A stretch of 64,000 nt of DNA from a virus, in the IMG/VR virus record IMGVR_UViG_3300043313_002018, positions 6,730 to 70,729 of that record. One strand, given 5' to 3'. Numbering within the stretch: the first letter of the stretch is position 1; every line of letters begins with the position of its first letter. Under the pieces are notes generated by a model. That model searched no databases. It was not told where the DNA came from and saw nothing but the letters and a program-made list of their open reading frames with translations. The position numbers were made by a program, and so were the translations under genes. This document shows, piece after piece, positions 1-64,000 of this stretch.

Positions 1-538
1 AACCGGTGGCCGCGTTGAACAGGTTCGCCCCGGTATTCGCCTGCGTCCCGGCCAGCTGCCCCTGCTCCCCGCCGAGCTTCATCATGGAGTCCGCCGCGCC
101 CGCACGCGCCGCGCTCGGCAGCAGCGCCAGCTTGCTGGCCTTGTCGCGGTTCAGCTCCGCCGTCGCCAGGTCCCGCGTCCCGCCCCGCATGCCGCTCTGC
201 TCGAGCGCCTGCCCGGCGCCCCGATACGTCTCGGTAATTCCGGCACGCTCCGGTGCCAGCGTCTGGTCGATCGCCGCGCGATTCCCGCGCAGCAGCGGGC
301 TGAAGTAGTTGGCGCTCTGGTCGAGGGAGTTGTTCGCGGAGGTGAATTGCTTCTGGGCGCCGCCAAGGAAGCTCCCCGCCGCGTCCCCCATCTTGTCGCC
401 GAACTTCCCGAGCTCAGAGCTCGAGGTCTGGAGGCCCGCTGTCGCGCTGTCCTGCGCCGCCGCGATTTTCTTGTTCTTGCCCCGGTTCATGAAGTACTGG
501 GCGCCCATCGAGATCGCCGGAATCGCTGCTGCTGCCAT
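1..538 (-). CDS. Putative DNA ejection/internal virion (pilot) protein, 5' part; runs off the left edge
   Basis: Not in the ORF track. Read manually from ATG 538 (GGAGG RBS upstream): MAAAAIPAISMGAQYFMNRGKNKKIAAAQDSATAGLQ..., Ala/Gly/Gln-rich, open to position 1. Occupies the P22 gp7 position after the GNAT gene. Confidence 0.65.
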   Translation of the reverse strand, partial: MAAAAIPAISMGAQYFMNRGKNKKIAAAQDSATAGLQTSSSELGKFGDKMGDAAGSFLGGAQKQFTSANNSLDQSANYFSPLLRGNRAAIDQTLAPERAGITETYRGAGQALEQSGMRGGTRDLATAELNRDKASKLALLPSAARAGAADSMMKLGGEQGQLAGTQANTGANLFNAATG

Positions 539-938
539 CGCTTGCCTCCGCTCCAGCCTCGAGTTTTACAAAAAACAGGTCGCCCGGCACGCGCTCGAAC
601 CCCATCCGCGCCGCCATCGGCAGGTTGGTGGGCAGATCCTCATGCGCGATCGTCGCGTACGCCGTCGTGATGCGCTCCGCCTGGAGCTGGGCCCGCATGC
701 CCATCACCAGCGCCTTGATCACGGCTGGGTTCTTCCGGGCCTCCGGCTGCACCCACAGGGGTTCCAGGTGCACCGCCAGCCAGATCGGCCAGTACCCCAG
801 GAGCGTCCCCTGGGCGTCCTCCACCGCTACCACCTGCGCGTTGCCCAAGGCCGCGATCACGTCGCGGCGGCCCTGAAACGGGCCTGGGGCATCAGCGAGA
901 CGCCATAGGTCCTCCCCCTCGAGAATGCGCGTTCTCAT
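414..938 (-). CDS. GNAT-like acetyltransferase-fold virion assembly protein (P22 gp14 position)
   Basis: HLEPLWVQPEARKNP...AARMGFERV resembles GNAT motifs A/B. Likely start MRTRILEG at 938. Confidence 0.55.
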   Translation of the reverse strand: MRTRILEGEDLWRLADAPGPFQGRRDVIAALGNAQVVAVEDAQGTLLGYWPIWLAVHLEPLWVQPEARKNPAVIKALVMGMRAQLQAERITTAYATIAHEDLPTNLPMAARMGFERVPGDLFFVKLEAGAEASDGSSSDSGDLDGRPVLHEPGQEQENRGGAGQRDSGPPDLEL

Positions 939-946
939 GCGCCGGG

Positions 947-955
947 ATTCTACCA
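947..955 (-). promoter_or_regulatory. Extended -10 (TGGTAGAAT), 8 nt upstream of the GNAT ATG; possible leaderless transcript
   Basis: Minus strand reads gTGGTAGAATcccggcgcATG with no SD in between. Confidence 0.35.
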
Positions 956-961
956 CTTCCG

Positions 962-1648
962 TTAGAACCGGCCACGGCCTGTCCACACGCCCGGGGCAAA
1001 CACCGTGACGTCGTTGTAGGCCGGCTGGGGGTTGGTCCCGCAGTGGCCGGCGATCACGTCGACGATGTAGACGCTGGTACTGCCCTCGCCGCCGGCGACC
1101 GCGCCGTAGTCGTAGGCGAGTGCGTCCAGGCTCGGGTCGTTGATATTCCCGCGCTTGCCGTTGTAGCCCCAGCGGGTGTCGCCGCCGCGCAGGGCATCCA
1201 CAATGGCGTCCATCAGGTCCCAGGTGCCGCCGGGGACGTTCTGGCAGCTGGTGGCGACAAACCCCGGGTTGGCGGCAAACACCGCGGCCACCGTCCCCGC
1301 GCTCGCCGGCAGCGGCAGCGAGCCGTCCGGCACCGTATTCGGGTCACCCGGAATCCCAGGCACGCCCGGCGGATGCGTGTTCGCCGCGATCGCAAAGGTG
1401 GAAAGCTGCATCGTCACGTACTTCTTGAGCGTGCGCACATTCACGGCGTCGGTGAGCTCCAGCGGGTCGACCACGCCGGTCAGCCGGTTATTCACCTGTA
1501 CCGGCACCGTGGCACTGCGCTGCAGGCTATTCGCCTGGAGCGTCGTAATCAACGCCTGCTGCGCGGCGAGCTGCTGGTACAACTCGGTCAGCAGCATCCG
1601 CAGCGCGGGATCCCGCACCGCGTTGATCTGTCCCATGCCGAGCGCCAT
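962..1648 (-). CDS. Putative tail needle/plug protein (gp26 position) with a C-terminal globular domain
   Basis: N-terminal heptad helix (LLTELYQQLAAQQALITTLQ), Pro/Gly linker, C-terminal domain RWGYNGKRGN...DAL...IVDVIAGHCG. Lies between hub and GNAT. Confidence 0.5.
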   Translation of the reverse strand: MALGMGQINAVRDPALRMLLTELYQQLAAQQALITTLQANSLQRSATVPVQVNNRLTGVVDPLELTDAVNVRTLKKYVTMQLSTFAIAANTHPPGVPGIPGDPNTVPDGSLPLPASAGTVAAVFAANPGFVATSCQNVPGGTWDLMDAIVDALRGGDTRWGYNGKRGNINDPSLDALAYDYGAVAGGEGSTSVYIVDVIAGHCGTNPQPAYNDVTVFAPGVWTGRGRF

Positions 1649-1652
1649 AGCC

Positions 1653-4600
1653 CTAGCTCACCCCGTCCCCGCCGGACATGAACCCGGCGGTGACCGGCAG
1701 GGGCGGCGGCGGCGCCATGTTCGGCGTCGCGGCAATCCCGCTGGCGTTCCCCATCTGGCGCACCTTATCGAGATCGTCACTGCCAAACGGCTGGCGCGTG
1801 CTCGGCGTCGTCGCGCCCCACGGCAGCACCAGCACGCTGCTCTCTTCCCGGTACAACTGGAAGCGCGTCCCGTCGATCTCGGGGGTAAACAGGTACTTCC
1901 ACAGCACGCCCTTGAATGCCTGTAGCGGCACGTACAGCTTCTGTTTCACGCCGCCGGTATTCGGGATCAGGTACGTGGTCGAGGCCACCAGCCCGCCGCT
2001 GTTGTTGTAGGTCGTAATGGTCATGTTCACCGCGCAGGTGCTCTGAATCGTCGCCTGCACGGCAAAGAGCACGTGCTCGCCGGCCAGGCCGTGATCGAGC
2101 AGCTGCGTCTCCCAGCGGACCATCGACAAGGGCTCCTCGTCGTAGACCCACTGGATCGAGTACGGGCGACTGAGGAAGGCGTCGGTGGGGCGCAACCGGA
2201 GTACCCGTGCGCTCGTCGCCGGGAACGCATAGTGATTCACCAGCCGGCCGTTGTGATTCACCGCCAGCGTGGCAATCACCTGCCCGTCGCCCTCCACGCG
2301 TACCGCCTTGGTCTGCCCGTAGGTGTCGCACTCGATCAGCACGCCCTTGATGCTCTTGTTGGTGAGGGTCCCGGCCACCGTGTAGTTCTGGTTCCAGTTC
2401 GCCTGCTCGCTCGGCTCCTCGTCGACGTGCCACACACGGGAGTACAACAGGCCGACATTGAGGTCCTCACAGAAGAAGCGGTACACGTGGCCGCGCTCCG
2501 GCCCGAAGGTGAGGTGCACCACCCGGCGCCCGGTACTCTGTACCGGGAACGTCGGCAGCCCTGTCTCAGGGTTGGTCACCAGCGCGCCGTCCACCATCAC
2601 CTGCACGTCCTTGATGGCGCCGAAGGTATCGACTTCCAAGTCCAGCCCGGTGTAGTAGCTGTCCCCCAGGTTTTCAAAGCCGCTGTCCCAGCCGGCAATG
2701 CGCGGCGGCTCCGGTGTGGCGAGCCAGTCCACCTTAAAGAGCATCCAGAAGGTGCAGTCGCTGATCGCGCGGATCCGAATCTGGTCGGCTTTCACCGCCG
2801 GCCAGGAAAACTGCAGCAGCTTCCGCCCATTCGCCTGCAGCGTCAGGGTACTGGCGATCAACAACTGGTTGCCCTGCGTGTACTCGACCACGCATTCCAC
2901 CTCAGTGTCCGCGGTGTCGCACACCAGGCTCAGGCCCCAGAAGTAGCGCTCGGTCGAGAAGCTCTCCCACGTGGTGGCGCGCTTCAGGACCTGATCGGGC
3001 TGGGGCGTGATCGCTACGCCGGTCACATACAGCGCGCTGGCGGCCGTGCCGCTCCACGCCAAGTCCAGTTGCAGATTGCGCGCCCGCTGCGGCACCAACC
3101 CAAACGGATCCGCCTGGTAGCGGCGCCGGCCGGTCAGCCCGGTAAAGGTGACGGGCGCGTTCGCCACTACGCCGTTATTCAGGTACGTGGTCAGCGTCAG
3201 CGCGGTGTCGGTCGGGAGATCGGCATCCAGAATCACGTCCCCCAGCAACTTGTCCTCGCGCGGCCGACCGCCGTCCATGTACCCGGTCACAATTCGTGGG
3301 GCGATCGCCGTCCCGTTGTCGGTCGTGCCGGTGTGCAGGTGCGCGGTGCCGTTGCTGCAGCCGAGCCACAGCTGCGGCGCGAGGTTCATCCCCTCTTCCG
3401 CGTAGGTCACCTGCGGCGGAACCGCGAAGTCGTAGCTGCCCCAGTCCTTCGTCAGCAGCGAGTACACCAGGCAGCGCAGCGTGCCGCCGGTGTCCTTGTA
3501 GGTGAAGAAGATGCGGTTCTGGAACACGCTCAGGCGCAGGTACACCGACTGCATGAGATCCACCGGCAGGACGTAGCTGCCAGGCACGTACTCCACGCGC
3601 TGCCCGTGAAAGAGCGGGTCGATCTGCGTGCTGAGGAGCTCCGCCGTTTGTCCGGCGCTCAGGTAGATGCCGGCCGCATCCGCGTCCCCGCTGACGAAGT
3701 ACACCCCGGCCGCGGTCTGCGTCCACGCCCAGCGGGACGCGATACCCACCTGGCACGCGGTTTCCTGCACGCTGACCTCGCCGCTGCCGAGATTGGCGAT
3801 CGCCTGGTAGCCACGCTTCCGGCTCAGGATGAACCCGATGCCATTCACGAGCGTGCCCGCCAGCAGCTCCTCGCTCGGCGGGCAGACCTCGATCGCGTTC
3901 TGCGGCGGCCAGCTCCCGGCCTTCTCGACCTTGCTGTAGTACAGATGCCCCGGGCGGTACGGATCCCCGAGCCCGAGCAGGCGCCCGCCCAGTGGCCCGA
4001 ACACCACCGGCAGCGGCTGCGCATGCACCGTGGCGCCGGCGCCCGTCACCGTGGTCACCGGCTGGTCGTTATCCAAGGCCAGCGTGGCACTCGCCACCGC
4101 CGTCGTGTCGCTCTCGGCGTCGGTCAACGCCGCGCCGTCGCCGGCATTCACCCCCACGTAGTACCAGTCCGCGGGAATCGATCCTCCACGCCGGTAGAAG
4201 CGCTGCCGCACGCGCGGGTCGCCGTACCCCACCGGGCTGACGGTCGCGCGCTGGCGCAGCGCCTCGAGCCGGGTGTTCTCGCTCATCTCCGGGCTCGGAT
4301 TACTCTCATCGCCCGTATCTAAGTGGTAGTGCGTGTACCGCCAGTCGTACGGCGTCGCGGTCGGCTCGGTCGTGTCCAGCGGATAGCCGCCGGTCAGGAA
4401 CCAGTCGTCGCAGGCGACCTTGATCGCATCCGGGCCGGTGGTCTGCAGCACGAGCACAATCCCGGTGATGGTATCCCAGCCGAGTGTCGCCTGGTTGCCG
4501 AACCGCAGGAAGTCGCCGCGGCGCAGCGGCTTGTCGATGTTGCCGAACTCGCTCCAGGTGCTGCGACCGGGGGCGAGCTGCTGGCTGCTCTGGGTGGGCA

Positions 4601-5687
4601 GCGAGCTCACGCCGGCGGTTTGGCTGGGCGGGAGCAGGCCGCCGCCACCGAGGGGACTGACGGTATCGGGCGTGAGCCCGAGCACCCCGTCGTTCAGGTA
4701 CTGCGTGATGAGGTCGGCAGTGCGGGTCCGATTCCCGGTTTCCAGCGATCCCAGCGTATTCTCCAGGAAGGCCGTAATGTCGTTGCCCCGGATCGCCTTC
4801 ACAAACCCGTCGGTGTTGAGCGCCGCGTCGGTCCCGGGCAACACCGTCCCGTCAAAGGAGGAGCAAATGAAGTAGATGCGAATCTCTTCCAGCAAGGCGG
4901 GCAGGTCGACCCGCAGCCAGAGGTGAATCAGATCTTCTGCGCTCGCGGCGACCGTCCCGCCTTGCAACACGGTCAGGTCCATCGCCTTCGCACGGCCGAC
5001 GATGCTCGCGTACCCCAGCACCGCCCCACCCGGGTCGGTCGTAAACTCGACACAGTTCCCACTGAGCCCGGTGACGTCGGCCCCCGTCGGCGTGCCCGCC
5101 GTCAGCGGCTCGGTACTGCGGTCTACCCCCGCCGTATACGTCCACCCGGCCGCATCGGTGCTATCACTGCTGTCAAAGGCCGCAATCCCGGTGGTGAGGA
5201 TGTCTGCGACCACGGCGCTCGCCGCGGTGGTCGGCGCTGGCAGCCCCAGCGCGATCGCCGGACCCGTGGCACTGGCCTGGCGCATCTTCGCCGTGTCCGC
5301 CGCAATCATCCACGGCTCGCCGCTCAGCGCCGGCCGGTACGGCAGCATTACCAGCGGACTGCCGCTGAACCCGCCCTCCAGCACACTCGGCGCCGCGTTC
5401 CCCCGCAGCCAGCTCGTGCCGCCGCTCCAGAACCGCATCGCACTGGCGCTCGCCGGCAGGTCCAGCCGCTGGATCTGCAGCACGCTGCCGATGCCGCTGA
5501 TCTGTTGCGTCATCCCGGGCCGGCTCGCCATCTCGCCGTGAAAATTCTGTACCACGTTCGCCCGGTACAGCGCCTCCTCCGGGTCGAGCTGGTCTTTCGC
5601 CACGAACCAGTTCAACCCCTTGCGTCCGGGGATGAAGCAGGGGGTTTCATGCTCGCTGGGCGCGGCGCCGCGGAATGTGAGTCCCAT
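1653..5687 (-). CDS. Tail hub/nozzle-like protein (P22 gp10 / T7 gp12 position), 1344 aa
   Basis: N-terminal GLN...D...A...NV...G.M.SRPG pattern, beta-propeller-like middle (PYRPGHLYYSK...SWP), repeated C-terminal beta domains; directly after the adaptor genes. Confidence 0.65.
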   Translation of the reverse strand: MGLTFRGAAPSEHETPCFIPGRKGLNWFVAKDQLDPEEALYRANVVQNFHGEMASRPGMTQQISGIGSVLQIQRLDLPASASAMRFWSGGTSWLRGNAAPSVLEGGFSGSPLVMLPYRPALSGEPWMIAADTAKMRQASATGPAIALGLPAPTTAASAVVADILTTGIAAFDSSDSTDAAGWTYTAGVDRSTEPLTAGTPTGADVTGLSGNCVEFTTDPGGAVLGYASIVGRAKAMDLTVLQGGTVAASAEDLIHLWLRVDLPALLEEIRIYFICSSFDGTVLPGTDAALNTDGFVKAIRGNDITAFLENTLGSLETGNRTRTADLITQYLNDGVLGLTPDTVSPLGGGGLLPPSQTAGVSSLPTQSSQQLAPGRSTWSEFGNIDKPLRRGDFLRFGNQATLGWDTITGIVLVLQTTGPDAIKVACDDWFLTGGYPLDTTEPTATPYDWRYTHYHLDTGDESNPSPEMSENTRLEALRQRATVSPVGYGDPRVRQRFYRRGGSIPADWYYVGVNAGDGAALTDAESDTTAVASATLALDNDQPVTTVTGAGATVHAQPLPVVFGPLGGRLLGLGDPYRPGHLYYSKVEKAGSWPPQNAIEVCPPSEELLAGTLVNGIGFILSRKRGYQAIANLGSGEVSVQETACQVGIASRWAWTQTAAGVYFVSGDADAAGIYLSAGQTAELLSTQIDPLFHGQRVEYVPGSYVLPVDLMQSVYLRLSVFQNRIFFTYKDTGGTLRCLVYSLLTKDWGSYDFAVPPQVTYAEEGMNLAPQLWLGCSNGTAHLHTGTTDNGTAIAPRIVTGYMDGGRPREDKLLGDVILDADLPTDTALTLTTYLNNGVVANAPVTFTGLTGRRRYQADPFGLVPQRARNLQLDLAWSGTAASALYVTGVAITPQPDQVLKRATTWESFSTERYFWGLSLVCDTADTEVECVVEYTQGNQLLIASTLTLQANGRKLLQFSWPAVKADQIRIRAISDCTFWMLFKVDWLATPEPPRIAGWDSGFENLGDSYYTGLDLEVDTFGAIKDVQVMVDGALVTNPETGLPTFPVQSTGRRVVHLTFGPERGHVYRFFCEDLNVGLLYSRVWHVDEEPSEQANWNQNYTVAGTLTNKSIKGVLIECDTYGQTKAVRVEGDGQVIATLAVNHNGRLVNHYAFPATSARVLRLRPTDAFLSRPYSIQWVYDEEPLSMVRWETQLLDHGLAGEHVLFAVQATIQSTCAVNMTITTYNNSGGLVASTTYLIPNTGGVKQKLYVPLQAFKGVLWKYLFTPEIDGTRFQLYREESSVLVLPWGATTPSTRQPFGSDDLDKVRQMGNASGIAATPNMAPPPPLPVTAGFMSGGDGVS

Positions 5688-6325
5688 TAGCTAATCACCA
5701 CGGATTTCAGGAGCGCCTGCGCCAGCTGCACGCCTTCGTCGTAGCGCGTTTCACAGTAGGCCGCGCGCGGCTGGTCATACGCGCGTCCCTGCTTGCCGAA
5801 CATATCGGCCAGCACGCCGTACATCAGGTACGGCTCGCACTCGTCCGGCACCGTCAGCTCCAAGCCCGTGCCGTCGAGCACGTTCCCGACCAGCGCCGCA
5901 AACAGGTGCAGCACCCCGCCGGTGAGCGGCGACGGCACCAGCGAGAACTGCTTGGTGGCGATCTCCTCGGTCAGGTACCACTGGCTGCGCCCGTAGTCGC
6001 TTTCCCAGCGCGGCAGCATATTGTCGGCCTCGCGCCGCGTGACTGGCGACAGCGGGTAGGTGCGCCCGGCTTCCACGATGAACGCATTCCGCGTTGCCAG
6101 CCAGCCGTCCGGCAGGTCCTGTTGCGCCTGCTGCGCAATCACCGGCGTGGCGAGCCAGCTGGTAATCAGCAGGGTTTCCTTCAGGAAGCGGTCCTGCCGG
6201 GCGTTCAGGTACCCGAGGATCTCCGTCGGCGTCCACAGGCCGCTCGGCCACGTGGCGCCGAGGTCCGGCGCCTCAATGACCATGCGCTGCAGTTGCTCGA
6301 GCAGCTCCTGGTCCGTGACTGCCAT
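5687..6325 (-). CDS. Head-tail adaptor-like protein (paralogue 1)
   Basis: True start MAVTDQELL at 6325 (TAATG coupling). YLNARQDRF...LPDGWL...LVPSP...YLMYGVLADMF adaptor pattern. Confidence 0.65.
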   Translation of the reverse strand: MAVTDQELLEQLQRMVIEAPDLGATWPSGLWTPTEILGYLNARQDRFLKETLLITSWLATPVIAQQAQQDLPDGWLATRNAFIVEAGRTYPLSPVTRREADNMLPRWESDYGRSQWYLTEEIATKQFSLVPSPLTGGVLHLFAALVGNVLDGTGLELTVPDECEPYLMYGVLADMFGKQGRAYDQPRAAYCETRYDEGVQLAQALLKSVVIS

Positions 6326-7041
6326 TACAACCCACCCCCGCCCGGCGGCACATCCGCCGGCTGCCCGGTGGTCGGCGCATCCGGCACCAGGCTCCACGCA
6401 TACCCTTCCTTCTGGAAGGACGTGTACCAGCGGCTCATCTTGAGCAGCGCGTTGCGCTCGACGGCCGCCTTCACAAACTGCTCCAGGTACGGCTTGGTGC
6501 GATCGAGGAAACTCGCCCCCGCCTTCAGTGCGCACACGTGCAGCGCATACCCGGTGAGCGTGTCGATCTCCTCCGACCCGATGTTCACGAAGTCGCTGTC
6601 GTCGGTCAGCACCGGGGTACTCCGTACCCCGTCGACTTCGAGGCTGCCGACCACGGGGCTCGCCGGGTAGATCGCCAGCAGATTCAATCCTACCGGGGCC
6701 CAGAACAGGGGGCGCGACGGGTGCCCATCCGCCCCCGCGCGCGCCTGCCACCAGTCCGGCGTCAGCATCTGGATCTCCGCCACGCTGACCCCGGTCATGT
6801 TCTTCCCCTGCCACGTCACCGCGGTCTGCTGGGCGAGCGTCCCCGGCACCGGCACCAGCGGGTCGTTCGGCACGTTCCCCACGACGATGCGCCGGCGCCA
6901 GTAGCTCGTGAGCAGGTTCCACGTCCGGAGGGCCTGATTGAGCGCCAGGTTCGCGTCAATCTCGGTCCAGAACGGGCTCGACTCATAGCGCTGCTGCAGG
7001 AGCTGGCGCAGCTGCGCGCGCGTGGTAGTGGTGTAGGGCAT
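6325..7041 (-). CDS. Head-tail adaptor-like protein (paralogue 2)
   Basis: RAQLRQLL...W...ANLALNQALR...LAIYPAS...YALHVCALK adaptor pattern. Confidence 0.6.
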   Translation of the reverse strand: MPYTTTTRAQLRQLLQQRYESSPFWTEIDANLALNQALRTWNLLTSYWRRRIVVGNVPNDPLVPVPGTLAQQTAVTWQGKNMTGVSVAEIQMLTPDWWQARAGADGHPSRPLFWAPVGLNLLAIYPASPVVGSLEVDGVRSTPVLTDDSDFVNIGSEEIDTLTGYALHVCALKAGASFLDRTKPYLEQFVKAAVERNALLKMSRWYTSFQKEGYAWSLVPDAPTTGQPADVPPGGGGL

Positions 7042-7045
7042 CGAC

Positions 7046-7243
7046 CTACTTGCGGGCGATCAGCGCGTTGATCGCCTGCGCGAACTCCTTATTGATCTGC
7101 TGCTGCTGCTCGAGCAGCCGCTCGGTCTGGTAATGCTGCAGGTTGTGCCGCTGGTACATGTTGTAGCCCATGGCCCCAAAGATCCCGGTGAGCAGCGCGC
7201 CTACCATCAGCAGTAGGAGCTGCCCGCGTTGTACTGCCGTCAT
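7046..7243 (-). CDS. Small single-TM protein with a coiled-coil tail
   Basis: Hydrophobic LLLLMVGALLTGIFGAMGY segment; GGAGGCTGAG RBS. Confidence 0.6.
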   Translation of the reverse strand: MTAVQRGQLLLLMVGALLTGIFGAMGYNMYQRHNLQHYQTERLLEQQQQINKEFAQAINALIARK

Positions 7244-7270
7244 GGCTCAGCCTCCGCGGCTACTCTACCG

Positions 7271-8872
7271 CTAGTAGCCATGGCAGGCCAGTACCAGCAC
7301 GTCCGAGGCGGTCCAGGCTAACGCCGCACCCGTCGATACCGTCTGGTTCTCCACGGTCACGGTGGTCGTGGTCGAGCCGATCTGCATCGTGCGCTGGTTG
7401 GCGTAGTTCCCGAGCACGCCGGTCTGATTCTCGACGCTGCACACCCACCCGGTGGTGGCCGCCGGCATGGTGATGACGCCGGACGTGGCCGAGCCACCCG
7501 TGCCGACATTGATGGTGAAGGCGGCCGTGCCGTTATTCGTCGGCACCGTCGGCAGCGTCCCGAACCCCGAGGCAATCGTCGGCGCCGTCGAGCTCATCAC
7601 CAACCGGGTCAGCCCGACACTGCTCAGCCCGCTGAGCGTCGTCAGGCAGCTGTAGGCATTGGTCCCGGTCGCATACCCCAGCGGCGTCGTCGTGCAGTTC
7701 GGGAGCGCCTTGGCCTGCCACGCGGTGCCGTTGCTTACCAGATTCGTGTCATCGGCGGCCGTCGCAATCCCGGTGCCGCCGTTGGCAAACGGCAGGATGG
7801 TCGCCGCCACGTCGGTCGTTAGGTCGATCGCTGTCAGCCCGGCGGTAATCACCCCGCGCGTATTAACTGTCGCCTTGACGTAGGTGCCGGCACTGACCCC
7901 GGAGAGCGGCAGATCGGCGTTCACCAGGGACCGAAAGGTCGGCGCGCTCGGCCCCGCTGAGCTCGGGCCGGCAAACACGGTATTGAGGACCTGCGTGGCG
8001 AGTGTCCCGGTGAGCGTCCCGGAGGTGGTCACCGGGCTCCCGGTCACCGTCAGGATGGCCGGCAGGCTCAGCGCCACGCTCGTCACGGTGCCCGTGCCCA
8101 CCGTCGGTGTCTTCCACGTGCCGTCGCCGGCCCAGAAGGTCGTGCCGCTGGCACTGGTCCCGGAGTTCAGGTGCGTCACGGCCAGGTTGCCGCTCACATC
8201 CGTGGACAGGTCCACCGCCGCCCCGAACAGGCTCACATTCGCCGACAACCGCGCGTCATCGAGCGTCCCGGAGGTCAGGTCGGTGGCCGAGCGGGTCGCC
8301 AAGTCCGCCAGCGAGCTGCTGGTCTTGCTGATCTTGGTCCACGCGATTGCGGCCGCGGCGTCGATCTGGGCGTTCCCGATGGTGGTCGGCAGCCGCGCGA
8401 GCGCCACGGTCCCCGAGGCGATGCTGCTCCCGTTGAGCGCGGTGAGGGTGCTGCCGTCCGTGCTCCACGCCGGGTCGTTCGCCCCCATCTGCAGGAACGT
8501 CCCGATGCTGCCCTTGGCAAACCGCGCCCACACGGGCGTGCTGTTCGCCACGATCAGATCCCCGCGCGTCGGCGGACTCGCCGCCAGCGTGTCCGGGTGC
8601 GTCGCACTCAACAGGTTGTGGGGGGTCGTCGACCCACCCCCACCGCTGAGGGTGCTGCCGTTCCAGTACAGGTTCGTCCCGTCGGTGTAGAGCCGGTGGG
8701 TTGTCTCCGACGGCAGGAACACCGCCAGGCGCAGATCGTTAAAAATCTGCGTGCCGGTCCAGGTGTTATTGCGCTGCAGCAGCTGCAGGACCTGCGTCGG
8801 CAGGCTCTGCGCCAGCAGCACGCCAGTAAACACCGACAGCAAGAGCGCCGCGGTCGTGAGGGCTCGCCGCAT
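7271..8872 (-). CDS. Tail fibre-like protein with an N-terminal signal-peptide-like leader
   Basis: Start MRRALTTAALLLSVFTGVLLA|QS at 8872. Thr/Ser/Gly-rich with fibre repeats (GTVTSVALS, SGVSAGTY.K.TVN.RG.ITAG, LPFANGGTG). Confidence 0.7.
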   Translation of the reverse strand: MRRALTTAALLLSVFTGVLLAQSLPTQVLQLLQRNNTWTGTQIFNDLRLAVFLPSETTHRLYTDGTNLYWNGSTLSGGGGSTTPHNLLSATHPDTLAASPPTRGDLIVANSTPVWARFAKGSIGTFLQMGANDPAWSTDGSTLTALNGSSIASGTVALARLPTTIGNAQIDAAAAIAWTKISKTSSSLADLATRSATDLTSGTLDDARLSANVSLFGAAVDLSTDVSGNLAVTHLNSGTSASGTTFWAGDGTWKTPTVGTGTVTSVALSLPAILTVTGSPVTTSGTLTGTLATQVLNTVFAGPSSAGPSAPTFRSLVNADLPLSGVSAGTYVKATVNTRGVITAGLTAIDLTTDVAATILPFANGGTGIATAADDTNLVSNGTAWQAKALPNCTTTPLGYATGTNAYSCLTTLSGLSSVGLTRLVMSSTAPTIASGFGTLPTVPTNNGTAAFTINVGTGGSATSGVITMPAATTGWVCSVENQTGVLGNYANQRTMQIGSTTTTVTVENQTVSTGAALAWTASDVLVLACHGY

Positions 8873-8873
8873 G

Positions 8874-9155
8874 TTACACATCCTCCGGGTCGTACAGCAG
8901 CAGGTCGGGGTTCTGGTACTCGTCCCCGCCGCCGCTCTCAGGGGTGATCGTCTCGGTGTAGCGGCCATTCGCCGCGTACCAGCCGTAAATGCCGGTGTCG
9001 GCCGCCGCGGTAAACGGATTGGCCTTCGGGGTCACGCCGTTGTCGCTGTACAGCGTGCTGAGCGCATCCGTGCCAAAGTCCCGCACTTCTACGGTGGCAC
9101 TGCCCGCCGGTACGCCCGTTCGCACATTCCGTGCCCAGTCGCCTCGTCGTTCCAT
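8874..9155 (-). CDS. Stand-alone head-binding-like (tailspike attachment) domain
   Basis: LYSDNGVTPKANPFTA..DTGIYGWYAANGRY; homologous to the C-terminus of 12411..13268. Confidence 0.55.
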   Translation of the reverse strand: MERRGDWARNVRTGVPAGSATVEVRDFGTDALSTLYSDNGVTPKANPFTAAADTGIYGWYAANGRYTETITPESGGGDEYQNPDLLLYDPEDV

Positions 9156-9165
9156 CGTTATGCTC

Positions 9166-10494
9166 CTAACAGGTCGTGCAACCCGCGGTGGCGCCGGTCG
9201 GGTTCATGGGCAGTCCACCGCCCGTACTCTCCGTCGGCACGATCTCCTCCGGCAGTGGCGCCGCGTCCCGGACCAAGACCAGCGGGCACGATTCCGAGGC
9301 CCCAAATAGCGGCGGGCTGGCGGTTTCGGCTCCACTATACGCGCCATTCTCAAAGGCCGCATGCCGCACCTGCGTCAGCACCGTGCCGTCGAGCGCGTAA
9401 TTGGTGTACACACCCACGCCGGCCTCGTGCGACATGACCCAGAAGGTCGCGCGGTAGACCGAGAAGGCCAAGCGCGGCACCGGGAGCTGCGACGAGAAGG
9501 TAATGGTGGTCAGCAGGACGCCGGCCGGGTCGTAGCGCCGCACCTCCTCCACCCCGCTCCCCGCGCGCACGTAGAGCGCCACGATGCTGTCATCCGGCAG
9601 GCACAAGATGTCGACAATGCGCAGGCTCGCCACGCCTGCCACCAGGTCCGCCAGCGCCACGTTGTTGACCAGATCCCAGCGCTGAATCGGCTGCGCCAGC
9701 GGCGCCGTCGCATAGTAGAGAATCGTCTCGGCGTCATTCGCCGCGATGCCCTTAATGGACGTCGCGCCGGTCAGGGTCAGACTCACCGCCCCAAAACTGC
9801 CCGTGTCCAGCAGGTCCCGCACGGTGACGTCGCCGGCGCCGTCAAACGCCACGTAAAACTTCGTGCCATTGACGGTACGGATGTACGGCGTGCCGAGCGC
9901 CGAGGTGTCGATCGAACTTAGCACCGTGAAGTCGGGGGTGTAGACCACCAGCCGGTCGTTGTACTCGTCCGAGAATGCCATCACGCCGGTGTCGAGCGCG
10001 TCCCCCGCTTCCCCGGCCACCACGTCCGGGAACGAGGCCAGCACTGTGTCATCGGTCGTGGCGGACAGCGCAATCGCCGGAAAGTCCTCCGTGTCGTCGT
10101 TGACGAGCAGACTCCCGATCGGGACCGGCGCGGGCGTGAGAAACTCGAGCGTCAGCGTCAGGATCGCCGGCGTCGGGTCACCGCTGCTCGTCGTGAGCCG
10201 CAGGAAGTACTGCGTACCGATCGCTACTTGCAGCTGCAGGGGAATGTTGCGCCCGCCGGACGTGAGAAAGCTCGGACTGCTGTCCGGTCCCTGGTACGCC
10301 AGGATACTCGGCCGGTAGCCGCTGCCGCCCGTCCCCCCGAACGCAAACACGCTCAGCAGCCCGGTCACCGGCGCCACAAAACTGTAGTAGACCGTGTAGG
10401 TCACGCCGGCATCATGGACGTCCTGCGTGATCGACGCCGGGAAGCCGACAATCGGGGTGGCGACGTCAAAGTCGAGATTGGTCGGTGCCGCCAT
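9166..10494 (-). CDS. Beta-propeller-like virion/receptor-binding protein (paralogue B')
   Basis: Aligns over its full length with 10498..12399 (VVAGEAGDALD, YIRT.NGTKFY, RWDLVN). Confidence 0.55.
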   Translation of the reverse strand: MAAPTNLDFDVATPIVGFPASITQDVHDAGVTYTVYYSFVAPVTGLLSVFAFGGTGGSGYRPSILAYQGPDSSPSFLTSGGRNIPLQLQVAIGTQYFLRLTTSSGDPTPAILTLTLEFLTPAPVPIGSLLVNDDTEDFPAIALSATTDDTVLASFPDVVAGEAGDALDTGVMAFSDEYNDRLVVYTPDFTVLSSIDTSALGTPYIRTVNGTKFYVAFDGAGDVTVRDLLDTGSFGAVSLTLTGATSIKGIAANDAETILYYATAPLAQPIQRWDLVNNVALADLVAGVASLRIVDILCLPDDSIVALYVRAGSGVEEVRRYDPAGVLLTTITFSSQLPVPRLAFSVYRATFWVMSHEAGVGVYTNYALDGTVLTQVRHAAFENGAYSGAETASPPLFGASESCPLVLVRDAAPLPEEIVPTESTGGGLPMNPTGATAGCTTC

Positions 10495-10497
10495 CGC

Positions 10498-12399
10498 TTA
10501 GCTCGTGCACCCCGAGCCGCCGCCGGCGGCGTCCATCGCCAACCCACCTCCCACGCAGCCGTCCGGCACCGGTTCCGGCGGCACCGCCGTCCCGTGCATC
10601 ACGACCAGCGGGCAGGACAGAGACACGCCGAACAACGGGGGATCCGTCGTCTGGGCTCCGAGGTAGAGGCCCTCGTTATAGGGCGCATGGCGGACTTCGC
10701 TCAGCAGCGTGCCCGCGAGGTCGTAGTGCTGAAACACGCTGTCATCCGTCGACGGCATCATGATCCAGAATGTCTGGCGGTCGCCGGAGTACGCGAGGCG
10801 TGTACCCGTCCCACCCGGAGACAGGGTCACTGTGAACTGCATCAGGATGGTACCGCTCGAATCGTAACGCCGTAGCGTAATCGGGCTCGAGCCGGTGAAG
10901 GTGTAGAGCACCACGATCGTGCCGTCGGGCATGACCAGAATGTCCTTAGCACGATAGTTGGCCGCCAACCCCGCATTGAGCACGCTCAGCTCGACCCCGT
11001 TGACCAGATCCCACCGACGCACCGGTGCGTTCCCAATGTCCGTGGAGAAGTACAGGATCGTCTCGTCGTTATTGGCCGCGATGCCCCGCAGCGACGTCAC
11101 CCCGGGAAGCGTGAAGTCGACCGCGCCAAAGAACCCGGTGGCGAGCAGATCCCGTACCCGCACGTCCCCCGTCCCGTCGAACCCGACGTAGAACTTGGTA
11201 CCGTTCATGGTACGGATGTACGCCAGCCCCAGCCCGGTCGTGTCCTGCGCGTGGATCACGGTGAAGTTGGCATCGTAGGTCACAATCTGCGGCAAGGTGC
11301 GATCCTCGAACGCCATAATGCCGCTGTCCAGGGCGTCGCCCGCCTCGCCCGCTACGACGGTCGGCACCGACCGCTTCACCAGGTAATCGGTGCTCGGCGA
11401 CGCCACGATCAGGGGGAAGCCGCCGGTATCGTCGTTCACGAGGAGATCGCCGGGCAGCACCGCTTGTGCGGCGAGGTACTGCGCCGTCACCGTCAGGAGC
11501 GCCGGTGTCGGGTTCCCCGCCCGGTCGAAGCACAGGAAATATTCCTGCCCGGCGGTCACCTGGATCTGCACCGGTCGGTTGTCGTCACCGCTAATCAGGA
11601 GCGTCGGGCGACTATCCCCACCACCGACCGTGGTCAGCCGTCCCGTGGTGACTCCGGAGCTCTCCTCCACCCCAATCCCGAGGCCGAGCGGTTCGAGGAA
11701 GCGCGTGCTGACCACTGAGGTAATCAGCGCCCCGTTGAGCCACAGGGTCCACGTGGTACCCAAGCGGCGCAACCCGATTACGTCGCCCGGTGTGAGTGGC
11801 GCGCGCGTGATGTCAAAGAGCAGGGTGTCGAGCACGTCATCGACGTAGAGCTTGAAGGTGATCTGCCCGGTCGCAAACACCAGCAGCTCAAAGGTCGTCG
11901 TCGGTCCCGGCAGCGCCACCCCGTACACAAACAGGTCCAAGCCGCATTCCACGGTCGGGAGCGCAGCGACTGTCAGGTACGCTTCGAGGTCCGGCCCGTT
12001 GGAGATCCCCGTGTGGTACGCGCCGCTGTACGACGGGCTACTCCCGTCGCTGTTGGCCACCGCATTGGACAGCAGCCGCAGCGGCGTGCCCCACCAGTAA
12101 TCCATCGTCGCCCACGGCGCCGCCAGGGGGTTCTCGTTGGCGCGCGTGAAGGCGTCAATGACCGGGGTGCTGGGAAAGCCGCCGTCCGTCGTACTTTGAT
12201 AGACCAGCGTCTGGGGCTGGTAGCCGCTCCCGACGGTGCCGCCAAATCCGAACAGGTGCAGCAATCCGGTCTGCGGGGCGACAAACCGGTAGTACACCGT
12301 GTACGTCGTCGCCCCGTCCCGCACGTCCTGGGTAAAGGACGCCGGGAAGCTGGCGATGGTGCGCGCCGTGTCGAAGGAGGTGTTCTCAGGTGCCGGCAT
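10498..12399 (-). CDS. Beta-propeller-like virion/receptor-binding protein with a lectin/SPRY-like insertion (paralogue B)
   Basis: Paralogue of 9166..10494 plus an insert of about 190 aa (DAFTRANENPL...GDVIGLRRLG). Confidence 0.55.
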   Translation of the reverse strand: MPAPENTSFDTARTIASFPASFTQDVRDGATTYTVYYRFVAPQTGLLHLFGFGGTVGSGYQPQTLVYQSTTDGGFPSTPVIDAFTRANENPLAAPWATMDYWWGTPLRLLSNAVANSDGSSPSYSGAYHTGISNGPDLEAYLTVAALPTVECGLDLFVYGVALPGPTTTFELLVFATGQITFKLYVDDVLDTLLFDITRAPLTPGDVIGLRRLGTTWTLWLNGALITSVVSTRFLEPLGLGIGVEESSGVTTGRLTTVGGGDSRPTLLISGDDNRPVQIQVTAGQEYFLCFDRAGNPTPALLTVTAQYLAAQAVLPGDLLVNDDTGGFPLIVASPSTDYLVKRSVPTVVAGEAGDALDSGIMAFEDRTLPQIVTYDANFTVIHAQDTTGLGLAYIRTMNGTKFYVGFDGTGDVRVRDLLATGFFGAVDFTLPGVTSLRGIAANNDETILYFSTDIGNAPVRRWDLVNGVELSVLNAGLAANYRAKDILVMPDGTIVVLYTFTGSSPITLRRYDSSGTILMQFTVTLSPGGTGTRLAYSGDRQTFWIMMPSTDDSVFQHYDLAGTLLSEVRHAPYNEGLYLGAQTTDPPLFGVSLSCPLVVMHGTAVPPEPVPDGCVGGGLAMDAAGGGSGCTS

Positions 12400-12410
12400 G
12401 ACGCAGCCTG

Positions 12411-13268
12411 CTAGACCGGCGGATTGTAGAGCAGCAGGTCCGGGTTGGTGTACGCCTCGCCCTCACCCTCGATCGGCGTGACCGTTTCATCGTAGCGCCC
12501 ATTTTCGGCGCTCCAGCTGTAGATGCCGGTGTCGGGATCGGCGTAGAACGGATTCATCTTCAGCGTTTCGCCGTCCGCCTCGTAGAGGGCCACCAGCGTC
12601 TCGGTGGCGTGCTCCGTCACACGCACCAGCGCCCAGCCGGCCGGTGCATCGGTGAGGATGTTCCGCGCCCAGCTCGTCCGTTGCTGGAGACGCGACCCGG
12701 CGGGCGTGCCGCCACTGGCGACCACGGTACCGGCGACACCGCTCGCAGGGACGCCTACCAGCGGTACCTGCCGGGACTGGACCACCGACCCAGGAGAGAG
12801 CGTGGTGCTGACCCCGCTCAGCGCCAAGGAGATCCCCGGCCGCAGCGTCCCAGGACTCCCGGTGGCCTCGCAGCCGCTCAGGCTCGCCGTCTGGTCCCCG
12901 GCCAGGGACACGGTACCGACGGCGCCGGTGGCGGGAATACCCGAGAGCCCGATCGCCACGCCGGGCGTGAGACTGCCGGGACTACCGGTACCGGCAACGC
13001 CCGTCGGGCTGAGCGCCCGATCGGGAACAACCGTGCCGACACTGCCGGTGGCGGCCGAGCCGCTCAGCCCCGCAGAGAGGCCGACGCCAACCGACCCGAC
13101 GGCGGTTGTGCTCGAGACGCCGGTGGGTCCCAGCGCGAGGGCTACGCCAAGCGTGCCGACCGCGCACGTCGCCGCGACGCCCGTCAGGGCCAACGTAATG
13201 TCGGCCCCGACGACCCGGAACCGCCGGAACAGCGGCTTGAACGGTTGCGCGCGGCCGAGACGAGCCAT
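12411..13268 (-). CDS. Tail protein with about 8 LxGxxxxxxxGxV-type repeats and a C-terminal head-binding-like domain
   Basis: Repeats of about 19 aa (LTGVAATCAVGT, LSGSAATGSVGT, LSGIPATGAVGT); C-terminal LYEADG...NPF...DTGIYSW.AENGRY. Confidence 0.6.
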   Translation of the reverse strand: MARLGRAQPFKPLFRRFRVVGADITLALTGVAATCAVGTLGVALALGPTGVSSTTAVGSVGVGLSAGLSGSAATGSVGTVVPDRALSPTGVAGTGSPGSLTPGVAIGLSGIPATGAVGTVSLAGDQTASLSGCEATGSPGTLRPGISLALSGVSTTLSPGSVVQSRQVPLVGVPASGVAGTVVASGGTPAGSRLQQRTSWARNILTDAPAGWALVRVTEHATETLVALYEADGETLKMNPFYADPDTGIYSWSAENGRYDETVTPIEGEGEAYTNPDLLLYNPPV

Positions 13269-13271
13269 CGA

Positions 13272-13736
13272 CTAGGCCAGGCGAATCAGACCGGTCGCGT
13301 TGTCGTTCGTGGGCATCGTCAGGGTCAGCGTGCCGGCGGTAATCGTCTGCGACCCGAACGTATGCACGCTCACGGCCTTGTTGCTCTGCGTACTGTTGTA
13401 GATCAGCACCGCATCGAACGCGGTGGAGAGCGTCACCGTGGTGAAGACGATCGAGGCGGTGGGCGTGGAATACGCCGTCGTGCTCGTGCTCGTCGGCGCG
13501 ATCCAGTCCGGCGAACCGGTCAGGTCCACGCCGCCGGCCGAGTACCCGCTGCCGCTGACCTCGCCGGTGGCCGAGTACGCCGTCGTGCCCGCACCGAGCG
13601 AGGCCGACGCCAGATAGAGTGCCGCCTTGAACGAGTCGGGCGTCGTCGCCCCGCGGACCACGGTCGTCCCGAACGCGTGAATCGCGTTCAGCAGGTCGAC
13701 CTTGAAGCTGGTGCACATTGCCTGCGAATTAGCCAC
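13272..13736 (-). CDS. Conserved phage virion structural protein
   Basis: MCTSFKVDLL.AIH.F...FKAALY...TTAYSATGEVSG.GY.AGG, a family common in uncultured tailed phages. Confidence 0.7.
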   Translation of the reverse strand: MANSQAMCTSFKVDLLNAIHAFGTTVVRGATTPDSFKAALYLASASLGAGTTAYSATGEVSGSGYSAGGVDLTGSPDWIAPTSTSTTAYSTPTASIVFTTVTLSTAFDAVLIYNSTQSNKAVSVHTFGSQTITAGTLTLTMPTNDNATGLIRLA

Positions 13737-13938
13737 CGAATCCTCCTACGGCGGATTCCGCCGAGACATTGCGCTTGAGGGTGACGTGCGCGGAGCGGTG
13801 CACGAGCACGCCCTCGTACCAGTACTCCACCCAGGTTGTGTACTCGTTGTCGTTGTCGAGCTCGCCGGTGCGTTTCTCGAGGAGGGACTCGTCGGTTTCC
13901 CCGAGGACTCCGTTAATGAGCGTGGAGATCATCGGCAT
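13729..13938 (-). CDS. Small conserved phage protein
   Basis: DESLLEKRTG.LDNDNEYTTWVEYW..G.LVHRS.HVTLK, typically adjacent to the previous family; start MPMISTL at 13938. Confidence 0.65.
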   Translation of the reverse strand: MPMISTLINGVLGETDESLLEKRTGELDNDNEYTTWVEYWYEGVLVHRSAHVTLKRNVSAESAVGGFGG

Positions 13939-13940
13939 CG

Positions 13941-14438
13941 CTATTCCTCCCAGATCACGTAGCAGATCGCATTCACCGCGGCCGGCGCCGTCACGCGCAC
14001 GCGCAGGAACTTCGACACGGGTACCTGCGGCTCGCGCCCGAGCGCAAACTGCTTGAAGTACTGGTTCGTGGGAGCGATCAGCTGGCAGTCGAACATCCGC
14101 ACCGCGGTGATCGTGCCCTCGGTGATCGCGCCGTCGTTGAACATCGTGGCGCCGGTGCCGCCGACACACAGACTCGGCGGCGCGTTCGGGTCGCCCCAGA
14201 TGGTGGGCGTCAGCGACGTGCCGGCGGTGGCCGCGACGTCGGTCTGCAGCAGCTCGCACAGAACTGGCACGGCCGCGGCCGACCCGTCAAACGAGATGCC
14301 CCACTCAATGATCGTGATCGGGCAGGTGCTCGGCGTCGCCACCTGCAGGAGCGTATTGATCGACGTCGTGCAGGCCATCTTGACCTGTCCGGCCGTCGTA
14401 GGCGACGCCCCGTTGAACGCGATGTACTGCTTGGACAT
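13941..14438 (-). CDS. Beta-sandwich virion structural protein
   Basis: TLLQVATPS...IIEWGISFDG...LRVRVTAP; late operon context. Confidence 0.55.
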   Translation of the reverse strand: MSKQYIAFNGASPTTAGQVKMACTTSINTLLQVATPSTCPITIIEWGISFDGSAAAVPVLCELLQTDVAATAGTSLTPTIWGDPNAPPSLCVGGTGATMFNDGAITEGTITAVRMFDCQLIAPTNQYFKQFALGREPQVPVSKFLRVRVTAPAAVNAICYVIWEE

Positions 14439-14453
14439 GTGTCTCCCGTTTCC

Positions 14454-15209
14454 CTAGTAGTAACTCGCGCGTTTCACGGCCTGGCGTCCGGCGATCGCCC
14501 GCGCGGCCGCTGCCGCCGCCACGGCTGCGGGCACATCCACAAAGCGCTTCCGCGGCGACGGGAACGTCGTCCAGAGTGCCCGGGGATCAGCGAGCGAGCG
14601 CACTTCCGCCGGCGACAGCGCCCGGTTGTAGGTGCGCCACTCGCGGGTGTACGTGTCGTCGCCCTGCGCATTGCGGACCCACCCGAGCGTCCACGGACTC
14701 GCGCTGGCGGGTAGGTACGGCCCTGCCGCGACTGTCGGGGATCCGGATTCCAGGCCGTCCACGTACACCTGCACCTTCGAGGAGTTCGCCGTAAACACGA
14801 TCACGTGCTCGCGCCCGTCGACGCAATCTGTCGCGGACGTCGCGCTGTACTCGGCCGTATCGAAGGTGTCGCGGATGATGAAATTCACCCCGCCGCGCCA
14901 CAGCAGCTGCTTCACACCGTCGCCGTCTTCCGCCCACTTGCCACCGTAGTTGCCGCTCGACGCCAACAACTGTCCGCGCCACATAAATGTGAACCCAGGA
15001 GTCGCGGTGAGGCACGCGGGGCGATCTAGCGTGATGAAGCCGTACGAGATCCCGAGGCGGACCTGGTTGCCGACTATCAGCGGTGTCCCACCGGGCGCCG
15101 ACGGAAGCGACCCGCGCTGGATGTCGTACGCCAGCGCCCCGTTGTACCCCGCCACGTACCACTGCACGAGCCCCTGTCGCACGATCGGGTCGATTCGGCT
15201 CGTCAGCAT
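14454..15209 (-). CDS. LamG/concanavalin-A-like domain tail protein
   Basis: TFMWRG...HVIVFT...QVYVDG...WTLG...WRTYNRALSPAEVRSL is a LamG signature. Confidence 0.7.
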   Translation of the reverse strand: MLTSRIDPIVRQGLVQWYVAGYNGALAYDIQRGSLPSAPGGTPLIVGNQVRLGISYGFITLDRPACLTATPGFTFMWRGQLLASSGNYGGKWAEDGDGVKQLLWRGGVNFIIRDTFDTAEYSATSATDCVDGREHVIVFTANSSKVQVYVDGLESGSPTVAAGPYLPASASPWTLGWVRNAQGDDTYTREWRTYNRALSPAEVRSLADPRALWTTFPSPRKRFVDVPAAVAAAAAARAIAGRQAVKRASYY

Positions 15210-15212
15210 CGG

Positions 15213-15818
15213 CTAGCTCTGGGCCACGTTCGCGTAGCTGCCCACATACGTCACCTGCTGCCCGGAGGAGGCGAGCGCACCGACCATCGAATGCGTAATA
15301 AACACCACAAACTTCTTCGGCATGTTGCCGCCGAACACCGCCGCCACGCTCGGGCAATCCAGGTAGTACACGACGCTGTTGCTGGCGTTGGTCGCACTGA
15401 CCGCGCCGAGCTTGCAGATCGCGTCGCGGATCATGGTGTTGGTGACGGTTTCGGCGCTCGCCGTGCCGTCAAAGACGTCCGGCCAGGTGGAGTCGTCGAG
15501 CATCGCCACCAGGTACAGGCGCACCTCGCCCACGGTCAGGGTCGTACCGGAGGTGATCTTCGCCGTGACCCGCATGTCGAGGTACTTGGTCGAGGTGTTG
15601 TCGACCGCGGTCGACTCCCAGCCGGCGACCCATGTGGCCGAGGAGGCGAGCGAGTTCAGCGCGCTGAGCGACGCTTCGTTGGTGGAAGCGGCGTAGGTGA
15701 GGAGCACGTCCCCGGCGGCGCCGGCCTCCTCGCGCAGGAGCACGGCTGCGCGGCTGTTCGAGGTCCAGTACCAGAACAGCCACGCGGCGAGCGACCAGCG
15801 CGAGAGGAACGCGCGCAC
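15213..15818 (-). CDS. Virion structural protein with an N-terminal leader extension
   Basis: Core LNSLASS...ESTAVDNT...YLD..V is a common phage family; about 33 aa of leader ending LLREEAG. Confidence 0.6.
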   Translation of the reverse strand: MRAFLSRWSLAAWLFWYWTSNSRAAVLLREEAGAAGDVLLTYAASTNEASLSALNSLASSATWVAGWESTAVDNTSTKYLDMRVTAKITSGTTLTVGEVRLYLVAMLDDSTWPDVFDGTASAETVTNTMIRDAICKLGAVSATNASNSVVYYLDCPSVAAVFGGNMPKKFVVFITHSMVGALASSGQQVTYVGSYANVAQS

Positions 15819-16387
15819 TAACTGTTCCTCGCGGCTTCAATATCCGTGTAGCCGATCGGCCCTTCAAAGGTCATCGTCGCCGCGGTACTCGCGTTGCCGC
15901 CGGTCCCGCCGCCGCTGGTATCGGCCAGCAGTTTCTCGATGCGACGCGCCTTGCGGGCGAGCGCGTTGTCACGGACCGGCACCCAGCCGGCCGACTTCAG
16001 GGCGCCAGCCGTCCCCGAGGGCACATTGGTCAGCGCATCCTGCAGACCCGCCCGGACGTTCGCCTTCGCGCCGTTGATCGTGACTTGGCTGCCCTGCAAC
16101 AGGAGCTGCAGGTTGAACTGTTTCCCCTGGCACGCCAGCGAGCGGTTCGCCCAGACCTGCGTCGTGTCCGGGGCATCGCTCGGCGTCAGGTTCGCCCACA
16201 CGATCTGGTCGTTGATATCCGCCACCGGAATGTTGGTACGGTAGACGAAGAAGTCCGGTGCAACGATCTGGGCGTACGCCGCCGCAATCGCCGAGTTGCC
16301 GTCCGAGTTGTTCGGCAAGGCGTTCAGCGCGTTGTCGGCGAGAATGTCGGCTTTGACAGCGGCGAGCTGGGCGACGGTCAGCGGCAT
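15818..16387 (-). CDS. Conserved phage structural protein
   Basis: MPLT.AQLA.VKADILAD.AL...G..AIAA.Y...F.V.RT family. Confidence 0.6.
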   Translation of the reverse strand: MPLTVAQLAAVKADILADNALNALPNNSDGNSAIAAAYAQIVAPDFFVYRTNIPVADINDQIVWANLTPSDAPDTTQVWANRSLACQGKQFNLQLLLQGSQVTINGAKANVRAGLQDALTNVPSGTAGALKSAGWVPVRDNALARKARRIEKLLADTSGGGTGGNASTAATMTFEGPIGYTDIEAARNS

Positions 16388-16395
16388 CGGATCCT

Positions 16396-17859
16396 CTACT
16401 TCAAGAGCGCTTCCGCAAGCGTGCGGAGGGCGGCTTGCGCCGTGGTTTGTTTCTGCGCCTGCGCGATCAGCACCTTGATGGTAGTGATGCGCGCGAGGGC
16501 CGCATCCCGGTCCCGCTGCAGGGTGGTGATGGCATTCACCTGCGCCTCGAGCACGGCGATCCGCGCGGTCAGCTGCGCGATGATGAGGGCCTGCGAGTCG
16601 GTGGCCGGCGGCGTCACCGGCGGCGTGACCACGCCCCCATTCCCAATGTGAAACACCTGGATCAGCGGCCGGTACTCGTTCGGGTCCGCGAGCATCTGCG
16701 CGATATAGAGCCGCTGCGTCACCGGGTCGTACCCGACCCCGCCGATACTGACGTCCTTCTGGTCAATGGGGAAGGTCAGCGGCCACACGCCATACGGGAC
16801 GATTTCCCACGGCTGCTTCGTGCCCGCCTTGACCGCCGCGAAGTCGTTCAGGTCGTACGCCCATACCTGATACCGGTACGGGTAGGCGTGCGTCCCTTTG
16901 TAGTTGTTCACCGGGTCGTAGCAGAGGGGGTGCCCGACTTCATCCGGCGTGCCGACCAAGGCCAGATTGCCGGTGCCCTCGCCGTAGCACGGTGTCCCCA
17001 GCCCGTTCCGTCCGATAAACAGCGCCGTGCGCGTGCCCGCAATGACCGCGGCGCCGCCCATCCCCGTGGACTGATTGTAGGTCGTGTTGATGACCGTCCC
17101 GTCCCACAACCCCAGCGTTGGATGCGCCCCGGTGTAGTAGAGCAACGGGAACGCCGGCACGAGCGCCTGTCCGACCAGTGCCCCGTTGAACGCGAACGCA
17201 TCCGGCCCAAACGACGTCCGCGACACGATCGGGATGCAGCACTGCCCCGTCAGCGTCGGCCCACCCAGCAGCGTCTGCCACTCGGTCGGAATCGTCGCCA
17301 TGTACCCGGACACGTAGCCGGTCTTCGCGGCATCCCAGACGGCCGACCATCCCGACCAGCTCGCCTCGTTCAGGCGCAGGGACCGCGCGTAGTGCGAGAA
17401 GCGCTGCCCGTTGCCGGCGTCGTAGTAAACCCAGCCGGTGCCGAGAAGCTTCCCGCCCTGCACCAGCAGTCCGCCAAGCCCCTGGCCGTCGGTGCCGATC
17501 TCGTTTAGGTGACCCACGGTCGGATCGAAGAAGCCCTGCAGGTAGGTGGCGATCGGCAAGTCCCCGATGTTCGCGCTATTCACCGGCGTCGGGATGGAGA
17601 TTTCCGCCACGCGATGGGCGCGGCTGGTGACAAAGAGCGAGGGCCCGGCCGGATTGAACGCCAGCGGCCCGCCACCGAACGCCAGGTTGTCGCCGTTGGC
17701 CGCATCCAGCGGTCCACGAAAAGCGCCCAGGTACTGCAGATCCGTCTCCGCCACTCGGGGCTGCGTGGTCGGATCTTGCGCCACCAGGGGCGCCCGCGTG
17801 AGCAGGACCAGCACCAGTCCGGTAAGTAGTGTCAGCAGTGCGCGCGTGTACCGTGTCAT
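16396..17859 (-). CDS. Secreted-type beta-propeller protein with a C-terminal coiled coil
   Basis: Signal peptide MTRYTRALLTLLTGLVLVLLTRAPLVA|QD; propeller-like repeats; C-terminal heptads (LTARIAVLEAQVNAITTLQ). Confidence 0.6.
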   Translation of the reverse strand: MTRYTRALLTLLTGLVLVLLTRAPLVAQDPTTQPRVAETDLQYLGAFRGPLDAANGDNLAFGGGPLAFNPAGPSLFVTSRAHRVAEISIPTPVNSANIGDLPIATYLQGFFDPTVGHLNEIGTDGQGLGGLLVQGGKLLGTGWVYYDAGNGQRFSHYARSLRLNEASWSGWSAVWDAAKTGYVSGYMATIPTEWQTLLGGPTLTGQCCIPIVSRTSFGPDAFAFNGALVGQALVPAFPLLYYTGAHPTLGLWDGTVINTTYNQSTGMGGAAVIAGTRTALFIGRNGLGTPCYGEGTGNLALVGTPDEVGHPLCYDPVNNYKGTHAYPYRYQVWAYDLNDFAAVKAGTKQPWEIVPYGVWPLTFPIDQKDVSIGGVGYDPVTQRLYIAQMLADPNEYRPLIQVFHIGNGGVVTPPVTPPATDSQALIIAQLTARIAVLEAQVNAITTLQRDRDAALARITTIKVLIAQAQKQTTAQAALRTLAEALLK

Positions 17860-17872
17860 GCGTCTGTCCCCT

Positions 17873-18334
17873 CTACCAGCCCAGTGTCGGTTCGACGCTG
17901 AGCGACACCCGCACGGCGCCGGCCGCGCCGGCGGTTTTGCTGGCCGCCGCCCGGTTCACCAGCGCCATGTGGATCTTGCTCGTGCGGTCCTCGTCGTAGA
18001 GCTGCACCTGCAGCGCATCGGCGACAAACGTGTAGAGGCCCGTCGCCGCGATCTGCAGCGCCGTGGTCGGCAGCACCACCCGGCCGATGAGCGTATTGGT
18101 GTCAGGTGCGGCGGAGTTACCCGCCGTGCCCGTTTTGGTGAAGAACCAGAGCTCCCAGTCGAGGTCTTCCATCGACACGATCGTGACCGCCCGCAGGAGC
18201 GCATCCACGTTCTCGCCGAGACTGAGCGCCTTGACGTCGAGCGAAGCGAAGGCGGCCGCATTCTGTGCGATCGTCCCCGTGAACTCGCGGGTGGTCAGCG
18301 TGCGTGCGAGGACGCGCTTGCCAGGTTGGGCCAT
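17873..18334 (-). CDS. Hypothetical virion protein (beta-rich)
   Basis: ORF in late operon with RBS; jelly-roll-like alternation. Confidence 0.5.
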   Translation of the reverse strand: MAQPGKRVLARTLTTREFTGTIAQNAAAFASLDVKALSLGENVDALLRAVTIVSMEDLDWELWFFTKTGTAGNSAAPDTNTLIGRVVLPTTALQIAATGLYTFVADALQVQLYDEDRTSKIHMALVNRAAASKTAGAAGAVRVSLSVEPTLGW

Positions 18335-18355
18335 GTCAGCACCTCTCCGTCGCGC

Positions 18356-18643
18356 CTACTGACCCGTCTTGAACGTCTGGTCGGACTGGTGATCGTCGAC
18401 GAGGCCGATGCCGCTGCCGCCGCTCGATCCGCCCGTCACGTCCACGCGCGTGGGCGTGGTCCCGAGCTCGCTCGAGCTCGTTTCCTTGCCGCCGGGCGTC
18501 GGGCAGATGCCCTCGGTCCAGGGCGAGTTGAGAAGCCCCGGGCCGCCGGGACCGGTGTTCGCAATGTCCTCGCCGCCGCTCAGGCCGGCATGGTTGCCGC
18601 CCGCGCTCGGGGTGGGGCACAGGCCGTCAAATTCAGTCTTCAT
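18356..18643 (-). CDS. Gly/Thr-rich hypothetical protein
   Basis: GGGAG RBS; internal repeat G(L/I)CPTP(S/G). Confidence 0.5.
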   Translation of the reverse strand: MKTEFDGLCPTPSAGGNHAGLSGGEDIANTGPGGPGLLNSPWTEGICPTPGGKETSSSELGTTPTRVDVTGGSSGGSGIGLVDDHQSDQTFKTGQ

Positions 18644-18661
18644 TGGTTGTCTCCCTGACAG

Positions 18662-19636
18662 TTAGTAGCCGTATCCTACACCCGAGCCGCCGCCCCAGTA
18701 GTCACCAAGGCTGGCATCGGTCGAGCGCAGCAGGTGCGTGTCCATCGGCACGATGCCCTGCACCCAGCGCCAGTCCACCCGGTTGTACTCTTCCGCCGGC
18801 GACGTATCCTCGTCCCGCACGCTAATCTGCTGCAGGGACTCCTGAAACGCCTTCTCGAGCATCTGCGCCAGCTGCAAGTTGAAGTACGGATTCTTGCGCT
18901 CGGCGGTCCCGGGATACAACGCACATTTGGCGAGGGCCCCGGTTTCCAAGACTTCCGCCCGCGTCGCAAACTGGCCCTGCAGCCGGTCGTCATCCGTGGG
19001 TTCCAGCTTGGCGTAGTAGCTCATCTGGTAGACGGCCGTGGCGCTCGGGTAGGGCCACCACTCGTAGACCTGCCGCCCGTCCATCGTGCCGCCGCCGGTC
19101 CACACGCCGCGCGCGGCAATGATACGGGCGGTCGAGTCCGCCCAGAGGCGATTCGGATCCCAGCGATCGAGCTGCTCGCTCGTGTACCACCAGGGCATGG
19201 CTTGCTGCACGACCAGGTTGGAGAGTGTGCGGCAGCCGTCGAAGTTCTCCGGGAGAAACAGGAAGGCGCTGGAAATGGTCACGGTGAGCGACCCGCCGGT
19301 CCCGGCCCACGCCTGATCGAGCGTCGCCTCGGTGTACCCGGCGTCGATCGCGACGATGGTGTACGGCACGCCCTGATTGGTCGCACGGACCTGCCGATTC
19401 AGATCGCTGGCGACAAAGGCCCCGGTCAGGGTGGCCGACCCCTGCGTCGCCACAACCGCCAGCGTCCGGCTCGCCACCGTGGTCGGCTGGTACCACCGCC
19501 GCATCCAGCTAAAGCGCCGGCCGCCGGTGGCGTCCTGGTAGGCGTCCTGCACATAGCTCCGCACCAGCATCGGCGGCACCGCCGAGGCTTGCAAGGACAC
19601 CTTGCGCCAGAGATCGCCGAAGGTCGTCGCGGCCAT
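18662..19636 (-). CDS. Head-tail adaptor-like protein (paralogue 3) with an Ig-like insertion
   Basis: TFGDL..KV...VQDAYQD...FSW...LPENFD...YEWWPYPS...Y adaptor pattern. Confidence 0.6.
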   Translation of the reverse strand: MAATTFGDLWRKVSLQASAVPPMLVRSYVQDAYQDATGGRRFSWMRRWYQPTTVASRTLAVVATQGSATLTGAFVASDLNRQVRATNQGVPYTIVAIDAGYTEATLDQAWAGTGGSLTVTISSAFLFLPENFDGCRTLSNLVVQQAMPWWYTSEQLDRWDPNRLWADSTARIIAARGVWTGGGTMDGRQVYEWWPYPSATAVYQMSYYAKLEPTDDDRLQGQFATRAEVLETGALAKCALYPGTAERKNPYFNLQLAQMLEKAFQESLQQISVRDEDTSPAEEYNRVDWRWVQGIVPMDTHLLRSTDASLGDYWGGGSGVGYGY

Positions 19637-19671
19637 GGGAAGCGGACACCTAGGCAGAGCCTAGGGCATCC

Positions 19672-19995
19672 CTAGCGTCCCAGCGCTTCGGCGCGGAACG
19701 TGTACGCGCTGAGGTTCGTGCCGTTGGCGATTTCCGCGCCGGCCAGGTCGAACCACTGCATCTTCTGCGTGGTGAAGTTGTACCGCGCGATGCGAATGTC
19801 CGTGCCGTTGTACGCCGCTTCCGGGTTGATGAACATGATCCGGCCGAGGCCGAACGTGTTCAGGAGGTTGATCACCTCACCGCCGGTTGGGTAGCTCGTG
19901 GGGCCGTCCCAACGGAACACCCGGCGCATGTATTCGGCGGTCTTGTCTCGAAAGGGGGTTCCGACGAGGACGTCGTTCGTGAGATTGATAGGCAC
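19672..19995 (-). CDS. Putative head decoration/fibre protein
   Basis: WDGPTSYPTGGE...GL..I...EIANGTNLS...R.EA.G family; GTG start with GGAAGGA RBS. Confidence 0.5.
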   Translation of the reverse strand: MPINLTNDVLVGTPFRDKTAEYMRRVFRWDGPTSYPTGGEVINLLNTFGLGRIMFINPEAAYNGTDIRIARYNFTTQKMQWFDLAGAEIANGTNLSAYTFRAEALGR

Positions 19996-20016
19996 TGGCA
20001 AATCCTTCCGTGAGCG

Positions 20017-20151
20017 GGGACCTCGCGCGATCGGGGCTGAGTCCGACCGGCGCGGGTCCCGTTAAGCTGCAACGGCCTCGGGGCGAGCCGGGCGCGCACC
20101 ACAGCCGACCCAAAGACTCAGGCGGGAGTCGCGCCGTGCGCGTCCCCCGCC
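20017..20151 (-). ncRNA. Structured intergenic RNA element (two GC-rich hairpins, possible pseudoknot)
   Basis: Hairpin 20121-20151; 17-bp hairpin 20017-20060; 7-nt complementarity between CTGAGTC and the loop region GACTCAG. Confidence 0.4.
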
Positions 20152-20160
20152 ACCTTTCCC

Positions 20161-20715
20161 TTAGAACACCTGCGGAATCGCCAGGTCCACCGCGCACTGC
20201 GCGTTGGCGGCGTCGTAGGTGCCCGCGGTCACGCCCATCGGCGGATACGTGCTCGCGCTGCCCGCGGCCAGGCAGTCGGCCTTGCCGGCGGTCGCGCTCG
20301 GGATCACGATCTTGCCCGTGGCGTCCGGCGTGCTGGTCGGCGCGTCCACGAACTTCACCGACGGGTGACGCCCGCCGTTCTGGATGATCGCCAGCCGGCC
20401 CGGGGTCACCGCGCCGAGGTAGACGCCGGCCACCTGGCCGCGATTGGTCGTCGCGGTCGTGGTCTGGTACGTCAGGCGGTTCTTCCACCACGCCGTCGCG
20501 CCGTTGAACGGCGCCGTGGTCATGGTGCTGTCGGTGCGGACCAGCTGAATGTTCTTGCTGGCCTTGGGGTCCGCCGCGGTACCCGCGCCGAACACGAAGG
20601 TGCACGAGCCACCGATCATGCCCGGGTACCGCCAATCGGATTCGGCAATGTTGAATTGCGCCGGATCGTTGGAGTTCGGCAGGTAGAGCGGCTGAATACG
20701 GATGTTGTTTGGCAT
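20161..20715 (-). CDS. Capsid cement/decoration protein
   Basis: Immediately after the MCP; GVYLGAVTPG...IIQNGG and GK.D beta-tulip-like pattern. Confidence 0.55.
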   Translation of the reverse strand: MPNNIRIQPLYLPNSNDPAQFNIAESDWRYPGMIGGSCTFVFGAGTAADPKASKNIQLVRTDSTMTTAPFNGATAWWKNRLTYQTTTATTNRGQVAGVYLGAVTPGRLAIIQNGGRHPSVKFVDAPTSTPDATGKIVIPSATAGKADCLAAGSASTYPPMGVTAGTYDAANAQCAVDLAIPQVF

Positions 20716-20732
20716 GACGTCTAAAGCCGCTC

Positions 20733-21806
20733 CTAGTTCAGGAAGCCGAACAACCCGCGCTGGAGACGGGGCGTTCGGCAGGTGAAGTTGCCAGCGAAAA
20801 GAATCTGGCCTGCCAGCATGTTGTCGTCACGCGCGCCCTTGAACCCGGTGAAGCCGAACGCGAACTTCGGCGACGCCGCGATGTAGAGGCGCAGGTACGC
20901 ATCGTTGCCCTGGGGACCGAAATTCATCCACCAGAACGTCTCGCCGACGGTCGCGTCAGTGAGGTAGTTGCCCAGGTTCGGGTCGTTCTGCCCGTCGAGG
21001 CCGGGGCAGTACTGGGACTCGACGATCGTGGCCTGGTTGAACTTCAGGCCGGGCCACTCGATCTCGGGGTCCTTGACGTCGATGATCTGGTGCGGGAGGA
21101 AGTTCTCCGACAGGAACGCCATCGCGCGGTTGGTGGTGACGCCGAGCTGCGGGTGCTCCTTGCCGATCACCGACGCGCGGTAGGTGTGGGTCAGCATGCG
21201 GTAGCTGGCCTGCGAGACGGAGTTCGTGCTGATCACGCCGGTGGGCGTGTTCAGCGCGCGACCGACGCCCGAGCGCAGCTGCCCGCCGTAGGACGGGAAG
21301 GTGGCGCCGGTCCAGGTCGTGTTCACGCCGTCGGTGAACGCCTCCTCGAGGCCGTTGATCTCGAGGGAACGATCGCTGCCGCCGCTACCGGACAGATCCT
21401 GCCCGTTGCGGAAGATCGCAATCTCGAGGATGGCGCTCATGGCGAGCGCCGCCTCGGCGAGATCCTGCTTCACCGTGGAGAACATCGCCATCGGGCCCGC
21501 GAGCTCGACTTCAATGTCCTCGAGGTACTCGGTCACGTTGACCTGGTAGTACCGCGGGGTGAACAGCAAACCCGTCTTGGTCTGCTTGCGCGTGAGGGCG
21601 AAGTTGCCGCCCTTCGCATAGGCGCCGCCGGCGGGCGCGTCATACAGGAAGTTCTCCTGAATCTGCGGGCCGTTCCAACGCCGGTTGAACCGGGACTTGA
21701 GCTTTGCGGTGACCGGGCCCGCCAGGAAGTAGTTGTCGACTACGCCCGGGAGGATTTCCTTCTGCGTCACCGTGTTCAGCTCGTTGAGCTGTGGAGCAAA
21801 TAGCAT
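20733..21806 (-). CDS. Major capsid protein (HK97 fold)
   Basis: 357 aa after the scaffold; EL...TQKEILPG.VDNYF...G.QIQ...LY...Y...V....DI...G...M...VK..L.EA...LE..IF.NG. Confidence 0.8.
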   Translation of the reverse strand: MLFAPQLNELNTVTQKEILPGVVDNYFLAGPVTAKLKSRFNRRWNGPQIQENFLYDAPAGGAYAKGGNFALTRKQTKTGLLFTPRYYQVNVTEYLEDIEVELAGPMAMFSTVKQDLAEAALAMSAILEIAIFRNGQDLSGSGGSDRSLEINGLEEAFTDGVNTTWTGATFPSYGGQLRSGVGRALNTPTGVISTNSVSQASYRMLTHTYRASVIGKEHPQLGVTTNRAMAFLSENFLPHQIIDVKDPEIEWPGLKFNQATIVESQYCPGLDGQNDPNLGNYLTDATVGETFWWMNFGPQGNDAYLRLYIAASPKFAFGFTGFKGARDDNMLAGQILFAGNFTCRTPRLQRGLFGFLN

Positions 21807-21840
21807 CTGGGGTTCTCCGAAAATCTATCCGTGCTGGCGC

Positions 21841-22641
21841 TTAGGCCCGGCCGCTCACGAGCTGGTCGTACATCCGGGCCGCGGCCGCGGGATCGCCCTT
21901 GGGCCGTGCCGCCGGATCGAGACTCAGCGCATCGAGGGGACTGCCTTCGCCGCCCATCGGATAGGGCATGTCAACGGGCCCGGTGCTGGCAATCTTGCGG
22001 CGCTCGTCCGCGCGAATTTCTTCCTCGCGCGCGGTCACCGCATCGGCACGCATCTTCTCGAGCTTGTCCTTGTGGACCAGCTCGTAGACGCCGCGTACCC
22101 CCAGCTCCCCGATTTGGGGATGCCGGACCAGATCGTTCACGTTGAGCGTTTCCTTGAAATTCTGACGGTGAAAGTCCGCAAACTGCACGGCATCGCTGAC
22201 GTACTGCACGTACGCACCCTCGCGCGGCGCGAGTGTCTCGGCCACAATCTTGGCAACGTCTTCCTTGGTCATGGGTCCGGCTCCTGGCTGGCGTTCGGCT
22301 GGTAATTCGTCCGTGGTGGTGGTGCGGGTCCCCGCGGCTGCCTCGCGTTCCTGCAGCTTGCGCTCACGCTCGGTGAGCTCGGTTTCCTTCTCCGCCTTCC
22401 ACGAATCCAGACGGCCTCGCCAGTCGGTGAGGCGTGCTTGCGTGGTCGTTGTCTGCGTCCGAAGCCGCTCGAGCTCCGCGCGTTCTTCGTCAAGTGGCGA
22501 CACCCGAGAGCCCACGGTTTCGAGGGCGGTCAGTGCCTCCGGCGAAGAGAGGATCGTGTCGATGTTGCCCCGCAAGTTGTCCGGCAACTTGCTCTTGAGT
22601 TCGTCGAGGAATGTCTTCCCGAGATCTGCTTTCCCAGCCAT
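21841..22641 (-). CDS. Capsid scaffolding protein
   Basis: Charged coiled-coil protein directly upstream of the MCP. Confidence 0.7.
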   Translation of the reverse strand: MAGKADLGKTFLDELKSKLPDNLRGNIDTILSSPEALTALETVGSRVSPLDEERAELERLRTQTTTTQARLTDWRGRLDSWKAEKETELTERERKLQEREAAAGTRTTTTDELPAERQPGAGPMTKEDVAKIVAETLAPREGAYVQYVSDAVQFADFHRQNFKETLNVNDLVRHPQIGELGVRGVYELVHKDKLEKMRADAVTAREEEIRADERRKIASTGPVDMPYPMGGEGSPLDALSLDPAARPKGDPAAAARMYDQLVSGRA

Positions 22642-22667
22642 TGTGCGCGTCTACCTTCTCTGGTCGG

Positions 22668-23051
22668 CTAGGCAGGATTGCCGTTTTGCGGCGGGAACGG
22701 CGCGGCCCCGGGAAACTCCCGGCCCACGCTGCTCATCGTCGACGGCGCTCCGCCTGCGAGGACCAGCTTGCTGAGCCCGCGCTGCAGCAGGTCCTTGGCG
22801 GCAGCGATTTCGGGCGCAATGTCGGGGACCATCTGGGCCATGTCATCGAACATGCCCGAGATGGACTCGCCGGACTTGAGGATCCCCATGAGGACCTCGG
22901 GCGGGAGCTGGCGGGCAGGAGCGCCCAGGCCAGAGCTACCCACGTTGCCGGGGTTCTGGAGATCGGAGAAGCTGGGGTTCATCGGGTTGGGCGGCGGAGC
23001 GTCGAGACTGCTCGAGCCCATCCCGCTGCCGGCCGTGCGTCCCGGGAACAT
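22668..23051 (-). CDS. Hypothetical head-region protein
   Basis: Pro/Gly/Met-rich with a helical C-terminus; TAAATG coupling. Confidence 0.55.
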   Translation of the reverse strand: MFPGRTAGSGMGSSSLDAPPPNPMNPSFSDLQNPGNVGSSGLGAPARQLPPEVLMGILKSGESISGMFDDMAQMVPDIAPEIAAAKDLLQRGLSKLVLAGGAPSTMSSVGREFPGAAPFPPQNGNPA

Positions 23052-23237
23052 TTACTTGCCTGAGACTTTCTTGGCGAAGGGGTTCTTGCCGGCCTTCTTC
23101 TTGCCGGCGGACTTTTTCGCGGGCGGCTTGCCGGCCTTCTTGGCGAAGGGGTTGCCGCTCGGCGCGGGCGCGGCACCGGCAGCCACACCGGCGCCCATCG
23201 GGGGTTGACCTGCACCCATGTTCGGAGGAAAGCCCAT
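23052..23237 (-). CDS. Small Lys/Ala/Pro-rich basic protein (61 aa)
   Basis: ATG 23237 with AAGGA RBS; NPFAKK occurs twice. Confidence 0.55.
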   Translation of the reverse strand: MGFPPNMGAGQPPMGAGVAAGAAPAPSGNPFAKKAGKPPAKKSAGKKKAGKNPFAKKVSGK

Positions 23238-23286
23238 ATATTGTGTCCTTGAGGCCCCCCGCGACCGGCTGAACGCCTGTACACGC

Positions 23287-23328
23287 AAAAAGGGCGGGAT
23301 CGGCAGTGTGAGCTACCAATTCCGCCCT
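23287..23328 (-). terminator. Intrinsic terminator/attenuator-like hairpin upstream of the head genes
   Basis: Minus strand AGGGCGG-A-ATTGGTAG-ctcaca-CTGCCGAT-C-CCGCCCT followed by TTTT. Confidence 0.6.
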
Positions 23329-23364
23329 CGATACCCAACAGAGCGCCGAAGCGTCCGCGAGAGG

Positions 23365-23598
23365 CTACGGCGAAGAGGATGGGGCCGAGCTACCCGGTCT
23401 GTCAACAGATTTGTTCGCCGGGTGCTCGGGGAAGCGCAGAACGTGCGGCCGTCCCAGCTCAACCATTTGCGGCTGGCCGTTCAGGAAGTGCAGGGTGACC
23501 GGTCCCGTGAAGCGCAGGGCGTGCATCGTCCCCAGCATCTCGGCGAAGCCGGCTGCCTGCTGCCGCAGGACCTCCTCGACTTCCACAGCGGTCGGCAT
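23365..23598 (-). CDS. Small hypothetical protein (DUF2292-like pattern)
   Basis: FTGPVTLHFLNGQPQMVE; coupled to the portal stop. Confidence 0.45.
   Translation of the reverse strand: MPTAVEVEEVLRQQAAGFAEMLGTMHALRFTGPVTLHFLNGQPQMVELGRPHVLRFPEHPANKSVDRPGSSAPSSSP
23376..23405 (-). promoter_or_regulatory. Sigma70-like promoter TTGACA-N18-CATCCT
   Basis: Read directly; the -35 lies inside the palindrome CTGTCAACAG. Confidence 0.5.
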
Positions 23599-25767
23599 CT
23601 ACTTCTTGCTCTCCGTGGTGGTGGTGCGGGTGCCACCGTTGCCGTCCGACTTCTCCTCCTGCTTGGGCGTGTCGCCGCCGGACGCTTTCCGCCCCGCCGG
23701 ATTCTCGGTCATGCCAATGCCCATCATCATCTGCGCCTGCAGGCGCTCGACCACGGTGATCGGCACCCGCATCTCCAAGATCTGCCCGCTGGCCGGGTCC
23801 ATGATGTACTTCCCGGGGTTTTGCGCAAGCAGCAGCATCAGCGCTTCCGGCGTCGCCGTCTGTTCCGGCTTCAGCGGCGGCATCGGCGGCAACGGCATCG
23901 GCGGCGGCGACCCGAAGTTCGGAATCTCCATCGCCTCGGCCAGCGACCACGCATCGTAGTAGCCCATGCGCGCCAGCTGAAATTTCATCATCTTCTCCTG
24001 CTGCGCGTTGAACGCCAGCACGGAGTTCGGTGCCACCACAAACACCATCAGCTTCGCCATGGTCTGCGCGCGCACGCTCCGCGGCAGGTTCTTGTCGAAC
24101 GCCGGGTCGTAGTCCGGGTTCGGCACGTGCATCAGCATCGGGGCGCCCAGCGGGTCGACGCCGACCTGCTGCGGCATCGTGTTCGACATCGCCGGAATGA
24201 GCGAGTCCGGCTCGTAGTCGAAGTCCTCGAGCAGCGCGCCGGCGTCACCGAGGATGGCGATGCGCTTGGCCGAATCCATGAACTGGAACGTGTTGAAGGA
24301 GAGCTGCGCGCTGGCCCGGCGCAGGAACGCTTCCATCATGCGCCCTTCCATGCGGAGCTCGGGGGTCAGCATCTCCTGGTATTTCTCGAGCGTGTCGCCC
24401 GCGGGGAGCTGCGAACGCATCTGAAGGAGCGCCTCGAGGTTGCCGGTACCCGCTAAGCTCTGGAAGTCCGACTTCAGCGAGGTAAACCACTGGAAGTTCT
24501 GCGCCAGCACCTGCGGATTGGGCCCATCGAGCTTCGTGACCACCTTGGAAGGATCGACCACGTTCGTCTTCAGCTTGAACGTGAATCCCGGTTTGCGGGA
24601 GTCGTAGCTCTTGGCCGTGGCCTCGGAGACGGCATTGCGATCGAGCACCACCTGCCGGTCCATCCACTGCTCAATGCCCATCTTCATGTGCTTGCCCGCG
24701 AGGTTGATCGCGTTCTGCACACCGGTGAGCGAGGCGAGCTGCGACTGCCCGAGGAAGTGCCAGGGGAGTTTCCACAGGTGGAGACGGGCGAAGGGGAACT
24801 TGCCGTGCCAGTACGGGTTCGGGCCGTCGTACAGGATCAGGTCCTGCGTGCTGACGACGAGCCGCTTGGTCGGGTACATGTAGCCCCCGGGCTCGACCGT
24901 GTACTGGAAGGACTTTTCTCCCATGACGATGGGGCGGGAGCCGAGATTTCGCGTACGATCATCGAGGTACGCCCGGTACAGAATGCAGTCGCCTGAGCGA
25001 GGCGGTCCAGCCATCCGAGCGCCTCCACCCAAGTTGCTGAGTGGGTCAGCTGGTGTCTGAAACTGTTGAGGACGTCGGAAGAAGATCCCCTTGATGGAGC
25101 CAAGCAGGCTGTCGTCAGTGGTAGTGATAGCTGCCGCGGCATAGGGGTACTTCTCTCGCAGGCTGTTGACCGACCAGATCTCCCGGAAGATCGCGCCCTG
25201 CCACGTTTGTTCGTCGCCATAGCGTCCCGGCCTCCAGGGCAGCGTGTCCCGCGGGTCCTTCGGAATCACCTGGTGGTCGCCGCCGCCGGGCAGTCCCGGG
25301 TTCCACTCGATCATCATGTCGCCGGTGCCGGCGGCCCAGGCCATCTTGACCACATCCCCGAAGCTGAGGTCGGCCTGGTTGTTCAGCCACCAGGCGATCG
25401 ACAGCAGGTTCAGCTGCTGCGCGTGCATCTGGTACTTGGGGTTGAGCGAGCGCCAGCCAAAGGTGGGCTTCAAGTCGGTGAGCGCAGAGGCATGCGCCTT
25501 CAGCGCCTTCTCGCAGAAGTTAAAGATCATCGGCTCCATGAACTGCGGGAGCCCAGGGGAGTCCGGCGACGGCTGCTGGTCGCCGCTCACGTACCGCATG
25601 CTCTGCGCGATCTTGTCGTAGTTGGGATCCTGCGTGTTGACGGCATCCCCCTCGATGATCGCGTCCGACAACCAGCCGAGGACCCGACTGGCGTACTGCC
25701 CGTCCTTACGCTGCAGCGCGGCGTCGGTGAGGGTGGGGAACTGGTAGATCCCGCTGGAGCTGTACAT
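23599..25767 (-). CDS. Portal protein
   Basis: 722 aa between terminase and scaffold/MCP; P22-like portal layout (MEPMIFNFCEKALK...YPTKRL...GKFPF.RL..W..P...G). Confidence 0.8.
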   Translation of the reverse strand: MYSSSGIYQFPTLTDAALQRKDGQYASRVLGWLSDAIIEGDAVNTQDPNYDKIAQSMRYVSGDQQPSPDSPGLPQFMEPMIFNFCEKALKAHASALTDLKPTFGWRSLNPKYQMHAQQLNLLSIAWWLNNQADLSFGDVVKMAWAAGTGDMMIEWNPGLPGGGDHQVIPKDPRDTLPWRPGRYGDEQTWQGAIFREIWSVNSLREKYPYAAAAITTTDDSLLGSIKGIFFRRPQQFQTPADPLSNLGGGARMAGPPRSGDCILYRAYLDDRTRNLGSRPIVMGEKSFQYTVEPGGYMYPTKRLVVSTQDLILYDGPNPYWHGKFPFARLHLWKLPWHFLGQSQLASLTGVQNAINLAGKHMKMGIEQWMDRQVVLDRNAVSEATAKSYDSRKPGFTFKLKTNVVDPSKVVTKLDGPNPQVLAQNFQWFTSLKSDFQSLAGTGNLEALLQMRSQLPAGDTLEKYQEMLTPELRMEGRMMEAFLRRASAQLSFNTFQFMDSAKRIAILGDAGALLEDFDYEPDSLIPAMSNTMPQQVGVDPLGAPMLMHVPNPDYDPAFDKNLPRSVRAQTMAKLMVFVVAPNSVLAFNAQQEKMMKFQLARMGYYDAWSLAEAMEIPNFGSPPPMPLPPMPPLKPEQTATPEALMLLLAQNPGKYIMDPASGQILEMRVPITVVERLQAQMMMGIGMTENPAGRKASGGDTPKQEEKSDGNGGTRTTTTESKK

Positions 25768-26292
25768 TTAGGTGTCCGCCATGCCGGGACCGAGCGCACT
25801 GGCGAGGGATTCGTCAGCACCCGGACCCATCTCCGCCTCAACCGGCTCGCCGTCTACCGCGTCGAAGGTGATTTTCTGCCGGCCCTGGCTGTCCGTTAGC
25901 ACCGGCGCGCGCTGCGGCGGCTCGCCGAAGCTGTTCACGAGCATGCCGCCGTTCTTGGTGTCGTTGTTGAAGGCGCGGAAGCGCATCTCCTGCCCGATGC
26001 CGTCGGCGGCCATCTTCGCACTCTCGGATTCCAATCTTCGAACATCGCGCAGCGACTCCATTCGAAGTTGGTCGCCGCTCCCGTCCTGCACGGGGATTTC
26101 CCACGGCGAGGTGTGCCGGAAGCCAATGGCCGCCGAGCGCTCGCCCGTGAGCTTTCCGTGCAGCTCGGGGTGGTAATCCCGCGTCTGCCGCCACTTCATC
26201 GGCACGCCGCAGTGCTCGGGCACCGGCGCCCCGTCGTGCACCGTCACCCGCGCCGAGCACGCCTCACACGCATAACTACGCACCAGCGGCAT
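25768..26292 (-). CDS. Zn-ribbon (FmdB-like) hypothetical protein
   Basis: MPL..Y.CEAC...HCG..M. Confidence 0.55.
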   Translation of the reverse strand: MPLVRSYACEACSARVTVHDGAPVPEHCGVPMKWRQTRDYHPELHGKLTGERSAAIGFRHTSPWEIPVQDGSGDQLRMESLRDVRRLESESAKMAADGIGQEMRFRAFNNDTKNGGMLVNSFGEPPQRAPVLTDSQGRQKITFDAVDGEPVEAEMGPGADESLASALGPGMADT

Positions 26293-26740
26293 CGGCCGGC
26301 TCCTCATCCTCGAGAGAATCATCCGGGTCGAACCCCGGTGTGTAGAACACGCCCTGGGCCCCCGGCGGGATCATAAAGATCTGCTCGATCACTTTCGCGG
26401 CGACCATGCCGATGAAGCGCTCCGTGGTTTCCCCGGCTTTCTGGGCGCGCTCCTCGATCAGCACGAACTGGCTGGGGGTGAACACCAGGCGGGCGTCGCC
26501 CATGTGGATCTGCGCGGTGGCGGACAGGGCACGATCTAAATCCAGCTTGTTGCGCATCGGCAGGCCGGTGCCCAGGCGATCCGCAATCTCCTGCAGCTCG
26601 TGCAGGCTGAGCACCACGCGGCCGTCGGGCGCATGCAGGGTTTCCGTGAGGCGCAGCGCGACCTCCGCCTCGAGCGAGCGGCGCCCCTTCAACTGGGTTT
26701 GCAGCGTCTCCGCCACATCATCGGGGATTGATACCTTCAT
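26276..26740 (-). CDS. Hypothetical protein, possible ribbon-helix-helix DNA binder
   Basis: MKVSIPDDVAETL start with AAAGGA RBS; second motif LVFTPSQF.LIEERA. Confidence 0.5.
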   Translation of the reverse strand: MKVSIPDDVAETLQTQLKGRRSLEAEVALRLTETLHAPDGRVVLSLHELQEIADRLGTGLPMRNKLDLDRALSATAQIHMGDARLVFTPSQFVLIEERAQKAGETTERFIGMVAAKVIEQIFMIPPGAQGVFYTPGFDPDDSLEDEEPADAAGA

Positions 26741-26753
26741 GCGCGCGGTCCTT

Positions 26754-27065
26754 TCAGCGAAGGGAGTCGGTTGGAACGGTAATGTAGCACGGCCGCCGGC
26801 GATCGGCGGCTTGCACGCCCAAGTCGCGCAGGATGGGGTCGTTGCCGTCCTGCCAGGGATCGGGGAATACCCAGCCGCTGGCGCGGTCGTTGTCCGTGTC
26901 GACACTCACCACCGCGAACGGACGCAGGCCAGCTTCCAGGCGCAGCATCCGAAAGGTCTGCCCGATCAGGACGCCGCCGGGACGGTTCGGGGACTTGCCC
27001 TTAGTGCCAGCTGTATTCGTCGTCGTAGATGATGCCCCGGACGTCGTGGAGTTCTTCAACGTCAT
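26754..27065 (-). CDS. Possible hypothetical protein downstream of terminase
   Basis: C-terminal part looks protein-like (RPFAVVSVDTDNDRASGWVFPDP) but the start is uncertain. Confidence 0.3.
   Translation of the reverse strand: MTLKNSTTSGASSTTTNTAGTKGKSPNRPGGVLIGQTFRMLRLEAGLRPFAVVSVDTDNDRASGWVFPDPWQDGNDPILRDLGVQAADRRRPCYITVPTDSLR
26781..26793 (-). promoter_or_regulatory. Internal extended -10 (GCCGTGCTACATT)
   Basis: Same core as GCCGTGCTATAGT at 31045-31057; both sit just upstream of minus-strand starts. Confidence 0.4.
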
Positions 27066-27990
27066 CCTCCTTGTCGTTGCCGCGGTCGGCAAACTGTTGA
27101 ATTTCTGGTTCGGTGTAGGCCATGTTGCGGTAGTCCTTCTTGGCCGCCTGGTCGCCGGCGATCTGGGTTTGTCGCTGGCGCATCTGGGACAGGCGGCGCC
27201 GGCGCTCGTCCAAGGGCTCCCGCTCCCCGCCCATGAGTCGCCAGCAGACAATGTGGCCGATCGCCAAGGACATGATGCAGTCGTCGTGGGCGCCGCGCGC
27301 CGCTTCCGCCTCCCACAGCGCGCCCTCGGTCTGAAAATCCCCCAGCTCCGCGAGCGTCCACGGGGAGTTGATGCGCAGGTCGGGGAGTCCCGTCTGCGGG
27401 TCGAAGTTGGTAACGGCTTCGTGGAAGTGATCGAGCAGCATCGGCCGCGTGCGCTGGGTCGTGTACCACCCGAGCTTGGTGGTGAAGCGCGAGCTCGGAT
27501 CGATCGCGTCGAGCATCTCCCAGCGGTAGAAGTGCGAGTACCCCAGATGCAGTTGCAGCGTGTCCTGCGTGCTCAACCCGTGGTTGTTCGTTTCGATCGC
27601 GGCCAGCGCCTCCAGCCCGTCGTCGTCGCAGTAGTAGCGGCCGAGCGCGTCACAGACGAAGGCGAGCTCTCTGGGTTTCACCTTGTCGCTGATGAACTGG
27701 GCGACCTGCTCCTCGACGCGATCGAGGGTGCCCATACGGGTGACGTCGACTACCGAGCGGTCCTTGCCAATCCCGTCGGAGACGTCTGCGCTCAGCACGT
27801 ACTTGTAGCCCCGCAGCGGCGGCTCCCAGATCTGGCAGACCTCGAGGAGCTCGCCGATCTGCGCGCGTGCGTAGAGCTCCCCCGGCCCGAGCACGCGGAA
27901 GCCGTAGCCCACCGGGATGTAAGCCGGGTTGTCGGTGACCTTCTGGAGCTTCTTGGGGAGCGGCGGGAGGTGCTTGCGCGTGGTGCTCAA
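27001..27990 (-). CDS. terL: Terminase large subunit, C-terminal RNase H-like nuclease domain (separate ORF)
   Basis: YVLSADVSDGIGKDRS, AIETNNHG, LGWYTT..TRP, GAHDDCIMSLAI. TTG start with GGAGG RBS overlapping the upstream TGA. Confidence 0.85.
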   Translation of the reverse strand: MSTTRKHLPPLPKKLQKVTDNPAYIPVGYGFRVLGPGELYARAQIGELLEVCQIWEPPLRGYKYVLSADVSDGIGKDRSVVDVTRMGTLDRVEEQVAQFISDKVKPRELAFVCDALGRYYCDDDGLEALAAIETNNHGLSTQDTLQLHLGYSHFYRWEMLDAIDPSSRFTTKLGWYTTQRTRPMLLDHFHEAVTNFDPQTGLPDLRINSPWTLAELGDFQTEGALWEAEAARGAHDDCIMSLAIGHIVCWRLMGGEREPLDERRRRLSQMRQRQTQIAGDQAAKKDYRNMAYTEPEIQQFADRGNDKEDDVEELHDVRGIIYDDEYSWH

Positions 27991-29399
27991 CTCAGCACCT
28001 CCGCCGGCGGCACGGGGAGTTCCGGTTCGACGACGTGCGGCTGCACGCTCGGGTCATTCTTCAGCCGCTGCACGACCACCGGCCCGCGCTGGGCGCCGGC
28101 AATCTCCCGCGCGACCTCCGCTTCCTGGAACGCGGTGTCGCGGATCTCGGTGATGAGGGAGGCAGGCTGAATGGTGTACAGGGTGCGCAGCGGCCGCGCG
28201 ACGTTGCGGAGCTTGTCGATCTGCTCTGGGCTGAAGATGCTGCGCCCCGAGTACTGAAACGCCTCCCCAGGTTCCGCCGGATACTCCTCGAAGAACTTGT
28301 ACAGCACGCCCTTCTGCTGCGCCGCTTCGTAGCTGCGGAAGTACCAGTAGAGCTGCTCTTTGCTCAGCTCGAACGACCGCCGCATCCACCGCGGCGCGTG
28401 CCGGTTGACCCGCGCGGCGTAATCCAGGCAGTACCCGGGAGGTTCCCAGCCGTCCGGCACCGGCATCCAGTACTTGCTGCGCTCGGCGTACCACGGAATG
28501 AAGATGTTGAAGCTGCGGCCATATCCCCGTTCCGTCGCCAGCCACTCGTTGTGCCACCAGTTGTGGCGACCCTTGGCCGTGCTCTCCTTCATCCAGAGCG
28601 TGCGCGGCGTGCGCGCGATCGCCGGATCGAGGGAGTCGTCAATGGTTTCGGCGTACTCCCAGGTGCTGAGCTCGCTCAGGTGCACGCAGGAGTAGGTCTT
28701 CGATCGACCCAGTTGCCCCTTCTGCCCACCCTCGTCCGAGAGGCCGCCCTTCATGCTCTTGCCGGCTTCCACGACCACGCTCGAGTGATTCGTGAACACA
28801 ATGTGCCGGTCCTTCGTGTGAAACTTCTCCCCGGGCTTCAGCCACCAGGGCAGCTCCTCGACCACCAGCTCCAGCATCCCGAACAAGCCCGTGCTCCCCG
28901 AATTCTCGGGCACGTCGCTTGCAATCATGCTCTTTGTGTACGATTGCGTCGTCGTCCGATGAGCCACCAAACTCTGGCAGAGCGTGCTGGCGCCCAGCTG
29001 ACGGCCCTTCAGAATATTCCCCACGAGGCCGTCCGGATGGCCGCTCGAGAAACGCTTCTCTTCCTCGTCGGCGAGCGCCGCCAGGATCAGCTCCTGGGAT
29101 TCCCACAACGGGTACATCGGCGACACGCCGGTATCCGGGCGAATGATCTTGCAGTAGCGCTCGGCCCAGTGGCGCCAGCTGAGTTTCGTCAGCACCCGCT
29201 CGTTGCGGATGAACCACTGCTCGTCCGCGGAGAGCGCGCGGATGACGCCTTTCTTGGGATCGTGCGCGGTGGCGAGCTGCCGGGTAAGCAGCTGGCACTG
29301 GGGGACTGGCAGGCTCTCCACCGCGCCGCCGACGGCTGCGCCAAGGGGTGAGCCGAGCAGCAGCTTGAGCCGCGCGTCGACGACAGCCTGGGAGTACAT
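27987..29399 (-). CDS. terL: Terminase large subunit, N-terminal ATPase domain (separate ORF)
   Basis: Walker A ILKGRQLGAST, Walker B VHLSELSTW, ESTAKG...W..EW, FFEEYP....EAF; start MYSQAVV at 29399. Confidence 0.85.
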   Translation of the reverse strand: MYSQAVVDARLKLLLGSPLGAAVGGAVESLPVPQCQLLTRQLATAHDPKKGVIRALSADEQWFIRNERVLTKLSWRHWAERYCKIIRPDTGVSPMYPLWESQELILAALADEEEKRFSSGHPDGLVGNILKGRQLGASTLCQSLVAHRTTTQSYTKSMIASDVPENSGSTGLFGMLELVVEELPWWLKPGEKFHTKDRHIVFTNHSSVVVEAGKSMKGGLSDEGGQKGQLGRSKTYSCVHLSELSTWEYAETIDDSLDPAIARTPRTLWMKESTAKGRHNWWHNEWLATERGYGRSFNIFIPWYAERSKYWMPVPDGWEPPGYCLDYAARVNRHAPRWMRRSFELSKEQLYWYFRSYEAAQQKGVLYKFFEEYPAEPGEAFQYSGRSIFSPEQIDKLRNVARPLRTLYTIQPASLITEIRDTAFQEAEVAREIAGAQRGPVVVQRLKNDPSVQPHVVEPELPVPPAEVLS

Positions 29400-29415
29400 G
29401 GCGGGAGGGGCGCGG

Positions 29416-29703
29416 CTAGGGGCCGCCCCAGGTGGCGCGCAGGGAGACGCCGCCAACCCAGCTCCGATCGAGCGGCGCATTCCACCCGCTCTTACCGATC
29501 CACAGTGCCGCGGTCATTTTCCCGTCCGCACTGCGACTGGCAATCACCAGATTCACCCCGGTGCGCGTCTGCACGTTGAGCGCCGCGGTAGTCGCACCCG
29601 CCGGCACCTTCTCGAGCTCGAGCGCCACCTGCCGCTGCAGGTCGTCGCTGAGGGTGGCCGCCGGAAACGGCACCACTGCGACGCCCGGTAGTGTCTCAGA
29701 CAT
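29416..29703 (-). CDS. Hypothetical protein (amphipathic beta-strands)
   Basis: Coupled ORF in the lysis region. Confidence 0.45.
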   Translation of the reverse strand: MSETLPGVAVVPFPAATLSDDLQRQVALELEKVPAGATTAALNVQTRTGVNLVIASRSADGKMTAALWIGKSGWNAPLDRSWVGGVSLRATWGGP

Positions 29704-30085
29704 TGCCGGTCAGCAGCGGGAACTTGCCTTCGAGCTTGCCGAAGATCGTCACTAGATCCTTGAGCAACGCCACCGTCGGCCCGGCAATCGCCAGCAGCGA
29801 CGCCTTCTTTAGGACGTCCGCAAAGTCCCCGCTCGGAATCATGTCGTGCCCGTAGGAGGTCAGCATCGCGGTGATGATGCCCACGAGCGCCGTGAAGTAG
29901 GCATTGCCAAACCGGATGAGCAGCGCCAGCGCCACCGGCACGACCTTCACCACGATATTCGGCGTGGTCGTGCCCGGCGTCACCATCACCTGGTCGTGCA
30001 TGTGCGGCGGGAGGCCGTCGCCGTCGGTCCCGGCGACCACGGCGACCTTAACCGGTACCGGGCCGATGAACTGCTCGTCTGCCAT
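29696..30085 (-). CDS. Holin-like membrane protein (2 TM)
   Basis: VVPVALALLIRFGNAYFTALVGIITAML and ASLLAIAGPTVALL hydrophobic helices. Confidence 0.5.
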   Translation of the reverse strand: MADEQFIGPVPVKVAVVAGTDGDGLPPHMHDQVMVTPGTTTPNIVVKVVPVALALLIRFGNAYFTALVGIITAMLTSYGHDMIPSGDFADVLKKASLLAIAGPTVALLKDLVTIFGKLEGKFPLLTGNV

Positions 30086-30098
30086 GGGGGACCCCTTC

Positions 30099-30806
30099 CT
30101 ACCAGACGATCGGCGGCTTGCCCTGGGATGTGCGCTCAGCGTTCAGCGCCGCGCGCCATTCCGGCTGGTGCTTGGCGATCGACGCCTCGATCGTCTTGCA
30201 GTTGCCGACCAAGAAGTCGTAGTTCGTGCGGTGCGGCCACGTGCCGCATTCGCCGTCGAGGCCGGGCTTCTCCGCCCGCTTGTAGTCCTCCTCGAGCAGA
30301 CGGGTGATTTTCTTCCCGCCTTCATCGCCGCCGAGGGACTCGTAACTCGGGTACACGGGCGTCGCCGGCACCGGCGGAATCGGGGGCACCACCACCCCGC
30401 CACCCGTGAGGTAGCTCAGTTCATCCGCGGTCAGCGGCTTGGGCGCCACCCACAGGTTGTTCGTGCGCCGTTCCTTGAGGTCGGCCGGCGTCAACCGGGT
30501 CACGAGCGTCGCGCCCGGCGCGCCACTCCCGCCCACCAAGTCGATGACGTTGAGCAGATCGGCCTGATCGCCGTTGCCGGCAATCGCGTCTTCGGCCCAG
30601 CCATCGACGTTGGTTTCGCCCGAGGTTTTGCTGAGCCACCCGCACAGCGTGCGATCGCCACTGGGGTTGACGTCGTACGCCACGAGACGCGCGAACAAGC
30701 TGGCCGCGCGCTGGTCGCCGGCTTTCACACGAACGAAGTAGCCCTGCGCTTCGCGGGCCTGGGCCATCTGCAGGATACGATCGAGGTGCGGCTGTGAGAC
30801 GGGCAT
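30099..30806 (-). CDS. Hypothetical lysis-region protein sharing a motif with the needle tip domain
   Basis: GWLSKTSG...EDAIA...IDLVGG; Pro linker; helical C-terminal domain; AGGAG RBS. Confidence 0.6.
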   Translation of the reverse strand: MPVSQPHLDRILQMAQAREAQGYFVRVKAGDQRAASLFARLVAYDVNPSGDRTLCGWLSKTSGETNVDGWAEDAIAGNGDQADLLNVIDLVGGSGAPGATLVTRLTPADLKERRTNNLWVAPKPLTADELSYLTGGGVVVPPIPPVPATPVYPSYESLGGDEGGKKITRLLEEDYKRAEKPGLDGECGTWPHRTNYDFLVGNCKTIEASIAKHQPEWRAALNAERTSQGKPPIVW

Positions 30807-30837
30807 GCGCGTGCTCCTGGAATGGACGGTTGCGAAT

Positions 30838-31026
30838 TTAATGCGGCCGAGCGATATCAAACGGTGGCGCACATCCCGCTTCCTGCATGAGGCACAGCAG
30901 CAGGATGATCGCGGCCGTCCCTACCAGCACCGCCATCAGCCACTTGGGCATCGGGGTCCCGGTCAGCACGCAGTACAACACCACCAGCAGGACAATCAGG
31001 CCAATGACGCTCAGAATCAGGCTCAT
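30838..31026 (-). CDS. Small two-TM membrane protein
   Basis: MSLILSVIGLIVLLVVLYCVL..TPMPKWL..VLV...IILLL. Confidence 0.6.
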   Translation of the reverse strand: MSLILSVIGLIVLLVVLYCVLTGTPMPKWLMAVLVGTAAIILLLCLMQEAGCAPPFDIARPH

Positions 31027-31044
31027 GGGGCTTCTCCGGCGGGG

Positions 31045-31057
31045 ACTATAGCACGGC
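31045..31057 (-). promoter_or_regulatory. Internal extended -10 (GCCGTGCTATAGT)
   Basis: Upstream of the 31026 ATG; matches the 26781 motif. Confidence 0.4.
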
Positions 31058-31076
31058 TCTTGCAGCAGCGTGTCCC

Positions 31077-31256
31077 ATGGACCTGATCCTCCTCGCGCTC
31101 GTGGTGGCGGTGGTCGCGGCGATTGTGTGGTGGATTACGACCAATTTGGTCAAGGAACCCACCCTGGTGAAGATTATCTGGTTCCTCACCGTGCTCGTGC
31201 TGGGGTTTTACGTGTTACGCCAGCTGGGTATTGCGATTCCTAATGTGATTCACTAA
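31077..31256 (+). CDS. Small two-TM membrane protein (59 aa), antisense to the late operon
   Basis: Manual translation MDLILLALVVAVVAAIVWWITTNLVKEPTLVKIIWFLTVLVLGFYVLRQLGIAIPNVIH; below the ORF-track cutoff. Confidence 0.65.
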   Translation: MDLILLALVVAVVAAIVWWITTNLVKEPTLVKIIWFLTVLVLGFYVLRQLGIAIPNVIH

Positions 31257-31345
31257 TTTTTTCCCACTGCTCCCCCGCGGCTTCCGGTATTCTGCGCCTG
31301 ATGCCGCGAGGGTTGCGTTTGCACGGTTTCTGCAGGTAGGTCGGT

Positions 31346-31495
31346 ATGACTGCCAATACCGTTGTGCTGCTGACGATCGTGCTCGGGACGGTCGTCCACA
31401 CGCTCTGCGACCTCTTTGCCTACGCCCGCGCCAAGAAAAACGACAGCGCCCGGCTCTCCAGCCCCTCTTCATCGAGCTTTCGCACCGACCCCTGA
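31346..31495 (+). CDS. Possible 49-aa single-TM peptide overlapping the endolysin 3' end
   Basis: MTANTVVLLTIVLGTVVHTLCDLFAYARAKK...; weak AGGT RBS. Confidence 0.3.
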   Translation: MTANTVVLLTIVLGTVVHTLCDLFAYARAKKNDSARLSSPSSSSFRTDP

Positions 31496-31998
31496 TCGAC
31501 CGCCTGGTCGATCATGTACGAGCGGGCGGCAACGAGGGCATCATTCACCAGGCGCGCGGTGACATTCGGAAAATACGGCTCCGCACTCCAGTCGCCCAGC
31601 AGCTGCCGCAGCTTCTGCAACGTCTTGTCGTTCAGCGTGCCGGTCGGCTCGACGTAAATGACCCGCTGCAGCCAGCGAATGGCGCGCGCCGGGCCGGAAT
31701 TCACGCCAAAATCAATGAGCTGCACCCGCAAGGGCTCAAACGGGATGTTGGCGTGGGTAAATCCCGGCTCCTCGATGTAAAACAGGCGGTAAATCGCCCG
31801 CGCGGTGTCGAGCGGCAGCGCCCGAAAGCCCTCGCGCGTCGCCGACAGCCCTGTTACGCGTCGGATATACCGCTGGTAGGTGTCCCAGGTGATGCCGTAG
31901 AGCGTTTCCGGGTCCACCGAGCCGTTTGGGCGCTCGACTTCGGGGCGATGCCCGCCTTCCCGCGCGAGAATGCCATCGAGAATGTCGATTTCCGTCAT
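31420..31998 (-). CDS. Endolysin, glycoside hydrolase family 108 with a PG-binding tail
   Basis: ILAREGG...D....TLYGIT...A..IY...Y...LIDFGVNSGP.RAIRWLQR. Confidence 0.85.
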   Translation of the reverse strand: MTEIDILDGILAREGGHRPEVERPNGSVDPETLYGITWDTYQRYIRRVTGLSATREGFRALPLDTARAIYRLFYIEEPGFTHANIPFEPLRVQLIDFGVNSGPARAIRWLQRVIYVEPTGTLNDKTLQKLRQLLGDWSAEPYFPNVTARLVNDALVAARSYMIDQAVDQGSVRKLDEEGLESRALSFFLARA

Positions 31999-32270
31999 TT
32001 CCGGCTCAATTTCTCCACCGCGGCGGCCGTGCGCGAGATATCCTCAGCAATTTGATCGAGGCGGGTCTTCAGCACCGCGTTGTCGATCTGCAGCTGGGAG
32101 AGCGTGGCGCGCTGGCCGCGCAGGTCTTGCGCATCCGCGTCCACCTTCTTGACCAGATCGTCGCGAATGGCGGTGTTGGTCGCCACCCAGACCCCAATGC
32201 CGAAGATCCCAATGAGCAGCCCGCGGTCCAGCGTGAGCAGCTTGTCGGTCGAGCGCGTCGACGGCTGCAC
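31995..32270 (-). CDS. Holin-like/membrane-anchored coiled-coil protein
   Basis: GTG start with GGAG RBS; TM GLLIGIFGIGVWVAT then a coiled coil; directly upstream of the endolysin. Confidence 0.55.
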   Translation of the reverse strand: MQPSTRSTDKLLTLDRGLLIGIFGIGVWVATNTAIRDDLVKKVDADAQDLRGQRATLSQLQIDNAVLKTRLDQIAEDISRTAAAVEKLSRK

Positions 32271-32271
32271 G

Positions 32272-32979
32272 TTACTCCGCGCCGGCGCCATCCGGGTCGA
32301 CCTCGGTCGGCTCGGCATCGACGATTTCTGGCACCCCGCTGCCGGCGCCGAACAACACGCGATCCATGGCTTCCTGCATGCGCTCGTAGCCCTCGTAGCT
32401 ACCGCCGCCAAAGGTAGCGACTTGTACCGAGGTATTGACCTGCACCCCGCCGCCTTTGCCGGTGAGGCCGCCCATCTCGAGGGCCAAGTCCCGGCAGGTC
32501 GTATCCGCCGGGAAGGTCAGCTTGCCGCCACCCCGGCATACCCCGCAGTCCTGCGGGGACGGATTGGGCTCGCTCTTAGTCGGGTCCGCGGTGATCTTCC
32601 CGGTGCCCAGGCATTCCGTGCAGGTGTCCTCGTAGTCAGCCGCCTTGTGCATGACCTCGTGGACCACGGTGGGGAGTCGCTCCGCGATATGGCGCTTGGC
32701 GAGGAGTTGAGAGCGCAGCTCGCTGCCGGAGGCCAACGCCGCGATGAGCTCCCCCGGAAGGATTCTGCCCATCTGGCAGATCTCGGCCAGGTTCCGCGCG
32801 TTGTGGTCCGGGTCGGCAATCAGCCCTAGCAGGTACCGGACGTCCTTGGTCTGCTTGGCGAAGGTGAGCGCCTGTACCAGCGCCTGCCGCCCGCCGAATT
32901 CCAGCTCGAGCCGATCGAGCTCCACCCGCGCGTTGAGCGCCAGGGGGACGGGGCCGCTGCGCTTGGCGAGGCCGGCCAC
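32272..32979 (-). CDS. Candidate terminase small subunit with a DnaJ-type Zn finger
   Basis: Likely GTG start 32979 (TAGTG coupling); CTECLGTG and CGVCRGGG; C-terminal VQVNTSVQV strand typical of TerS. Confidence 0.5.
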   Translation of the reverse strand: MAGLAKRSGPVPLALNARVELDRLELEFGGRQALVQALTFAKQTKDVRYLLGLIADPDHNARNLAEICQMGRILPGELIAALASGSELRSQLLAKRHIAERLPTVVHEVMHKAADYEDTCTECLGTGKITADPTKSEPNPSPQDCGVCRGGGKLTFPADTTCRDLALEMGGLTGKGGGVQVNTSVQVATFGGGSYEGYERMQEAMDRVLFGAGSGVPEIVDAEPTEVDPDGAGAE

Positions 32980-33359
32980 TACTGGAGAGTCCCCGCGCCG
33001 GGTACGTCGGCGCTCAGCCGCTGCTCCGCCTCTGTGTACAGGCGTTCGTACTCCTGCACCAGCCGCTCTTCGTCGAGGAGCTCGCCGTGCTGCACGTACC
33101 AGAGGGACCGGAGTTCCTCCATGCGTGCCGCCTTGAGGTCGCGCTCGCTGCCGTGCTCGGCGTACACGTCGACCGGCTGCTGGTCGGGTGGCGGGACGCC
33201 TAGTACGAGGTCCCGGTAGCTCGGATCGCTGTGGCAGAGGTACGTACGCACCGTCTCCGCGAGGTCCTCGCTCGCTGCCGCCTGGCGCTCCGCCGCCAGC
33301 ACCCGCCGTTCCAGCAGCGGTACGAGCGCGGCCAGCAGTACTTTTGCCCATTCCAGCAC
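32979..33359 (-). CDS. Hypothetical protein, first gene of the late operon
   Basis: Helical acidic ORF; likely GTG start 33359. Confidence 0.5.
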   Translation of the reverse strand: MLEWAKVLLAALVPLLERRVLAAERQAAASEDLAETVRTYLCHSDPSYRDLVLGVPPPDQQPVDVYAEHGSERDLKAARMEELRSLWYVQHGELLDEERLVQEYERLYTEAEQRLSADVPGAGTLQ

Positions 33360-34134
33360 GAGCGGGATAGTCGCATAGGCGCGGCGCGTACGCAAGGGCA
33401 GACACCGGGGAGGGACGCCAGCGGGTGCAGTTCCTGTGCACAGACCGGCTGCCAGCCGTACAGAGGTACGTACAGAGCTCGAGGCCTCGGGCGTGGCCAC
33501 GTGCTAGGCGCACTTTTCTGCCGTTAGTACAAAACTTCAGGGTATCAGTGCTGTCAAGAGCGAAAGCCCCGGGCAGGCCCAGGCGAAAGGTATCCCGCAA
33601 GTCCAGCTGCGCCAACAGCTTGCAGCTAAATTCTGTGCACAGACCGACCACGTTCCCCCATCGAAAATAAATTTGTCCCAAGCCGGTCCCGCTCGTCCGG
33701 CCTGGCCGGGGGCCTGGCGCGGACAATGGCGGCGCGTGCGGCATCGCTCGAGCCGGAGCCATGCGGGCAGTAGATAGCTGACAGCACTGGGCCCTACTCC
33801 AGCCCGCCCTAGGTTGTCAACCAGTACGCGTACCGCCGCCCCTGTAGACAGATACCCCGTGATAGCTGTAGGATGCTGGTGTATGGGTAAGCAGTCAGTC
33901 AGTCAGCAGCGCCGTAGCGCCCGCCCTGTGTACAGCAGCAGCGTATGCCCCAGTGGTGCAGGCGTGGTGACGGCATCGCGCCGTATCCCCGACCTACTCT
34001 CGACCCTGCCCCTGTCCACACGGCAGCTCGCCCGCGCGCTGCAGGCAGAACGCAAAGCAGAGAGCCGGACAGCCCGGCAACAGCAGCCACGACCGCAGCG
34101 GCAATCCCGCCGCACTTCCCGCTAGGAGCCCACC
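33360..34134. promoter_or_regulatory. Divergent late/early control region; candidate pac site or genome-end region
   Basis: Strand switch; AT-richer patches (tcgaaaataaatttgt); reverse TTGACA at 33552 and 33815; four CTGT-N2-ACAG palindromes; 14-bp direct repeat CTGTGCACAGACCG (33434, 33633). Confidence 0.6.
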
Positions 34135-34797
34135 ATGCCGACCCGCAAGGAACTTATCGAACGAGACGCCACGATCGCCGACCGCTGTACACACACCCGC
34201 AAGCGTGCCGAGCCTGCCACCGTGGATGCGCTCGATCCGCTCGTGACCTTCAGCGTGTGGATCTGCATTGAGAAGCACGACCAGAACGCGGACGCCGAGC
34301 AGGAGTACGACGAGCTGGACGCGCCCGGCGCCGCTGTCGCCACCTTCGACACCTACGACGAGGCGTACGCCTACGCCGAGCAGCTGACCACACAGGCCGA
34401 GCAGATCGAGCCGCCCGCCGCCAGCCTGCCCGCAGGCATTGCGAACACGCCCCACAACCGACAGGCGATTTACGCCGAGCTGCTGAACCTCTGCGCGAAC
34501 CCCAGCATCGAATACCCCGACTTCCTCCGTCTGCAGACGCTCAACGGGCGAGTCGGCCACCTCGGCACGGCCAACGGCAGCTGGCAGATGGATATCATGC
34601 GCCGGGGACGCGCGGGGGACGTCGACGCGCCGGTCGACACCCTCACCATTCCCGCGACCCACTCCGGCAGCGCCGAAGGCATCGCGCGCTTCTGTGTCGG
34701 CACCCTTGCGGGCCTGCTGGCCTACACGGCCTACCCGACCGAGCAGGCCGCCAAGGCCGCCGACCGCGCAGAGAGGCAAGCCCGCAATGACCGCTAG
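34135..34797 (+). CDS. Early hypothetical protein
   Basis: AGGAG RBS; first plus-strand gene. Confidence 0.6.
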   Translation: MPTRKELIERDATIADRCTHTRKRAEPATVDALDPLVTFSVWICIEKHDQNADAEQEYDELDAPGAAVATFDTYDEAYAYAEQLTTQAEQIEPPAASLPAGIANTPHNRQAIYAELLNLCANPSIEYPDFLRLQTLNGRVGHLGTANGSWQMDIMRRGRAGDVDAPVDTLTIPATHSGSAEGIARFCVGTLAGLLAYTAYPTEQAAKAADRAERQARNDR

Positions 34798-34828
34798 CCA
34801 CCACCCGCAGATCCAAGGAGCCGACACC

Positions 34829-35335
34829 ATGAGCGATTCAGTCACCGTCAAGATCCTGCCGAATGACAAGGGCATCCCCTCCGGCAAGCTGGCCGACGCC
34901 GAGCTGCACTTTCACGCGGGCCCACTGGCTGGCCTGCGCTTACTCGGCTTTGCCATCTGGCAGAGCCGCGTGAAGGGTAGCGCCTGCAATGTGACCTTTC
35001 CCGCCCGCACCTACAGCGTAAACGGTGAGCGCCGAAGCTTTGCCCTCTTGCGTCCTAGCGACAGCGGGATTGACGGACAAGAGCGCATCCGCGCGTTGAT
35101 CCTGCAGGCATACGCCGAGCAGGTGGAGCAGGCCGCAGCGCCCGCCGCGCCGAGCGTGCCCGCCTTCGACCCCAAGACGGCATTTGCCGTGCCTGCAGCC
35201 GCGCCCGCGCCCGCACGTGAAGAAGGCCCGCAAGTCCCCGAGGAACGCTATCAGGCCGAACAGCAGAACGGCCGTACCGCCACCGACACCCGCAAGTTCA
35301 GCGCCCAGCAGGGCAGCGTATTGGATCTCTTCTAA
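34829..35335 (+). CDS. SpoVG-like nucleic-acid-binding protein
   Basis: VKILPNDKG.P.GKLADAELHF..GPL.GL.L.GFAIW...NVTFPAR.YSVNGERRSFALLRP; AAGGAG RBS before ATG 34829. Confidence 0.65.
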   Translation: MSDSVTVKILPNDKGIPSGKLADAELHFHAGPLAGLRLLGFAIWQSRVKGSACNVTFPARTYSVNGERRSFALLRPSDSGIDGQERIRALILQAYAEQVEQAAAPAAPSVPAFDPKTAFAVPAAAPAPAREEGPQVPEERYQAEQQNGRTATDTRKFSAQQGSVLDLF

Positions 35336-35448
35336 CGGTCGAAACGGCGGAGGACTGGAGGCCCTCCGCCGTACGCGCCGATTGGCCCCGGCGCGCTGAT
35401 GAGACAGGCCGCAACCGATAACCGACCGATAGAAGGAAGGCTGAGACT

Positions 35449-36480
35449 ATGGCACACATGATCGATGAATCCACCGGACTGGCCGCGATCGCCTACGCAG
35501 GCGGCACCCCGTGGCACAAGCTGGGCCGACGCATGACCGAGGAGCAACGCAGAAGCTTAGAGCTGGCGATGCAGGCCGCCGGGCTCAACTGGACGGTGGA
35601 CGCCACCCCGCTGCAGTACCTCCGCCCGTGCGGGCCCGGCAGTAACAACGGCTTTGCCACCGTGCCCGACGCCGCCGGGATCATCCGCCAGGACACCGGC
35701 GCCTACCTTGCCACCGTTGGAAAGGGGTACACCCCGATTCAGAACCGCGAAGCCTTTGACGTGCTCGCCCCACTGGTCGAGAACCACGGTTGCACGATCG
35801 AAGTTATGGCGTCGCTCGACAGCGGACGTCGTACCTTCGCCCTATTGAAGATGCCCGACGCCACCATCACGCCGGCAACAGGGGATGATGTTCGCGGGTA
35901 CGTGCTCGTTACCAATGCCCACGACGGCAGCAGCGCTGTCCGCGCCCAGCTCACCCCGATCCGCGTGGTCTGCCAGAACACGCTGACCTTGAGTCAGGCC
36001 ACCAAGCACAGCACGGCGGCAGTCGTGCGCCACACCAAGAGCGCGCCCGATCGCTTGAAGCAGGCCGCCGAAATCGTGGAGCGCATGCAACAGGCCCTAG
36101 CCAAGACCGGCGAGACGTACGCGGAACTCGCCGCGCGCGCGATGAACGCCAAGGAGCTCGCCGCCTACATCGAGACGGTGATCCCGGCGCCCGCCGCCGA
36201 CGTCGCCGCCAACACCATCAGCGAGGTAATCAAGGCGCGCCGGGAAGCCATCGCCGATCTGATCTTCCACGGGCATCACGTGCCCGACCACATCACCAAC
36301 AGCACCTACGGGATTAGCTCCGCATGGCGCGCGTACAACGCCGTCACGGAGTACTTCGACCACATCCGCGCGACCGAGGCCAAGAGCAGCAGCGCCCGCG
36401 CGACCGCGTATGACAGTGCCTTGTTTGGCGGGAATGCCGCGATCAAGGCGCGCGCGCTTAATGTGCTGGTGGCAGCGTAG
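35449..36480 (+). CDS. DUF932/DUF945 family protein (phage/plasmid-like)
   Basis: MAH....AY.G.TPWHKLG, AGLNWTV, PIQN.EAFD, N.HDGS, P.RVVC.NTL. Confidence 0.85.
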   Translation: MAHMIDESTGLAAIAYAGGTPWHKLGRRMTEEQRRSLELAMQAAGLNWTVDATPLQYLRPCGPGSNNGFATVPDAAGIIRQDTGAYLATVGKGYTPIQNREAFDVLAPLVENHGCTIEVMASLDSGRRTFALLKMPDATITPATGDDVRGYVLVTNAHDGSSAVRAQLTPIRVVCQNTLTLSQATKHSTAAVVRHTKSAPDRLKQAAEIVERMQQALAKTGETYAELAARAMNAKELAAYIETVIPAPAADVAANTISEVIKARREAIADLIFHGHHVPDHITNSTYGISSAWRAYNAVTEYFDHIRATEAKSSSARATAYDSALFGGNAAIKARALNVLVAA

Positions 36481-36490
36481 GCTTCAAGGG

Positions 36491-36549
36491 TAGACCGTAG
36501 GCCGGGACACAATCCCGGCCCTCGGCGTACCCTTTTGGAGGCTGAGACA
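36491..36549 (+). repeat. Intergenic cassette, copy 1
   Basis: TAGACCGTAGGCC-stem-GGCCCTCGGCGTACCCTTTTGGAGGCTGAGACA. Confidence 0.85.
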
Positions 36550-36551
36550 CC

Positions 36552-36749
36552 ATGACCGTGACCCAACTACATAAGACGCTCACCGCGCTGATTCAGCAGG
36601 GGAAAGGCCGTCATCAAATCCAGGCGCTGATCGACACGCCGGATTCCTTCAGCGACGGGGAGTTAGTGGACGTGGCGATCCATCACAGCAAGCCTCGGAT
36701 CGTGCTGCATATCGAACAGCTCCCGGCACCGGAGGACAGAAGAGGTTAG
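36552..36749 (+). CDS. Early hypothetical protein
   Basis: Flanked by cassette copies 1 and 2. Confidence 0.65.
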   Translation: MTVTQLHKTLTALIQQGKGRHQIQALIDTPDSFSDGELVDVAIHHSKPRIVLHIEQLPAPEDRRG

Positions 36750-36804
36750 ACGGTAGGCCTGCAGCAATGCAGGCCCTCCGCGTACCCTTTTGGAGGCTGA
36801 GACA
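36747..36804 (+). repeat. Intergenic cassette, copy 2
   Basis: TAGACGGTAGGCC-stem-GGCCCTCCGCGTACCCTTTTGGAGGCTGAGACA. Confidence 0.85.
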
Positions 36805-37020
36805 ATGAGCAGACCCAGTACCGACGTTGACCGCGCACTAGCCGCAGAATGGACTGCGCGCCGCTGGCCGCAGCTCACCAAGAACGAGCAGAGCCTAATC
36901 CGCTTCGGGATGTTTCCCGCCGCCGTCATGGCCGAGGGAGAGCGCGAGGGATTGAACGGCCACGCACTCGCGTGCGCCTTTATGGACTGCGCCAAGGCGG
37001 ACGGAGGGATGCGCGCATGA
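36805..37020 (+). CDS. Early hypothetical protein
   Basis: ATG 36805 after GGAGGCTGAG. Confidence 0.65.
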   Translation: MSRPSTDVDRALAAEWTARRWPQLTKNEQSLIRFGMFPAAVMAEGEREGLNGHALACAFMDCAKADGGMRA

Positions 37021-37136
37021 TCGCCCTACTGACCGAATTGTGGCAGCACCCGCAGACCCGCGCGGTACTCGTGCTGTTTGCCGTCAGTGTGGCAGTCAGC
37101 ACCGCGAACCTCTTTCTGTGGAGCCCGCGCCGATGA
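37017..37136 (+). CDS. 39-aa single-TM peptide
   Basis: ATGA coupling at both ends; MIALLTELWQHPQTRAVLVLFAVSVAVSTANLFLWSPRR. Confidence 0.5.
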   Translation: MIALLTELWQHPQTRAVLVLFAVSVAVSTANLFLWSPRR

Positions 37137-37477
37137 TCGGCCCGCTCGTACTCGCCCTCGTACAAGACGCGCGCGGCGCCTACAAATTGACCACGCCGCA
37201 GTTGGAGCAGGTACTCGCCGCCACGATCGGCACCACGCACGGACGTCCCAGCGGCGATCCGCTGGTGTGTGCGGTGGAGCAGCTCCGCAGCCAGGTATCC
37301 GCCGTGCTGCAGGCCCGCAGGAAGGTAGACGCCGACGACGCCCGCGCGGCCGCCGCAGCCGAACGCGCCCAGCCGGCGCCGGCCGCCGGAGGACAGCGCG
37401 TCCCGCTGCCGCCGGCACCCCCCAGCCCGCGCCCGACCGCCGGCGCGCTGCAACAGCCGCAGATGGATCTGTTATGA
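37133..37477 (+). CDS. Early hypothetical protein
   Basis: ATGA coupled; Pro/Ala-rich tail. Confidence 0.5.
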   Translation: MIGPLVLALVQDARGAYKLTTPQLEQVLAATIGTTHGRPSGDPLVCAVEQLRSQVSAVLQARRKVDADDARAAAAAERAQPAPAAGGQRVPLPPAPPSPRPTAGALQQPQMDLL

Positions 37478-37653
37478 GGTACGTGGTACTGAGTGCCGAA
37501 GGACTGGAAGGAGTCTTCGATCGAGTCGAGGATGCGTACGGCTACGCCGCCGCGCTTCGGTCGATTGGTGTTTTGACGGTCGTACGTACCTCTGTACGTA
37601 CGCCCGCGTCAGATGGAAAAACACCAGGAGGGCTGAGACATGGCACCGAATAG
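37474..37653 (+). CDS. Small hypothetical protein
   Basis: ATGA coupled; MRYVVLSAEGLEGVFDRVEDAYGYA. Confidence 0.45.
   Translation: MRYVVLSAEGLEGVFDRVEDAYGYAAALRSIGVLTVVRTSVRTPASDGKTPGGLRHGTE
37581..37602. promoter_or_regulatory. Palindromic operator CGTACGTAC-CTCT-GTACGTACG downstream of a TTGACG
   Basis: Perfect 9-bp arms; TTGACG at 37573. Confidence 0.55.
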
Positions 37654-37686
37654 GAAGCACGCTGTACGTACGCCGGGGGTGCCGCA

Positions 37687-38316
37687 ATGAGCGCCGACAC
37701 CCTCGACACCCGCACGCTCGAGTACCGCGGCCTGCGCTTCAAGGTCTGCCACGTGGCCGACCCTGACCACCGCGCCCCGTGGGAGGAGTACGACGGGCAC
37801 GGCGTGGTCACGGACTGGCTGTCCATCGAGCAGCAGGCCGAGCGCGATCGTACGAAGTTCTACCCGCTGGGTACCATGCAGCGTGATGGCTCCCAGCGCT
37901 TCTATGACATGGACGCTAGTATCCGCAAGGCTATTGCGGAACAGTGGGGTGTGAACGACGAGGAACGCGCCAAGCTGAAAGCGGGACGGCTGGACGGTGC
38001 CGAGGCCAGCGAGGCCCAAGTACTCCACCGCGCCGTCGTACTTGATCGGGACTACCTCAATGCGTGGTGTAACGACGAATGGCAGTACATCGGCGTGGTG
38101 GTACAGCTGCAGGACGCGGGCGAACTGGTACCCACACAGAGCCTCTGGGGGATCGAGAGCAACGACACGGCGTACCTCGCAGCGGTCGCGCGGGAGCTGG
38201 CCGATCAAGTCATTGACGAGGCCAATAGCGCCTTAGAGCAGGCCATGTACAAGCTCCGCGAGCTGCAGGAGCAGATCCAGGCGGCGGTACTCGATCGGAA
38301 GGATGGCACCGCATGA
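37687..38316 (+). CDS. Conserved phage hypothetical protein
   Basis: PWEE.DGHG.V..W...FYD...WG...WC.D.W.YIGV.V...SLWGIES family. Confidence 0.7.
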   Translation: MSADTLDTRTLEYRGLRFKVCHVADPDHRAPWEEYDGHGVVTDWLSIEQQAERDRTKFYPLGTMQRDGSQRFYDMDASIRKAIAEQWGVNDEERAKLKAGRLDGAEASEAQVLHRAVVLDRDYLNAWCNDEWQYIGVVVQLQDAGELVPTQSLWGIESNDTAYLAAVARELADQVIDEANSALEQAMYKLRELQEQIQAAVLDRKDGTA

Positions 38317-38480
38317 ACGGCCCGCGCTACTGGATACGTGTGCAGATCCCCACATGGGGACTCACCCGGCACACCGGCCCGCGTAAGACGTGGTGGTACT
38401 TCAATAAACGCCGCTGGGTGCAGGTACGTAATCAGCTTCGGCGGCAGGGGTGTTGGTACGCCGCTGGGAGGTTGCCATGA
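38313..38480 (+). CDS. Trp/Arg-rich 55-aa peptide
   Basis: Manual translation MNGPRYWIRVQIPTWG...; ATGA coupling at both ends. Confidence 0.45.
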   Translation: MNGPRYWIRVQIPTWGLTRHTGPRKTWWYFNKRRWVQVRNQLRRQGCWYAAGRLP

Positions 38481-38674
38481 TCCCACGCGTGCTCAGGATC
38501 GAAGATGAGGAAGCAATGGCGATCGACGAAGAACTGAGGGCTGGGCAACGTACCGCACGCGTGCAGGTCAACGTTACTTATCGTGATCAGTTTGGGACAC
38601 GGTACCACGGCACGCGAGAGGTAAAGATTGCGCTGCGCCGGGAAACCGATGCGGATATTCAAGGAGGGCGGTAA
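38477..38674 (+). CDS. Small hypothetical protein
   Basis: GGAGG RBS; ATGA coupling. Confidence 0.55.
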   Translation: MIPRVLRIEDEEAMAIDEELRAGQRTARVQVNVTYRDQFGTRYHGTREVKIALRRETDADIQGGR

Positions 38675-38676
38675 AA

Positions 38677-39126
38677 ATGGGACGCCCGCTAGTCCACCCC
38701 CACCCGCGCGAACTCGGCGCCACCCGCTTCTTCGCGCGCCTGATCGCCTTCGACCTTGAGTGCCCCAGGTGTGGGAAGGTCTTTTCGATCCGGCGCATGA
38801 ACCGCTCGAAACTGTCGGCCGTGGCGCTGGACGATGCCGCGCACACGTGGAACCCGACCACGGCCCGCTTTACCTGCGTGGGGAAGGACGGCTGCCAGAA
38901 GCAGTACGTCTTAGGGCTGCTGGCGTGGGAACCGCCACGTGGTGCCCGTGCCGGCGCGCTGCCGATGGACCAGGTGCCGACACACCGCCAGTTGGCCGAA
39001 CTGCGCGAACTGGGCAGCGGCCAGTGGATGCCGCACCAGCCGACCGGCCGCATGGATACCAGTAACCTCGCAATCACTGACGAACGTCCGGAGGATCACG
39101 ACGATGACCGCCACGAAATCGAATAA
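38677..39126 (+). CDS. Zn-finger hypothetical protein
   Basis: ECPRCG...FTC....GC; GGAGG RBS. Confidence 0.6.
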   Translation: MGRPLVHPHPRELGATRFFARLIAFDLECPRCGKVFSIRRMNRSKLSAVALDDAAHTWNPTTARFTCVGKDGCQKQYVLGLLAWEPPRGARAGALPMDQVPTHRQLAELRELGSGQWMPHQPTGRMDTSNLAITDERPEDHDDDRHEIE

Positions 39127-39586
39127 GCAGAAGGCTGAGCACACCACCCACACGTACACCCCAGACGCGCGTTTAGTCGGGATGAACTTCGACCGCAAGG
39201 ATGCAATCCAGTTCCCCGCCGGGCAGAGCCGAGGGCGCAACGGCGGATTCACTGCCACCAGCTTCGCCGTCGCCGGAACGCCCGGCTTTGGCGACGACGA
39301 CGCCACGATCGCCGTAGAGGTACACAGCAGGCGACAGGCGACCTACGCGCCGATCCGCTTGGCGCTGAGCGTGCCCGATGCGATCGTGCTCGCCCAGGCC
39401 CTACTGCAGGCCGCTGAGGCCGTGACCGGAACGCCGCAGGAGTCTGCACCGATCCACGCCCGCTGCCTGCACTGCGACGCCGCTATCACGCTCGACCACG
39501 GCGCATGGATCGACCGTACGAAAGGGGACGGATGCGGGGACGCCGTACACGAACCGGCGTGGGACACGATCGAGGCTCGCCCATGA
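39104..39586 (+). CDS. Hypothetical protein with a C-terminal Cys/His cluster
   Basis: GGAGG RBS; CLHC...GCG...H. Confidence 0.5.
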   Translation: MTATKSNKQKAEHTTHTYTPDARLVGMNFDRKDAIQFPAGQSRGRNGGFTATSFAVAGTPGFGDDDATIAVEVHSRRQATYAPIRLALSVPDAIVLAQALLQAAEAVTGTPQESAPIHARCLHCDAAITLDHGAWIDRTKGDGCGDAVHEPAWDTIEARP

Positions 39587-39747
39587 CCAGCAGCCCCAGC
39601 AGCCGCGCCCGCCTCCTTGCCCTGATCGTGCTGATGCTTGTGCTGTTCGCCGTGCAGGCGTGCGTCTCGACCGTGCTGCATCTCCAGGCGCGCTTACTGG
39701 GCCCCGGCCTGCGCGCGCCCGTATCTACCGCATCCCCAACCCCCTAA
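39583..39747 (+). CDS. Small single-TM protein
   Basis: LLALIVLMLVLFAVQACV; ATGA coupling. Confidence 0.5.
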   Translation: MTSSPSSRARLLALIVLMLVLFAVQACVSTVLHLQARLLGPGLRAPVSTASPTP

Positions 39748-39760
39748 GAGGGTAGAAAGT

Positions 39761-39947
39761 GTGACCATTTGGTAGGTAACTAGTAGACAGCTAGGCACTT
39801 ATCAAATGGTCACCGTCCTACAGCCGAGCTGACCCTTTGACCATTCAAATGGTCAAAGGGTCAATGTGGTCAAGGTCTTATATCTTGTACAAACGCACGG
39901 ATTACGCCTGTACAGGCGAAATGGTCAAAAGGTCAGGATATTCCTGA
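39761..39947. other. Candidate replication origin (iterons plus nested palindromes)
   Basis: 11-bp IR 39761/39803; 16-bp perfect IR 39830-39863; 14-bp palindrome 39905-39918; IR 39933-39947; repeated (A/G)AATGGTCA. Confidence 0.65.
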
Positions 39948-39984
39948 GCCCTCTCGGTTTCGCTTTTTGTTTGATAGGGAGTCG

Positions 39985-40941
39985 TTACTGCGTGAGTGCC
40001 AGGGCGTAGCGCCCGTGGCCGATCTTCCGCACGCGGCCCGCGTCGATCTCTCGATCGAGCTGGCGCTGCATGGTGCTCTTGCTGAGGTCCCGCTCAACCG
40101 CGTGCTTGAACAGGTCGACGAACACTAACCCATCCGGCCCGGCATTAGCAAGCACGCCCACAATCCAGCAGGCCGCGACGTCCGCCGACACTTCCTCGGA
40201 AAGGAATCGGCCGGCGTCATCCCGGGACACACTGAAGGTTTTGCTCTTGCTGTGGTGGGGCGCCCAGAGGAACGTGTAGTGCTTGGTCTTCAGCTCCTCG
40301 GGGCTGGCGAGGAACATCTGCGTGTCGGAGTACGTGTAAAGGGAGGTGCTGCCGAGAATATGGTCCTGGAGTCGCGCATACCCTTGCTTCTTGTCGGCTT
40401 TGGGTTTGCTCGCGTCCATCGTGCCGATCAGCGCCACGTGGTTCAGGCGCTGGCAGAGCTCGCGGACTTCCAAGAGTGCCACCGCGGTCGCGTCCGCGTC
40501 CAAGAGGTTGCCACCTAAAAACAGCGCCAGCGAATCCACATACACCAGCGAGCCGGCGGGAAACCCGGCGGCCGGCGCCACCTTCGCCAGACACTCTTCC
40601 AGGATCGCCAGCCGATCGGCTTTGGTGCGCATCCGGCGTTTCTTGAAGGTCGTATCGTCGACGAGGGAGTAGTGCTTGAGATGTTGCAGCCCCTCGAGCG
40701 CAAACCATTTCGAGCTCGAATGAATCCAGCTGCGATTCGCCCCGATATACGCCTGGTAGGGGGGTGCGGGCAGGGTCGGCGCGACACCGAACACCGGCGC
40801 CTGATGGCTGAGCAACTTGGCGAGGAGCGCCAGAAAGGCGGTTTTCCCCACGCCGCTGGTGCCGGCGAGCAGGTTCACCGACCCAGCTAAGAGTACCGGT
40901 TCGAGCGGACCTGGGGCAATCGAGTGTGCGCTGTCTGCCAT
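39985..40941 (-). CDS. RepA-like (AAA_25) helicase with a C-terminal winged helix
   Basis: Walker A LLAGTSGVGKT, Walker B LVYVDSL, GSTSL; C-terminal helix-turn-helix and GRYAL wing. Confidence 0.75.
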   Translation of the reverse strand: MADSAHSIAPGPLEPVLLAGSVNLLAGTSGVGKTAFLALLAKLLSHQAPVFGVAPTLPAPPYQAYIGANRSWIHSSSKWFALEGLQHLKHYSLVDDTTFKKRRMRTKADRLAILEECLAKVAPAAGFPAGSLVYVDSLALFLGGNLLDADATAVALLEVRELCQRLNHVALIGTMDASKPKADKKQGYARLQDHILGSTSLYTYSDTQMFLASPEELKTKHYTFLWAPHHSKSKTFSVSRDDAGRFLSEEVSADVAACWIVGVLANAGPDGLVFVDLFKHAVERDLSKSTMQRQLDREIDAGRVRKIGHGRYALALTQ

Positions 40942-41127
40942 GTCTCAGAAGTCTCCTGAATCTCAACACAGGGATGGGCGTGGAGAGGACACATGGGCAG
41001 ACGGCGCGGGTGGTAGGTTCGGGAACGTCAGTGGGTGTTGAGTGGGGCGAACTGTAGCGCACTCCGGGTACACGTGGAAGCCACTAAATGTAGGACTGCT
41101 GAGATTCTGTGCACTGTATTTAGTGGC

Positions 41128-41157
41128 TTGACGAGGGCCGCAGAGTTTCTGTAAAGT
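41128..41157 (+). promoter_or_regulatory. Sigma70-like promoter TTGACG-N18-TAAAGT (extended TG) for the replication operon
   Basis: Read directly; the -35 overlaps the arm of the 12-bp IR AAGCCACTAAAT/ATTTAGTGGCTT (41078, 41118). Confidence 0.65.
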
Positions 41158-41219
41158 TCACACTCTTTGGTGGCCGAACCCTGTAGACAGGAAAGCCGCC
41201 GATCCAGTAGGCTGAGCAC

Positions 41220-41546
41220 ATGACAACCACGCAGGGTACGCCCACCGACAATCCGCAGTTGCTCGACGACGAGAGCGCCGACGCCCAGTTTCTGGAGGCC
41301 GTGGAGGCCATGCGCGCCGCCAGCCGCCCCAAGGTGCGGGTGCGCGTGCTGCTGCAGCTCTATCGGTTCGGGGTCGGGCAGCGCTACAAGAACTGGCGCG
41401 GGCAGATCTTCCGCCTGGAGCTCGATCCCACGATCATGGCGGCCAGTAACTTCCGCACGGCGCTCAGCATGTTCTTTGAAGCGTTGACGACGATTGGGCC
41501 GGCCAAGGTGGTGGACGCCTTGCAAGCCGCGATGAAGGGAAACTGA
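41220..41546 (+). CDS. Hypothetical protein
   Basis: AGGCTGAG start motif; TGATG coupling. Confidence 0.65.
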   Translation: MTTTQGTPTDNPQLLDDESADAQFLEAVEAMRAASRPKVRVRVLLQLYRFGVGQRYKNWRGQIFRLELDPTIMAASNFRTALSMFFEALTTIGPAKVVDALQAAMKGN

Positions 41547-41752
41547 TGGCCGACGTCATCCTTACCGTCACCGTGGCCGAGGGGTCGACGCTGCCGCAGG
41601 CGATTCGCGCCATGCTGCGGATTGCGCGGGCGTTGAGCTGTTTGGTGGGTTCCACGTGGAACGGCGAGACATTTACCGTGAACGGCGACGAGAGCTACTC
41701 CGCCGCGCAGGACCGTATCCTGAAACAGCTGAAGGTGAACGGGCGTGAGTAA
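41546..41752 (+). CDS. Small hypothetical protein
   Basis: Coupled at both ends. Confidence 0.55.
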   Translation: MADVILTVTVAEGSTLPQAIRAMLRIARALSCLVGSTWNGETFTVNGDESYSAAQDRILKQLKVNGRE

Positions 41753-43124
41753 CGGACCCCTGACACTTTCCAAGCCGATTCTCCTCTGGCTGACGGATCG
41801 CAGCCGCTACGAAACCGGCAACGCCTGCGCGCGGGAACGGCTCCTGCGCTACCACTGGGGCCCGCATGGCTACGGGATTCAGAAGGCGGCGCAGAAGATT
41901 CCCCTCGCCACCGGGGACGTGGTGCACACCGGGCTCGCACTCGTGCTCGACTACTGCCGGGACAACGATGTACTGCCGCCGGCGGAGATTGTGAATGTGG
42001 CGGTCGAGACGGCGCTCAAAAAGTACGCCCAGATCATCGACTCCCGCGGCCTCCTGCACTGGGAAGACACCGCCGAGCAGCAAGCGCGCCTCATCAGCGA
42101 GCAGCAGATGCTGATCGAAGGGTTGATCCGCGGCTGGGTGATGTGGCGCCTGCCGGAAGTCCTGAAGGTCTACCGCATCGTGTACGTCGAGCGGGAAGCC
42201 GTCAGTGTGTCCCGCTGTACCTGTGGCATCGGCGACCGCCTCGGCACGCTCGAGGATCACGTCTCCAAGGACTGCGAAGGCATCTGCATCCAGACCCGCG
42301 GCGACTTCGTGGCCCAGCATCGCACGACCGGCAACTACGCCTACAACGAGTTCAAGACCACGACCGAGAACAACATCCGGTTCCGCACGACCTACGAAAC
42401 CACGATGCAGCCCTACCTGGGCACGCTCGGGATCGAAGACGAGCTCGGCATCGACGTCACCGAGATCTACATCCACGGGCTCATCAAGGGGAAGTACACG
42501 CACGAGTACAACCCCGACACCCGCGACTACGATGGGCCCGAGTACCAGAACAGCAAGCTCTGTTACGCCTACCGGGATGAAGCGAATCCGATGGCGGCGA
42601 GCTGGACGGTCAAGAGTCAGTGGAAGGACGGGGCCGGCATGACCAAGCGGTTGCCCAAGTCCTTCAAGCGCACGCCGGTGGCGGAGTTCGGCAACTACCA
42701 GGAATACCTGGAGGCGTTTGCCGAGGACCTCGCGCCGCAAGTGCTGGTCACCCTGGGCCCGCTGCCCAAGAAGCAGCACATTCGAGATGGCGCGCTGGAA
42801 TCGTGGGTACATGAAGAGGAGCGTATCCGCTGGGCGCTCTTTGAATTCGCCGACCTGGTGGATGCGCATGGCGGCAACTGGGCGGCCGAGCCCGTGCAGC
42901 GCTTCCTCGATCGCCAGTTCCGGCGCACGTTCGACTGCCAGCGCTTCGGCGGGCGGTATGCCTGCCACATGATCCCGATCTGCCACGAGCATCCCGGTTG
43001 GGAAGATCCGATGGGGTTGCTGGGGTTTGTCCCGCGCCGACCGCATCATCTCCCGGAGGAGCAGCAGGCGATCGAACGCGGCTACCTGGCGCCCGACGTC
43101 GCGGTCGAGACGCCCGAGGATTAA
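41745..43124 (+). CDS. PD-(D/E)XK (RecB/Cas4-like) exonuclease
   Basis: DRSRY...C.RE..L.Y, TGDVVH.GL, RGDFV, NEFKTT, QPY; terminal C...C...C. Confidence 0.75.
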   Translation: MSNGPLTLSKPILLWLTDRSRYETGNACARERLLRYHWGPHGYGIQKAAQKIPLATGDVVHTGLALVLDYCRDNDVLPPAEIVNVAVETALKKYAQIIDSRGLLHWEDTAEQQARLISEQQMLIEGLIRGWVMWRLPEVLKVYRIVYVEREAVSVSRCTCGIGDRLGTLEDHVSKDCEGICIQTRGDFVAQHRTTGNYAYNEFKTTTENNIRFRTTYETTMQPYLGTLGIEDELGIDVTEIYIHGLIKGKYTHEYNPDTRDYDGPEYQNSKLCYAYRDEANPMAASWTVKSQWKDGAGMTKRLPKSFKRTPVAEFGNYQEYLEAFAEDLAPQVLVTLGPLPKKQHIRDGALESWVHEEERIRWALFEFADLVDAHGGNWAAEPVQRFLDRQFRRTFDCQRFGGRYACHMIPICHEHPGWEDPMGLLGFVPRRPHHLPEEQQAIERGYLAPDVAVETPED

Positions 43125-43133
43125 GAAGGAGGA

Positions 43134-43556
43134 GTGATGGTTGACAAGAAAGCACTGACGTTAGAGGAATTCCGCACCACCACGCGCGAGCTCGATGGCA
43201 GCGTGCCGCTGCTGTTCAACGGACAGCGGGTGCATGGCATCCTGCTCGATCGCAACACCGCCGGCGACCTGCAGGCGCACCTGCAGGGGGACAGTCTCGC
43301 CAGCGAAGACGCACCGCTGGTGCCCGTACCGGAGGCCGTAATGGCGCCCGCCGGCCACGAGCCCCGGGATATGGCCCCGGAGGTGGATGATGCCGATGCC
43401 GACACCGATCGGCTCGAATCCCTCACCGAGCGGCGCACCAACGATCCGGCGTCGCTGACCGATGAGGAACGCGAGGAGCTCGCGCGGCTCGAGAAGTTGG
43501 CCGGCGTGGAAGACCGGCGCGCACCGGACACCGGCAACGAAGGCGACCCGCTCTAG
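43134..43556 (+). CDS. Acidic hypothetical protein
   Basis: AGGAGGAG RBS. Confidence 0.6.
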   Translation: MMVDKKALTLEEFRTTTRELDGSVPLLFNGQRVHGILLDRNTAGDLQAHLQGDSLASEDAPLVPVPEAVMAPAGHEPRDMAPEVDDADADTDRLESLTERRTNDPASLTDEEREELARLEKLAGVEDRRAPDTGNEGDPL

Positions 43557-43559
43557 GCC

Positions 43560-44339
43560 ATGGCCGAAATCCCTCCGAAGATCGCGGCCGGCATCGCCGA
43601 GGGCGGCGGCCGTCACTACCGCGGGCGCGGCCTTGGCCAGATGGGCCCGTGGAAGTGCGTCGCCTGCGGCATCGAGAACGTGGGGGACTTCGGGAAGGGG
43701 TGCCAGAAGTGTGGAGCGGGTGCCCCTGGCGTGCAGACACGGAAGAAGGGTGAGGCTAGCCTGGTTACCGAGACTGCTGTCAGGGCGCCCGCTGCACGAC
43801 CCGCCCGCGCGAGCGCGACTCGTGCCGAGGGGAACACGATCGCGCAGCAGTTGCGCGGGCGGGTCGGCAGTATCGACTACGACGAGATTGAACGGCGCAT
43901 GGCACGCGCGCTGGAAGCCCGGCTCGGCGGCGGGTACACCACCCCCGAACGCCGGGTGCTCTACGAAGCGCTGGAGAGTTTCCTGATCTTGATCGACAAC
44001 GGGGAACTGGAGTTACCGGCCGGGTACATGTCGATCGAACAGATGCGCATTCTTGCGCAGAAGGTGGCCCCGGACGAGGGCCTGGAAATGGTTGAGGAGA
44101 GAGATGCCGCAAGCACCACCACCGCGCCCGAGACAGACCCCGAAGCCGGGGACCGCGCTGAAGCCAGCCCCGGCGGGGAGTACGTCCCCGACGACGACCA
44201 CGACACCGACTACGCCGATCTCGACCTCCGCACCGGGAGTCGGGTCAGTCCCGCGCCGCTCGACCCCGCGCCCGAATTCGTCGACCCTGATCCTGGGCCC
44301 GACGAAAGCCGGGAAGACGACCCTGATCGCCACGGCTAG
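43560..44339 (+). CDS. Hypothetical protein with a RanBP2-like Zn finger
   Basis: GPWKCVACGIEN......CQKCG. Confidence 0.6.
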   Translation: MAEIPPKIAAGIAEGGGRHYRGRGLGQMGPWKCVACGIENVGDFGKGCQKCGAGAPGVQTRKKGEASLVTETAVRAPAARPARASATRAEGNTIAQQLRGRVGSIDYDEIERRMARALEARLGGGYTTPERRVLYEALESFLILIDNGELELPAGYMSIEQMRILAQKVAPDEGLEMVEERDAASTTTAPETDPEAGDRAEASPGGEYVPDDDHDTDYADLDLRTGSRVSPAPLDPAPEFVDPDPGPDESREDDPDRHG

Positions 44340-45867
44340 CGAGTACATCTACGAAACCTGGGGCAAGGTCCTCGTCCTTTACACGGCGGAGCTCGGTGGG
44401 TTCAGTGCCCGCGTCGAGCAGCGCATCCGCCAGGGGTTGATTCGTCCGGTGCGCATGCGCACGCGCGATGACGAGGAGAACTCGCTCTCGTTTGAAACCC
44501 TGCAGCTCTGCTCCAAGGGCTACATGCCGGTGCGCTTCCTCAACCCGCTGGAAGGCGAGGTCGAGCAGGGCGTGCCGATGATCGGCCCGACCACCACCAT
44601 TCACGAGCAGTTCTGCGGCAGCTGTGCCGGCTCAGTACAACGCACCCGCTTCAAGAGCAAGCTGCGCAACACCACCTGCCCGCATTGCAAGAAGCCGGTA
44701 ACGATCAGCACCGGAACGGTCGTGAGCACCGTGCAGCAGACCAAGGGGTTTGAGAATATCGGGGGACTTGGCTACGACGGGCTCACCTCCTTCAGCGACT
44801 GGTACCTGCAGGATATGTCCCACCGCAAGAACCTCGAGGGCGAGAAGGCGGCGCTTGGCGGCGAGATTGAGTCGGGCAACATCACCTTCCGGGGTAACAA
44901 CCGCAGCCAGGTCGGCATGGCGCAGACGCGGGTACACGAGCTCGTGGCGAACAGCCTGAGCATCCCGAACTTGGAGCTGATGCCGTTCTGGACGGCGATC
45001 TCGCATGAGAGCTCCGACGATACCGGCCGCCTGACCATCGTCGGACCCAAGCTGGCCGGCGACGCCAAGACCTACATCGCTTGCAGCTGGTTCGGCAACG
45101 TCGTGGAAGCCGACGTGCGCCAGAACGAGCACCACGAGTACATCCGCCGCCTCTGGGTCAGCCAGTTCTACGACGAGAACAACCGCCGGCACCTGTGCGG
45201 CCACCGTGGCGATCCGCGCTTCATGGACGTCTACTACGAGGACGCGCCCTACAGCGACGAGAAGCCGCCGACGGAAATCTGCACGGGGTTCTCGCTCAGC
45301 TACTTCCTGAAGCAGGTGGAGCTGAGCATCCAGAAGGGTATGGACGTCGACAAGATCGGCGACGGCAAGATGCCCGGGACGGATAGCATCCCCACGATCT
45401 ACGGGGATGCGGATGACGAGCTGGCGCCGGCACCGGTGGCAGCAGTGGCCGCGGGACCCAAGGCGGTCAGCCGCAAGCCGGGCGTGGTGAAGCCGAAGCC
45501 GCCAGGCGCGAAGCCGGCACCGGTAGCGACGTCCGCACCCGAGCCTGAGCCCGAGCCCGAGGTCGATCCCACGCCTGACAACAGCACGGTGGCGGAAGAA
45601 GCCGCTGAGGAAACGGAAGCTCCGGCAACCGAGGAGGTTGTCCCCGAGGTGCAGGAGTCGGAAGCGCCGGCGGAGGACCAGTCCTCTCCCGCCGAGCCCG
45701 CACCGACGCCTGTGCAAACCGCGACCGCGGCTCCCGCACCGCCTGCTCCTGGTGCGTGGGCCCGGCCCGCGGGCAGCAAACCGCCGGCGCCTCGTGCGCC
45801 GCAACCTGGCCCCAAGGCCCCGGCGCGCACTGCGCCCCGGCCCGTGCAGGCCATGAAACCGAGCTAA
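44104..45867 (+). CDS. AAA_24/Sak4-like ATPase (recombinase) with a Zn-ribbon insert and Pro/Glu-rich tails
   Basis: Walker A LILGPTKAGKTT, YDGLTS, GPKLAG; CGSC...CPHC insert; GAGGAG RBS before ATG 44104. Confidence 0.7.
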   Translation: MPQAPPPRPRQTPKPGTALKPAPAGSTSPTTTTTPTTPISTSAPGVGSVPRRSTPRPNSSTLILGPTKAGKTTLIATASEYIYETWGKVLVLYTAELGGFSARVEQRIRQGLIRPVRMRTRDDEENSLSFETLQLCSKGYMPVRFLNPLEGEVEQGVPMIGPTTTIHEQFCGSCAGSVQRTRFKSKLRNTTCPHCKKPVTISTGTVVSTVQQTKGFENIGGLGYDGLTSFSDWYLQDMSHRKNLEGEKAALGGEIESGNITFRGNNRSQVGMAQTRVHELVANSLSIPNLELMPFWTAISHESSDDTGRLTIVGPKLAGDAKTYIACSWFGNVVEADVRQNEHHEYIRRLWVSQFYDENNRRHLCGHRGDPRFMDVYYEDAPYSDEKPPTEICTGFSLSYFLKQVELSIQKGMDVDKIGDGKMPGTDSIPTIYGDADDELAPAPVAAVAAGPKAVSRKPGVVKPKPPGAKPAPVATSAPEPEPEPEVDPTPDNSTVAEEAAEETEAPATEEVVPEVQESEAPAEDQSSPAEPAPTPVQTATAAPAPPAPGAWARPAGSKPPAPRAPQPGPKAPARTAPRPVQAMKPS

Positions 45868-45938
45868 CTAGGTAAGCGTTCCCCCGTTCGTCTACCCCGA
45901 GCTGCGAGAGGCGCTGCTCGATATTCCAGGAGTGTTCG

Positions 45939-46661
45939 ATGGCAGGTATCAAGGATCTGAAGTTAGGCAAGGACGTGTTCGAGGCCAGGACCGCGGAGGC
46001 GCTGCCCGAGCAGATCGGCAGCCGCAAGCGCGCCCTCTACCCGGGCCCGTACCGCTTCAAGGCGCCCGTGGCCGCGAAGATCAACGAGTGCTTCGACACC
46101 TTCGAGGTGGAGATCGGCGGCAAGAAGGTCACCCGTGTGGTCGCGGTCCACCGCGACGGCGCCGAGCTGACCGTCATTCAGGCGCCGGCGAAGTACACCG
46201 AGCGCGTGGGGGACGCCTTCTCCACCCGCATCAGCAACGCCGAGCGCAAGCGCGGCAAAGGCGACGATGCCCCGATGGCGAGCGACATGGACTACATGCT
46301 CGCGGTATTACAGCCGAAGGGCACGCCGCTCCCGACCAGCAACCGCGGCTACCTCGAGGCGTACGCCAAAGTCGTGCCCGAGGCCGAGTTCGGCGCGGAT
46401 ATCGAGTGGAACTGGCGCTGCGACCCGAAGAAGGCCGCGCGCGTGCCGGACCCCGACAACGACGGCAAGACGATGGAGCTCAACGGCGAAGAGGGCCGGG
46501 AGAACCGCGCCGGCTGCAACACCAAGTACTACCAGAAGGACGTCCAGAAGGTGGACGCCGAGGGCAATGCCGACACGGCGGGCGAGTTCCCCCGCACGAT
46601 CGAGTGCCAGTGCGGCGCGATTCTGTTCGCCAACGAGAACCTGCAGAACTTCCGCAAGTAG
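45939..46661 (+). CDS. Putative single-stranded DNA-binding protein
   Basis: Position after nuclease and Sak4-like genes; PGPY.F start; terminal Cys cluster. Confidence 0.5.
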   Translation: MAGIKDLKLGKDVFEARTAEALPEQIGSRKRALYPGPYRFKAPVAAKINECFDTFEVEIGGKKVTRVVAVHRDGAELTVIQAPAKYTERVGDAFSTRISNAERKRGKGDDAPMASDMDYMLAVLQPKGTPLPTSNRGYLEAYAKVVPEAEFGADIEWNWRCDPKKAARVPDPDNDGKTMELNGEEGRENRAGCNTKYYQKDVQKVDAEGNADTAGEFPRTIECQCGAILFANENLQNFRK

Positions 46662-46719
46662 CGGAAGGCAGGCCCCGCACCCGGCAGCACTCCTAAGTGC
46701 CGGGGACTCTCGGCGTGAA

Positions 46720-46760
46720 TGGCGCCCCGCGCTGGCGGGATAGTGGGCGCCACGCTTTTC
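46720..46760 (+). terminator. Terminator-like hairpin after the SSB-like gene
   Basis: TGGCGCCC...GGGCGCCA followed by cgcttttcc. Confidence 0.4.
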
Positions 46761-46778
46761 CTACAAGGCTGAGGATCC

Positions 46779-47975
46779 ATGGACCAGGACTGTCTCATCG
46801 TCGTGATCGGCGACTCGCCCCGGCTGCACACCGGACTGTCGCGCATCGCCCGCGATATCACCCAGCGCCTCTGGGCAGCGCGCGAGCGCCTGGGCATCCA
46901 GGTGGCACAGGTCGCCTGGGAACCGCGCGGCGTGGTCGCCCCGATGCCGCCATGGCCGCTGGTGACGTTTGCCGAGCTCGAGCAGGACTGGGGCGCGGAG
47001 CAGGTACTTGGGTATGTGAACGCGCTGACCGGGCAGCTCGGCGTCGATCCCAGCAAGGTCGTGCTGTTCACCATCTGGGACCCGGCCCGCTGCTTCGAGT
47101 ACCGGCACACCTGCGAGAACCTCTGGGGGTATTTCGCTGTCGACGGGCATAACCGCCATGGACGCTTCGGCGGGCCGGCGGCAGAAACGGTGGTGCGCTA
47201 CAAGCGGGTGCTGGCGTACACCGAGTACGGCGCGCAGGTGTTGCACGACACGATTGCGCATACGAACGGGCCCGGCCCTGTCATGCCCGTATCGTACCTC
47301 CCCCACGGCCACGACTGGGGCGCGGCCCAACGCGCGGACGCCATCGCCAACTGTCTGCCACCGACTGACGGCTGGCAGCTTGGGTGTGTCGCCACCAACC
47401 AACCCCGCAAGGACCTGGGGTTGTTCTTCGCCGTGCTCAGCATCCTGCGTGAGCAGGGCGAACCGGTACACGGCTGGCTGCACACCGACGCCCTGGTCAC
47501 CAGCGCCTGGTCGATCCCCGAGCTGCTCGAGGTCTACACCATCTCCCAAGACTGGTGCTACATCAGCGCCGGCCTGGCCGACGAGCGCTACCTGCAGGCC
47601 ATGTACGCGGGTTGTGCGGTGACGCTGGCACCGGGCCGCGGCGAGGGGTTCGGGTACCCGATCGTGGAGAGCTACGCCATGGGGCGGCCGGTGGTACATA
47701 CGAACTACGGCGGCGGCAAGGAGTTGACTCTTCCCGAGGGGCGTGTGGACTGTATCGCCTACGATACGGCGAATCCCTACGTCCTGCAGCGGCCGATTCT
47801 CCACCCGCAGGACGTCGCTATCCGCTGCCAACAGCTGGCCCATCAGATGCTCGCCGATCCGACCCGCGCCGCCTACTACGCCGGCACGGTCGCCAACCTC
47901 CACTGGGACCAGTTGTGGCCGCGGTGGGAAACATGGATTCGACAGGGGTTACGCGAGTTGAGGAGCACGCCATGA
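46779..47975 (+). CDS. Glycosyltransferase, GT-B (GT4-like)
   Basis: VATNQPRKD, GEGFGYPIVESYAMGRPVVHTNYGG (EX7E-type motif). Confidence 0.85.
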   Translation: MDQDCLIVVIGDSPRLHTGLSRIARDITQRLWAARERLGIQVAQVAWEPRGVVAPMPPWPLVTFAELEQDWGAEQVLGYVNALTGQLGVDPSKVVLFTIWDPARCFEYRHTCENLWGYFAVDGHNRHGRFGGPAAETVVRYKRVLAYTEYGAQVLHDTIAHTNGPGPVMPVSYLPHGHDWGAAQRADAIANCLPPTDGWQLGCVATNQPRKDLGLFFAVLSILREQGEPVHGWLHTDALVTSAWSIPELLEVYTISQDWCYISAGLADERYLQAMYAGCAVTLAPGRGEGFGYPIVESYAMGRPVVHTNYGGGKELTLPEGRVDCIAYDTANPYVLQRPILHPQDVAIRCQQLAHQMLADPTRAAYYAGTVANLHWDQLWPRWETWIRQGLRELRSTP

Positions 47976-48367
47976 GCGAGAGCAAGGTACGGGAGTTCAA
48001 AGCGGTGGAAGCGCGGGCACAGCTCCGCGATGCGACGCAGCGGCAGGTGCACGACGGCCCGCGCATCCTCGATGCCTTCGGGCGCGTGGTGCAGGTGGAC
48101 GACGGCATTCTGCTCGCGGAAACCTCGCCCATGTCGGTCGTATGGCGGGTGACGGCCCTGACGCCCGCCACCGAGCGCCAGCACCAAGGCGGCGTCTGGA
48201 TGGACCTGCAGGCGGGCATGCGCGTGCTGGTGGGGCCGAATGTGGCGAACCCGAGCGTGGTGCTGGGCATCCTGCGGAAAGAGAGCGCCGCGCCGGATGC
48301 GCCGGGGGCGGGGCAAACGGCTGGTGGGATCATTTTGTCGGACCCAGACGGGCTGAGTGAGCGATGA
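47972..48367 (+). CDS. Hypothetical protein
   Basis: GAGGAG RBS; ATGA coupling. Confidence 0.6.
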   Translation: MSESKVREFKAVEARAQLRDATQRQVHDGPRILDAFGRVVQVDDGILLAETSPMSVVWRVTALTPATERQHQGGVWMDLQAGMRVLVGPNVANPSVVLGILRKESAAPDAPGAGQTAGGIILSDPDGLSER

Positions 48368-49239
48368 AGGAACCTCGATTGGTCGTGGTGACGGCCACCG
48401 CCGACGCTAAGCGCTTCGGCGAATTCGCCCACGAGCTCGACTTCCACGCGGACGGCTCGGTGCCGATCGTGGCCGTGGCACAGAAGTTCGCCCGGTGGTT
48501 GCCACTCCGCAACGGCGTCATAGAGGGGCACAACGACTACCTGGGCGTGGTCCCGGCGTTCGCGCGGGGTTGCGAGATCGCCCTGCGTACGTACCCGCGT
48601 GCCGAGGTGATCGCCTGTCTGCACGATGATCTGCTAGTCAGCGAGCCCGACTGGGACCAGAAGCTCCTCGCCCACTTTGACACCCATCCCGACTGCGGCC
48701 TGGCCGGCTTCGGGGGCGCCTGGGGACTCGGGGACGAGCAGGCCGGGCAAGGCATCTATCGTCCGACCTGGCTGGTGCGTCGCGGGTTTATGTCGAACAT
48801 GCAGGACGCCGAGGCGCACGGCACACGCGTCACCGAACCGCGGAAGATCGCCTGCCTCGACGGGTTCTCGCAGGTGTTCCGGCGCACGTTCCTCCAAGGT
48901 CGTCACCACAACGGCGTCGGCCCGAACATTGCGTTCGACGGCACCCTCTTTAGCATCTTGCAGGACTGGGGCGTGATGCACCACGCCTACGACGCCGCCA
49001 CCGGCGCCTTCGCACGGTACCTGAGCTGGGACACCTGGCTCCTCCCCTTCGCCGTGCACCACAAGGGCGGGCAGACGGCCGTCGGGGACGCGCAGTACAA
49101 CGAGTGGGCGCGCACCCACGCGCAGAAGCTCCCCGACTCGACCTCCGTCGGCGATCAGGTGTTTTGGGAGCAGGCCCACAAGATCATCTGGCAGCGTCTC
49201 GGGCATTTGTTGCCCTTCGAGGTCGACCGCCTTGGGTAA
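48364..49239 (+). CDS. Glycosyltransferase, GT-A (GT2-like)
   Basis: IACLHDD....PDW......F...P..GLAG..G, ACLDG, HHAYD. Confidence 0.75.
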   Translation: MKEPRLVVVTATADAKRFGEFAHELDFHADGSVPIVAVAQKFARWLPLRNGVIEGHNDYLGVVPAFARGCEIALRTYPRAEVIACLHDDLLVSEPDWDQKLLAHFDTHPDCGLAGFGGAWGLGDEQAGQGIYRPTWLVRRGFMSNMQDAEAHGTRVTEPRKIACLDGFSQVFRRTFLQGRHHNGVGPNIAFDGTLFSILQDWGVMHHAYDAATGAFARYLSWDTWLLPFAVHHKGGQTAVGDAQYNEWARTHAQKLPDSTSVGDQVFWEQAHKIIWQRLGHLLPFEVDRLG

Positions 49240-49430
49240 ATCCATCGCGGAGCTCGACGCACTCCTCGGGGCGTCCCTCGACTCGACCGGGCCCGGTGCC
49301 AAGGACCGGCCCGAAGCCCGTACCTCAGTCGTCGCGGAGAAACTCCGTACCAGGCTTGCGAAGCGCGGTGCCCTGCCTCCCGACCCGGGCGCCACCGCCA
49401 ACACCGTGCAGGTCGGCGGAGTGACACGCT

Positions 49431-49883
49431 ATGGAGACGCGGGTGGTCCGGTGGTCGTGGTTAGGCGCGCTCGCTCGGAAGTACGGGAAGCCGCCGGCGC
49501 GGCCGGAAGTACCAGCGACCCCTTCGGGTGGAAGGTCCAACCCGGCAACGCCCTCGAGCCACCTCCCGGGCGACAACCCGCTGGGCTGGAGCGGGTACAC
49601 GGCCCGGGAACTGTTCCGCGTCGGCCGGCGCTTCCGCATTCTGCTCCCGCGGGAGGGGGAGTCACGCCGGCGGGCCCAGCTGACCGACACGTACACGATG
49701 GTCCAGCACGACCGGACGCAGGGGTACTTCCGGGGGGACCTGGACCCGGCGGGGGAGGACCTGCGGCGGTTTCCGTGGGCGACGTTCGAGCAGACGCTGG
49801 CGGAGGAGCGGGTACGGTGGCAGAACAGCCTACCCCGGGGGAGCACACCCTCCCACTTACGTTCCAGCACCTCGACGAGGTAG
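49431..49883 (+). CDS. Hypothetical protein nested in an alternative frame upstream of the helicase core
   Basis: GGAG RBS; globular-looking central part. Confidence 0.45.
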   Translation: METRVVRWSWLGALARKYGKPPARPEVPATPSGGRSNPATPSSHLPGDNPLGWSGYTARELFRVGRRFRILLPREGESRRRAQLTDTYTMVQHDRTQGYFRGDLDPAGEDLRRFPWATFEQTLAEERVRWQNSLPRGSTPSHLRSSTSTR

Positions 49884-51157
49884 AGGACAGCACGCCGGCG
49901 CCGCTCGCCGAGGGGGAGGCGCCCAACTGGCCCGGCCCGTTTCAGTTCGTCACCGGGCCCGCCGGCTGCGGGAAGACGTACCTCGCCCGCCAGTGGGGCC
50001 TGCACGACAAAGGCTTCCTGCTCTGCGCGACCACTGGCATCGCCGCGGTGAACCTGGGCGACGCGGTAACGGTACACAGCACGCTCAAGTTCTTCGACAC
50101 CGCCTCCCTCGAGGAGAACTTCGTCTCGGGCCACTTGCAGGCCCGCATGCGCAAGCTGCGCGCTAGCGGTATCACCCGCTACGGCATCGACGAGGTAAGC
50201 ATGATGCCGGCCCGGGTGCTCACCACCCTCACCCACGCGATCGAGGAGCTGAACTCCGACGCCGCCGTGGACATGGGGCACGAGCCGCAGATCGGCATCA
50301 CCCTGATCGGCGACTTCCTGCAGCTCCCGCCGGTCAAGGAGGAGTACGCCTTTCAATCCCCCGAGTGGCCGAAGTACGAAGCGCACATGCTCAAGCTCAG
50401 TACCACCTACCGCCAGACGGACCCCGATTTCATCCGGGCCCTGCGCGCGGTACGCCTGGGGCAGCCGGAGGAAGCGATGGACGTCCTCGGCCCGCACATT
50501 CAGCCGTCGCTGGACATGCGCTTCGACGGCACCACCATCCTCAGCAAGAACCTGCAGGTGGATCGCTTCAACAAGCTGCGCCACCAGGAGCTCGCCGGCG
50601 ACGTGCTCACCTACAAGAACACCATTACCGGCAAGCCGCTCCCCGAGTGGGAGAAGAATATCCCGATGTTCGTGGGACTGAAGCGCGGCGCCAAGGTGAT
50701 GATCCTGGCGAATAAGTACCTGGATATGGGCGGCGGCGAGCGGCTGCTGCTCTACGCGAACGGCGACACCGGCACCTTTGTGGACGGGGACCCGCGTACC
50801 AAGGTGGCCCACGTGCAGCTGAATCGCAGCGGGGAAGTCGTCCCGGTTACCTACAACATCCGGCAGAACCTGCTGCCGACCGGCGCCAAGGGGAAGAAGA
50901 AGGACCGGTATCAGGTGCTAGGTGAGGTCGAGTACATGCCGCTGCGGCTGGCGTACGCCTCGAGCGTACACAAATCCCAGGGCCTGACCCTCGATCAGGT
51001 GCAGGTCGATATTAGCGATCCGTTCTTTGCGGCGCCGGCGATGGTGTACGTGGCACTAAGCCGGGGGCGCTCGTTAGAGGGGCTGAGACTGGTGGGGAAC
51101 CCGGCGCTGCTGCTGAAGCGGTGCACGGTGGACCCATTGGTGGAGAGGTGGCGATGA
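49817..51157 (+). CDS. Pif1/RecD-like SF1B helicase
   Basis: FVTGPAGCGKT, DEVSMM, GDFLQLPPV, PLRLAYASSVHKSQGLTLD, YVALSR; likely GTG start 49817 after GGAGGAG (frame open back to 49232). Confidence 0.9.
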   Translation: MAEQPTPGEHTLPLTFQHLDEVEDSTPAPLAEGEAPNWPGPFQFVTGPAGCGKTYLARQWGLHDKGFLLCATTGIAAVNLGDAVTVHSTLKFFDTASLEENFVSGHLQARMRKLRASGITRYGIDEVSMMPARVLTTLTHAIEELNSDAAVDMGHEPQIGITLIGDFLQLPPVKEEYAFQSPEWPKYEAHMLKLSTTYRQTDPDFIRALRAVRLGQPEEAMDVLGPHIQPSLDMRFDGTTILSKNLQVDRFNKLRHQELAGDVLTYKNTITGKPLPEWEKNIPMFVGLKRGAKVMILANKYLDMGGGERLLLYANGDTGTFVDGDPRTKVAHVQLNRSGEVVPVTYNIRQNLLPTGAKGKKKDRYQVLGEVEYMPLRLAYASSVHKSQGLTLDQVQVDISDPFFAAPAMVYVALSRGRSLEGLRLVGNPALLLKRCTVDPLVERWR

Positions 51158-51999
51158 GTTTGCGATTGTGTCATCCGGGAAAGTTCGGGGATCTGCTCTG
51201 GGCCCTGCCCACCGCGCGCGCGCTGGCCGAACAGGCCGGCAAGGATGAGGAGTACGGCGGGGTAGAACTGCACCTGCCCAGCGCACTGCGCTCGATCAAA
51301 CCCCTGCTCGAGAAGCAGGGCGATTACCTTGCCAGCGTCGTACTGCATGACGACTGGCAGGTACAGGACACCGCGCCAGCCACACCGTTGCAGCCGCCCG
51401 GGTACACGATGCCCTCGCTCGGCTACAAGCAGTGGCCCGTACGCGAACTCCCCTACGAGGTCGCCTGGGAGCACGGCATGTACGAGAGTGGCCTGAGCGA
51501 CGCCCACTTCTTCCGCCCCTGGATTCACGTTCTCCCCTTGGACTATAACCTGGCCAGCGACCGGCAGCGCCTGGTCGTGCACTGGACCGATCGGTGGTTT
51601 GAGCTCAAACTGGGCATTCTGCGCGAGCTCCAGCGCGTCCTCGCCCGGGATGTGTACTGCCAGTGGATCGCGGCACCGGGATCGCGCATGGCCGAGGCCG
51701 GCGCGGTGCAGGTGGACTGGGTGGCCCTGGCGCGTACCCTGGCCGGCGCCGATGCCGTGCTGACCGACTGCAGCAGCGCGCACGTGCTGGCGGCCGCGGT
51801 GGGGGTGAAGACCATCCTGGTGGTCGAACCGGAAACGGATCGCCACCACTTCATCTTCTGGCCGGGGAGCACGGACACCTGGCAGCCGCGAGACACCGTG
51901 CTGGGGCGGGCGATCCGGCCGGTGCTGGGGAACGACGGGAAGCCCACCTTTGACTCGCGCCATACCATTGAGGAGGTCACCCGTGCCCTACGCCGCTGA
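51154..51999 (+). CDS. Glycosyltransferase, GT9 (heptosyltransferase)-like
   Basis: GKFGDLLWALPTARAL and ADAVLTDCSSAHVLAAAVG..T. Confidence 0.7.
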   Translation: MSLRLCHPGKFGDLLWALPTARALAEQAGKDEEYGGVELHLPSALRSIKPLLEKQGDYLASVVLHDDWQVQDTAPATPLQPPGYTMPSLGYKQWPVRELPYEVAWEHGMYESGLSDAHFFRPWIHVLPLDYNLASDRQRLVVHWTDRWFELKLGILRELQRVLARDVYCQWIAAPGSRMAEAGAVQVDWVALARTLAGADAVLTDCSSAHVLAAAVGVKTILVVEPETDRHHFIFWPGSTDTWQPRDTVLGRAIRPVLGNDGKPTFDSRHTIEEVTRALRR

Positions 52000-52429
52000 C
52001 ACCGAGGTCCCCGTCGATCGCTCCAAGCAGCAGATCGAGGCCATGCTCAAGCAGCGCGGCTGCGAGGGGTTTGCCTCTGCCTGGAGCTCGCAGGGCGACA
52101 CCATCGAGTTCATGTGGAAGGGCATGCGCATTCGCTTTGTGGTGCCACCGCTCGACCAGGAGAAGTACAAGCACGACGCCCAGGGCCGGGAACGCCGGGC
52201 GGAGGTGCTCGCCAAGCAGCTCGCCCAAGCGAACCGCGCACGCTGGCGCGGACTCTACCTAGTGGTGAAGGCCAAGCTCGAGGCGGTGGAGTCGGGCATC
52301 TCGATCTTCGAGGAGGAATTTCTGGCGTTCATCGTCGACCCTACCTCGAACAGCACGGTGGGGCAGGTACTGGTGCCGCGGCTGTTGAATGGTGGGAAGC
52401 TGCTGCTGACCGCTGGGAAGGAGACGTAG
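51983..52429 (+). CDS. Conserved phage hypothetical protein
   Basis: YA..T.V.V.RSK..IE..L...RARWR.L.LVVKAKLEAVESGI..FEEEFLA family. Confidence 0.75.
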   Translation: MPYAADTEVPVDRSKQQIEAMLKQRGCEGFASAWSSQGDTIEFMWKGMRIRFVVPPLDQEKYKHDAQGRERRAEVLAKQLAQANRARWRGLYLVVKAKLEAVESGISIFEEEFLAFIVDPTSNSTVGQVLVPRLLNGGKLLLTAGKET

Positions 52430-52431
52430 CG

Positions 52432-52908
52432 ATGGCTGATGACAAGTCTGCTCTCGAGGGCACGCGATCCCTCACAGACATACAAGAGGACTTGCGATGG
52501 ATTCGCTCGTTCATTGAGTATGCTCGCTACGAATTACAGCCGGGAGCACAGATGACTGGCGATCAGTTGCAATGCGAGGCTGACAAGGCCATCGCCAAGA
52601 TCGACGCCATCCTTGCGCTCTCCCGGCTCCCCGCAGACCAAGAGGAGGAGCGCGGTTGGCTGATCGAGAAATACCGTGATCGTAATGGTGACCCAATTCA
52701 ACCTGAATGGTGGGACGGTTCCAGTTTCAGAACAAATGCCGATCACGCGATGCGATTCAGCCGAGAAATAGACGGCAAACTCATGCTGTCGTTACTGCTC
52801 GGTAATACATTCGCGTTCGACTGCCGCGTCACGGAGCATCTATGGGAGCCAGCCCCGTCCCTCTCGTCACGGCTCCCCGTAGAGGAGCAGAAGGAATCCC
52901 GTGGGTAG
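52432..52908 (+). CDS. Hypothetical protein in a lower-GC patch
   Basis: GWLIE......WW.G..F.T.A..A.RF.R..D motif; AT-ending codons. Confidence 0.6.
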   Translation: MADDKSALEGTRSLTDIQEDLRWIRSFIEYARYELQPGAQMTGDQLQCEADKAIAKIDAILALSRLPADQEEERGWLIEKYRDRNGDPIQPEWWDGSSFRTNADHAMRFSREIDGKLMLSLLLGNTFAFDCRVTEHLWEPAPSLSSRLPVEEQKESRG

Positions 52909-53278
52909 ACTGTTAAATCCCGGCCTCGGCGAGCTCGCCGACCGCTACACCATCCTGCAGCTGAAGATCCTGCACGGCGACCCGACGAACGTCCAGCACT
53001 TCCACGCCGAGCAGGCGCAGGTGCTGATGACGATGGAGCGGCACGCCAGTCTGAACAGCGACCAGGTACGCAGCCTAATCGTCTACCTGCGCACGGTCAA
53101 CGGCGAACTGTGGACGCTCGAGGACCAGATGGCGGTGTACGCCAAGGCCCTGCTGGTCGACCCGCCGGTGGTCGCCGCGCTGGGCATGACGATCTGGAAG
53201 TTAAACCAGGAGCGCAACCAGCTCATTCAGCGGATCAACGTCGCCGCCGGCACGGATGCCGGCCCCGAGAAATTCTAG
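52901..53278 (+). CDS. DUF6165-like protein
   Basis: GELADR.TIL.LK...L..VN..LW.LED...LN..R..L...IN...G...EK. Confidence 0.65.
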   Translation: MGRLLNPGLGELADRYTILQLKILHGDPTNVQHFHAEQAQVLMTMERHASLNSDQVRSLIVYLRTVNGELWTLEDQMAVYAKALLVDPPVVAALGMTIWKLNQERNQLIQRINVAAGTDAGPEKF

Positions 53279-53308
53279 TTGACACGTGGTACGCACGTAC
53301 CATACATT
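53279..53308 (+). promoter_or_regulatory. Promoter TTGACA-N18-TACATT with the palindrome TGGTACG-CA-CGTACCA in the spacer
   Basis: Read directly; palindrome at 53287-53302. Confidence 0.7.
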
Positions 53309-53335
53309 CACCCCTTCCGAAAGGCTGAGGACCCC

Positions 53336-53605
53336 ATGAGCAAGGCACTTCCGACCCGCAAGGATGTATTCAGCAAGGACGGCCGGCGCTACGCCGGGTA
53401 CGCGCCCGCGACCGCCGGCGACGCGAACCTCCCGACGGGGGTACGCGGCACCTACAAGGGCCCGATCTACCGGCTGGAACGGCAGGTGCGCACCCGGCGC
53501 GGCTTCGGTACCCTGGTGCATGTGATCGTCTCGTTCACGCGCACCAAGGCCAAGGCCCACCAGATGGCGGCCGGCTGGGTGAAGATCGCCACGAAGGACC
53601 GGTAG
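53336..53605 (+). CDS. Small basic hypothetical protein
   Basis: ATG 53336 after AAGGCTGAG. Confidence 0.6.
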   Translation: MSKALPTRKDVFSKDGRRYAGYAPATAGDANLPTGVRGTYKGPIYRLERQVRTRRGFGTLVHVIVSFTRTKAKAHQMAAGWVKIATKDR

Positions 53606-53878
53606 GCCATGCTGGTGGCCCTGGTATCCAGCGTGCTCGAGTGCGGCGTCGCCGAGCACAGCGACATGCTCAAAACGGCGGTACGCACGGCCGACTCGTC
53701 GATCGAGTTTGTGACCGACGGCGCTTGGCTCGATCCGCAGCAGTTCTCGGGTACCTTCCCCGATGGCCGGGGATTTGACGCGGTACGGGGCGGACTTACC
53801 CATACACGCTTCGACGCCGCACTCGAGCACGCTGGATACCAGGGCCACCAGCATGGCCTACCGGTCCTTCGTGGCGAT
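53585..53878. repeat. Perfect 67-bp inverted repeat (53585-53651 / 53812-53878) with a 160-bp loop
   Basis: Base-by-base reverse complement; produces identical N-termini MLVALVSSVLECGV on both strands. Confidence 0.95.
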
Positions 53879-54706
53879 TTGGTGCACCTCAACTACCACC
53901 GCGGGCTGCATTCCCGCTGGACGCCGGAGGTGATCGCCAGCTACGGGCCCACCCCCTTCGTCATCACCTTCCACGACACGTTCGAGACGCAGCCGGACGA
54001 TCTAGCCTTCCGTCTCCTCGACACCTTCAACGTGCGCGGCATGGTGGTACACGAGCCCTGCGACCTCGTGAGCCATCCCAAGGTCCACTACTGGCGCCAG
54101 CCTTGCCCGCCGCCCCTCGGCCGCGGCTGGCCGGCGGATATCCCCAAAGTGTTCACTGCCCATGGCTGGCGCCCGACCCTCGGCACGCTCGGCTGGGACT
54201 TCCCGTGGAAGAACTACGACCTGCTGGCGGACGTCACCGCCGAGCGGGGCTGGAACCTGCGGATTGTCGGCAAGGTCGACGGGGACCGGCGGAAAGCGCT
54301 GGCCGCTCGCAACCCGAACATCTGGTTTGACGGCTACGTGGAGACGCCGGATGCGATCGCCAAGCTCAGTGCGTGCGACGCGACGGCGTTCCTGTACACC
54401 TGCGCCAATTCCGGCACGAGCGGGGCGATTCGCCAGGGCATTACGGCGGGCAAGCCACTGATCGCGGCAACCGGCTGCCGACAGTTCCGGGACTTGGAGG
54501 GTACCGCAGAGGGGTGGCCGATTCGGTGGATTGCGCCGAATGCCGATGCGCTCGCCATGACGCTGGACACCGGCGAGTACGGGTACAGCTTTGCCCTGAT
54601 CGGCCTCGCCCAGGACCTCAGCTGGGAGAAGGTTGGGCCGCAGTACGCCAAGCTGTATCGAGACGCGGTAGCGGATGCCGCGAGAAACGCCCGGCGCCTG
54701 CCATGA
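53609..54706 (+). CDS. Glycosyltransferase, GT-B-like, carrying the inverted-repeat insertion
   Basis: CGVAEH..ML, VHLNYH, VITFHD, GTLGWDFPWKNYD, SGAIRQGI.AGKPLI. Confidence 0.75.
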   Translation: MLVALVSSVLECGVAEHSDMLKTAVRTADSSIEFVTDGAWLDPQQFSGTFPDGRGFDAVRGGLTHTRFDAALEHAGYQGHQHGLPVLRGDLVHLNYHRGLHSRWTPEVIASYGPTPFVITFHDTFETQPDDLAFRLLDTFNVRGMVVHEPCDLVSHPKVHYWRQPCPPPLGRGWPADIPKVFTAHGWRPTLGTLGWDFPWKNYDLLADVTAERGWNLRIVGKVDGDRRKALAARNPNIWFDGYVETPDAIAKLSACDATAFLYTCANSGTSGAIRQGITAGKPLIAATGCRQFRDLEGTAEGWPIRWIAPNADALAMTLDTGEYGYSFALIGLAQDLSWEKVGPQYAKLYRDAVADAARNARRLP

Positions 54707-55611
54707 AGGTCCTCCTGATCGGCAACCTCTCCGACCGCCGCTGCGGCTTCCAGAACTTCACCGCGCAGATGCAGCACGCGCTGCACGCCCGTGGGGACGT
54801 GGAGCTGACCATGTACGACGGCACCTACTCAGCGGTGTACGCACGCCAGCAGCTCCCCGGCCGGCATTACGACGGCTTCTTCCCAGCGAACCTGGACGAG
54901 TTCAACGTCGTGCACCTCGTCTGGAACGCCATGACGATGAACCATTATGCCGGCGCTCCGTGGTCCCTGCTCGAGGGGATCGTGCTCCGCAGCTGGTGGG
55001 ACGGCGGCCCGAGCGACGCCTCCTGCCCCTTCGAGCCCCACATGGACGTCAAGTGGAGCGACTACCCGCGGGAGGGCTACGAGTACATGGCCTACCCAGT
55101 CCCCGACTGGGTGGACGACCTGCCGGCCACCGCTCCCACCTTTACCGTGGGTTGCAGCTCTGTGCGCGGCGATGGCGTTGCCAGCGTGCGGGAGGTGTGC
55201 CAGAAGCACGGCTGGGCCCTCAACCTGCCCGAGCCCGGCCAGTGGCTGTCGATCGAGGACGAAATCCGCCGCCTCGCGCGCAGCTCGGTCAATGTCTGCT
55301 GGTACAACACCCCGCCGCTCTGGCACAACCGGGCCAGCGCGCCCAGCATGCTGATCGCGGCCCTGCGCCCGCTGCTCATCAACGACGACCCGCTGGTGGC
55401 GCACCTGCAGGGGTACACCGGCGAGCAGGGTATCTACAAGGGCAGTAAGCACGGTTGGGACTACGGCCCGAATCTTGAGGAGTGCCTGATCGCGCTGGAC
55501 ATGCTGCACCGCACCGGCGGACTCTCGACGCCGCAGCGACCGCTTTCCGACCTGAGCTGGACCCGTGCCGCCCGGCAGTTCGTGCAGACGTGGGAGGCCG
55601 CCCGTGCGTAG
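54703..55611 (+). CDS. Glycosyltransferase, GT-B-like (divergent)
   Basis: MKVLLIG...CGF.NF...NVVHL.W...SAP...IAA.RPL......SW...A..F; paralogous layout to the upstream GT. Confidence 0.6.
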   Translation: MKVLLIGNLSDRRCGFQNFTAQMQHALHARGDVELTMYDGTYSAVYARQQLPGRHYDGFFPANLDEFNVVHLVWNAMTMNHYAGAPWSLLEGIVLRSWWDGGPSDASCPFEPHMDVKWSDYPREGYEYMAYPVPDWVDDLPATAPTFTVGCSSVRGDGVASVREVCQKHGWALNLPEPGQWLSIEDEIRRLARSSVNVCWYNTPPLWHNRASAPSMLIAALRPLLINDDPLVAHLQGYTGEQGIYKGSKHGWDYGPNLEECLIALDMLHRTGGLSTPQRPLSDLSWTRAARQFVQTWEAARA

Positions 55612-56524
55612 GGTCGCCGTTACCGGGACCACCGGGTTCCTCGGGAACGCGGTGGTGCGCGCGCTCGAAGAGGGCGGGTACACGGTCCTCGTGCTGGGCG
55701 GGGTCAACCTGCTGAACGAGCACGCGACCGAGGCGGCGATTGAACGCCTGCCGGCGCACACCCCCGTCATCCACCTCGCCTACCCCGGTGGCGACGGTAT
55801 CGGCGACGCGCTCAAGCACCCGGCCACGATCGCGCTCAACCTGATGCGCATGGACCTGAACGTCATTCAGGCGTGCGCGCGGCAGCACATCTCGAAGCTG
55901 GTCTGCATCGGCTCGGTCTGCGCGTACCCGGAACGCACCAACGTCCCGACCTGCGAGGAGATGCTCTGGAGCGGCTACCCCGAGCCGGTGAACGCCAGCT
56001 ACGGCATCGTCAAGCGCACCCAGCTCGCGCTACTGCAAGCATGCCGGGACGAGTTCAACCTGAACGGCATCCACCTGATCCTGCCGAACCTCTACGGCCC
56101 CGGCGACCGCACCAAGCACGTCATCCCTGCGCTGATCGGGCGCATGCGCAAGGCCGCCCGCGACGGCGACGGCGTGGTGACCATCTGGGGCCACGGGGAC
56201 GTCAGCCGCAGCTTCCTCTACATCGACGACGCCGCGGCCGGCATTGTCCGCGCGCTCGAGCACTACAATCGTCCGGCGCCACTTAACCTGGTGAACGCCG
56301 GCGAAACCACCATGTACGAGCTCGCCCGCATCCTGCAGGTCTACACCGACTACTACGGCGGCCTGGAGTGGGACACCACCCAACCCGTCGGCCACCGGCA
56401 GCGCAACTTTTCTCAGGTCAACATGGTGCACGCGCTCGACTGGCGTCCGCGGGTCGGGCTGGCCGACGGCCTGCAGCAAACGGTCCACTGGCACCAAACC
56501 GAATACCCCACGGAGTCCCTCTAA
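55604..56524 (+). CDS. fcl: GDP-L-fucose synthase-like NAD(P)-dependent epimerase/reductase
   Basis: VTG.TGFLG, GSVCAYP, EE.LW.GYPEP.N..YG..KR, NLYGPGD, HVIPALI, IWG.G..SR.FLY.DD. Confidence 0.8.
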   Translation: MRRVAVTGTTGFLGNAVVRALEEGGYTVLVLGGVNLLNEHATEAAIERLPAHTPVIHLAYPGGDGIGDALKHPATIALNLMRMDLNVIQACARQHISKLVCIGSVCAYPERTNVPTCEEMLWSGYPEPVNASYGIVKRTQLALLQACRDEFNLNGIHLILPNLYGPGDRTKHVIPALIGRMRKAARDGDGVVTIWGHGDVSRSFLYIDDAAAGIVRALEHYNRPAPLNLVNAGETTMYELARILQVYTDYYGGLEWDTTQPVGHRQRNFSQVNMVHALDWRPRVGLADGLQQTVHWHQTEYPTESL

Positions 56525-57735
56525 TGCCGTTGCTGAGTACCGAACTGTCCGCCTGCCGCGTCTGCGGCGACACCAGCGCCATCGAGCCAGTCCTCGAACT
56601 GGGTCCGCAGAAACTCAGCGGGTTCCCGGCCAACGCCGAGGAAGCCGCCGCGGTACACACCGTGCCGCTCGATCTGCTCCACTGCAGCAACTGCGGCACG
56701 GTGCAGCTCTCCCACACCGTCAACCCGGCGCTGTTGTTCCGCGACCAGTACTGGTACGCCTCCGGCATCAACGGCATGATGCGCGAGGAGCTGCGCAACG
56801 TGGTGCGCGAGGCCCGCGGCTGGGTCAAGGTCCGCGACGGCGACTGGGTGCTGGACATTGGCGCCAACGACGGCACCCTGTTGAATGCCTGGCGCGAGCA
56901 CGCCTGGGAGGGCCGGCCGATGCGGGTAGCGGTGGAACCCTCGCCGACGTTCCGCACGGCCCTCCACGACGTCAGCGACCTCTACATCCCGGACGTCTTC
57001 CCGACGCCACTGGACATGCAGTTCAAGGTCATCACCTCGATCGCCATGTTCTACGCCGTGCCGACGCCAGTGGAGTTCGCGCAGGCCATCCGCGAGCGCC
57101 TGACTCCCGACGGCGTGTGGATCGTCCAGATGCAGGACCTGCACAACATGGTGCAGGCGACGGCGTTCGACAACATCTGCCACGAGCACCTCGCCTACTA
57201 CAGCGTGAGCAGCTTCCACGAGGTGTGCACGCGGGCCGGGCTGAAGATTGTGAGCGTCCAACCCCGCGAGATCAACGGCGGCAGCCTCCGCTTTATCGTG
57301 CAGCGGCTCGAGGAGGGGGAATCGGCCGCGCGCCCGCCGATCCGCGAGTCCCGGATTGACTGGCCGCTCTTTGAGGAGACGCTGGTGCAGCGCTGCGCGT
57401 CCCTCGCCACCATGGTCGACGCCGCGCAGTCTCACGGCCACCAGGTCGACCTGCTCGGCGCCAGCACCAAGGGCAACACGCTCCTGCAGATCGCCGGCCT
57501 CGGCCCGCACAACATCCGCCAGGCCTGGGAGCGCCACCCGGATAAGATCGGCCGGCACACGATCACCGGCATCCCGATCGTCGGCGAGGAGCAGGGTCGC
57601 CTCTCCCCGCCCGACCTGCTGGTCTGCCCGATCTGGCAGTTCCGACGCGGGATCATCGAGCGCGAGCACGACTACCTGACGGCCGGCGGGCGGATTTACT
57701 TCCCGCTGCCGGACGGGGAGATGTTTTGCGGTTAA
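56524..57735 (+). CDS. NDP-hexose C-methyltransferase (Zn-binding, SAM and C-terminal domains)
   Basis: CRVCG, LDIGANDGTLL, FDNICHEHLAYYS, INGGSLR, GASTKGNTLLQ, K.G....TGIPI. Confidence 0.85.
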   Translation: MPLLSTELSACRVCGDTSAIEPVLELGPQKLSGFPANAEEAAAVHTVPLDLLHCSNCGTVQLSHTVNPALLFRDQYWYASGINGMMREELRNVVREARGWVKVRDGDWVLDIGANDGTLLNAWREHAWEGRPMRVAVEPSPTFRTALHDVSDLYIPDVFPTPLDMQFKVITSIAMFYAVPTPVEFAQAIRERLTPDGVWIVQMQDLHNMVQATAFDNICHEHLAYYSVSSFHEVCTRAGLKIVSVQPREINGGSLRFIVQRLEEGESAARPPIRESRIDWPLFEETLVQRCASLATMVDAAQSHGHQVDLLGASTKGNTLLQIAGLGPHNIRQAWERHPDKIGRHTITGIPIVGEEQGRLSPPDLLVCPIWQFRRGIIEREHDYLTAGGRIYFPLPDGEMFCG

Positions 57736-57755
57736 TGGCAGGAGGCTGAGGTCCC

Positions 57756-58232
57756 ATGCAGAAGTTCAAGAGTCATAAAATCGTCGAGGCCGCTCGCATC
57801 GATAGCATGCAGGTCACCGGCCGCACCCGCACCCTCAAGCTGGTGAACGCGCCGCCGGTCGAAGTCGACCAGACCTGGTGCGCCAAACACCAGCCGGAAG
57901 TCGGCGGCTACTACGTCGTGTACCCTGACCACTACACCAGCTACTCCCCGGCGAAGGCGTTCGAGGACGGCTACACGGTACTCGTGGATACCGCGCCGGC
58001 CGACCTCACGGCCAAGGCCGGCAGCGACCCGATCCTCGAGTTCTTCGCCTACGAGCACCTGCCGTATCACCTGCAGGAGATTTCCCGGCCGTTCGGGGAG
58101 CTGGTGATTCGGATGGTGGGGTTGCTACCGCGGAACGCCGAGCGCTCGGCCATGTTCCGGAAGATCCTCGAGGGCAAGGACTGCGCGGTGCGCGCGAAAC
58201 TGGCGAGTCCGCCGCCGACGGTGGTGCCATGA
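57756..58232 (+). CDS. Two-domain phage protein; C-terminal helical hairpin reminiscent of Acb2/Tad1-like proteins
   Basis: N-terminal K.VEA...GGYYVVY.D.Y.S.SP.KAFE.GY; C-terminal F.Y.HLP..LQ.IS.PF...LP...ERS...RK.LE.KD.AVRA. Confidence 0.55.
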   Translation: MQKFKSHKIVEAARIDSMQVTGRTRTLKLVNAPPVEVDQTWCAKHQPEVGGYYVVYPDHYTSYSPAKAFEDGYTVLVDTAPADLTAKAGSDPILEFFAYEHLPYHLQEISRPFGELVIRMVGLLPRNAERSAMFRKILEGKDCAVRAKLASPPPTVVP

Positions 58233-59038
58233 CTGGGCTCGGCCTCGTCATCATCCCGTTTATCGACTGCCCCAACGAGACGGCGGACGCCCTGCACGAT
58301 GCCAGCTACCAGCTGGGCGGGCAGGTCCAGATCCTCCTGATCGACCAAGGCAGCGCGGACCCGACTCTGGGCACCGCCGGACTGGCGGCAGCAGATCGTC
58401 GCATCCGCGTGTGGCGTCACGCCCCGCCGCTCCCCTCCCTCGCCGCCACCTGGAACGCCGCCCTCGACTACGCTTGGGAGCTCGGGCACGAGGACGCGAT
58501 GGTCTGGAACAACGACATTCGGGTACGCGCGGGCATGTACGCCGACCTGCGCCTGCTGGCCGCCGCCCGCGATCTGTGGTTCGTCTCCCCGGTCAACTGC
58601 CGTGACGGCGACCGCGCGAGCTGGCAGACGAACCCGGAGGATATTGGGGTCAGCCTCGGTGGCCCGGACTTCAGCTGCTTCCTCATCACGCGCGCCTGCC
58701 ATGAGAAGTACCGCTTCGACGAGCGCTTCCAACCCGCGTACCACGAGGACGGCGACTACCACCGCCGTATGTGGCTCGGCGGGGACGGGGCGAAGATCGC
58801 CGGCGCGAATCTCCCCTACCTGCACTACGGCTCGCGCACGATCAACCGGAGCAACGAGGCCGCGCATGCGTTCAGTCGGCAGTTTGAAGCCTGCCGGGAA
58901 CGCTACATCCAGAAGTGGGGCGGGGTGCCGCACCATGAGCGCAAAGTGCTGCCGGATTCCGCCGAGGACTTCAGTGGGGTGGGCACGCCTGGCGGGTACC
59001 TCACGATGCCGCCGGCTATCGGCATTCCGGGGCTCTGA
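58229..59038 (+). CDS. Glycosyltransferase, GT-A (GT2-like)
   Basis: IIP, LLIDQGS, A.TWN.AL, VWNND, FDERF.PAY.EDGDY.RRM. Confidence 0.8.
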   Translation: MTGLGLVIIPFIDCPNETADALHDASYQLGGQVQILLIDQGSADPTLGTAGLAAADRRIRVWRHAPPLPSLAATWNAALDYAWELGHEDAMVWNNDIRVRAGMYADLRLLAAARDLWFVSPVNCRDGDRASWQTNPEDIGVSLGGPDFSCFLITRACHEKYRFDERFQPAYHEDGDYHRRMWLGGDGAKIAGANLPYLHYGSRTINRSNEAAHAFSRQFEACRERYIQKWGGVPHHERKVLPDSAEDFSGVGTPGGYLTMPPAIGIPGL

Positions 59039-59316
59039 TGGCGAACATCTCCCAGCTCAAGAACCTCGATACCCCCGCCGGCCGCCCGGCGCACCACCAG
59101 CAAAACCGCAGCGAGGCACAGCTGCGGCTGAAGTCCCGGGAAACGACCGACTTCCTCTACGAGTTGAGCAGCATGCTGGACAACCGTCGGTATCGGTTTG
59201 CCGGGGACACGATCGAGGGCATCTACACCACGGTGGACCACGCGGGGTACGTCACCGCGGGCCAGCGCAAGGCGATCAACAACATTCGGCGTGGGGTAGG
59301 CGAGGCGGAGCTCTGA
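59038..59316 (+). CDS. Small conserved phage protein
   Basis: FA.DTIEGI......G.VT..Q.KAI.NI. Confidence 0.6.
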   Translation: MANISQLKNLDTPAGRPAHHQQNRSEAQLRLKSRETTDFLYELSSMLDNRRYRFAGDTIEGIYTTVDHAGYVTAGQRKAINNIRRGVGEAEL

Positions 59317-59675
59317 TGGGTCCCGGCTGGCAGCTCCAAACCGTCATCGCCGACAACAGCGACGTCGGCCGCATTGCGCGCAAGCATGCCGCCGATTTCG
59401 CCTACAAGACGCAGTACTACCCCTACTACCAGGTGAACGTCAGTGTCTGCGATGGCGCGGTGCTGTTCGGCAACCCGGACGGCGCTCGGTACCTGAGTCT
59501 GCAGCGGGAGCTCCGCCGGCTGCAGAAGCCGACGATTGAGAACCCGACGGTGGCGGAGCTGCAGGATTTCATCCTGAAGTCCGGGGTGACCAAACTGTTC
59601 GTGTACGGCCCCAACACCAAGCCGGTGCGCGAGCAGGTCGACACCGTGCTACAGTCCGGCCTGCTCCCCTTCTAG
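59316..59675 (+). CDS. Degenerate circularly permuted YpsA/MoCo-carrier-like SLOG protein
   Basis: NV..CDG.VLF...KP...NPT..EL..F.......L.V.GP; the usual GGQTG motif is replaced. Confidence 0.5.
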   Translation: MGPGWQLQTVIADNSDVGRIARKHAADFAYKTQYYPYYQVNVSVCDGAVLFGNPDGARYLSLQRELRRLQKPTIENPTVAELQDFILKSGVTKLFVYGPNTKPVREQVDTVLQSGLLPF

Positions 59676-59687
59676 GGACCCCGTTCC

Positions 59688-60047
59688 ATGCCCGTGCCCG
59701 GCGCTTCCGCCACCCTGCGCGATCGCATCCTCGGCAAGATCGTCATGCCGGGACCCGCCACCCCCTGCGCCACCTGGGTCGGCGCCTACAACGTCGACGG
59801 ACGCCGCAGCGGCCGGCGCAACCGCGGCCGGCGCCCGGTGATTAGCGCCGGGGTGTTCCGCGGCCGCACGCTCTACGTGGCGCCGACCTTGCTGCAGCTG
59901 GCCGGCATTGCCCCGTCCCATCCGGCCGCCGAGGCCGGCCACCGGTGCCCCTGTGGCGTCCGCCACGACGGGCTCTACTCCTGCGTCGACCTCGACCACC
60001 TGTGCTGGGTCGATCGCACGGAGAACGAAGCGGACAAGCGGCGATGA
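59688..60047 (+). CDS. HNH (His-Cys box-like) endonuclease
   Basis: C.TW.GA...G...AGHRC...CV.LDHL.W..R.EN. Confidence 0.7.
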   Translation: MPVPGASATLRDRILGKIVMPGPATPCATWVGAYNVDGRRSGRRNRGRRPVISAGVFRGRTLYVAPTLLQLAGIAPSHPAAEAGHRCPCGVRHDGLYSCVDLDHLCWVDRTENEADKRR

Positions 60048-63000
60048 GCGTCGGCAAGCACAAACGGCCGCCGGGCTGCTTCGCCTGCCCGCTGGAACGC
60101 GCCGGTGCGGGCTACGTCCCCGGTGAGGGCCCGGTCGGGGCGCCCATCACGCTCCTCGGCGAGTTCGCCGGCTACGACGAGATCGCCATTGGCCGCCCGC
60201 TGATCGGCGCCGCCGGCGGCTTGCTCTCGCGCCTGCTCCATCGCACTTTCCGCACGCGCGAGCAATTCCGCATCGAGAACGCGGTACGCTGCTGCCCGCC
60301 CGGGCACACGCTCAAAGGCGAGTGGGCCCAGGCTGCCGCGGACCATTGCAGCCAGTACTCGAACCCCGCGCTGGAACAGAGTTCTGTTATCGTCGCCATG
60401 GGCGAGCTCGCCATCCGCCAGGCGCTCAACCTCTGGGACCCCGACGTCAAGAAGCTGGTGGAGAACTTCCACGGCACCGTCACCGATCTCCCCGACGGCC
60501 GCCGCGTGGTCTGCACGTACCACCCGAACTTCCTCCGGGGCAATATGTCCCTGTTCGGCACCGTGGCGTACGACCTCAGCGTCGCGGAAGACGTCGCCAA
60601 CGGCACCTGGCAACGCGAACCGATCACGCCGATCATCGACCCCCATCCCGCATGGGTACGTACGTACATCGACCAGTACCGCGCGGCCATCCGCTCGGGC
60701 GAACCCATCGCCCTCGTCACCGACATTGAGACGCCCGACAAGGCGAAGGGCAAGGCCGAGGACGAGCTCGACGAATCGGACCAGAGCTTCCAGGTCGATC
60801 GGGTGAACTTCAGCTACCACGACGACGAAGGCATCACCGTGCCCTACGTCGGTCCCTACATTCCGCTGGTGCACGAGCTCATCGCGCTGGGCAACCTCCA
60901 CTACCTCTGGAACGGCGACTACGACCTGCGCCGGTTGCAGCGGCTCGGGGCGCAGTTCAGCGGCGAGATCTGGGACGGCATGTGGCTCTGGCACCACTAC
61001 ATGAGCGACGTCCCCAAGGGGCTGGGGTACGTGGCGCCGTTCTGCAGCACGCACGGCGCGTGGAAGCACAAATTTAGCAGCGAGCCGGGGCTGTACGCGG
61101 CGCTCGACGGCCCGCAGACGCGGCGCAGCGTCAACCGCACCGTGGAAGCGCTCGACCTGCGCGGCCAGTGGACCATGGCGCACCGGCACACGGTACGCCT
61201 GATGCAGAACGTCCTGAAGCCGGCGCAGGTGGTCGGGATCCAGGTGGACCGGCCGGCGCTCGATGCCTTTGAGGCCGACCTCGCGGCGAAGACCAAGATT
61301 CTCCTCGGGCAACTGCAGGAATGCGTCCCCGTGGCCGAGCGTCCCCTCACCGGCGGCACCGACCACCAGGGCTTCAAGAAGCGCCCGGAAGGCCCGCACC
61401 CGAACGCCACCACGCTCAAGAAGGACGGCGTGGCGAAGAAGGGCGCGGAAGACTGGGACCCGCTGAAGGTAGAGCTGTACCAGCGGCACGCGCGGCTGGT
61501 GGAGCTCCAGGTGAGCCGGGACCTGCGGGTGTGCGTGAGCTGCGGCCAGGAAGATGTGGTTGCCAAGCACCGCTGCGCCGACAAGAAACTGACGCCCTCG
61601 GTGCAGGTGCAAGCGCGCTCCGTCGTCCGCTACTTCTGGCAGGAGCCGTTCAACCCCGACTCCCCGAAGCAGAGTCTCTCCTACATCCTCGCCCGCAAGC
61701 ACAAGCCCGGCAAGAGCAAGCAGACCAAGCAACCCTCGGCCGACCGGGAATGCCTCACGCGCCTGCGGGCCACCACGAAGGATCCCTTCTATGCCACCTT
61801 GCTTGATTATCGCGGCGTCGCCAAGGTACGCGGTACATATGCGATTGGCGTACGTAAGCGACTCGACCACGGGAACCGGTTTCACCCCGTACCGACGCTC
61901 AAGCCCAGCACCCTACGTACCAGTTACGTCTCCCCCAACATCCAGAACGTCGTCGCCGATAAGGACTCGACGAAGACGCTGGCGGCGGGCTTCCGACGCT
62001 GTATCGTCGCCGCCCCGGACTGCTGGCTGGTGGAGCTGGATTACTCCGGGATCGAGGCCATGCAGCTGGCGTGGTTCGCCCGCGACCCGGTGCTACACCG
62101 GCTGGCACGCCTGGGCATCCATGCGTACCTAGCCAGCCACCTGCTGAAGCGGCCGGCGGACCTCAACTGGAGCGATGCCGACCTGCTCGAGTACTTCCAG
62201 GAGCTCAAGAAGGGTGAGCCCTTCATGTACAACCAGGCGAAACGTACCGTGCACGGCAACGGCTACGGCATGACCCCCCAGGGCATGTTTATGATGTTCC
62301 CCGACCTGTACAAAACCGTGAAGGACGCGCAGTACGTGCAGGACCTCTACTTCGCGGTGGCGCCGGCCGTGCCGCGGCTGCAGAACGAGATTCGCCTGCG
62401 CGCGCATGACCAGACCTACATCGGCGGGCCGAAGGATGCCAAGTTCCGCAGCATTCTCGACGACCCGAACGCGCACCCCTACGGCTACCGGCACGACTTC
62501 TACGACGTGGTGACGCTGACTCCCATTGGTCCCGAGAGCAAGCGCCGCATGGAGCAGGAACGCATCCCGATCATCGAGATGAACGGCCGGCTGTACGCGG
62601 CCAAGTGGGGCCCGGACAGCAAGCGCTGCCTCGCGTTCTACCCGCAGAGCACCGCCGCCGGCAACTTGAAAGAGGCCGCGTTGTACCTCTTTGATGAGCC
62701 CGACCACCCGAGCTACATCGGCGACGCCTACTTCGGCAAGACGCCGCTCCGGGCGCCGATTCACGACAGCTTGCTGTTAGAGGTGCCCGACAAGCAGCTC
62801 GATCGGGTGCTCGAAGCCGCCTTCCGCGAGATGGTCCGCCCGATCGAGGAGCAGCCGCTCCCGGCCGCGTGGAACCTCGGGCCGTATCTGACCATTGGCG
62901 TCGAGGGCAAGCGCGGCCGCAACTGGGAGGACATGGAAAAGGTAAAGAGTCCCACCCCGTCCCAGCTCGGGCTGGACGTGCTCAACTACGTGCCGGACAA

Positions 63001-63088
63001 TTCGCTCGCGTTCGACCGCAGTTACTTCCCGGCGGTCGAAGAGGAGGAGGAAGACGTGGAAGATCTCAGGGTGGTGGTCCGTGGCTAA
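60044..63088 (+). CDS. polA: Family A DNA polymerase with an N-terminal family-4 UDG-like domain and 3'-5' exonuclease
   Basis: UDG: CFAC, GE.AG.DE...GRP.IGAAG, RCCPP, YHP. Exonuclease: DIET, WNGDYD, YAALD. Polymerase: DYSGIE, AKRTVHGNGYG, PQS, IHDSLLLE. Confidence 0.9.
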   Translation: MSVGKHKRPPGCFACPLERAGAGYVPGEGPVGAPITLLGEFAGYDEIAIGRPLIGAAGGLLSRLLHRTFRTREQFRIENAVRCCPPGHTLKGEWAQAAADHCSQYSNPALEQSSVIVAMGELAIRQALNLWDPDVKKLVENFHGTVTDLPDGRRVVCTYHPNFLRGNMSLFGTVAYDLSVAEDVANGTWQREPITPIIDPHPAWVRTYIDQYRAAIRSGEPIALVTDIETPDKAKGKAEDELDESDQSFQVDRVNFSYHDDEGITVPYVGPYIPLVHELIALGNLHYLWNGDYDLRRLQRLGAQFSGEIWDGMWLWHHYMSDVPKGLGYVAPFCSTHGAWKHKFSSEPGLYAALDGPQTRRSVNRTVEALDLRGQWTMAHRHTVRLMQNVLKPAQVVGIQVDRPALDAFEADLAAKTKILLGQLQECVPVAERPLTGGTDHQGFKKRPEGPHPNATTLKKDGVAKKGAEDWDPLKVELYQRHARLVELQVSRDLRVCVSCGQEDVVAKHRCADKKLTPSVQVQARSVVRYFWQEPFNPDSPKQSLSYILARKHKPGKSKQTKQPSADRECLTRLRATTKDPFYATLLDYRGVAKVRGTYAIGVRKRLDHGNRFHPVPTLKPSTLRTSYVSPNIQNVVADKDSTKTLAAGFRRCIVAAPDCWLVELDYSGIEAMQLAWFARDPVLHRLARLGIHAYLASHLLKRPADLNWSDADLLEYFQELKKGEPFMYNQAKRTVHGNGYGMTPQGMFMMFPDLYKTVKDAQYVQDLYFAVAPAVPRLQNEIRLRAHDQTYIGGPKDAKFRSILDDPNAHPYGYRHDFYDVVTLTPIGPESKRRMEQERIPIIEMNGRLYAAKWGPDSKRCLAFYPQSTAAGNLKEAALYLFDEPDHPSYIGDAYFGKTPLRAPIHDSLLLEVPDKQLDRVLEAAFREMVRPIEEQPLPAAWNLGPYLTIGVEGKRGRNWEDMEKVKSPTPSQLGLDVLNYVPDNSLAFDRSYFPAVEEEEEDVEDLRVVVRG

Positions 63089-63389
63089 GCGCACACGCAA
63101 ACCCAAGCTCAGCGCCCAGCGTCAGGGCATTCTCGATCAGCTGAACGATGACGAGGAGGTTATCTTCCGCGAACCGGCGTCCCTGGACGTCGCCATCGTC
63201 GGTCTGCTCGAGCGCTTCGGCCTGCCGCAGCGCATCGTCTGCTACGACCGCGCCAAGGTCATTCAGGCGCTCATCGACGACGGCATGGACGGCGAGGGCG
63301 ACGCCGAGGAGTGGTTCGAGTTCAACACGATTGGCGCCTGGCTGGGCGATGCGACGCCGGCCTTTGTCACGACGGTGGCCGATGCCTAG
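63081..63389 (+). CDS. Conserved small phage protein
   Basis: AIVG..ER.G....CYD..KVI..L...GM....A.EWFEFN..GAW.G..TP.F. Confidence 0.75.
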   Translation: MAKRTRKPKLSAQRQGILDQLNDDEEVIFREPASLDVAIVGLLERFGLPQRIVCYDRAKVIQALIDDGMDGEGDAEEWFEFNTIGAWLGDATPAFVTTVADA

Positions 63390-64000
63390 TCCCCGAAGGC
63401 CGGCCCGAGTACCCGGTCGAGTGCGCCTGGCGGTCGTACTTCCCGGTCATCCCCATCCTCGAACGCCGGCGCCTGGTAGCGCGCCTGCCCGCTTGGTGGC
63501 GGCCCTGCGGGAGCTGGCGGCGTCGATTCGCTCGGCTCGTTCCCGTCGGGCTCGGATCCGGGGTCGGGCTCCGCGGCGGGCTCGGGCTCGTCGCTGAAGT
63601 CCACGCCCTCCTGCTTCGCCAGCCCCTGCAGCCGCTCCACGCGCAGCCGCCGGCGCCGCTGCTCGGGCCCCTCGCGCGCTTCTTGCATCCGTGCCCAGCC
63701 GACGTCCAGCATGGTGTTGCCGAGCGCAATCTTCTTGAGCGTCGGGAACGCGACCGACTGCAGGTAGTCGCGGCGCGCGGCCGGGGAGTCCAGCCCCAGG
63801 TAGTACTCGTTGGCGAAGATCAGCGAGTCCGCGTACTGGGACACGGCGGAGGAGTAGTTGTACCCAATCAGCCGATCGAGGAACACGTCGTGCGTGCTAC
63901 GGATGTACACCGCGCTGCCGGGTACCCCCGTGGCGTTGATCTCCCCGCTCACCCGATCGAACTGGCGCAAGGTGATGCCCAAGCCCGCACGCAGGTCCGG
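63386..64000 (-). CDS. C-terminal part of a large minus-strand (probably internal virion) protein; runs off the right edge
   Basis: Frame open to the window edge; converges on the replication operon; acidic Pro-rich tail. Confidence 0.55.
   Translation of the reverse strand, partial: PDLRAGLGITLRQFDRVSGEINATGVPGSAVYIRSTHDVFLDRLIGYNYSSAVSQYADSLIFANEYYLGLDSPAARRDYLQSVAFPTLKKIALGNTMLDVGWARMQEAREGPEQRRRRLRVERLQGLAKQEGVDFSDEPEPAAEPDPGSEPDGNEPSESTPPAPAGPPPSGQARYQAPAFEDGDDREVRPPGALDRVLGPAFGD

Follow-up and report, generated by a model that had tools for sequence, protein, structure and literature searches.

Adjacent genes for a GDP-fucose-synthase-like SDR and a sugar C-methyltransferase in a soil phage: a candidate route to a C-methyl-branched 6-deoxyhexose

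C-branched sugars have been described chiefly in antibiotic pathways and in a few glycans of pathogens. In a complete soil phage, a gene for an SDR resembling GDP-L-fucose synthase (Fcl, or GMER) lies directly upstream of a gene for an NDP-4-ketosugar C-methyltransferase (C-MT). Both enzyme families need a 4-ketosugar, and the locus raises the question of where the phage would obtain it, whether the two enzymes act in one pathway, and what the product would be used for. Here, we have analysed a window of 64,000 nucleotides from this phage, together with the whole of the 71,802-bp virus record (100% complete) to which it belongs. We argue that the pair is most likely a form, lacking the dehydratase, of a cassette that recurs in viruses and would make a GDP-linked C-methyl-branched 6-deoxyhexose.

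The two genes and their products

The coordinates proposed in an earlier note for the SDR (55604-56524) and the C-MT (56524-57735) were right. The SDR gene starts with GTG at 55604, with GGGAGG at 55592-55597, and ends with TAA at 56522-56524; the C-MT gene starts with ATG at 56524, with GGAG at 56512-56515, and ends at 57735. Stop and start overlap as TAATG, one base of the TAA being common to both genes. The pair is the end of a chain of four genes with overlapping stops and starts (Table 1), in which the TGA of the first overlaps the ATG of the second as ATGA, and the SDR start overlaps by 8 nt the upstream GT-B-like ORF, whose TAG lies at 55609-55611. The adjacency suggested for the pair is real, and so is the translational coupling, but the coupling is not specific to these two genes, as overlaps run through the whole gene block. 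In four other metagenome runs from soil, Logan contigs with no mismatch span both the GT/SDR and the SDR/C-MT junction, so that the gene arrangement is not an assembly artefact. No RNA data set was listed among the holders of the sequence, blastn against 50,697 phage records gave no nucleotide match to the pair, and the first ORF of the chain had no match in Pfam or PHROG.

Table 1. Features of the gene block (positions in the window; L001-L003 are sibling phages)
Feature	Position	Strand	Evidence
GT4-type glycosyltransferase, 398 aa, same plus-strand block	46779-47975	+	Pfam Glyco_trans_1_4 3e-8; phrog_2170 glycosyltransferase 5.6e-18
GT2-like ORF, 291 aa, same block	48364-49239	+	weak Pfam Glyco_tranf_2_5 1.6e-4, below cut-off; conserved in L001-L003
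Conserved ORF, 365 aa, first of four overlapping genes	53609-54706	+	homologs of 34-38% identity, same position in L001-L003
GT-B-fold (GT4/GT1-like) glycosyltransferase, 302 aa	54703-55611	+	ESM Atlas
GMER/Fcl-like SDR (GDP-4-keto-6-deoxymannose 3,5-epimerase/4-reductase-like), 306 aa	55604-56524	+	Pfam, NCBIfam, solved structures
SAM-dependent NDP-4-ketosugar C-methyltransferase (TylC3/TcaB9/KijD1/MtmC family), 403 aa	56524-57735	+	Pfam, solved structures
ORF between C-MT and next glycosyltransferase, 158 aa	57756-58232	+	PHROGs 1761, 5120, 11049, all without an assigned function
GT2-like glycosyltransferase, 269 aa	58229-59038	+	weak Pfam Glycos_transf_2 (0.004); phrog_29879 'galactosyl transferase' 8e-10

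The earlier note had seen no GDP-mannose 4,6-dehydratase (Gmd) in the window, and this extends to the entire 71,802-bp record. In the complete genome Gmd was not found, PF16363 matches the SDR alone, which is the sole SDR of the phage, and no nucleotidyltransferase match (PF00483) was obtained. The full set of Gmd, C-MT and GMER is therefore not in this phage, which has the C-MT and the GMER-like SDR alone.

That the SDR is GDP-fucose-synthase-like was borne out by Pfam (Epimerase, 4.9e-40), by NCBIfam (best family GDPFucSynFcl, 178.7 bits, under the equivalog cut-off of 500 for NF047922) and by solved structures, the best of which are GDP-L-fucose synthases (1e-39 to 1e-34, residues 2-297). 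Like E. coli Fcl, to which it is 30% identical, it has the SDR fold, the N-terminal GxxGxxG (as VTGTTGFLG), the Ser/Tyr/Lys triad and the Cys/His epimerase pair. A check of the catalytic residues of both enzymes had been proposed, and in the SDR all were kept in the alignment: Ser107, Cys109, Tyr136, Lys140 and His179 of E. coli Fcl, the last of which sits in SNSHVIP, correspond to Ser104, Cys106, Tyr133, Lys137 and His172. Cys106 and His172 are invariant in a 34-member alignment of the SDR clade, in contrast to the C-MT-adjacent SDRs of L084, L142 and L114, where Thr replaces the Cys and Phe or Tyr the His. The phage enzyme differs from E. coli Fcl in the overlapping C-MT gene, in having no phage Gmd, and in a 4-residue deletion before the catalytic His, which is common to the SDR and its aligned close relatives. 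Of the sequences tested, those of its clade lie furthest from canonical Fcl, with Fcl HMM scores of 162-179 bits (162-175 for the members other than the phage SDR); Gmd-adjacent Fcl-likes from the environment reach 263-325 bits, and the Fcl of cyanophages 435-444. At the level of sequence, the low score and the deletion by the catalytic His are consistent with an altered substrate.

The C-MT was assigned as an NDP-hexose C-methyltransferase, and Pfam matches all above cut-offs (Methyltransf_13, PF08421, 3e-12; Methyltransf_23, PF13489, 3.7e-14; Methyltransf_14, PF08484, 5e-21) agree with this, as do full-length matches to MtmC (2e-34), TcaB9 (1e-29) and KijD1 (1e-27), the alignments to MtmC and TcaB9 spanning residues 8-397 of 403. 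It shares with TcaB9, KijD1, MtmC and TylC3 (PDB 3ndi, 5t64, 4rv9) the three-domain architecture (an N-terminal zinc domain, a class I SAM methyltransferase domain and a C-terminal C-MT domain), the Cys4 zinc site, the SAM motif, the Glu-His dyad and the equivalent of Tyr76. The four zinc-binding cysteines (Cys11, Cys14, Cys54, Cys57) match the two CxxC pairs found in TcaB9 and MtmC and are invariant in 19 members of the C-MT clade, as are the DIGANDG motif and I218-C219-H220-E221-H222. When the active-site positions of TcaB9 were placed via its point-mutant PDB sequences (4e2x, 4e2w, 4e2y), Glu221, His222 and Tyr76 of the phage enzyme, all invariant in the clade, matched the Glu224/His225 dyad and Tyr76. 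Bruender and Holden reportedly described, in 2012, the catalytic role of this dyad and of Tyr76 in TcaB9. The phage enzyme thus keeps its zinc cysteines, SAM motif and Glu221-His222 dyad, but lacks equivalents of two further TcaB9 residues. Compared with the dTDP-sugar C3-methyltransferases (~27-30% identity), Cys219 occupies the position of Tyr222, and no His aligned with His181, where Pro182 or Ala178 is found, by template. One of the two motifs used for searching (A[FV]DNICH) includes Cys219, so that its presence in the relatives found with that motif is partly built in.

Relatives and their neighbours

A scan of IMG/VR with the single protein gave nothing confirmable, but an alignment-based scan found C-MT relatives on 382 stretches, and neighbourhoods were taken from the best 80 loci. 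With true Gmd defined by at least 40% identity to E. coli Gmd, Gmd lies within 3 kb of the C-MT relative in 41 of these 80 viral loci (within 500 bp in 23), and RmlB within 3 kb in none of them. Triads of Gmd, Fcl-like and C-MT genes were found in L017, L024, L038, L055, L052/L053, L114 and L146, and in L017 the three are consecutive overlapping genes. Viral cassettes related to the pair recur, usually with a dehydratase of their own. Among five cellular genomes with a lone C-MT, four have Gmd elsewhere in the genome; no other phage gene is shared by any of 80 cellular C-MT loci. In Acidobacteriota, to which the MAG of L112 belongs by its title (Vicinamibacteria), only 10 of 401 genomes have a C-MT relative, at 42% identity or less.

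Since the viral C-MT relatives often adjoin Gmd and never RmlB, and triads recur, GDP-4-keto-6-deoxymannose is the likely substrate, which independently supports what the earlier note had assumed. We infer from these gene neighbourhoods that the C-MT uses a GDP- rather than a dTDP-sugar, because the genomic partners are Gmd and Fcl-like enzymes and not RmlA or RmlB. With 382 stretches in IMG/VR, and Gmd beside half of the best 80, branched-sugar synthesis may be a common, overlooked viral function. The literature searched contained neither an assay of any GDP-dependent C-MT nor a description of viral Fcl-like/C-MT cassettes of this kind.

The precedent of virenose in Coxiella burnetii is as the earlier note had stated it. 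The locus has CBU_0689 as Gmd, CBU_0691 as a TylCIII-like C-MT (reported to be 42-44% identical to TylCIII, EryBIII and AviG1) and CBU_0688 as GMER; this precedent is itself in silico, and so are the methylation and reduction steps of the GDP route (PMC3539893). The phage has the same enzyme families, and in both systems an intermediate derived from GDP-4-keto-6-deoxymannose is predicted to be methylated at C3 and then passed to a GMER-type enzyme. The phage differs from Coxiella in being without Gmd and the GDP-mannose steps, in the Cys at the TcaB9 Tyr222 position of its C-MT, and in its setting, which is a virus with soluble glycosyltransferases and not an LPS O-antigen locus.

Viral Gmd and Fcl also occur as auxiliary genes in chlorovirus PBCV-1. 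The Gmd and Fcl of cyanophage S-SKS1 resemble the present case as virus-encoded GDP-sugar tailoring that feeds viral glycosyltransferases. The fullest deposited phage version of the module is the cassette of Synechococcus phage DSL-LC02 (OR032571), in which Gmd, C-MT and Fcl are consecutive and are followed by eight annotated glycosyl- or glucosyltransferase genes and an FkbM methyltransferase. Unlike the present phage, DSL-LC02 is a T4-like cyanophage with its own Gmd and a canonical-type Fcl (435 bits). The record names its C-MT no more precisely than 'methyltransferase domain-containing protein', and the gene is absent from the Gmd/Fcl passage of the paper (PMC10611076).

One pathway or two

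In the pathway that we propose, a putative host Gmd would supply GDP-4-keto-6-deoxy-D-mannose. The Glu221-His222 dyad of the C-MT, whose Cys4 zinc site would be structural, could abstract the proton alpha to the 4-keto group, and the resulting enolate would accept a methyl group from SAM, at C3 by analogy with all solved relatives, C5 being the alternative. Cys106 and His172 of the SDR would epimerise whichever centre keeps a proton, probably C5, and Ser104, Tyr133 and Lys137 would then reduce C4 with NADPH to give GDP-6-deoxy-C-methylhexose. A soluble glycosyltransferase (54703-55611 or 58229-59038) may move the sugar onto a cytoplasmic acceptor. On balance, we think it more likely than not that the product of the host Gmd is C-methylated and then reduced by the two phage enzymes, to supply the phage glycosyltransferases.

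It is conceivable, if rather unlikely, that the locus holds two separate branches: the SDR would be an ordinary GDP-L-fucose synthase gained with the glycosyltransferase 54703-55611 as a unit for fucose and its transfer, and the C-MT would act alone, with reduction of its 4-keto product left to some host enzyme, to a bifunctional host Gmd or, as in MtmC, to the C-MT itself. MtmC is reported, by secondary citation, to have 4-ketoreductase activity, and the records of cyanophages S-SKS1 and DSL-LC03 annotate Fcl together with a fucosyltransferase. The SDR has all five GMER catalytic residues, and the complete Cys/His pair counts against a single pathway, because a substrate quaternary at C3 would only half use it. 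The low Fcl score of the SDR clade and the deletion beside the catalytic His argue the other way, and two independent enzymes would compete for one host intermediate.

Inheritance of the two genes bears on both readings. The closest relatives of the pair are on Logan and ENA contigs (58-86% identity). Judged from matching sizes in bp only, the pair was co-inherited on at least five related contigs, as relatives of the C-MT (61-74%) and of the SDR (44-75% identity) are found on equal-sized contigs of 72107, 12436, 24568, 36852 and 37322 bp, and a sixth pair, less closely related (48% and 50%), on equal-sized contigs of 11537 bp. The SDR and C-MT trees have roughly similar branching orders, and Fcl-like and C-MT genes are repeatedly less than 100 bp apart in loci that are unrelated, viral as well as cellular (L017, L055, L084, L088, L116, L142, L114, L146), which counts against two separate branches. 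Three sibling phages (L001-L003), which are 100% complete and syntenic, keep the C-MT, in a clade shared with the present enzyme (tree support of 100), but the SDR is nowhere in them, and FkbM-type and class I methyltransferases are found at its position. The glycosyltransferase 54703-55611 is likewise missing from the siblings, as a fucose unit gained together would be. Since they have the C-MT without the SDR, the C-MT needs no phage reductase.

A metagenome control pointed in the same direction. Among 80 Fcl-likes fetched via two motifs kept in the SDR clade (35-43% identical to the SDR), Gmd is adjacent in 30 and a C-MT is near in one; this wider group looks like a Gmd-partnered Fcl, and the idea from the tree that the SDR belongs to a dedicated clade of C-MT partners was dropped. 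The earlier suggestion that a host ketosugar is diverted into a C-methyl-branched donor is thus supported as regards the GDP substrate, but one pathway for both enzymes was not established, in view of the siblings and this control. More broadly, we offer as a tentative view, with somewhat less than an even chance of being right, that a C-methyl-branched 6-deoxyhexose is made in GDP-linked form by a large number of uncultured phages, the present one among them, for their own particles or other targets, and that here a divergent GMER-type enzyme is adapted to a quaternary C3 (C5 epimerisation and C4 reduction only), with the 4-keto precursor coming from the host.

Targets and transferases

Virion proteins would be the likeliest acceptor, and a host lipid-linked glycan or DNA is possible. 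In the module, no transmembrane segments were predicted beyond one weak match in ORF 51154-51999, and no flippase or polymerase was matched by Pfam or PHROG. The best precedent for the likely target is virion glycosylation in mycobacteriophages, where soluble glycosyltransferases and a methyltransferase decorate capsid and tail-tube proteins in cluster O and Che8-type phages (Freeman et al. 2023, cited in PMC11600133). In contrast to the present case, the methylation in those phages is O-methylation, and the citing paper names no nucleotide-sugar tailoring enzyme and no C-branched sugar (PMC11600133). By analogy with these phages, decoration could alter virion stability, adsorption and immune recognition.

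We consider it improbable that the sugar is made as proposed and then added by the glycosyltransferase array to phage DNA, as a hypermodification against restriction. Genes for helicase and PolA lie among those for the glycosyltransferases, and phage pairs of a glycosyltransferase and a sugar epimerase that glycosylate 5hmC have been documented beside replication genes (bioRxiv 10.1101/2023.12.21.572611). The T4 DNA alpha-glucosyltransferase family is at rank 23 (0.95) among the ESM Atlas matches of ORF 54703-55611, but generic viral GT4 clusters rank highest. Neither 5hmC nor 5hmU is predicted as an acceptor, because the genome has no match to the Tet/JBP dioxygenase (PF12851, Tet_JBP) or to the thymidylate-synthase-type hydroxymethylase (PF00303, Thymidylat_synt). 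Several early ORFs (41745-45867) are without annotation, so that a new acceptor chemistry is possible.

Least probable of all is that the pathway runs on dTDP-sugars from a host RmlB product, as in mycarose or tetronitrose biosynthesis: the structurally characterised relatives TcaB9, KijD1 and MtmC all use dTDP-ketosugars, and a small DPANN clade of C-MT relatives adjoins RmlA, RmlB and RmlD genes, but the viral relatives have Gmd and not RmlB nearby, the usual dTDP 4-ketoreductases are RmlD-like, with none in the phage, and the partner SDR belongs to the GMER family, whose characterised members, to our knowledge, use GDP-sugars.

If the broader view given above, of such a sugar in many phages, is right, this would be the first time that a sugar C-methyltransferase pathway dependent on GDP is shown in a virus, and the virenose model would gain experimental support. 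The enzymes are small, soluble and expressible in E. coli, which can itself make the Gmd product, and the chemistry is directly testable. The SDR with the C-MT here, the C-MT alone in the siblings, and Gmd with the C-MT, with or without Fcl, elsewhere form a natural comparison of which steps can be left to the host.

Two glycosyltransferases are candidates for using the product. The enzyme at 54703-55611 has an ESM Atlas feature score of 0.97 to viral GT1/GT4 clusters, a structural TM of 0.74-0.79 to GT4 families, and 62 relatives only among 1.84 billion representatives. It co-occurs with the SDR, with no tblastn match in L001-L003, and is a candidate transferase for the SDR product. The enzyme at 58229-59038, conserved in L001-L003, is a second candidate, for the C-methyl sugar. 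Sequences matching its C-terminal ~100 residues are also present in 11 other viral loci, on the same strand and 2.5-4.3 kb downstream of the C-MT, and a further viral locus has one at a distance of 7.9 kb downstream.

Gene arrangement and enzyme families

The virus record, of which the window forms most, is 71,802 bp long with direct terminal repeats, has a GC content of ~66% and is rated 100% complete by CheckV. Structural genes occupy the minus strand, while the plus strand carries a long block in which replication genes, including a PIF1-like helicase and a family A DNA polymerase (PolA) with an N-terminal UDG-like domain, are interleaved with glycosyltransferase-like genes. Four genes of this block overlap end to start, the last two encoding a GDP-fucose-synthase (Fcl/GMER)-like reductase (SDR) and an NDP-ketosugar C-methyltransferase (C-MT). 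When start and stop positions were re-read, the coordinates that the earlier note gave for this pair proved exact, and the adjacency it described is a one-base overlap of TAA and ATG at 56524. Logan contigs from four additional soil metagenome runs span both junctions of the pair without a mismatch, which excludes a mis-assembly.

Features of the phage, its siblings (L001-L003) and other loci with C-MT relatives
Feature	Coordinates	Strand	Remarks
Four consecutive early ORFs	41745-45867		459, 140, 259 and ~500 aa; zero Pfam or PHROG matches; immediately upstream of glycosyltransferase block
ORF 51154	51154-51999		weak transmembrane match
ORF 53609	53609-54706	+	first of four overlapping genes; terminal overlap ATGA
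ORF 54703	54703-55611	+	second overlapping gene; TAG overlapped by SDR gene (8 nt)
SDR gene	55604-56524	+	GTG start; GGGAGG ahead
C-MT gene	56524-57735	+	ATG start sharing one base with SDR TAA; GGAG ahead
GT2-like gene	58229-59038
PolA	59945-63088		N-terminal domain of the uracil-DNA-glycosylase superfamily at residues 59-201 (Pfam UDG, 5.4e-11)
Stretch from ORF 53609 to GT2-like gene	53609-59038		identical sequence at low depth (~3-6x) in four soil metagenome runs of 2019 other than the probable source run
FkbM-type and class I methyltransferases	L001:8669-9990; L002:8775-9446; L003:8542-9207		in the slot of ORF 54703 and SDR
Tyrosine-integrase-family gene	L002:12123-13226		between C-MT and GT2-like gene; Pfam Phage_integrase 1.7e-15
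Dam-like N6-adenine methyltransferase	L001:11439-12071		in the C-MT to GT2-like gap
Patescibacterial C-MT-adjacent SDRs	L084:1082-1999; L142:5058-5945; L114:2390-3307
Synechococcus phage DSL-LC02 sugar block	OR032571.1 92163-109377

The SDR (306 aa) matches Pfam Epimerase at 4.9e-40; GDP-L-fucose synthase leads both its NCBIfam matches and its matches to solved structures, the latter aligned over nearly the full length. Alignment to the Fcl of E. coli K-12 places Ser107/Tyr136/Lys140 at Ser104/Tyr133/Lys137 of the SDR and the epimerase pair Cys109/His179 at Cys106/His172, so that all five GMER mechanistic residues are present, as the earlier note had asked of the catalytic site. Across a 34-member clade alignment Ser104, Cys106, Tyr133 and His172 are invariant and Lys137 is found in at least 90% of rows. 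By the cut-off of the NCBI Fcl model (500 bits) the SDR is a non-canonical Fcl: it scores 178.7 bits and members of its clade 162-175 bits, with Gmd-adjacent environmental Fcl-likes at 263-325 bits and cyanophage Fcl at 435-444 bits. The tree places it within a well-supported 35-member clade separate from that of the E. coli, S-SKS1 and DSL-LC02 Fcl. Directly ahead of the catalytic His, the SDR shares a 4-residue deletion with the close relatives in the alignment (NLYGPGD----RTKHVIP); other Fcl-likes, most of the aligned C-MT-adjacent ones among them, have these four residues in the loop that runs from NLYGPGD to the catalytic His (residues 165-172 of the SDR). Three C-MT-adjacent Fcl-like SDRs of candidate-phyla-radiation (Patescibacteria) genomes carry Thr where GMER has its epimerase Cys, and either Phe or Tyr where it has the paired His, and look like reductase-only partners of C-MT.

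The C-MT (403 aa) contains all three Pfam domains typical of sugar C-methyltransferases and aligns over its full length with MtmC, TcaB9 and KijD1, solved relatives that use dTDP-sugars. The residues studied in TcaB9 were located by comparing PDB point-mutant sequences with the wild type. TcaB9 Glu224, His225 and Tyr76 align with Glu221, His222 and Tyr76 of the C-MT, and the two CxxC pairs are Cys11/14 and Cys54/57. The C-MT thus keeps its zinc site, SAM motif and Glu-His dyad, all without variation across 19 clade members, but two auxiliary residues differ in the alignment: TcaB9 Tyr222 is replaced by Cys219, and TcaB9 His181 has no aligned His. The occurrence of Cys219 in relatives retrieved with A[FV]DNICH, one of two search motifs, is partly built in and no independent finding, because the motif contains it.

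Source of the ketosugar

No GDP-mannose 4,6-dehydratase (Gmd), second SDR or sugar nucleotidyltransferase is encoded in the phage genome, so that the lack of Gmd noticed earlier in the window holds genome-wide and any 4-ketosugar must be host-supplied. The neighbourhoods of C-MT relatives were surveyed in the best 80 of 382 confirmed viral and the best 80 of 163 confirmed cellular stretches, and the neighbours were scored against seeds from E. coli (Gmd, Fcl, RmlA-D and ManB/C). True Gmd lies within 3 kb in 41 of these viral loci (within 500 bp in 23) and in 14 of the cellular ones (within 500 bp in 7); RmlB lies within 3 kb in none of the former and two of the latter, and an Fcl-like gene within 3 kb in 7/80 cellular loci. 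Several viral contigs have complete Gmd/Fcl-like/C-MT triads, and in one (L017) the three are consecutive overlapping genes, with the SDR-then-C-MT order of this phage. Of five cellular genomes whose C-MT stands alone, four encode a Gmd above the family cut-off at another place in the genome. GDP-4-keto-6-deoxy-D-mannose is thus the best-supported substrate of the C-MT, and a dTDP route is unlikely.

One pathway or two

We lean slightly towards the SDR and C-MT acting in one coupled pathway, in which the host Gmd product would be C-methylated and then reduced by the SDR for the phage glycosyltransferases. The SDR is the only possible 4-reductase encoded by the phage, which counts for such coupling. 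So does the finding that close relatives of both proteins occur on contigs of equal size (72107, 12436, 24568, 36852 and 37322 bp), and so do the two members of a more distantly related sixth pair (11537 bp). Coupling is further suggested by the roughly similar branching orders of the SDR and C-MT trees, by the repeated adjacency of Fcl-like and C-MT genes (gaps <100 bp) in unrelated loci, and by the unusual divergence of the SDR clade from Fcl.

It is rather improbable that the SDR is a plain fucose synthase and the C-MT works independently, although two observations speak for it. In a control scan via two motifs kept in the SDR clade, Gmd adjoins 30/80 Fcl-likes and C-MT is near only 1/80. 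In addition, three complete sibling phages (L001-L003, ~72 kb each) retain the C-MT and encode no Epimerase-family SDR anywhere, which makes the C-MT the conserved element. With 34-44% identity, the siblings are syntenic with this phage over the GT4 gene (46779-47975), a first GT2-like ORF (48364-49239), ORFs 51154, 52901 and 53609, the C-MT, the GT2-like gene at 58229-59038 and PolA, with a helicase match in L001 as well. ORF 54703 together with the SDR looks like a swapped-in unit, and the glycan module seems to exchange tailoring units around a fixed C-MT. The coupled and independent readings would be compatible if the SDR accepts both ketosugars.

Transferases, acceptor and known systems

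ORF 54703 encodes a GT-B/GT4-like glycosyltransferase (ESM Atlas features 0.97; structure TM up to 0.79) of a rare family: 1.84 billion representatives contain 62 relatives. It and the GT2-like gene at 58229-59038, which is conserved in L001-L003, are candidate transferases. A C-terminal domain of ~100 residues in this GT2-like protein is also found downstream of C-MT, on the same strand, in 12 viral loci outside the siblings, at 2.5-4.3 kb in L005, L007, L008, L010, L011, L014, L015, L017, L019, L039 and L071 and at 7.9 kb in L024; the GT2-like protein may thus be a transferase reserved for the C-methyl sugar. Since a hydrophobicity scan of the block found no transmembrane segment beyond one weak match, in ORF 51154, and family searches of the block gave no match to a flippase, a polymerase or an initiating phosphotransferase, the evidence points to a cytoplasmic acceptor of the predicted sugar. 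Virion proteins would be its likeliest target, after the precedent of mycobacteriophages, whose soluble glycosyltransferases and a methyltransferase reportedly decorate capsid and tail-tube proteins (Freeman et al. 2023, cited in PMC11600133). Alternatively, the glycosyltransferases could target DNA, as DNA glycosylation is documented for glycosyltransferases among replication genes (bioRxiv 10.1101/2023.12.21.572611), the setting seen here, but the phage genome lacks any enzyme of the Tet/JBP or thymidylate-synthase type that would produce the acceptor base.

Among described schemes, the in silico virenose pathway of Coxiella burnetii, with Gmd, a TylCIII-like C-MT and GMER (PMC3539893), comes closest; in the literature found, both its methylation and its reduction are only predicted. 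In the phage module the enzyme families are well known and the pathway follows a predictable logic; the novelty lies in the viral setting, in the divergence of the GMER-like clade and in the reliance on a dehydratase of the host. We infer the chemistry and glycan target of the SDR/C-MT module from sequence. Our literature search found no discussion of a virus-encoded C-branching step. Cyanophage records carry Gmd and Fcl annotations, and in DSL-LC02 a single block holds Gmd, C-MT and Fcl, followed by eight glycosyl-/glucosyltransferase-annotated genes and one for an FkbM methyltransferase. The DSL-LC02 paper takes ORF140 and ORF142 as fucose genes and leaves the intervening C-MT undiscussed (PMC10611076); its deposited annotation is 'methyltransferase domain-containing protein' only.
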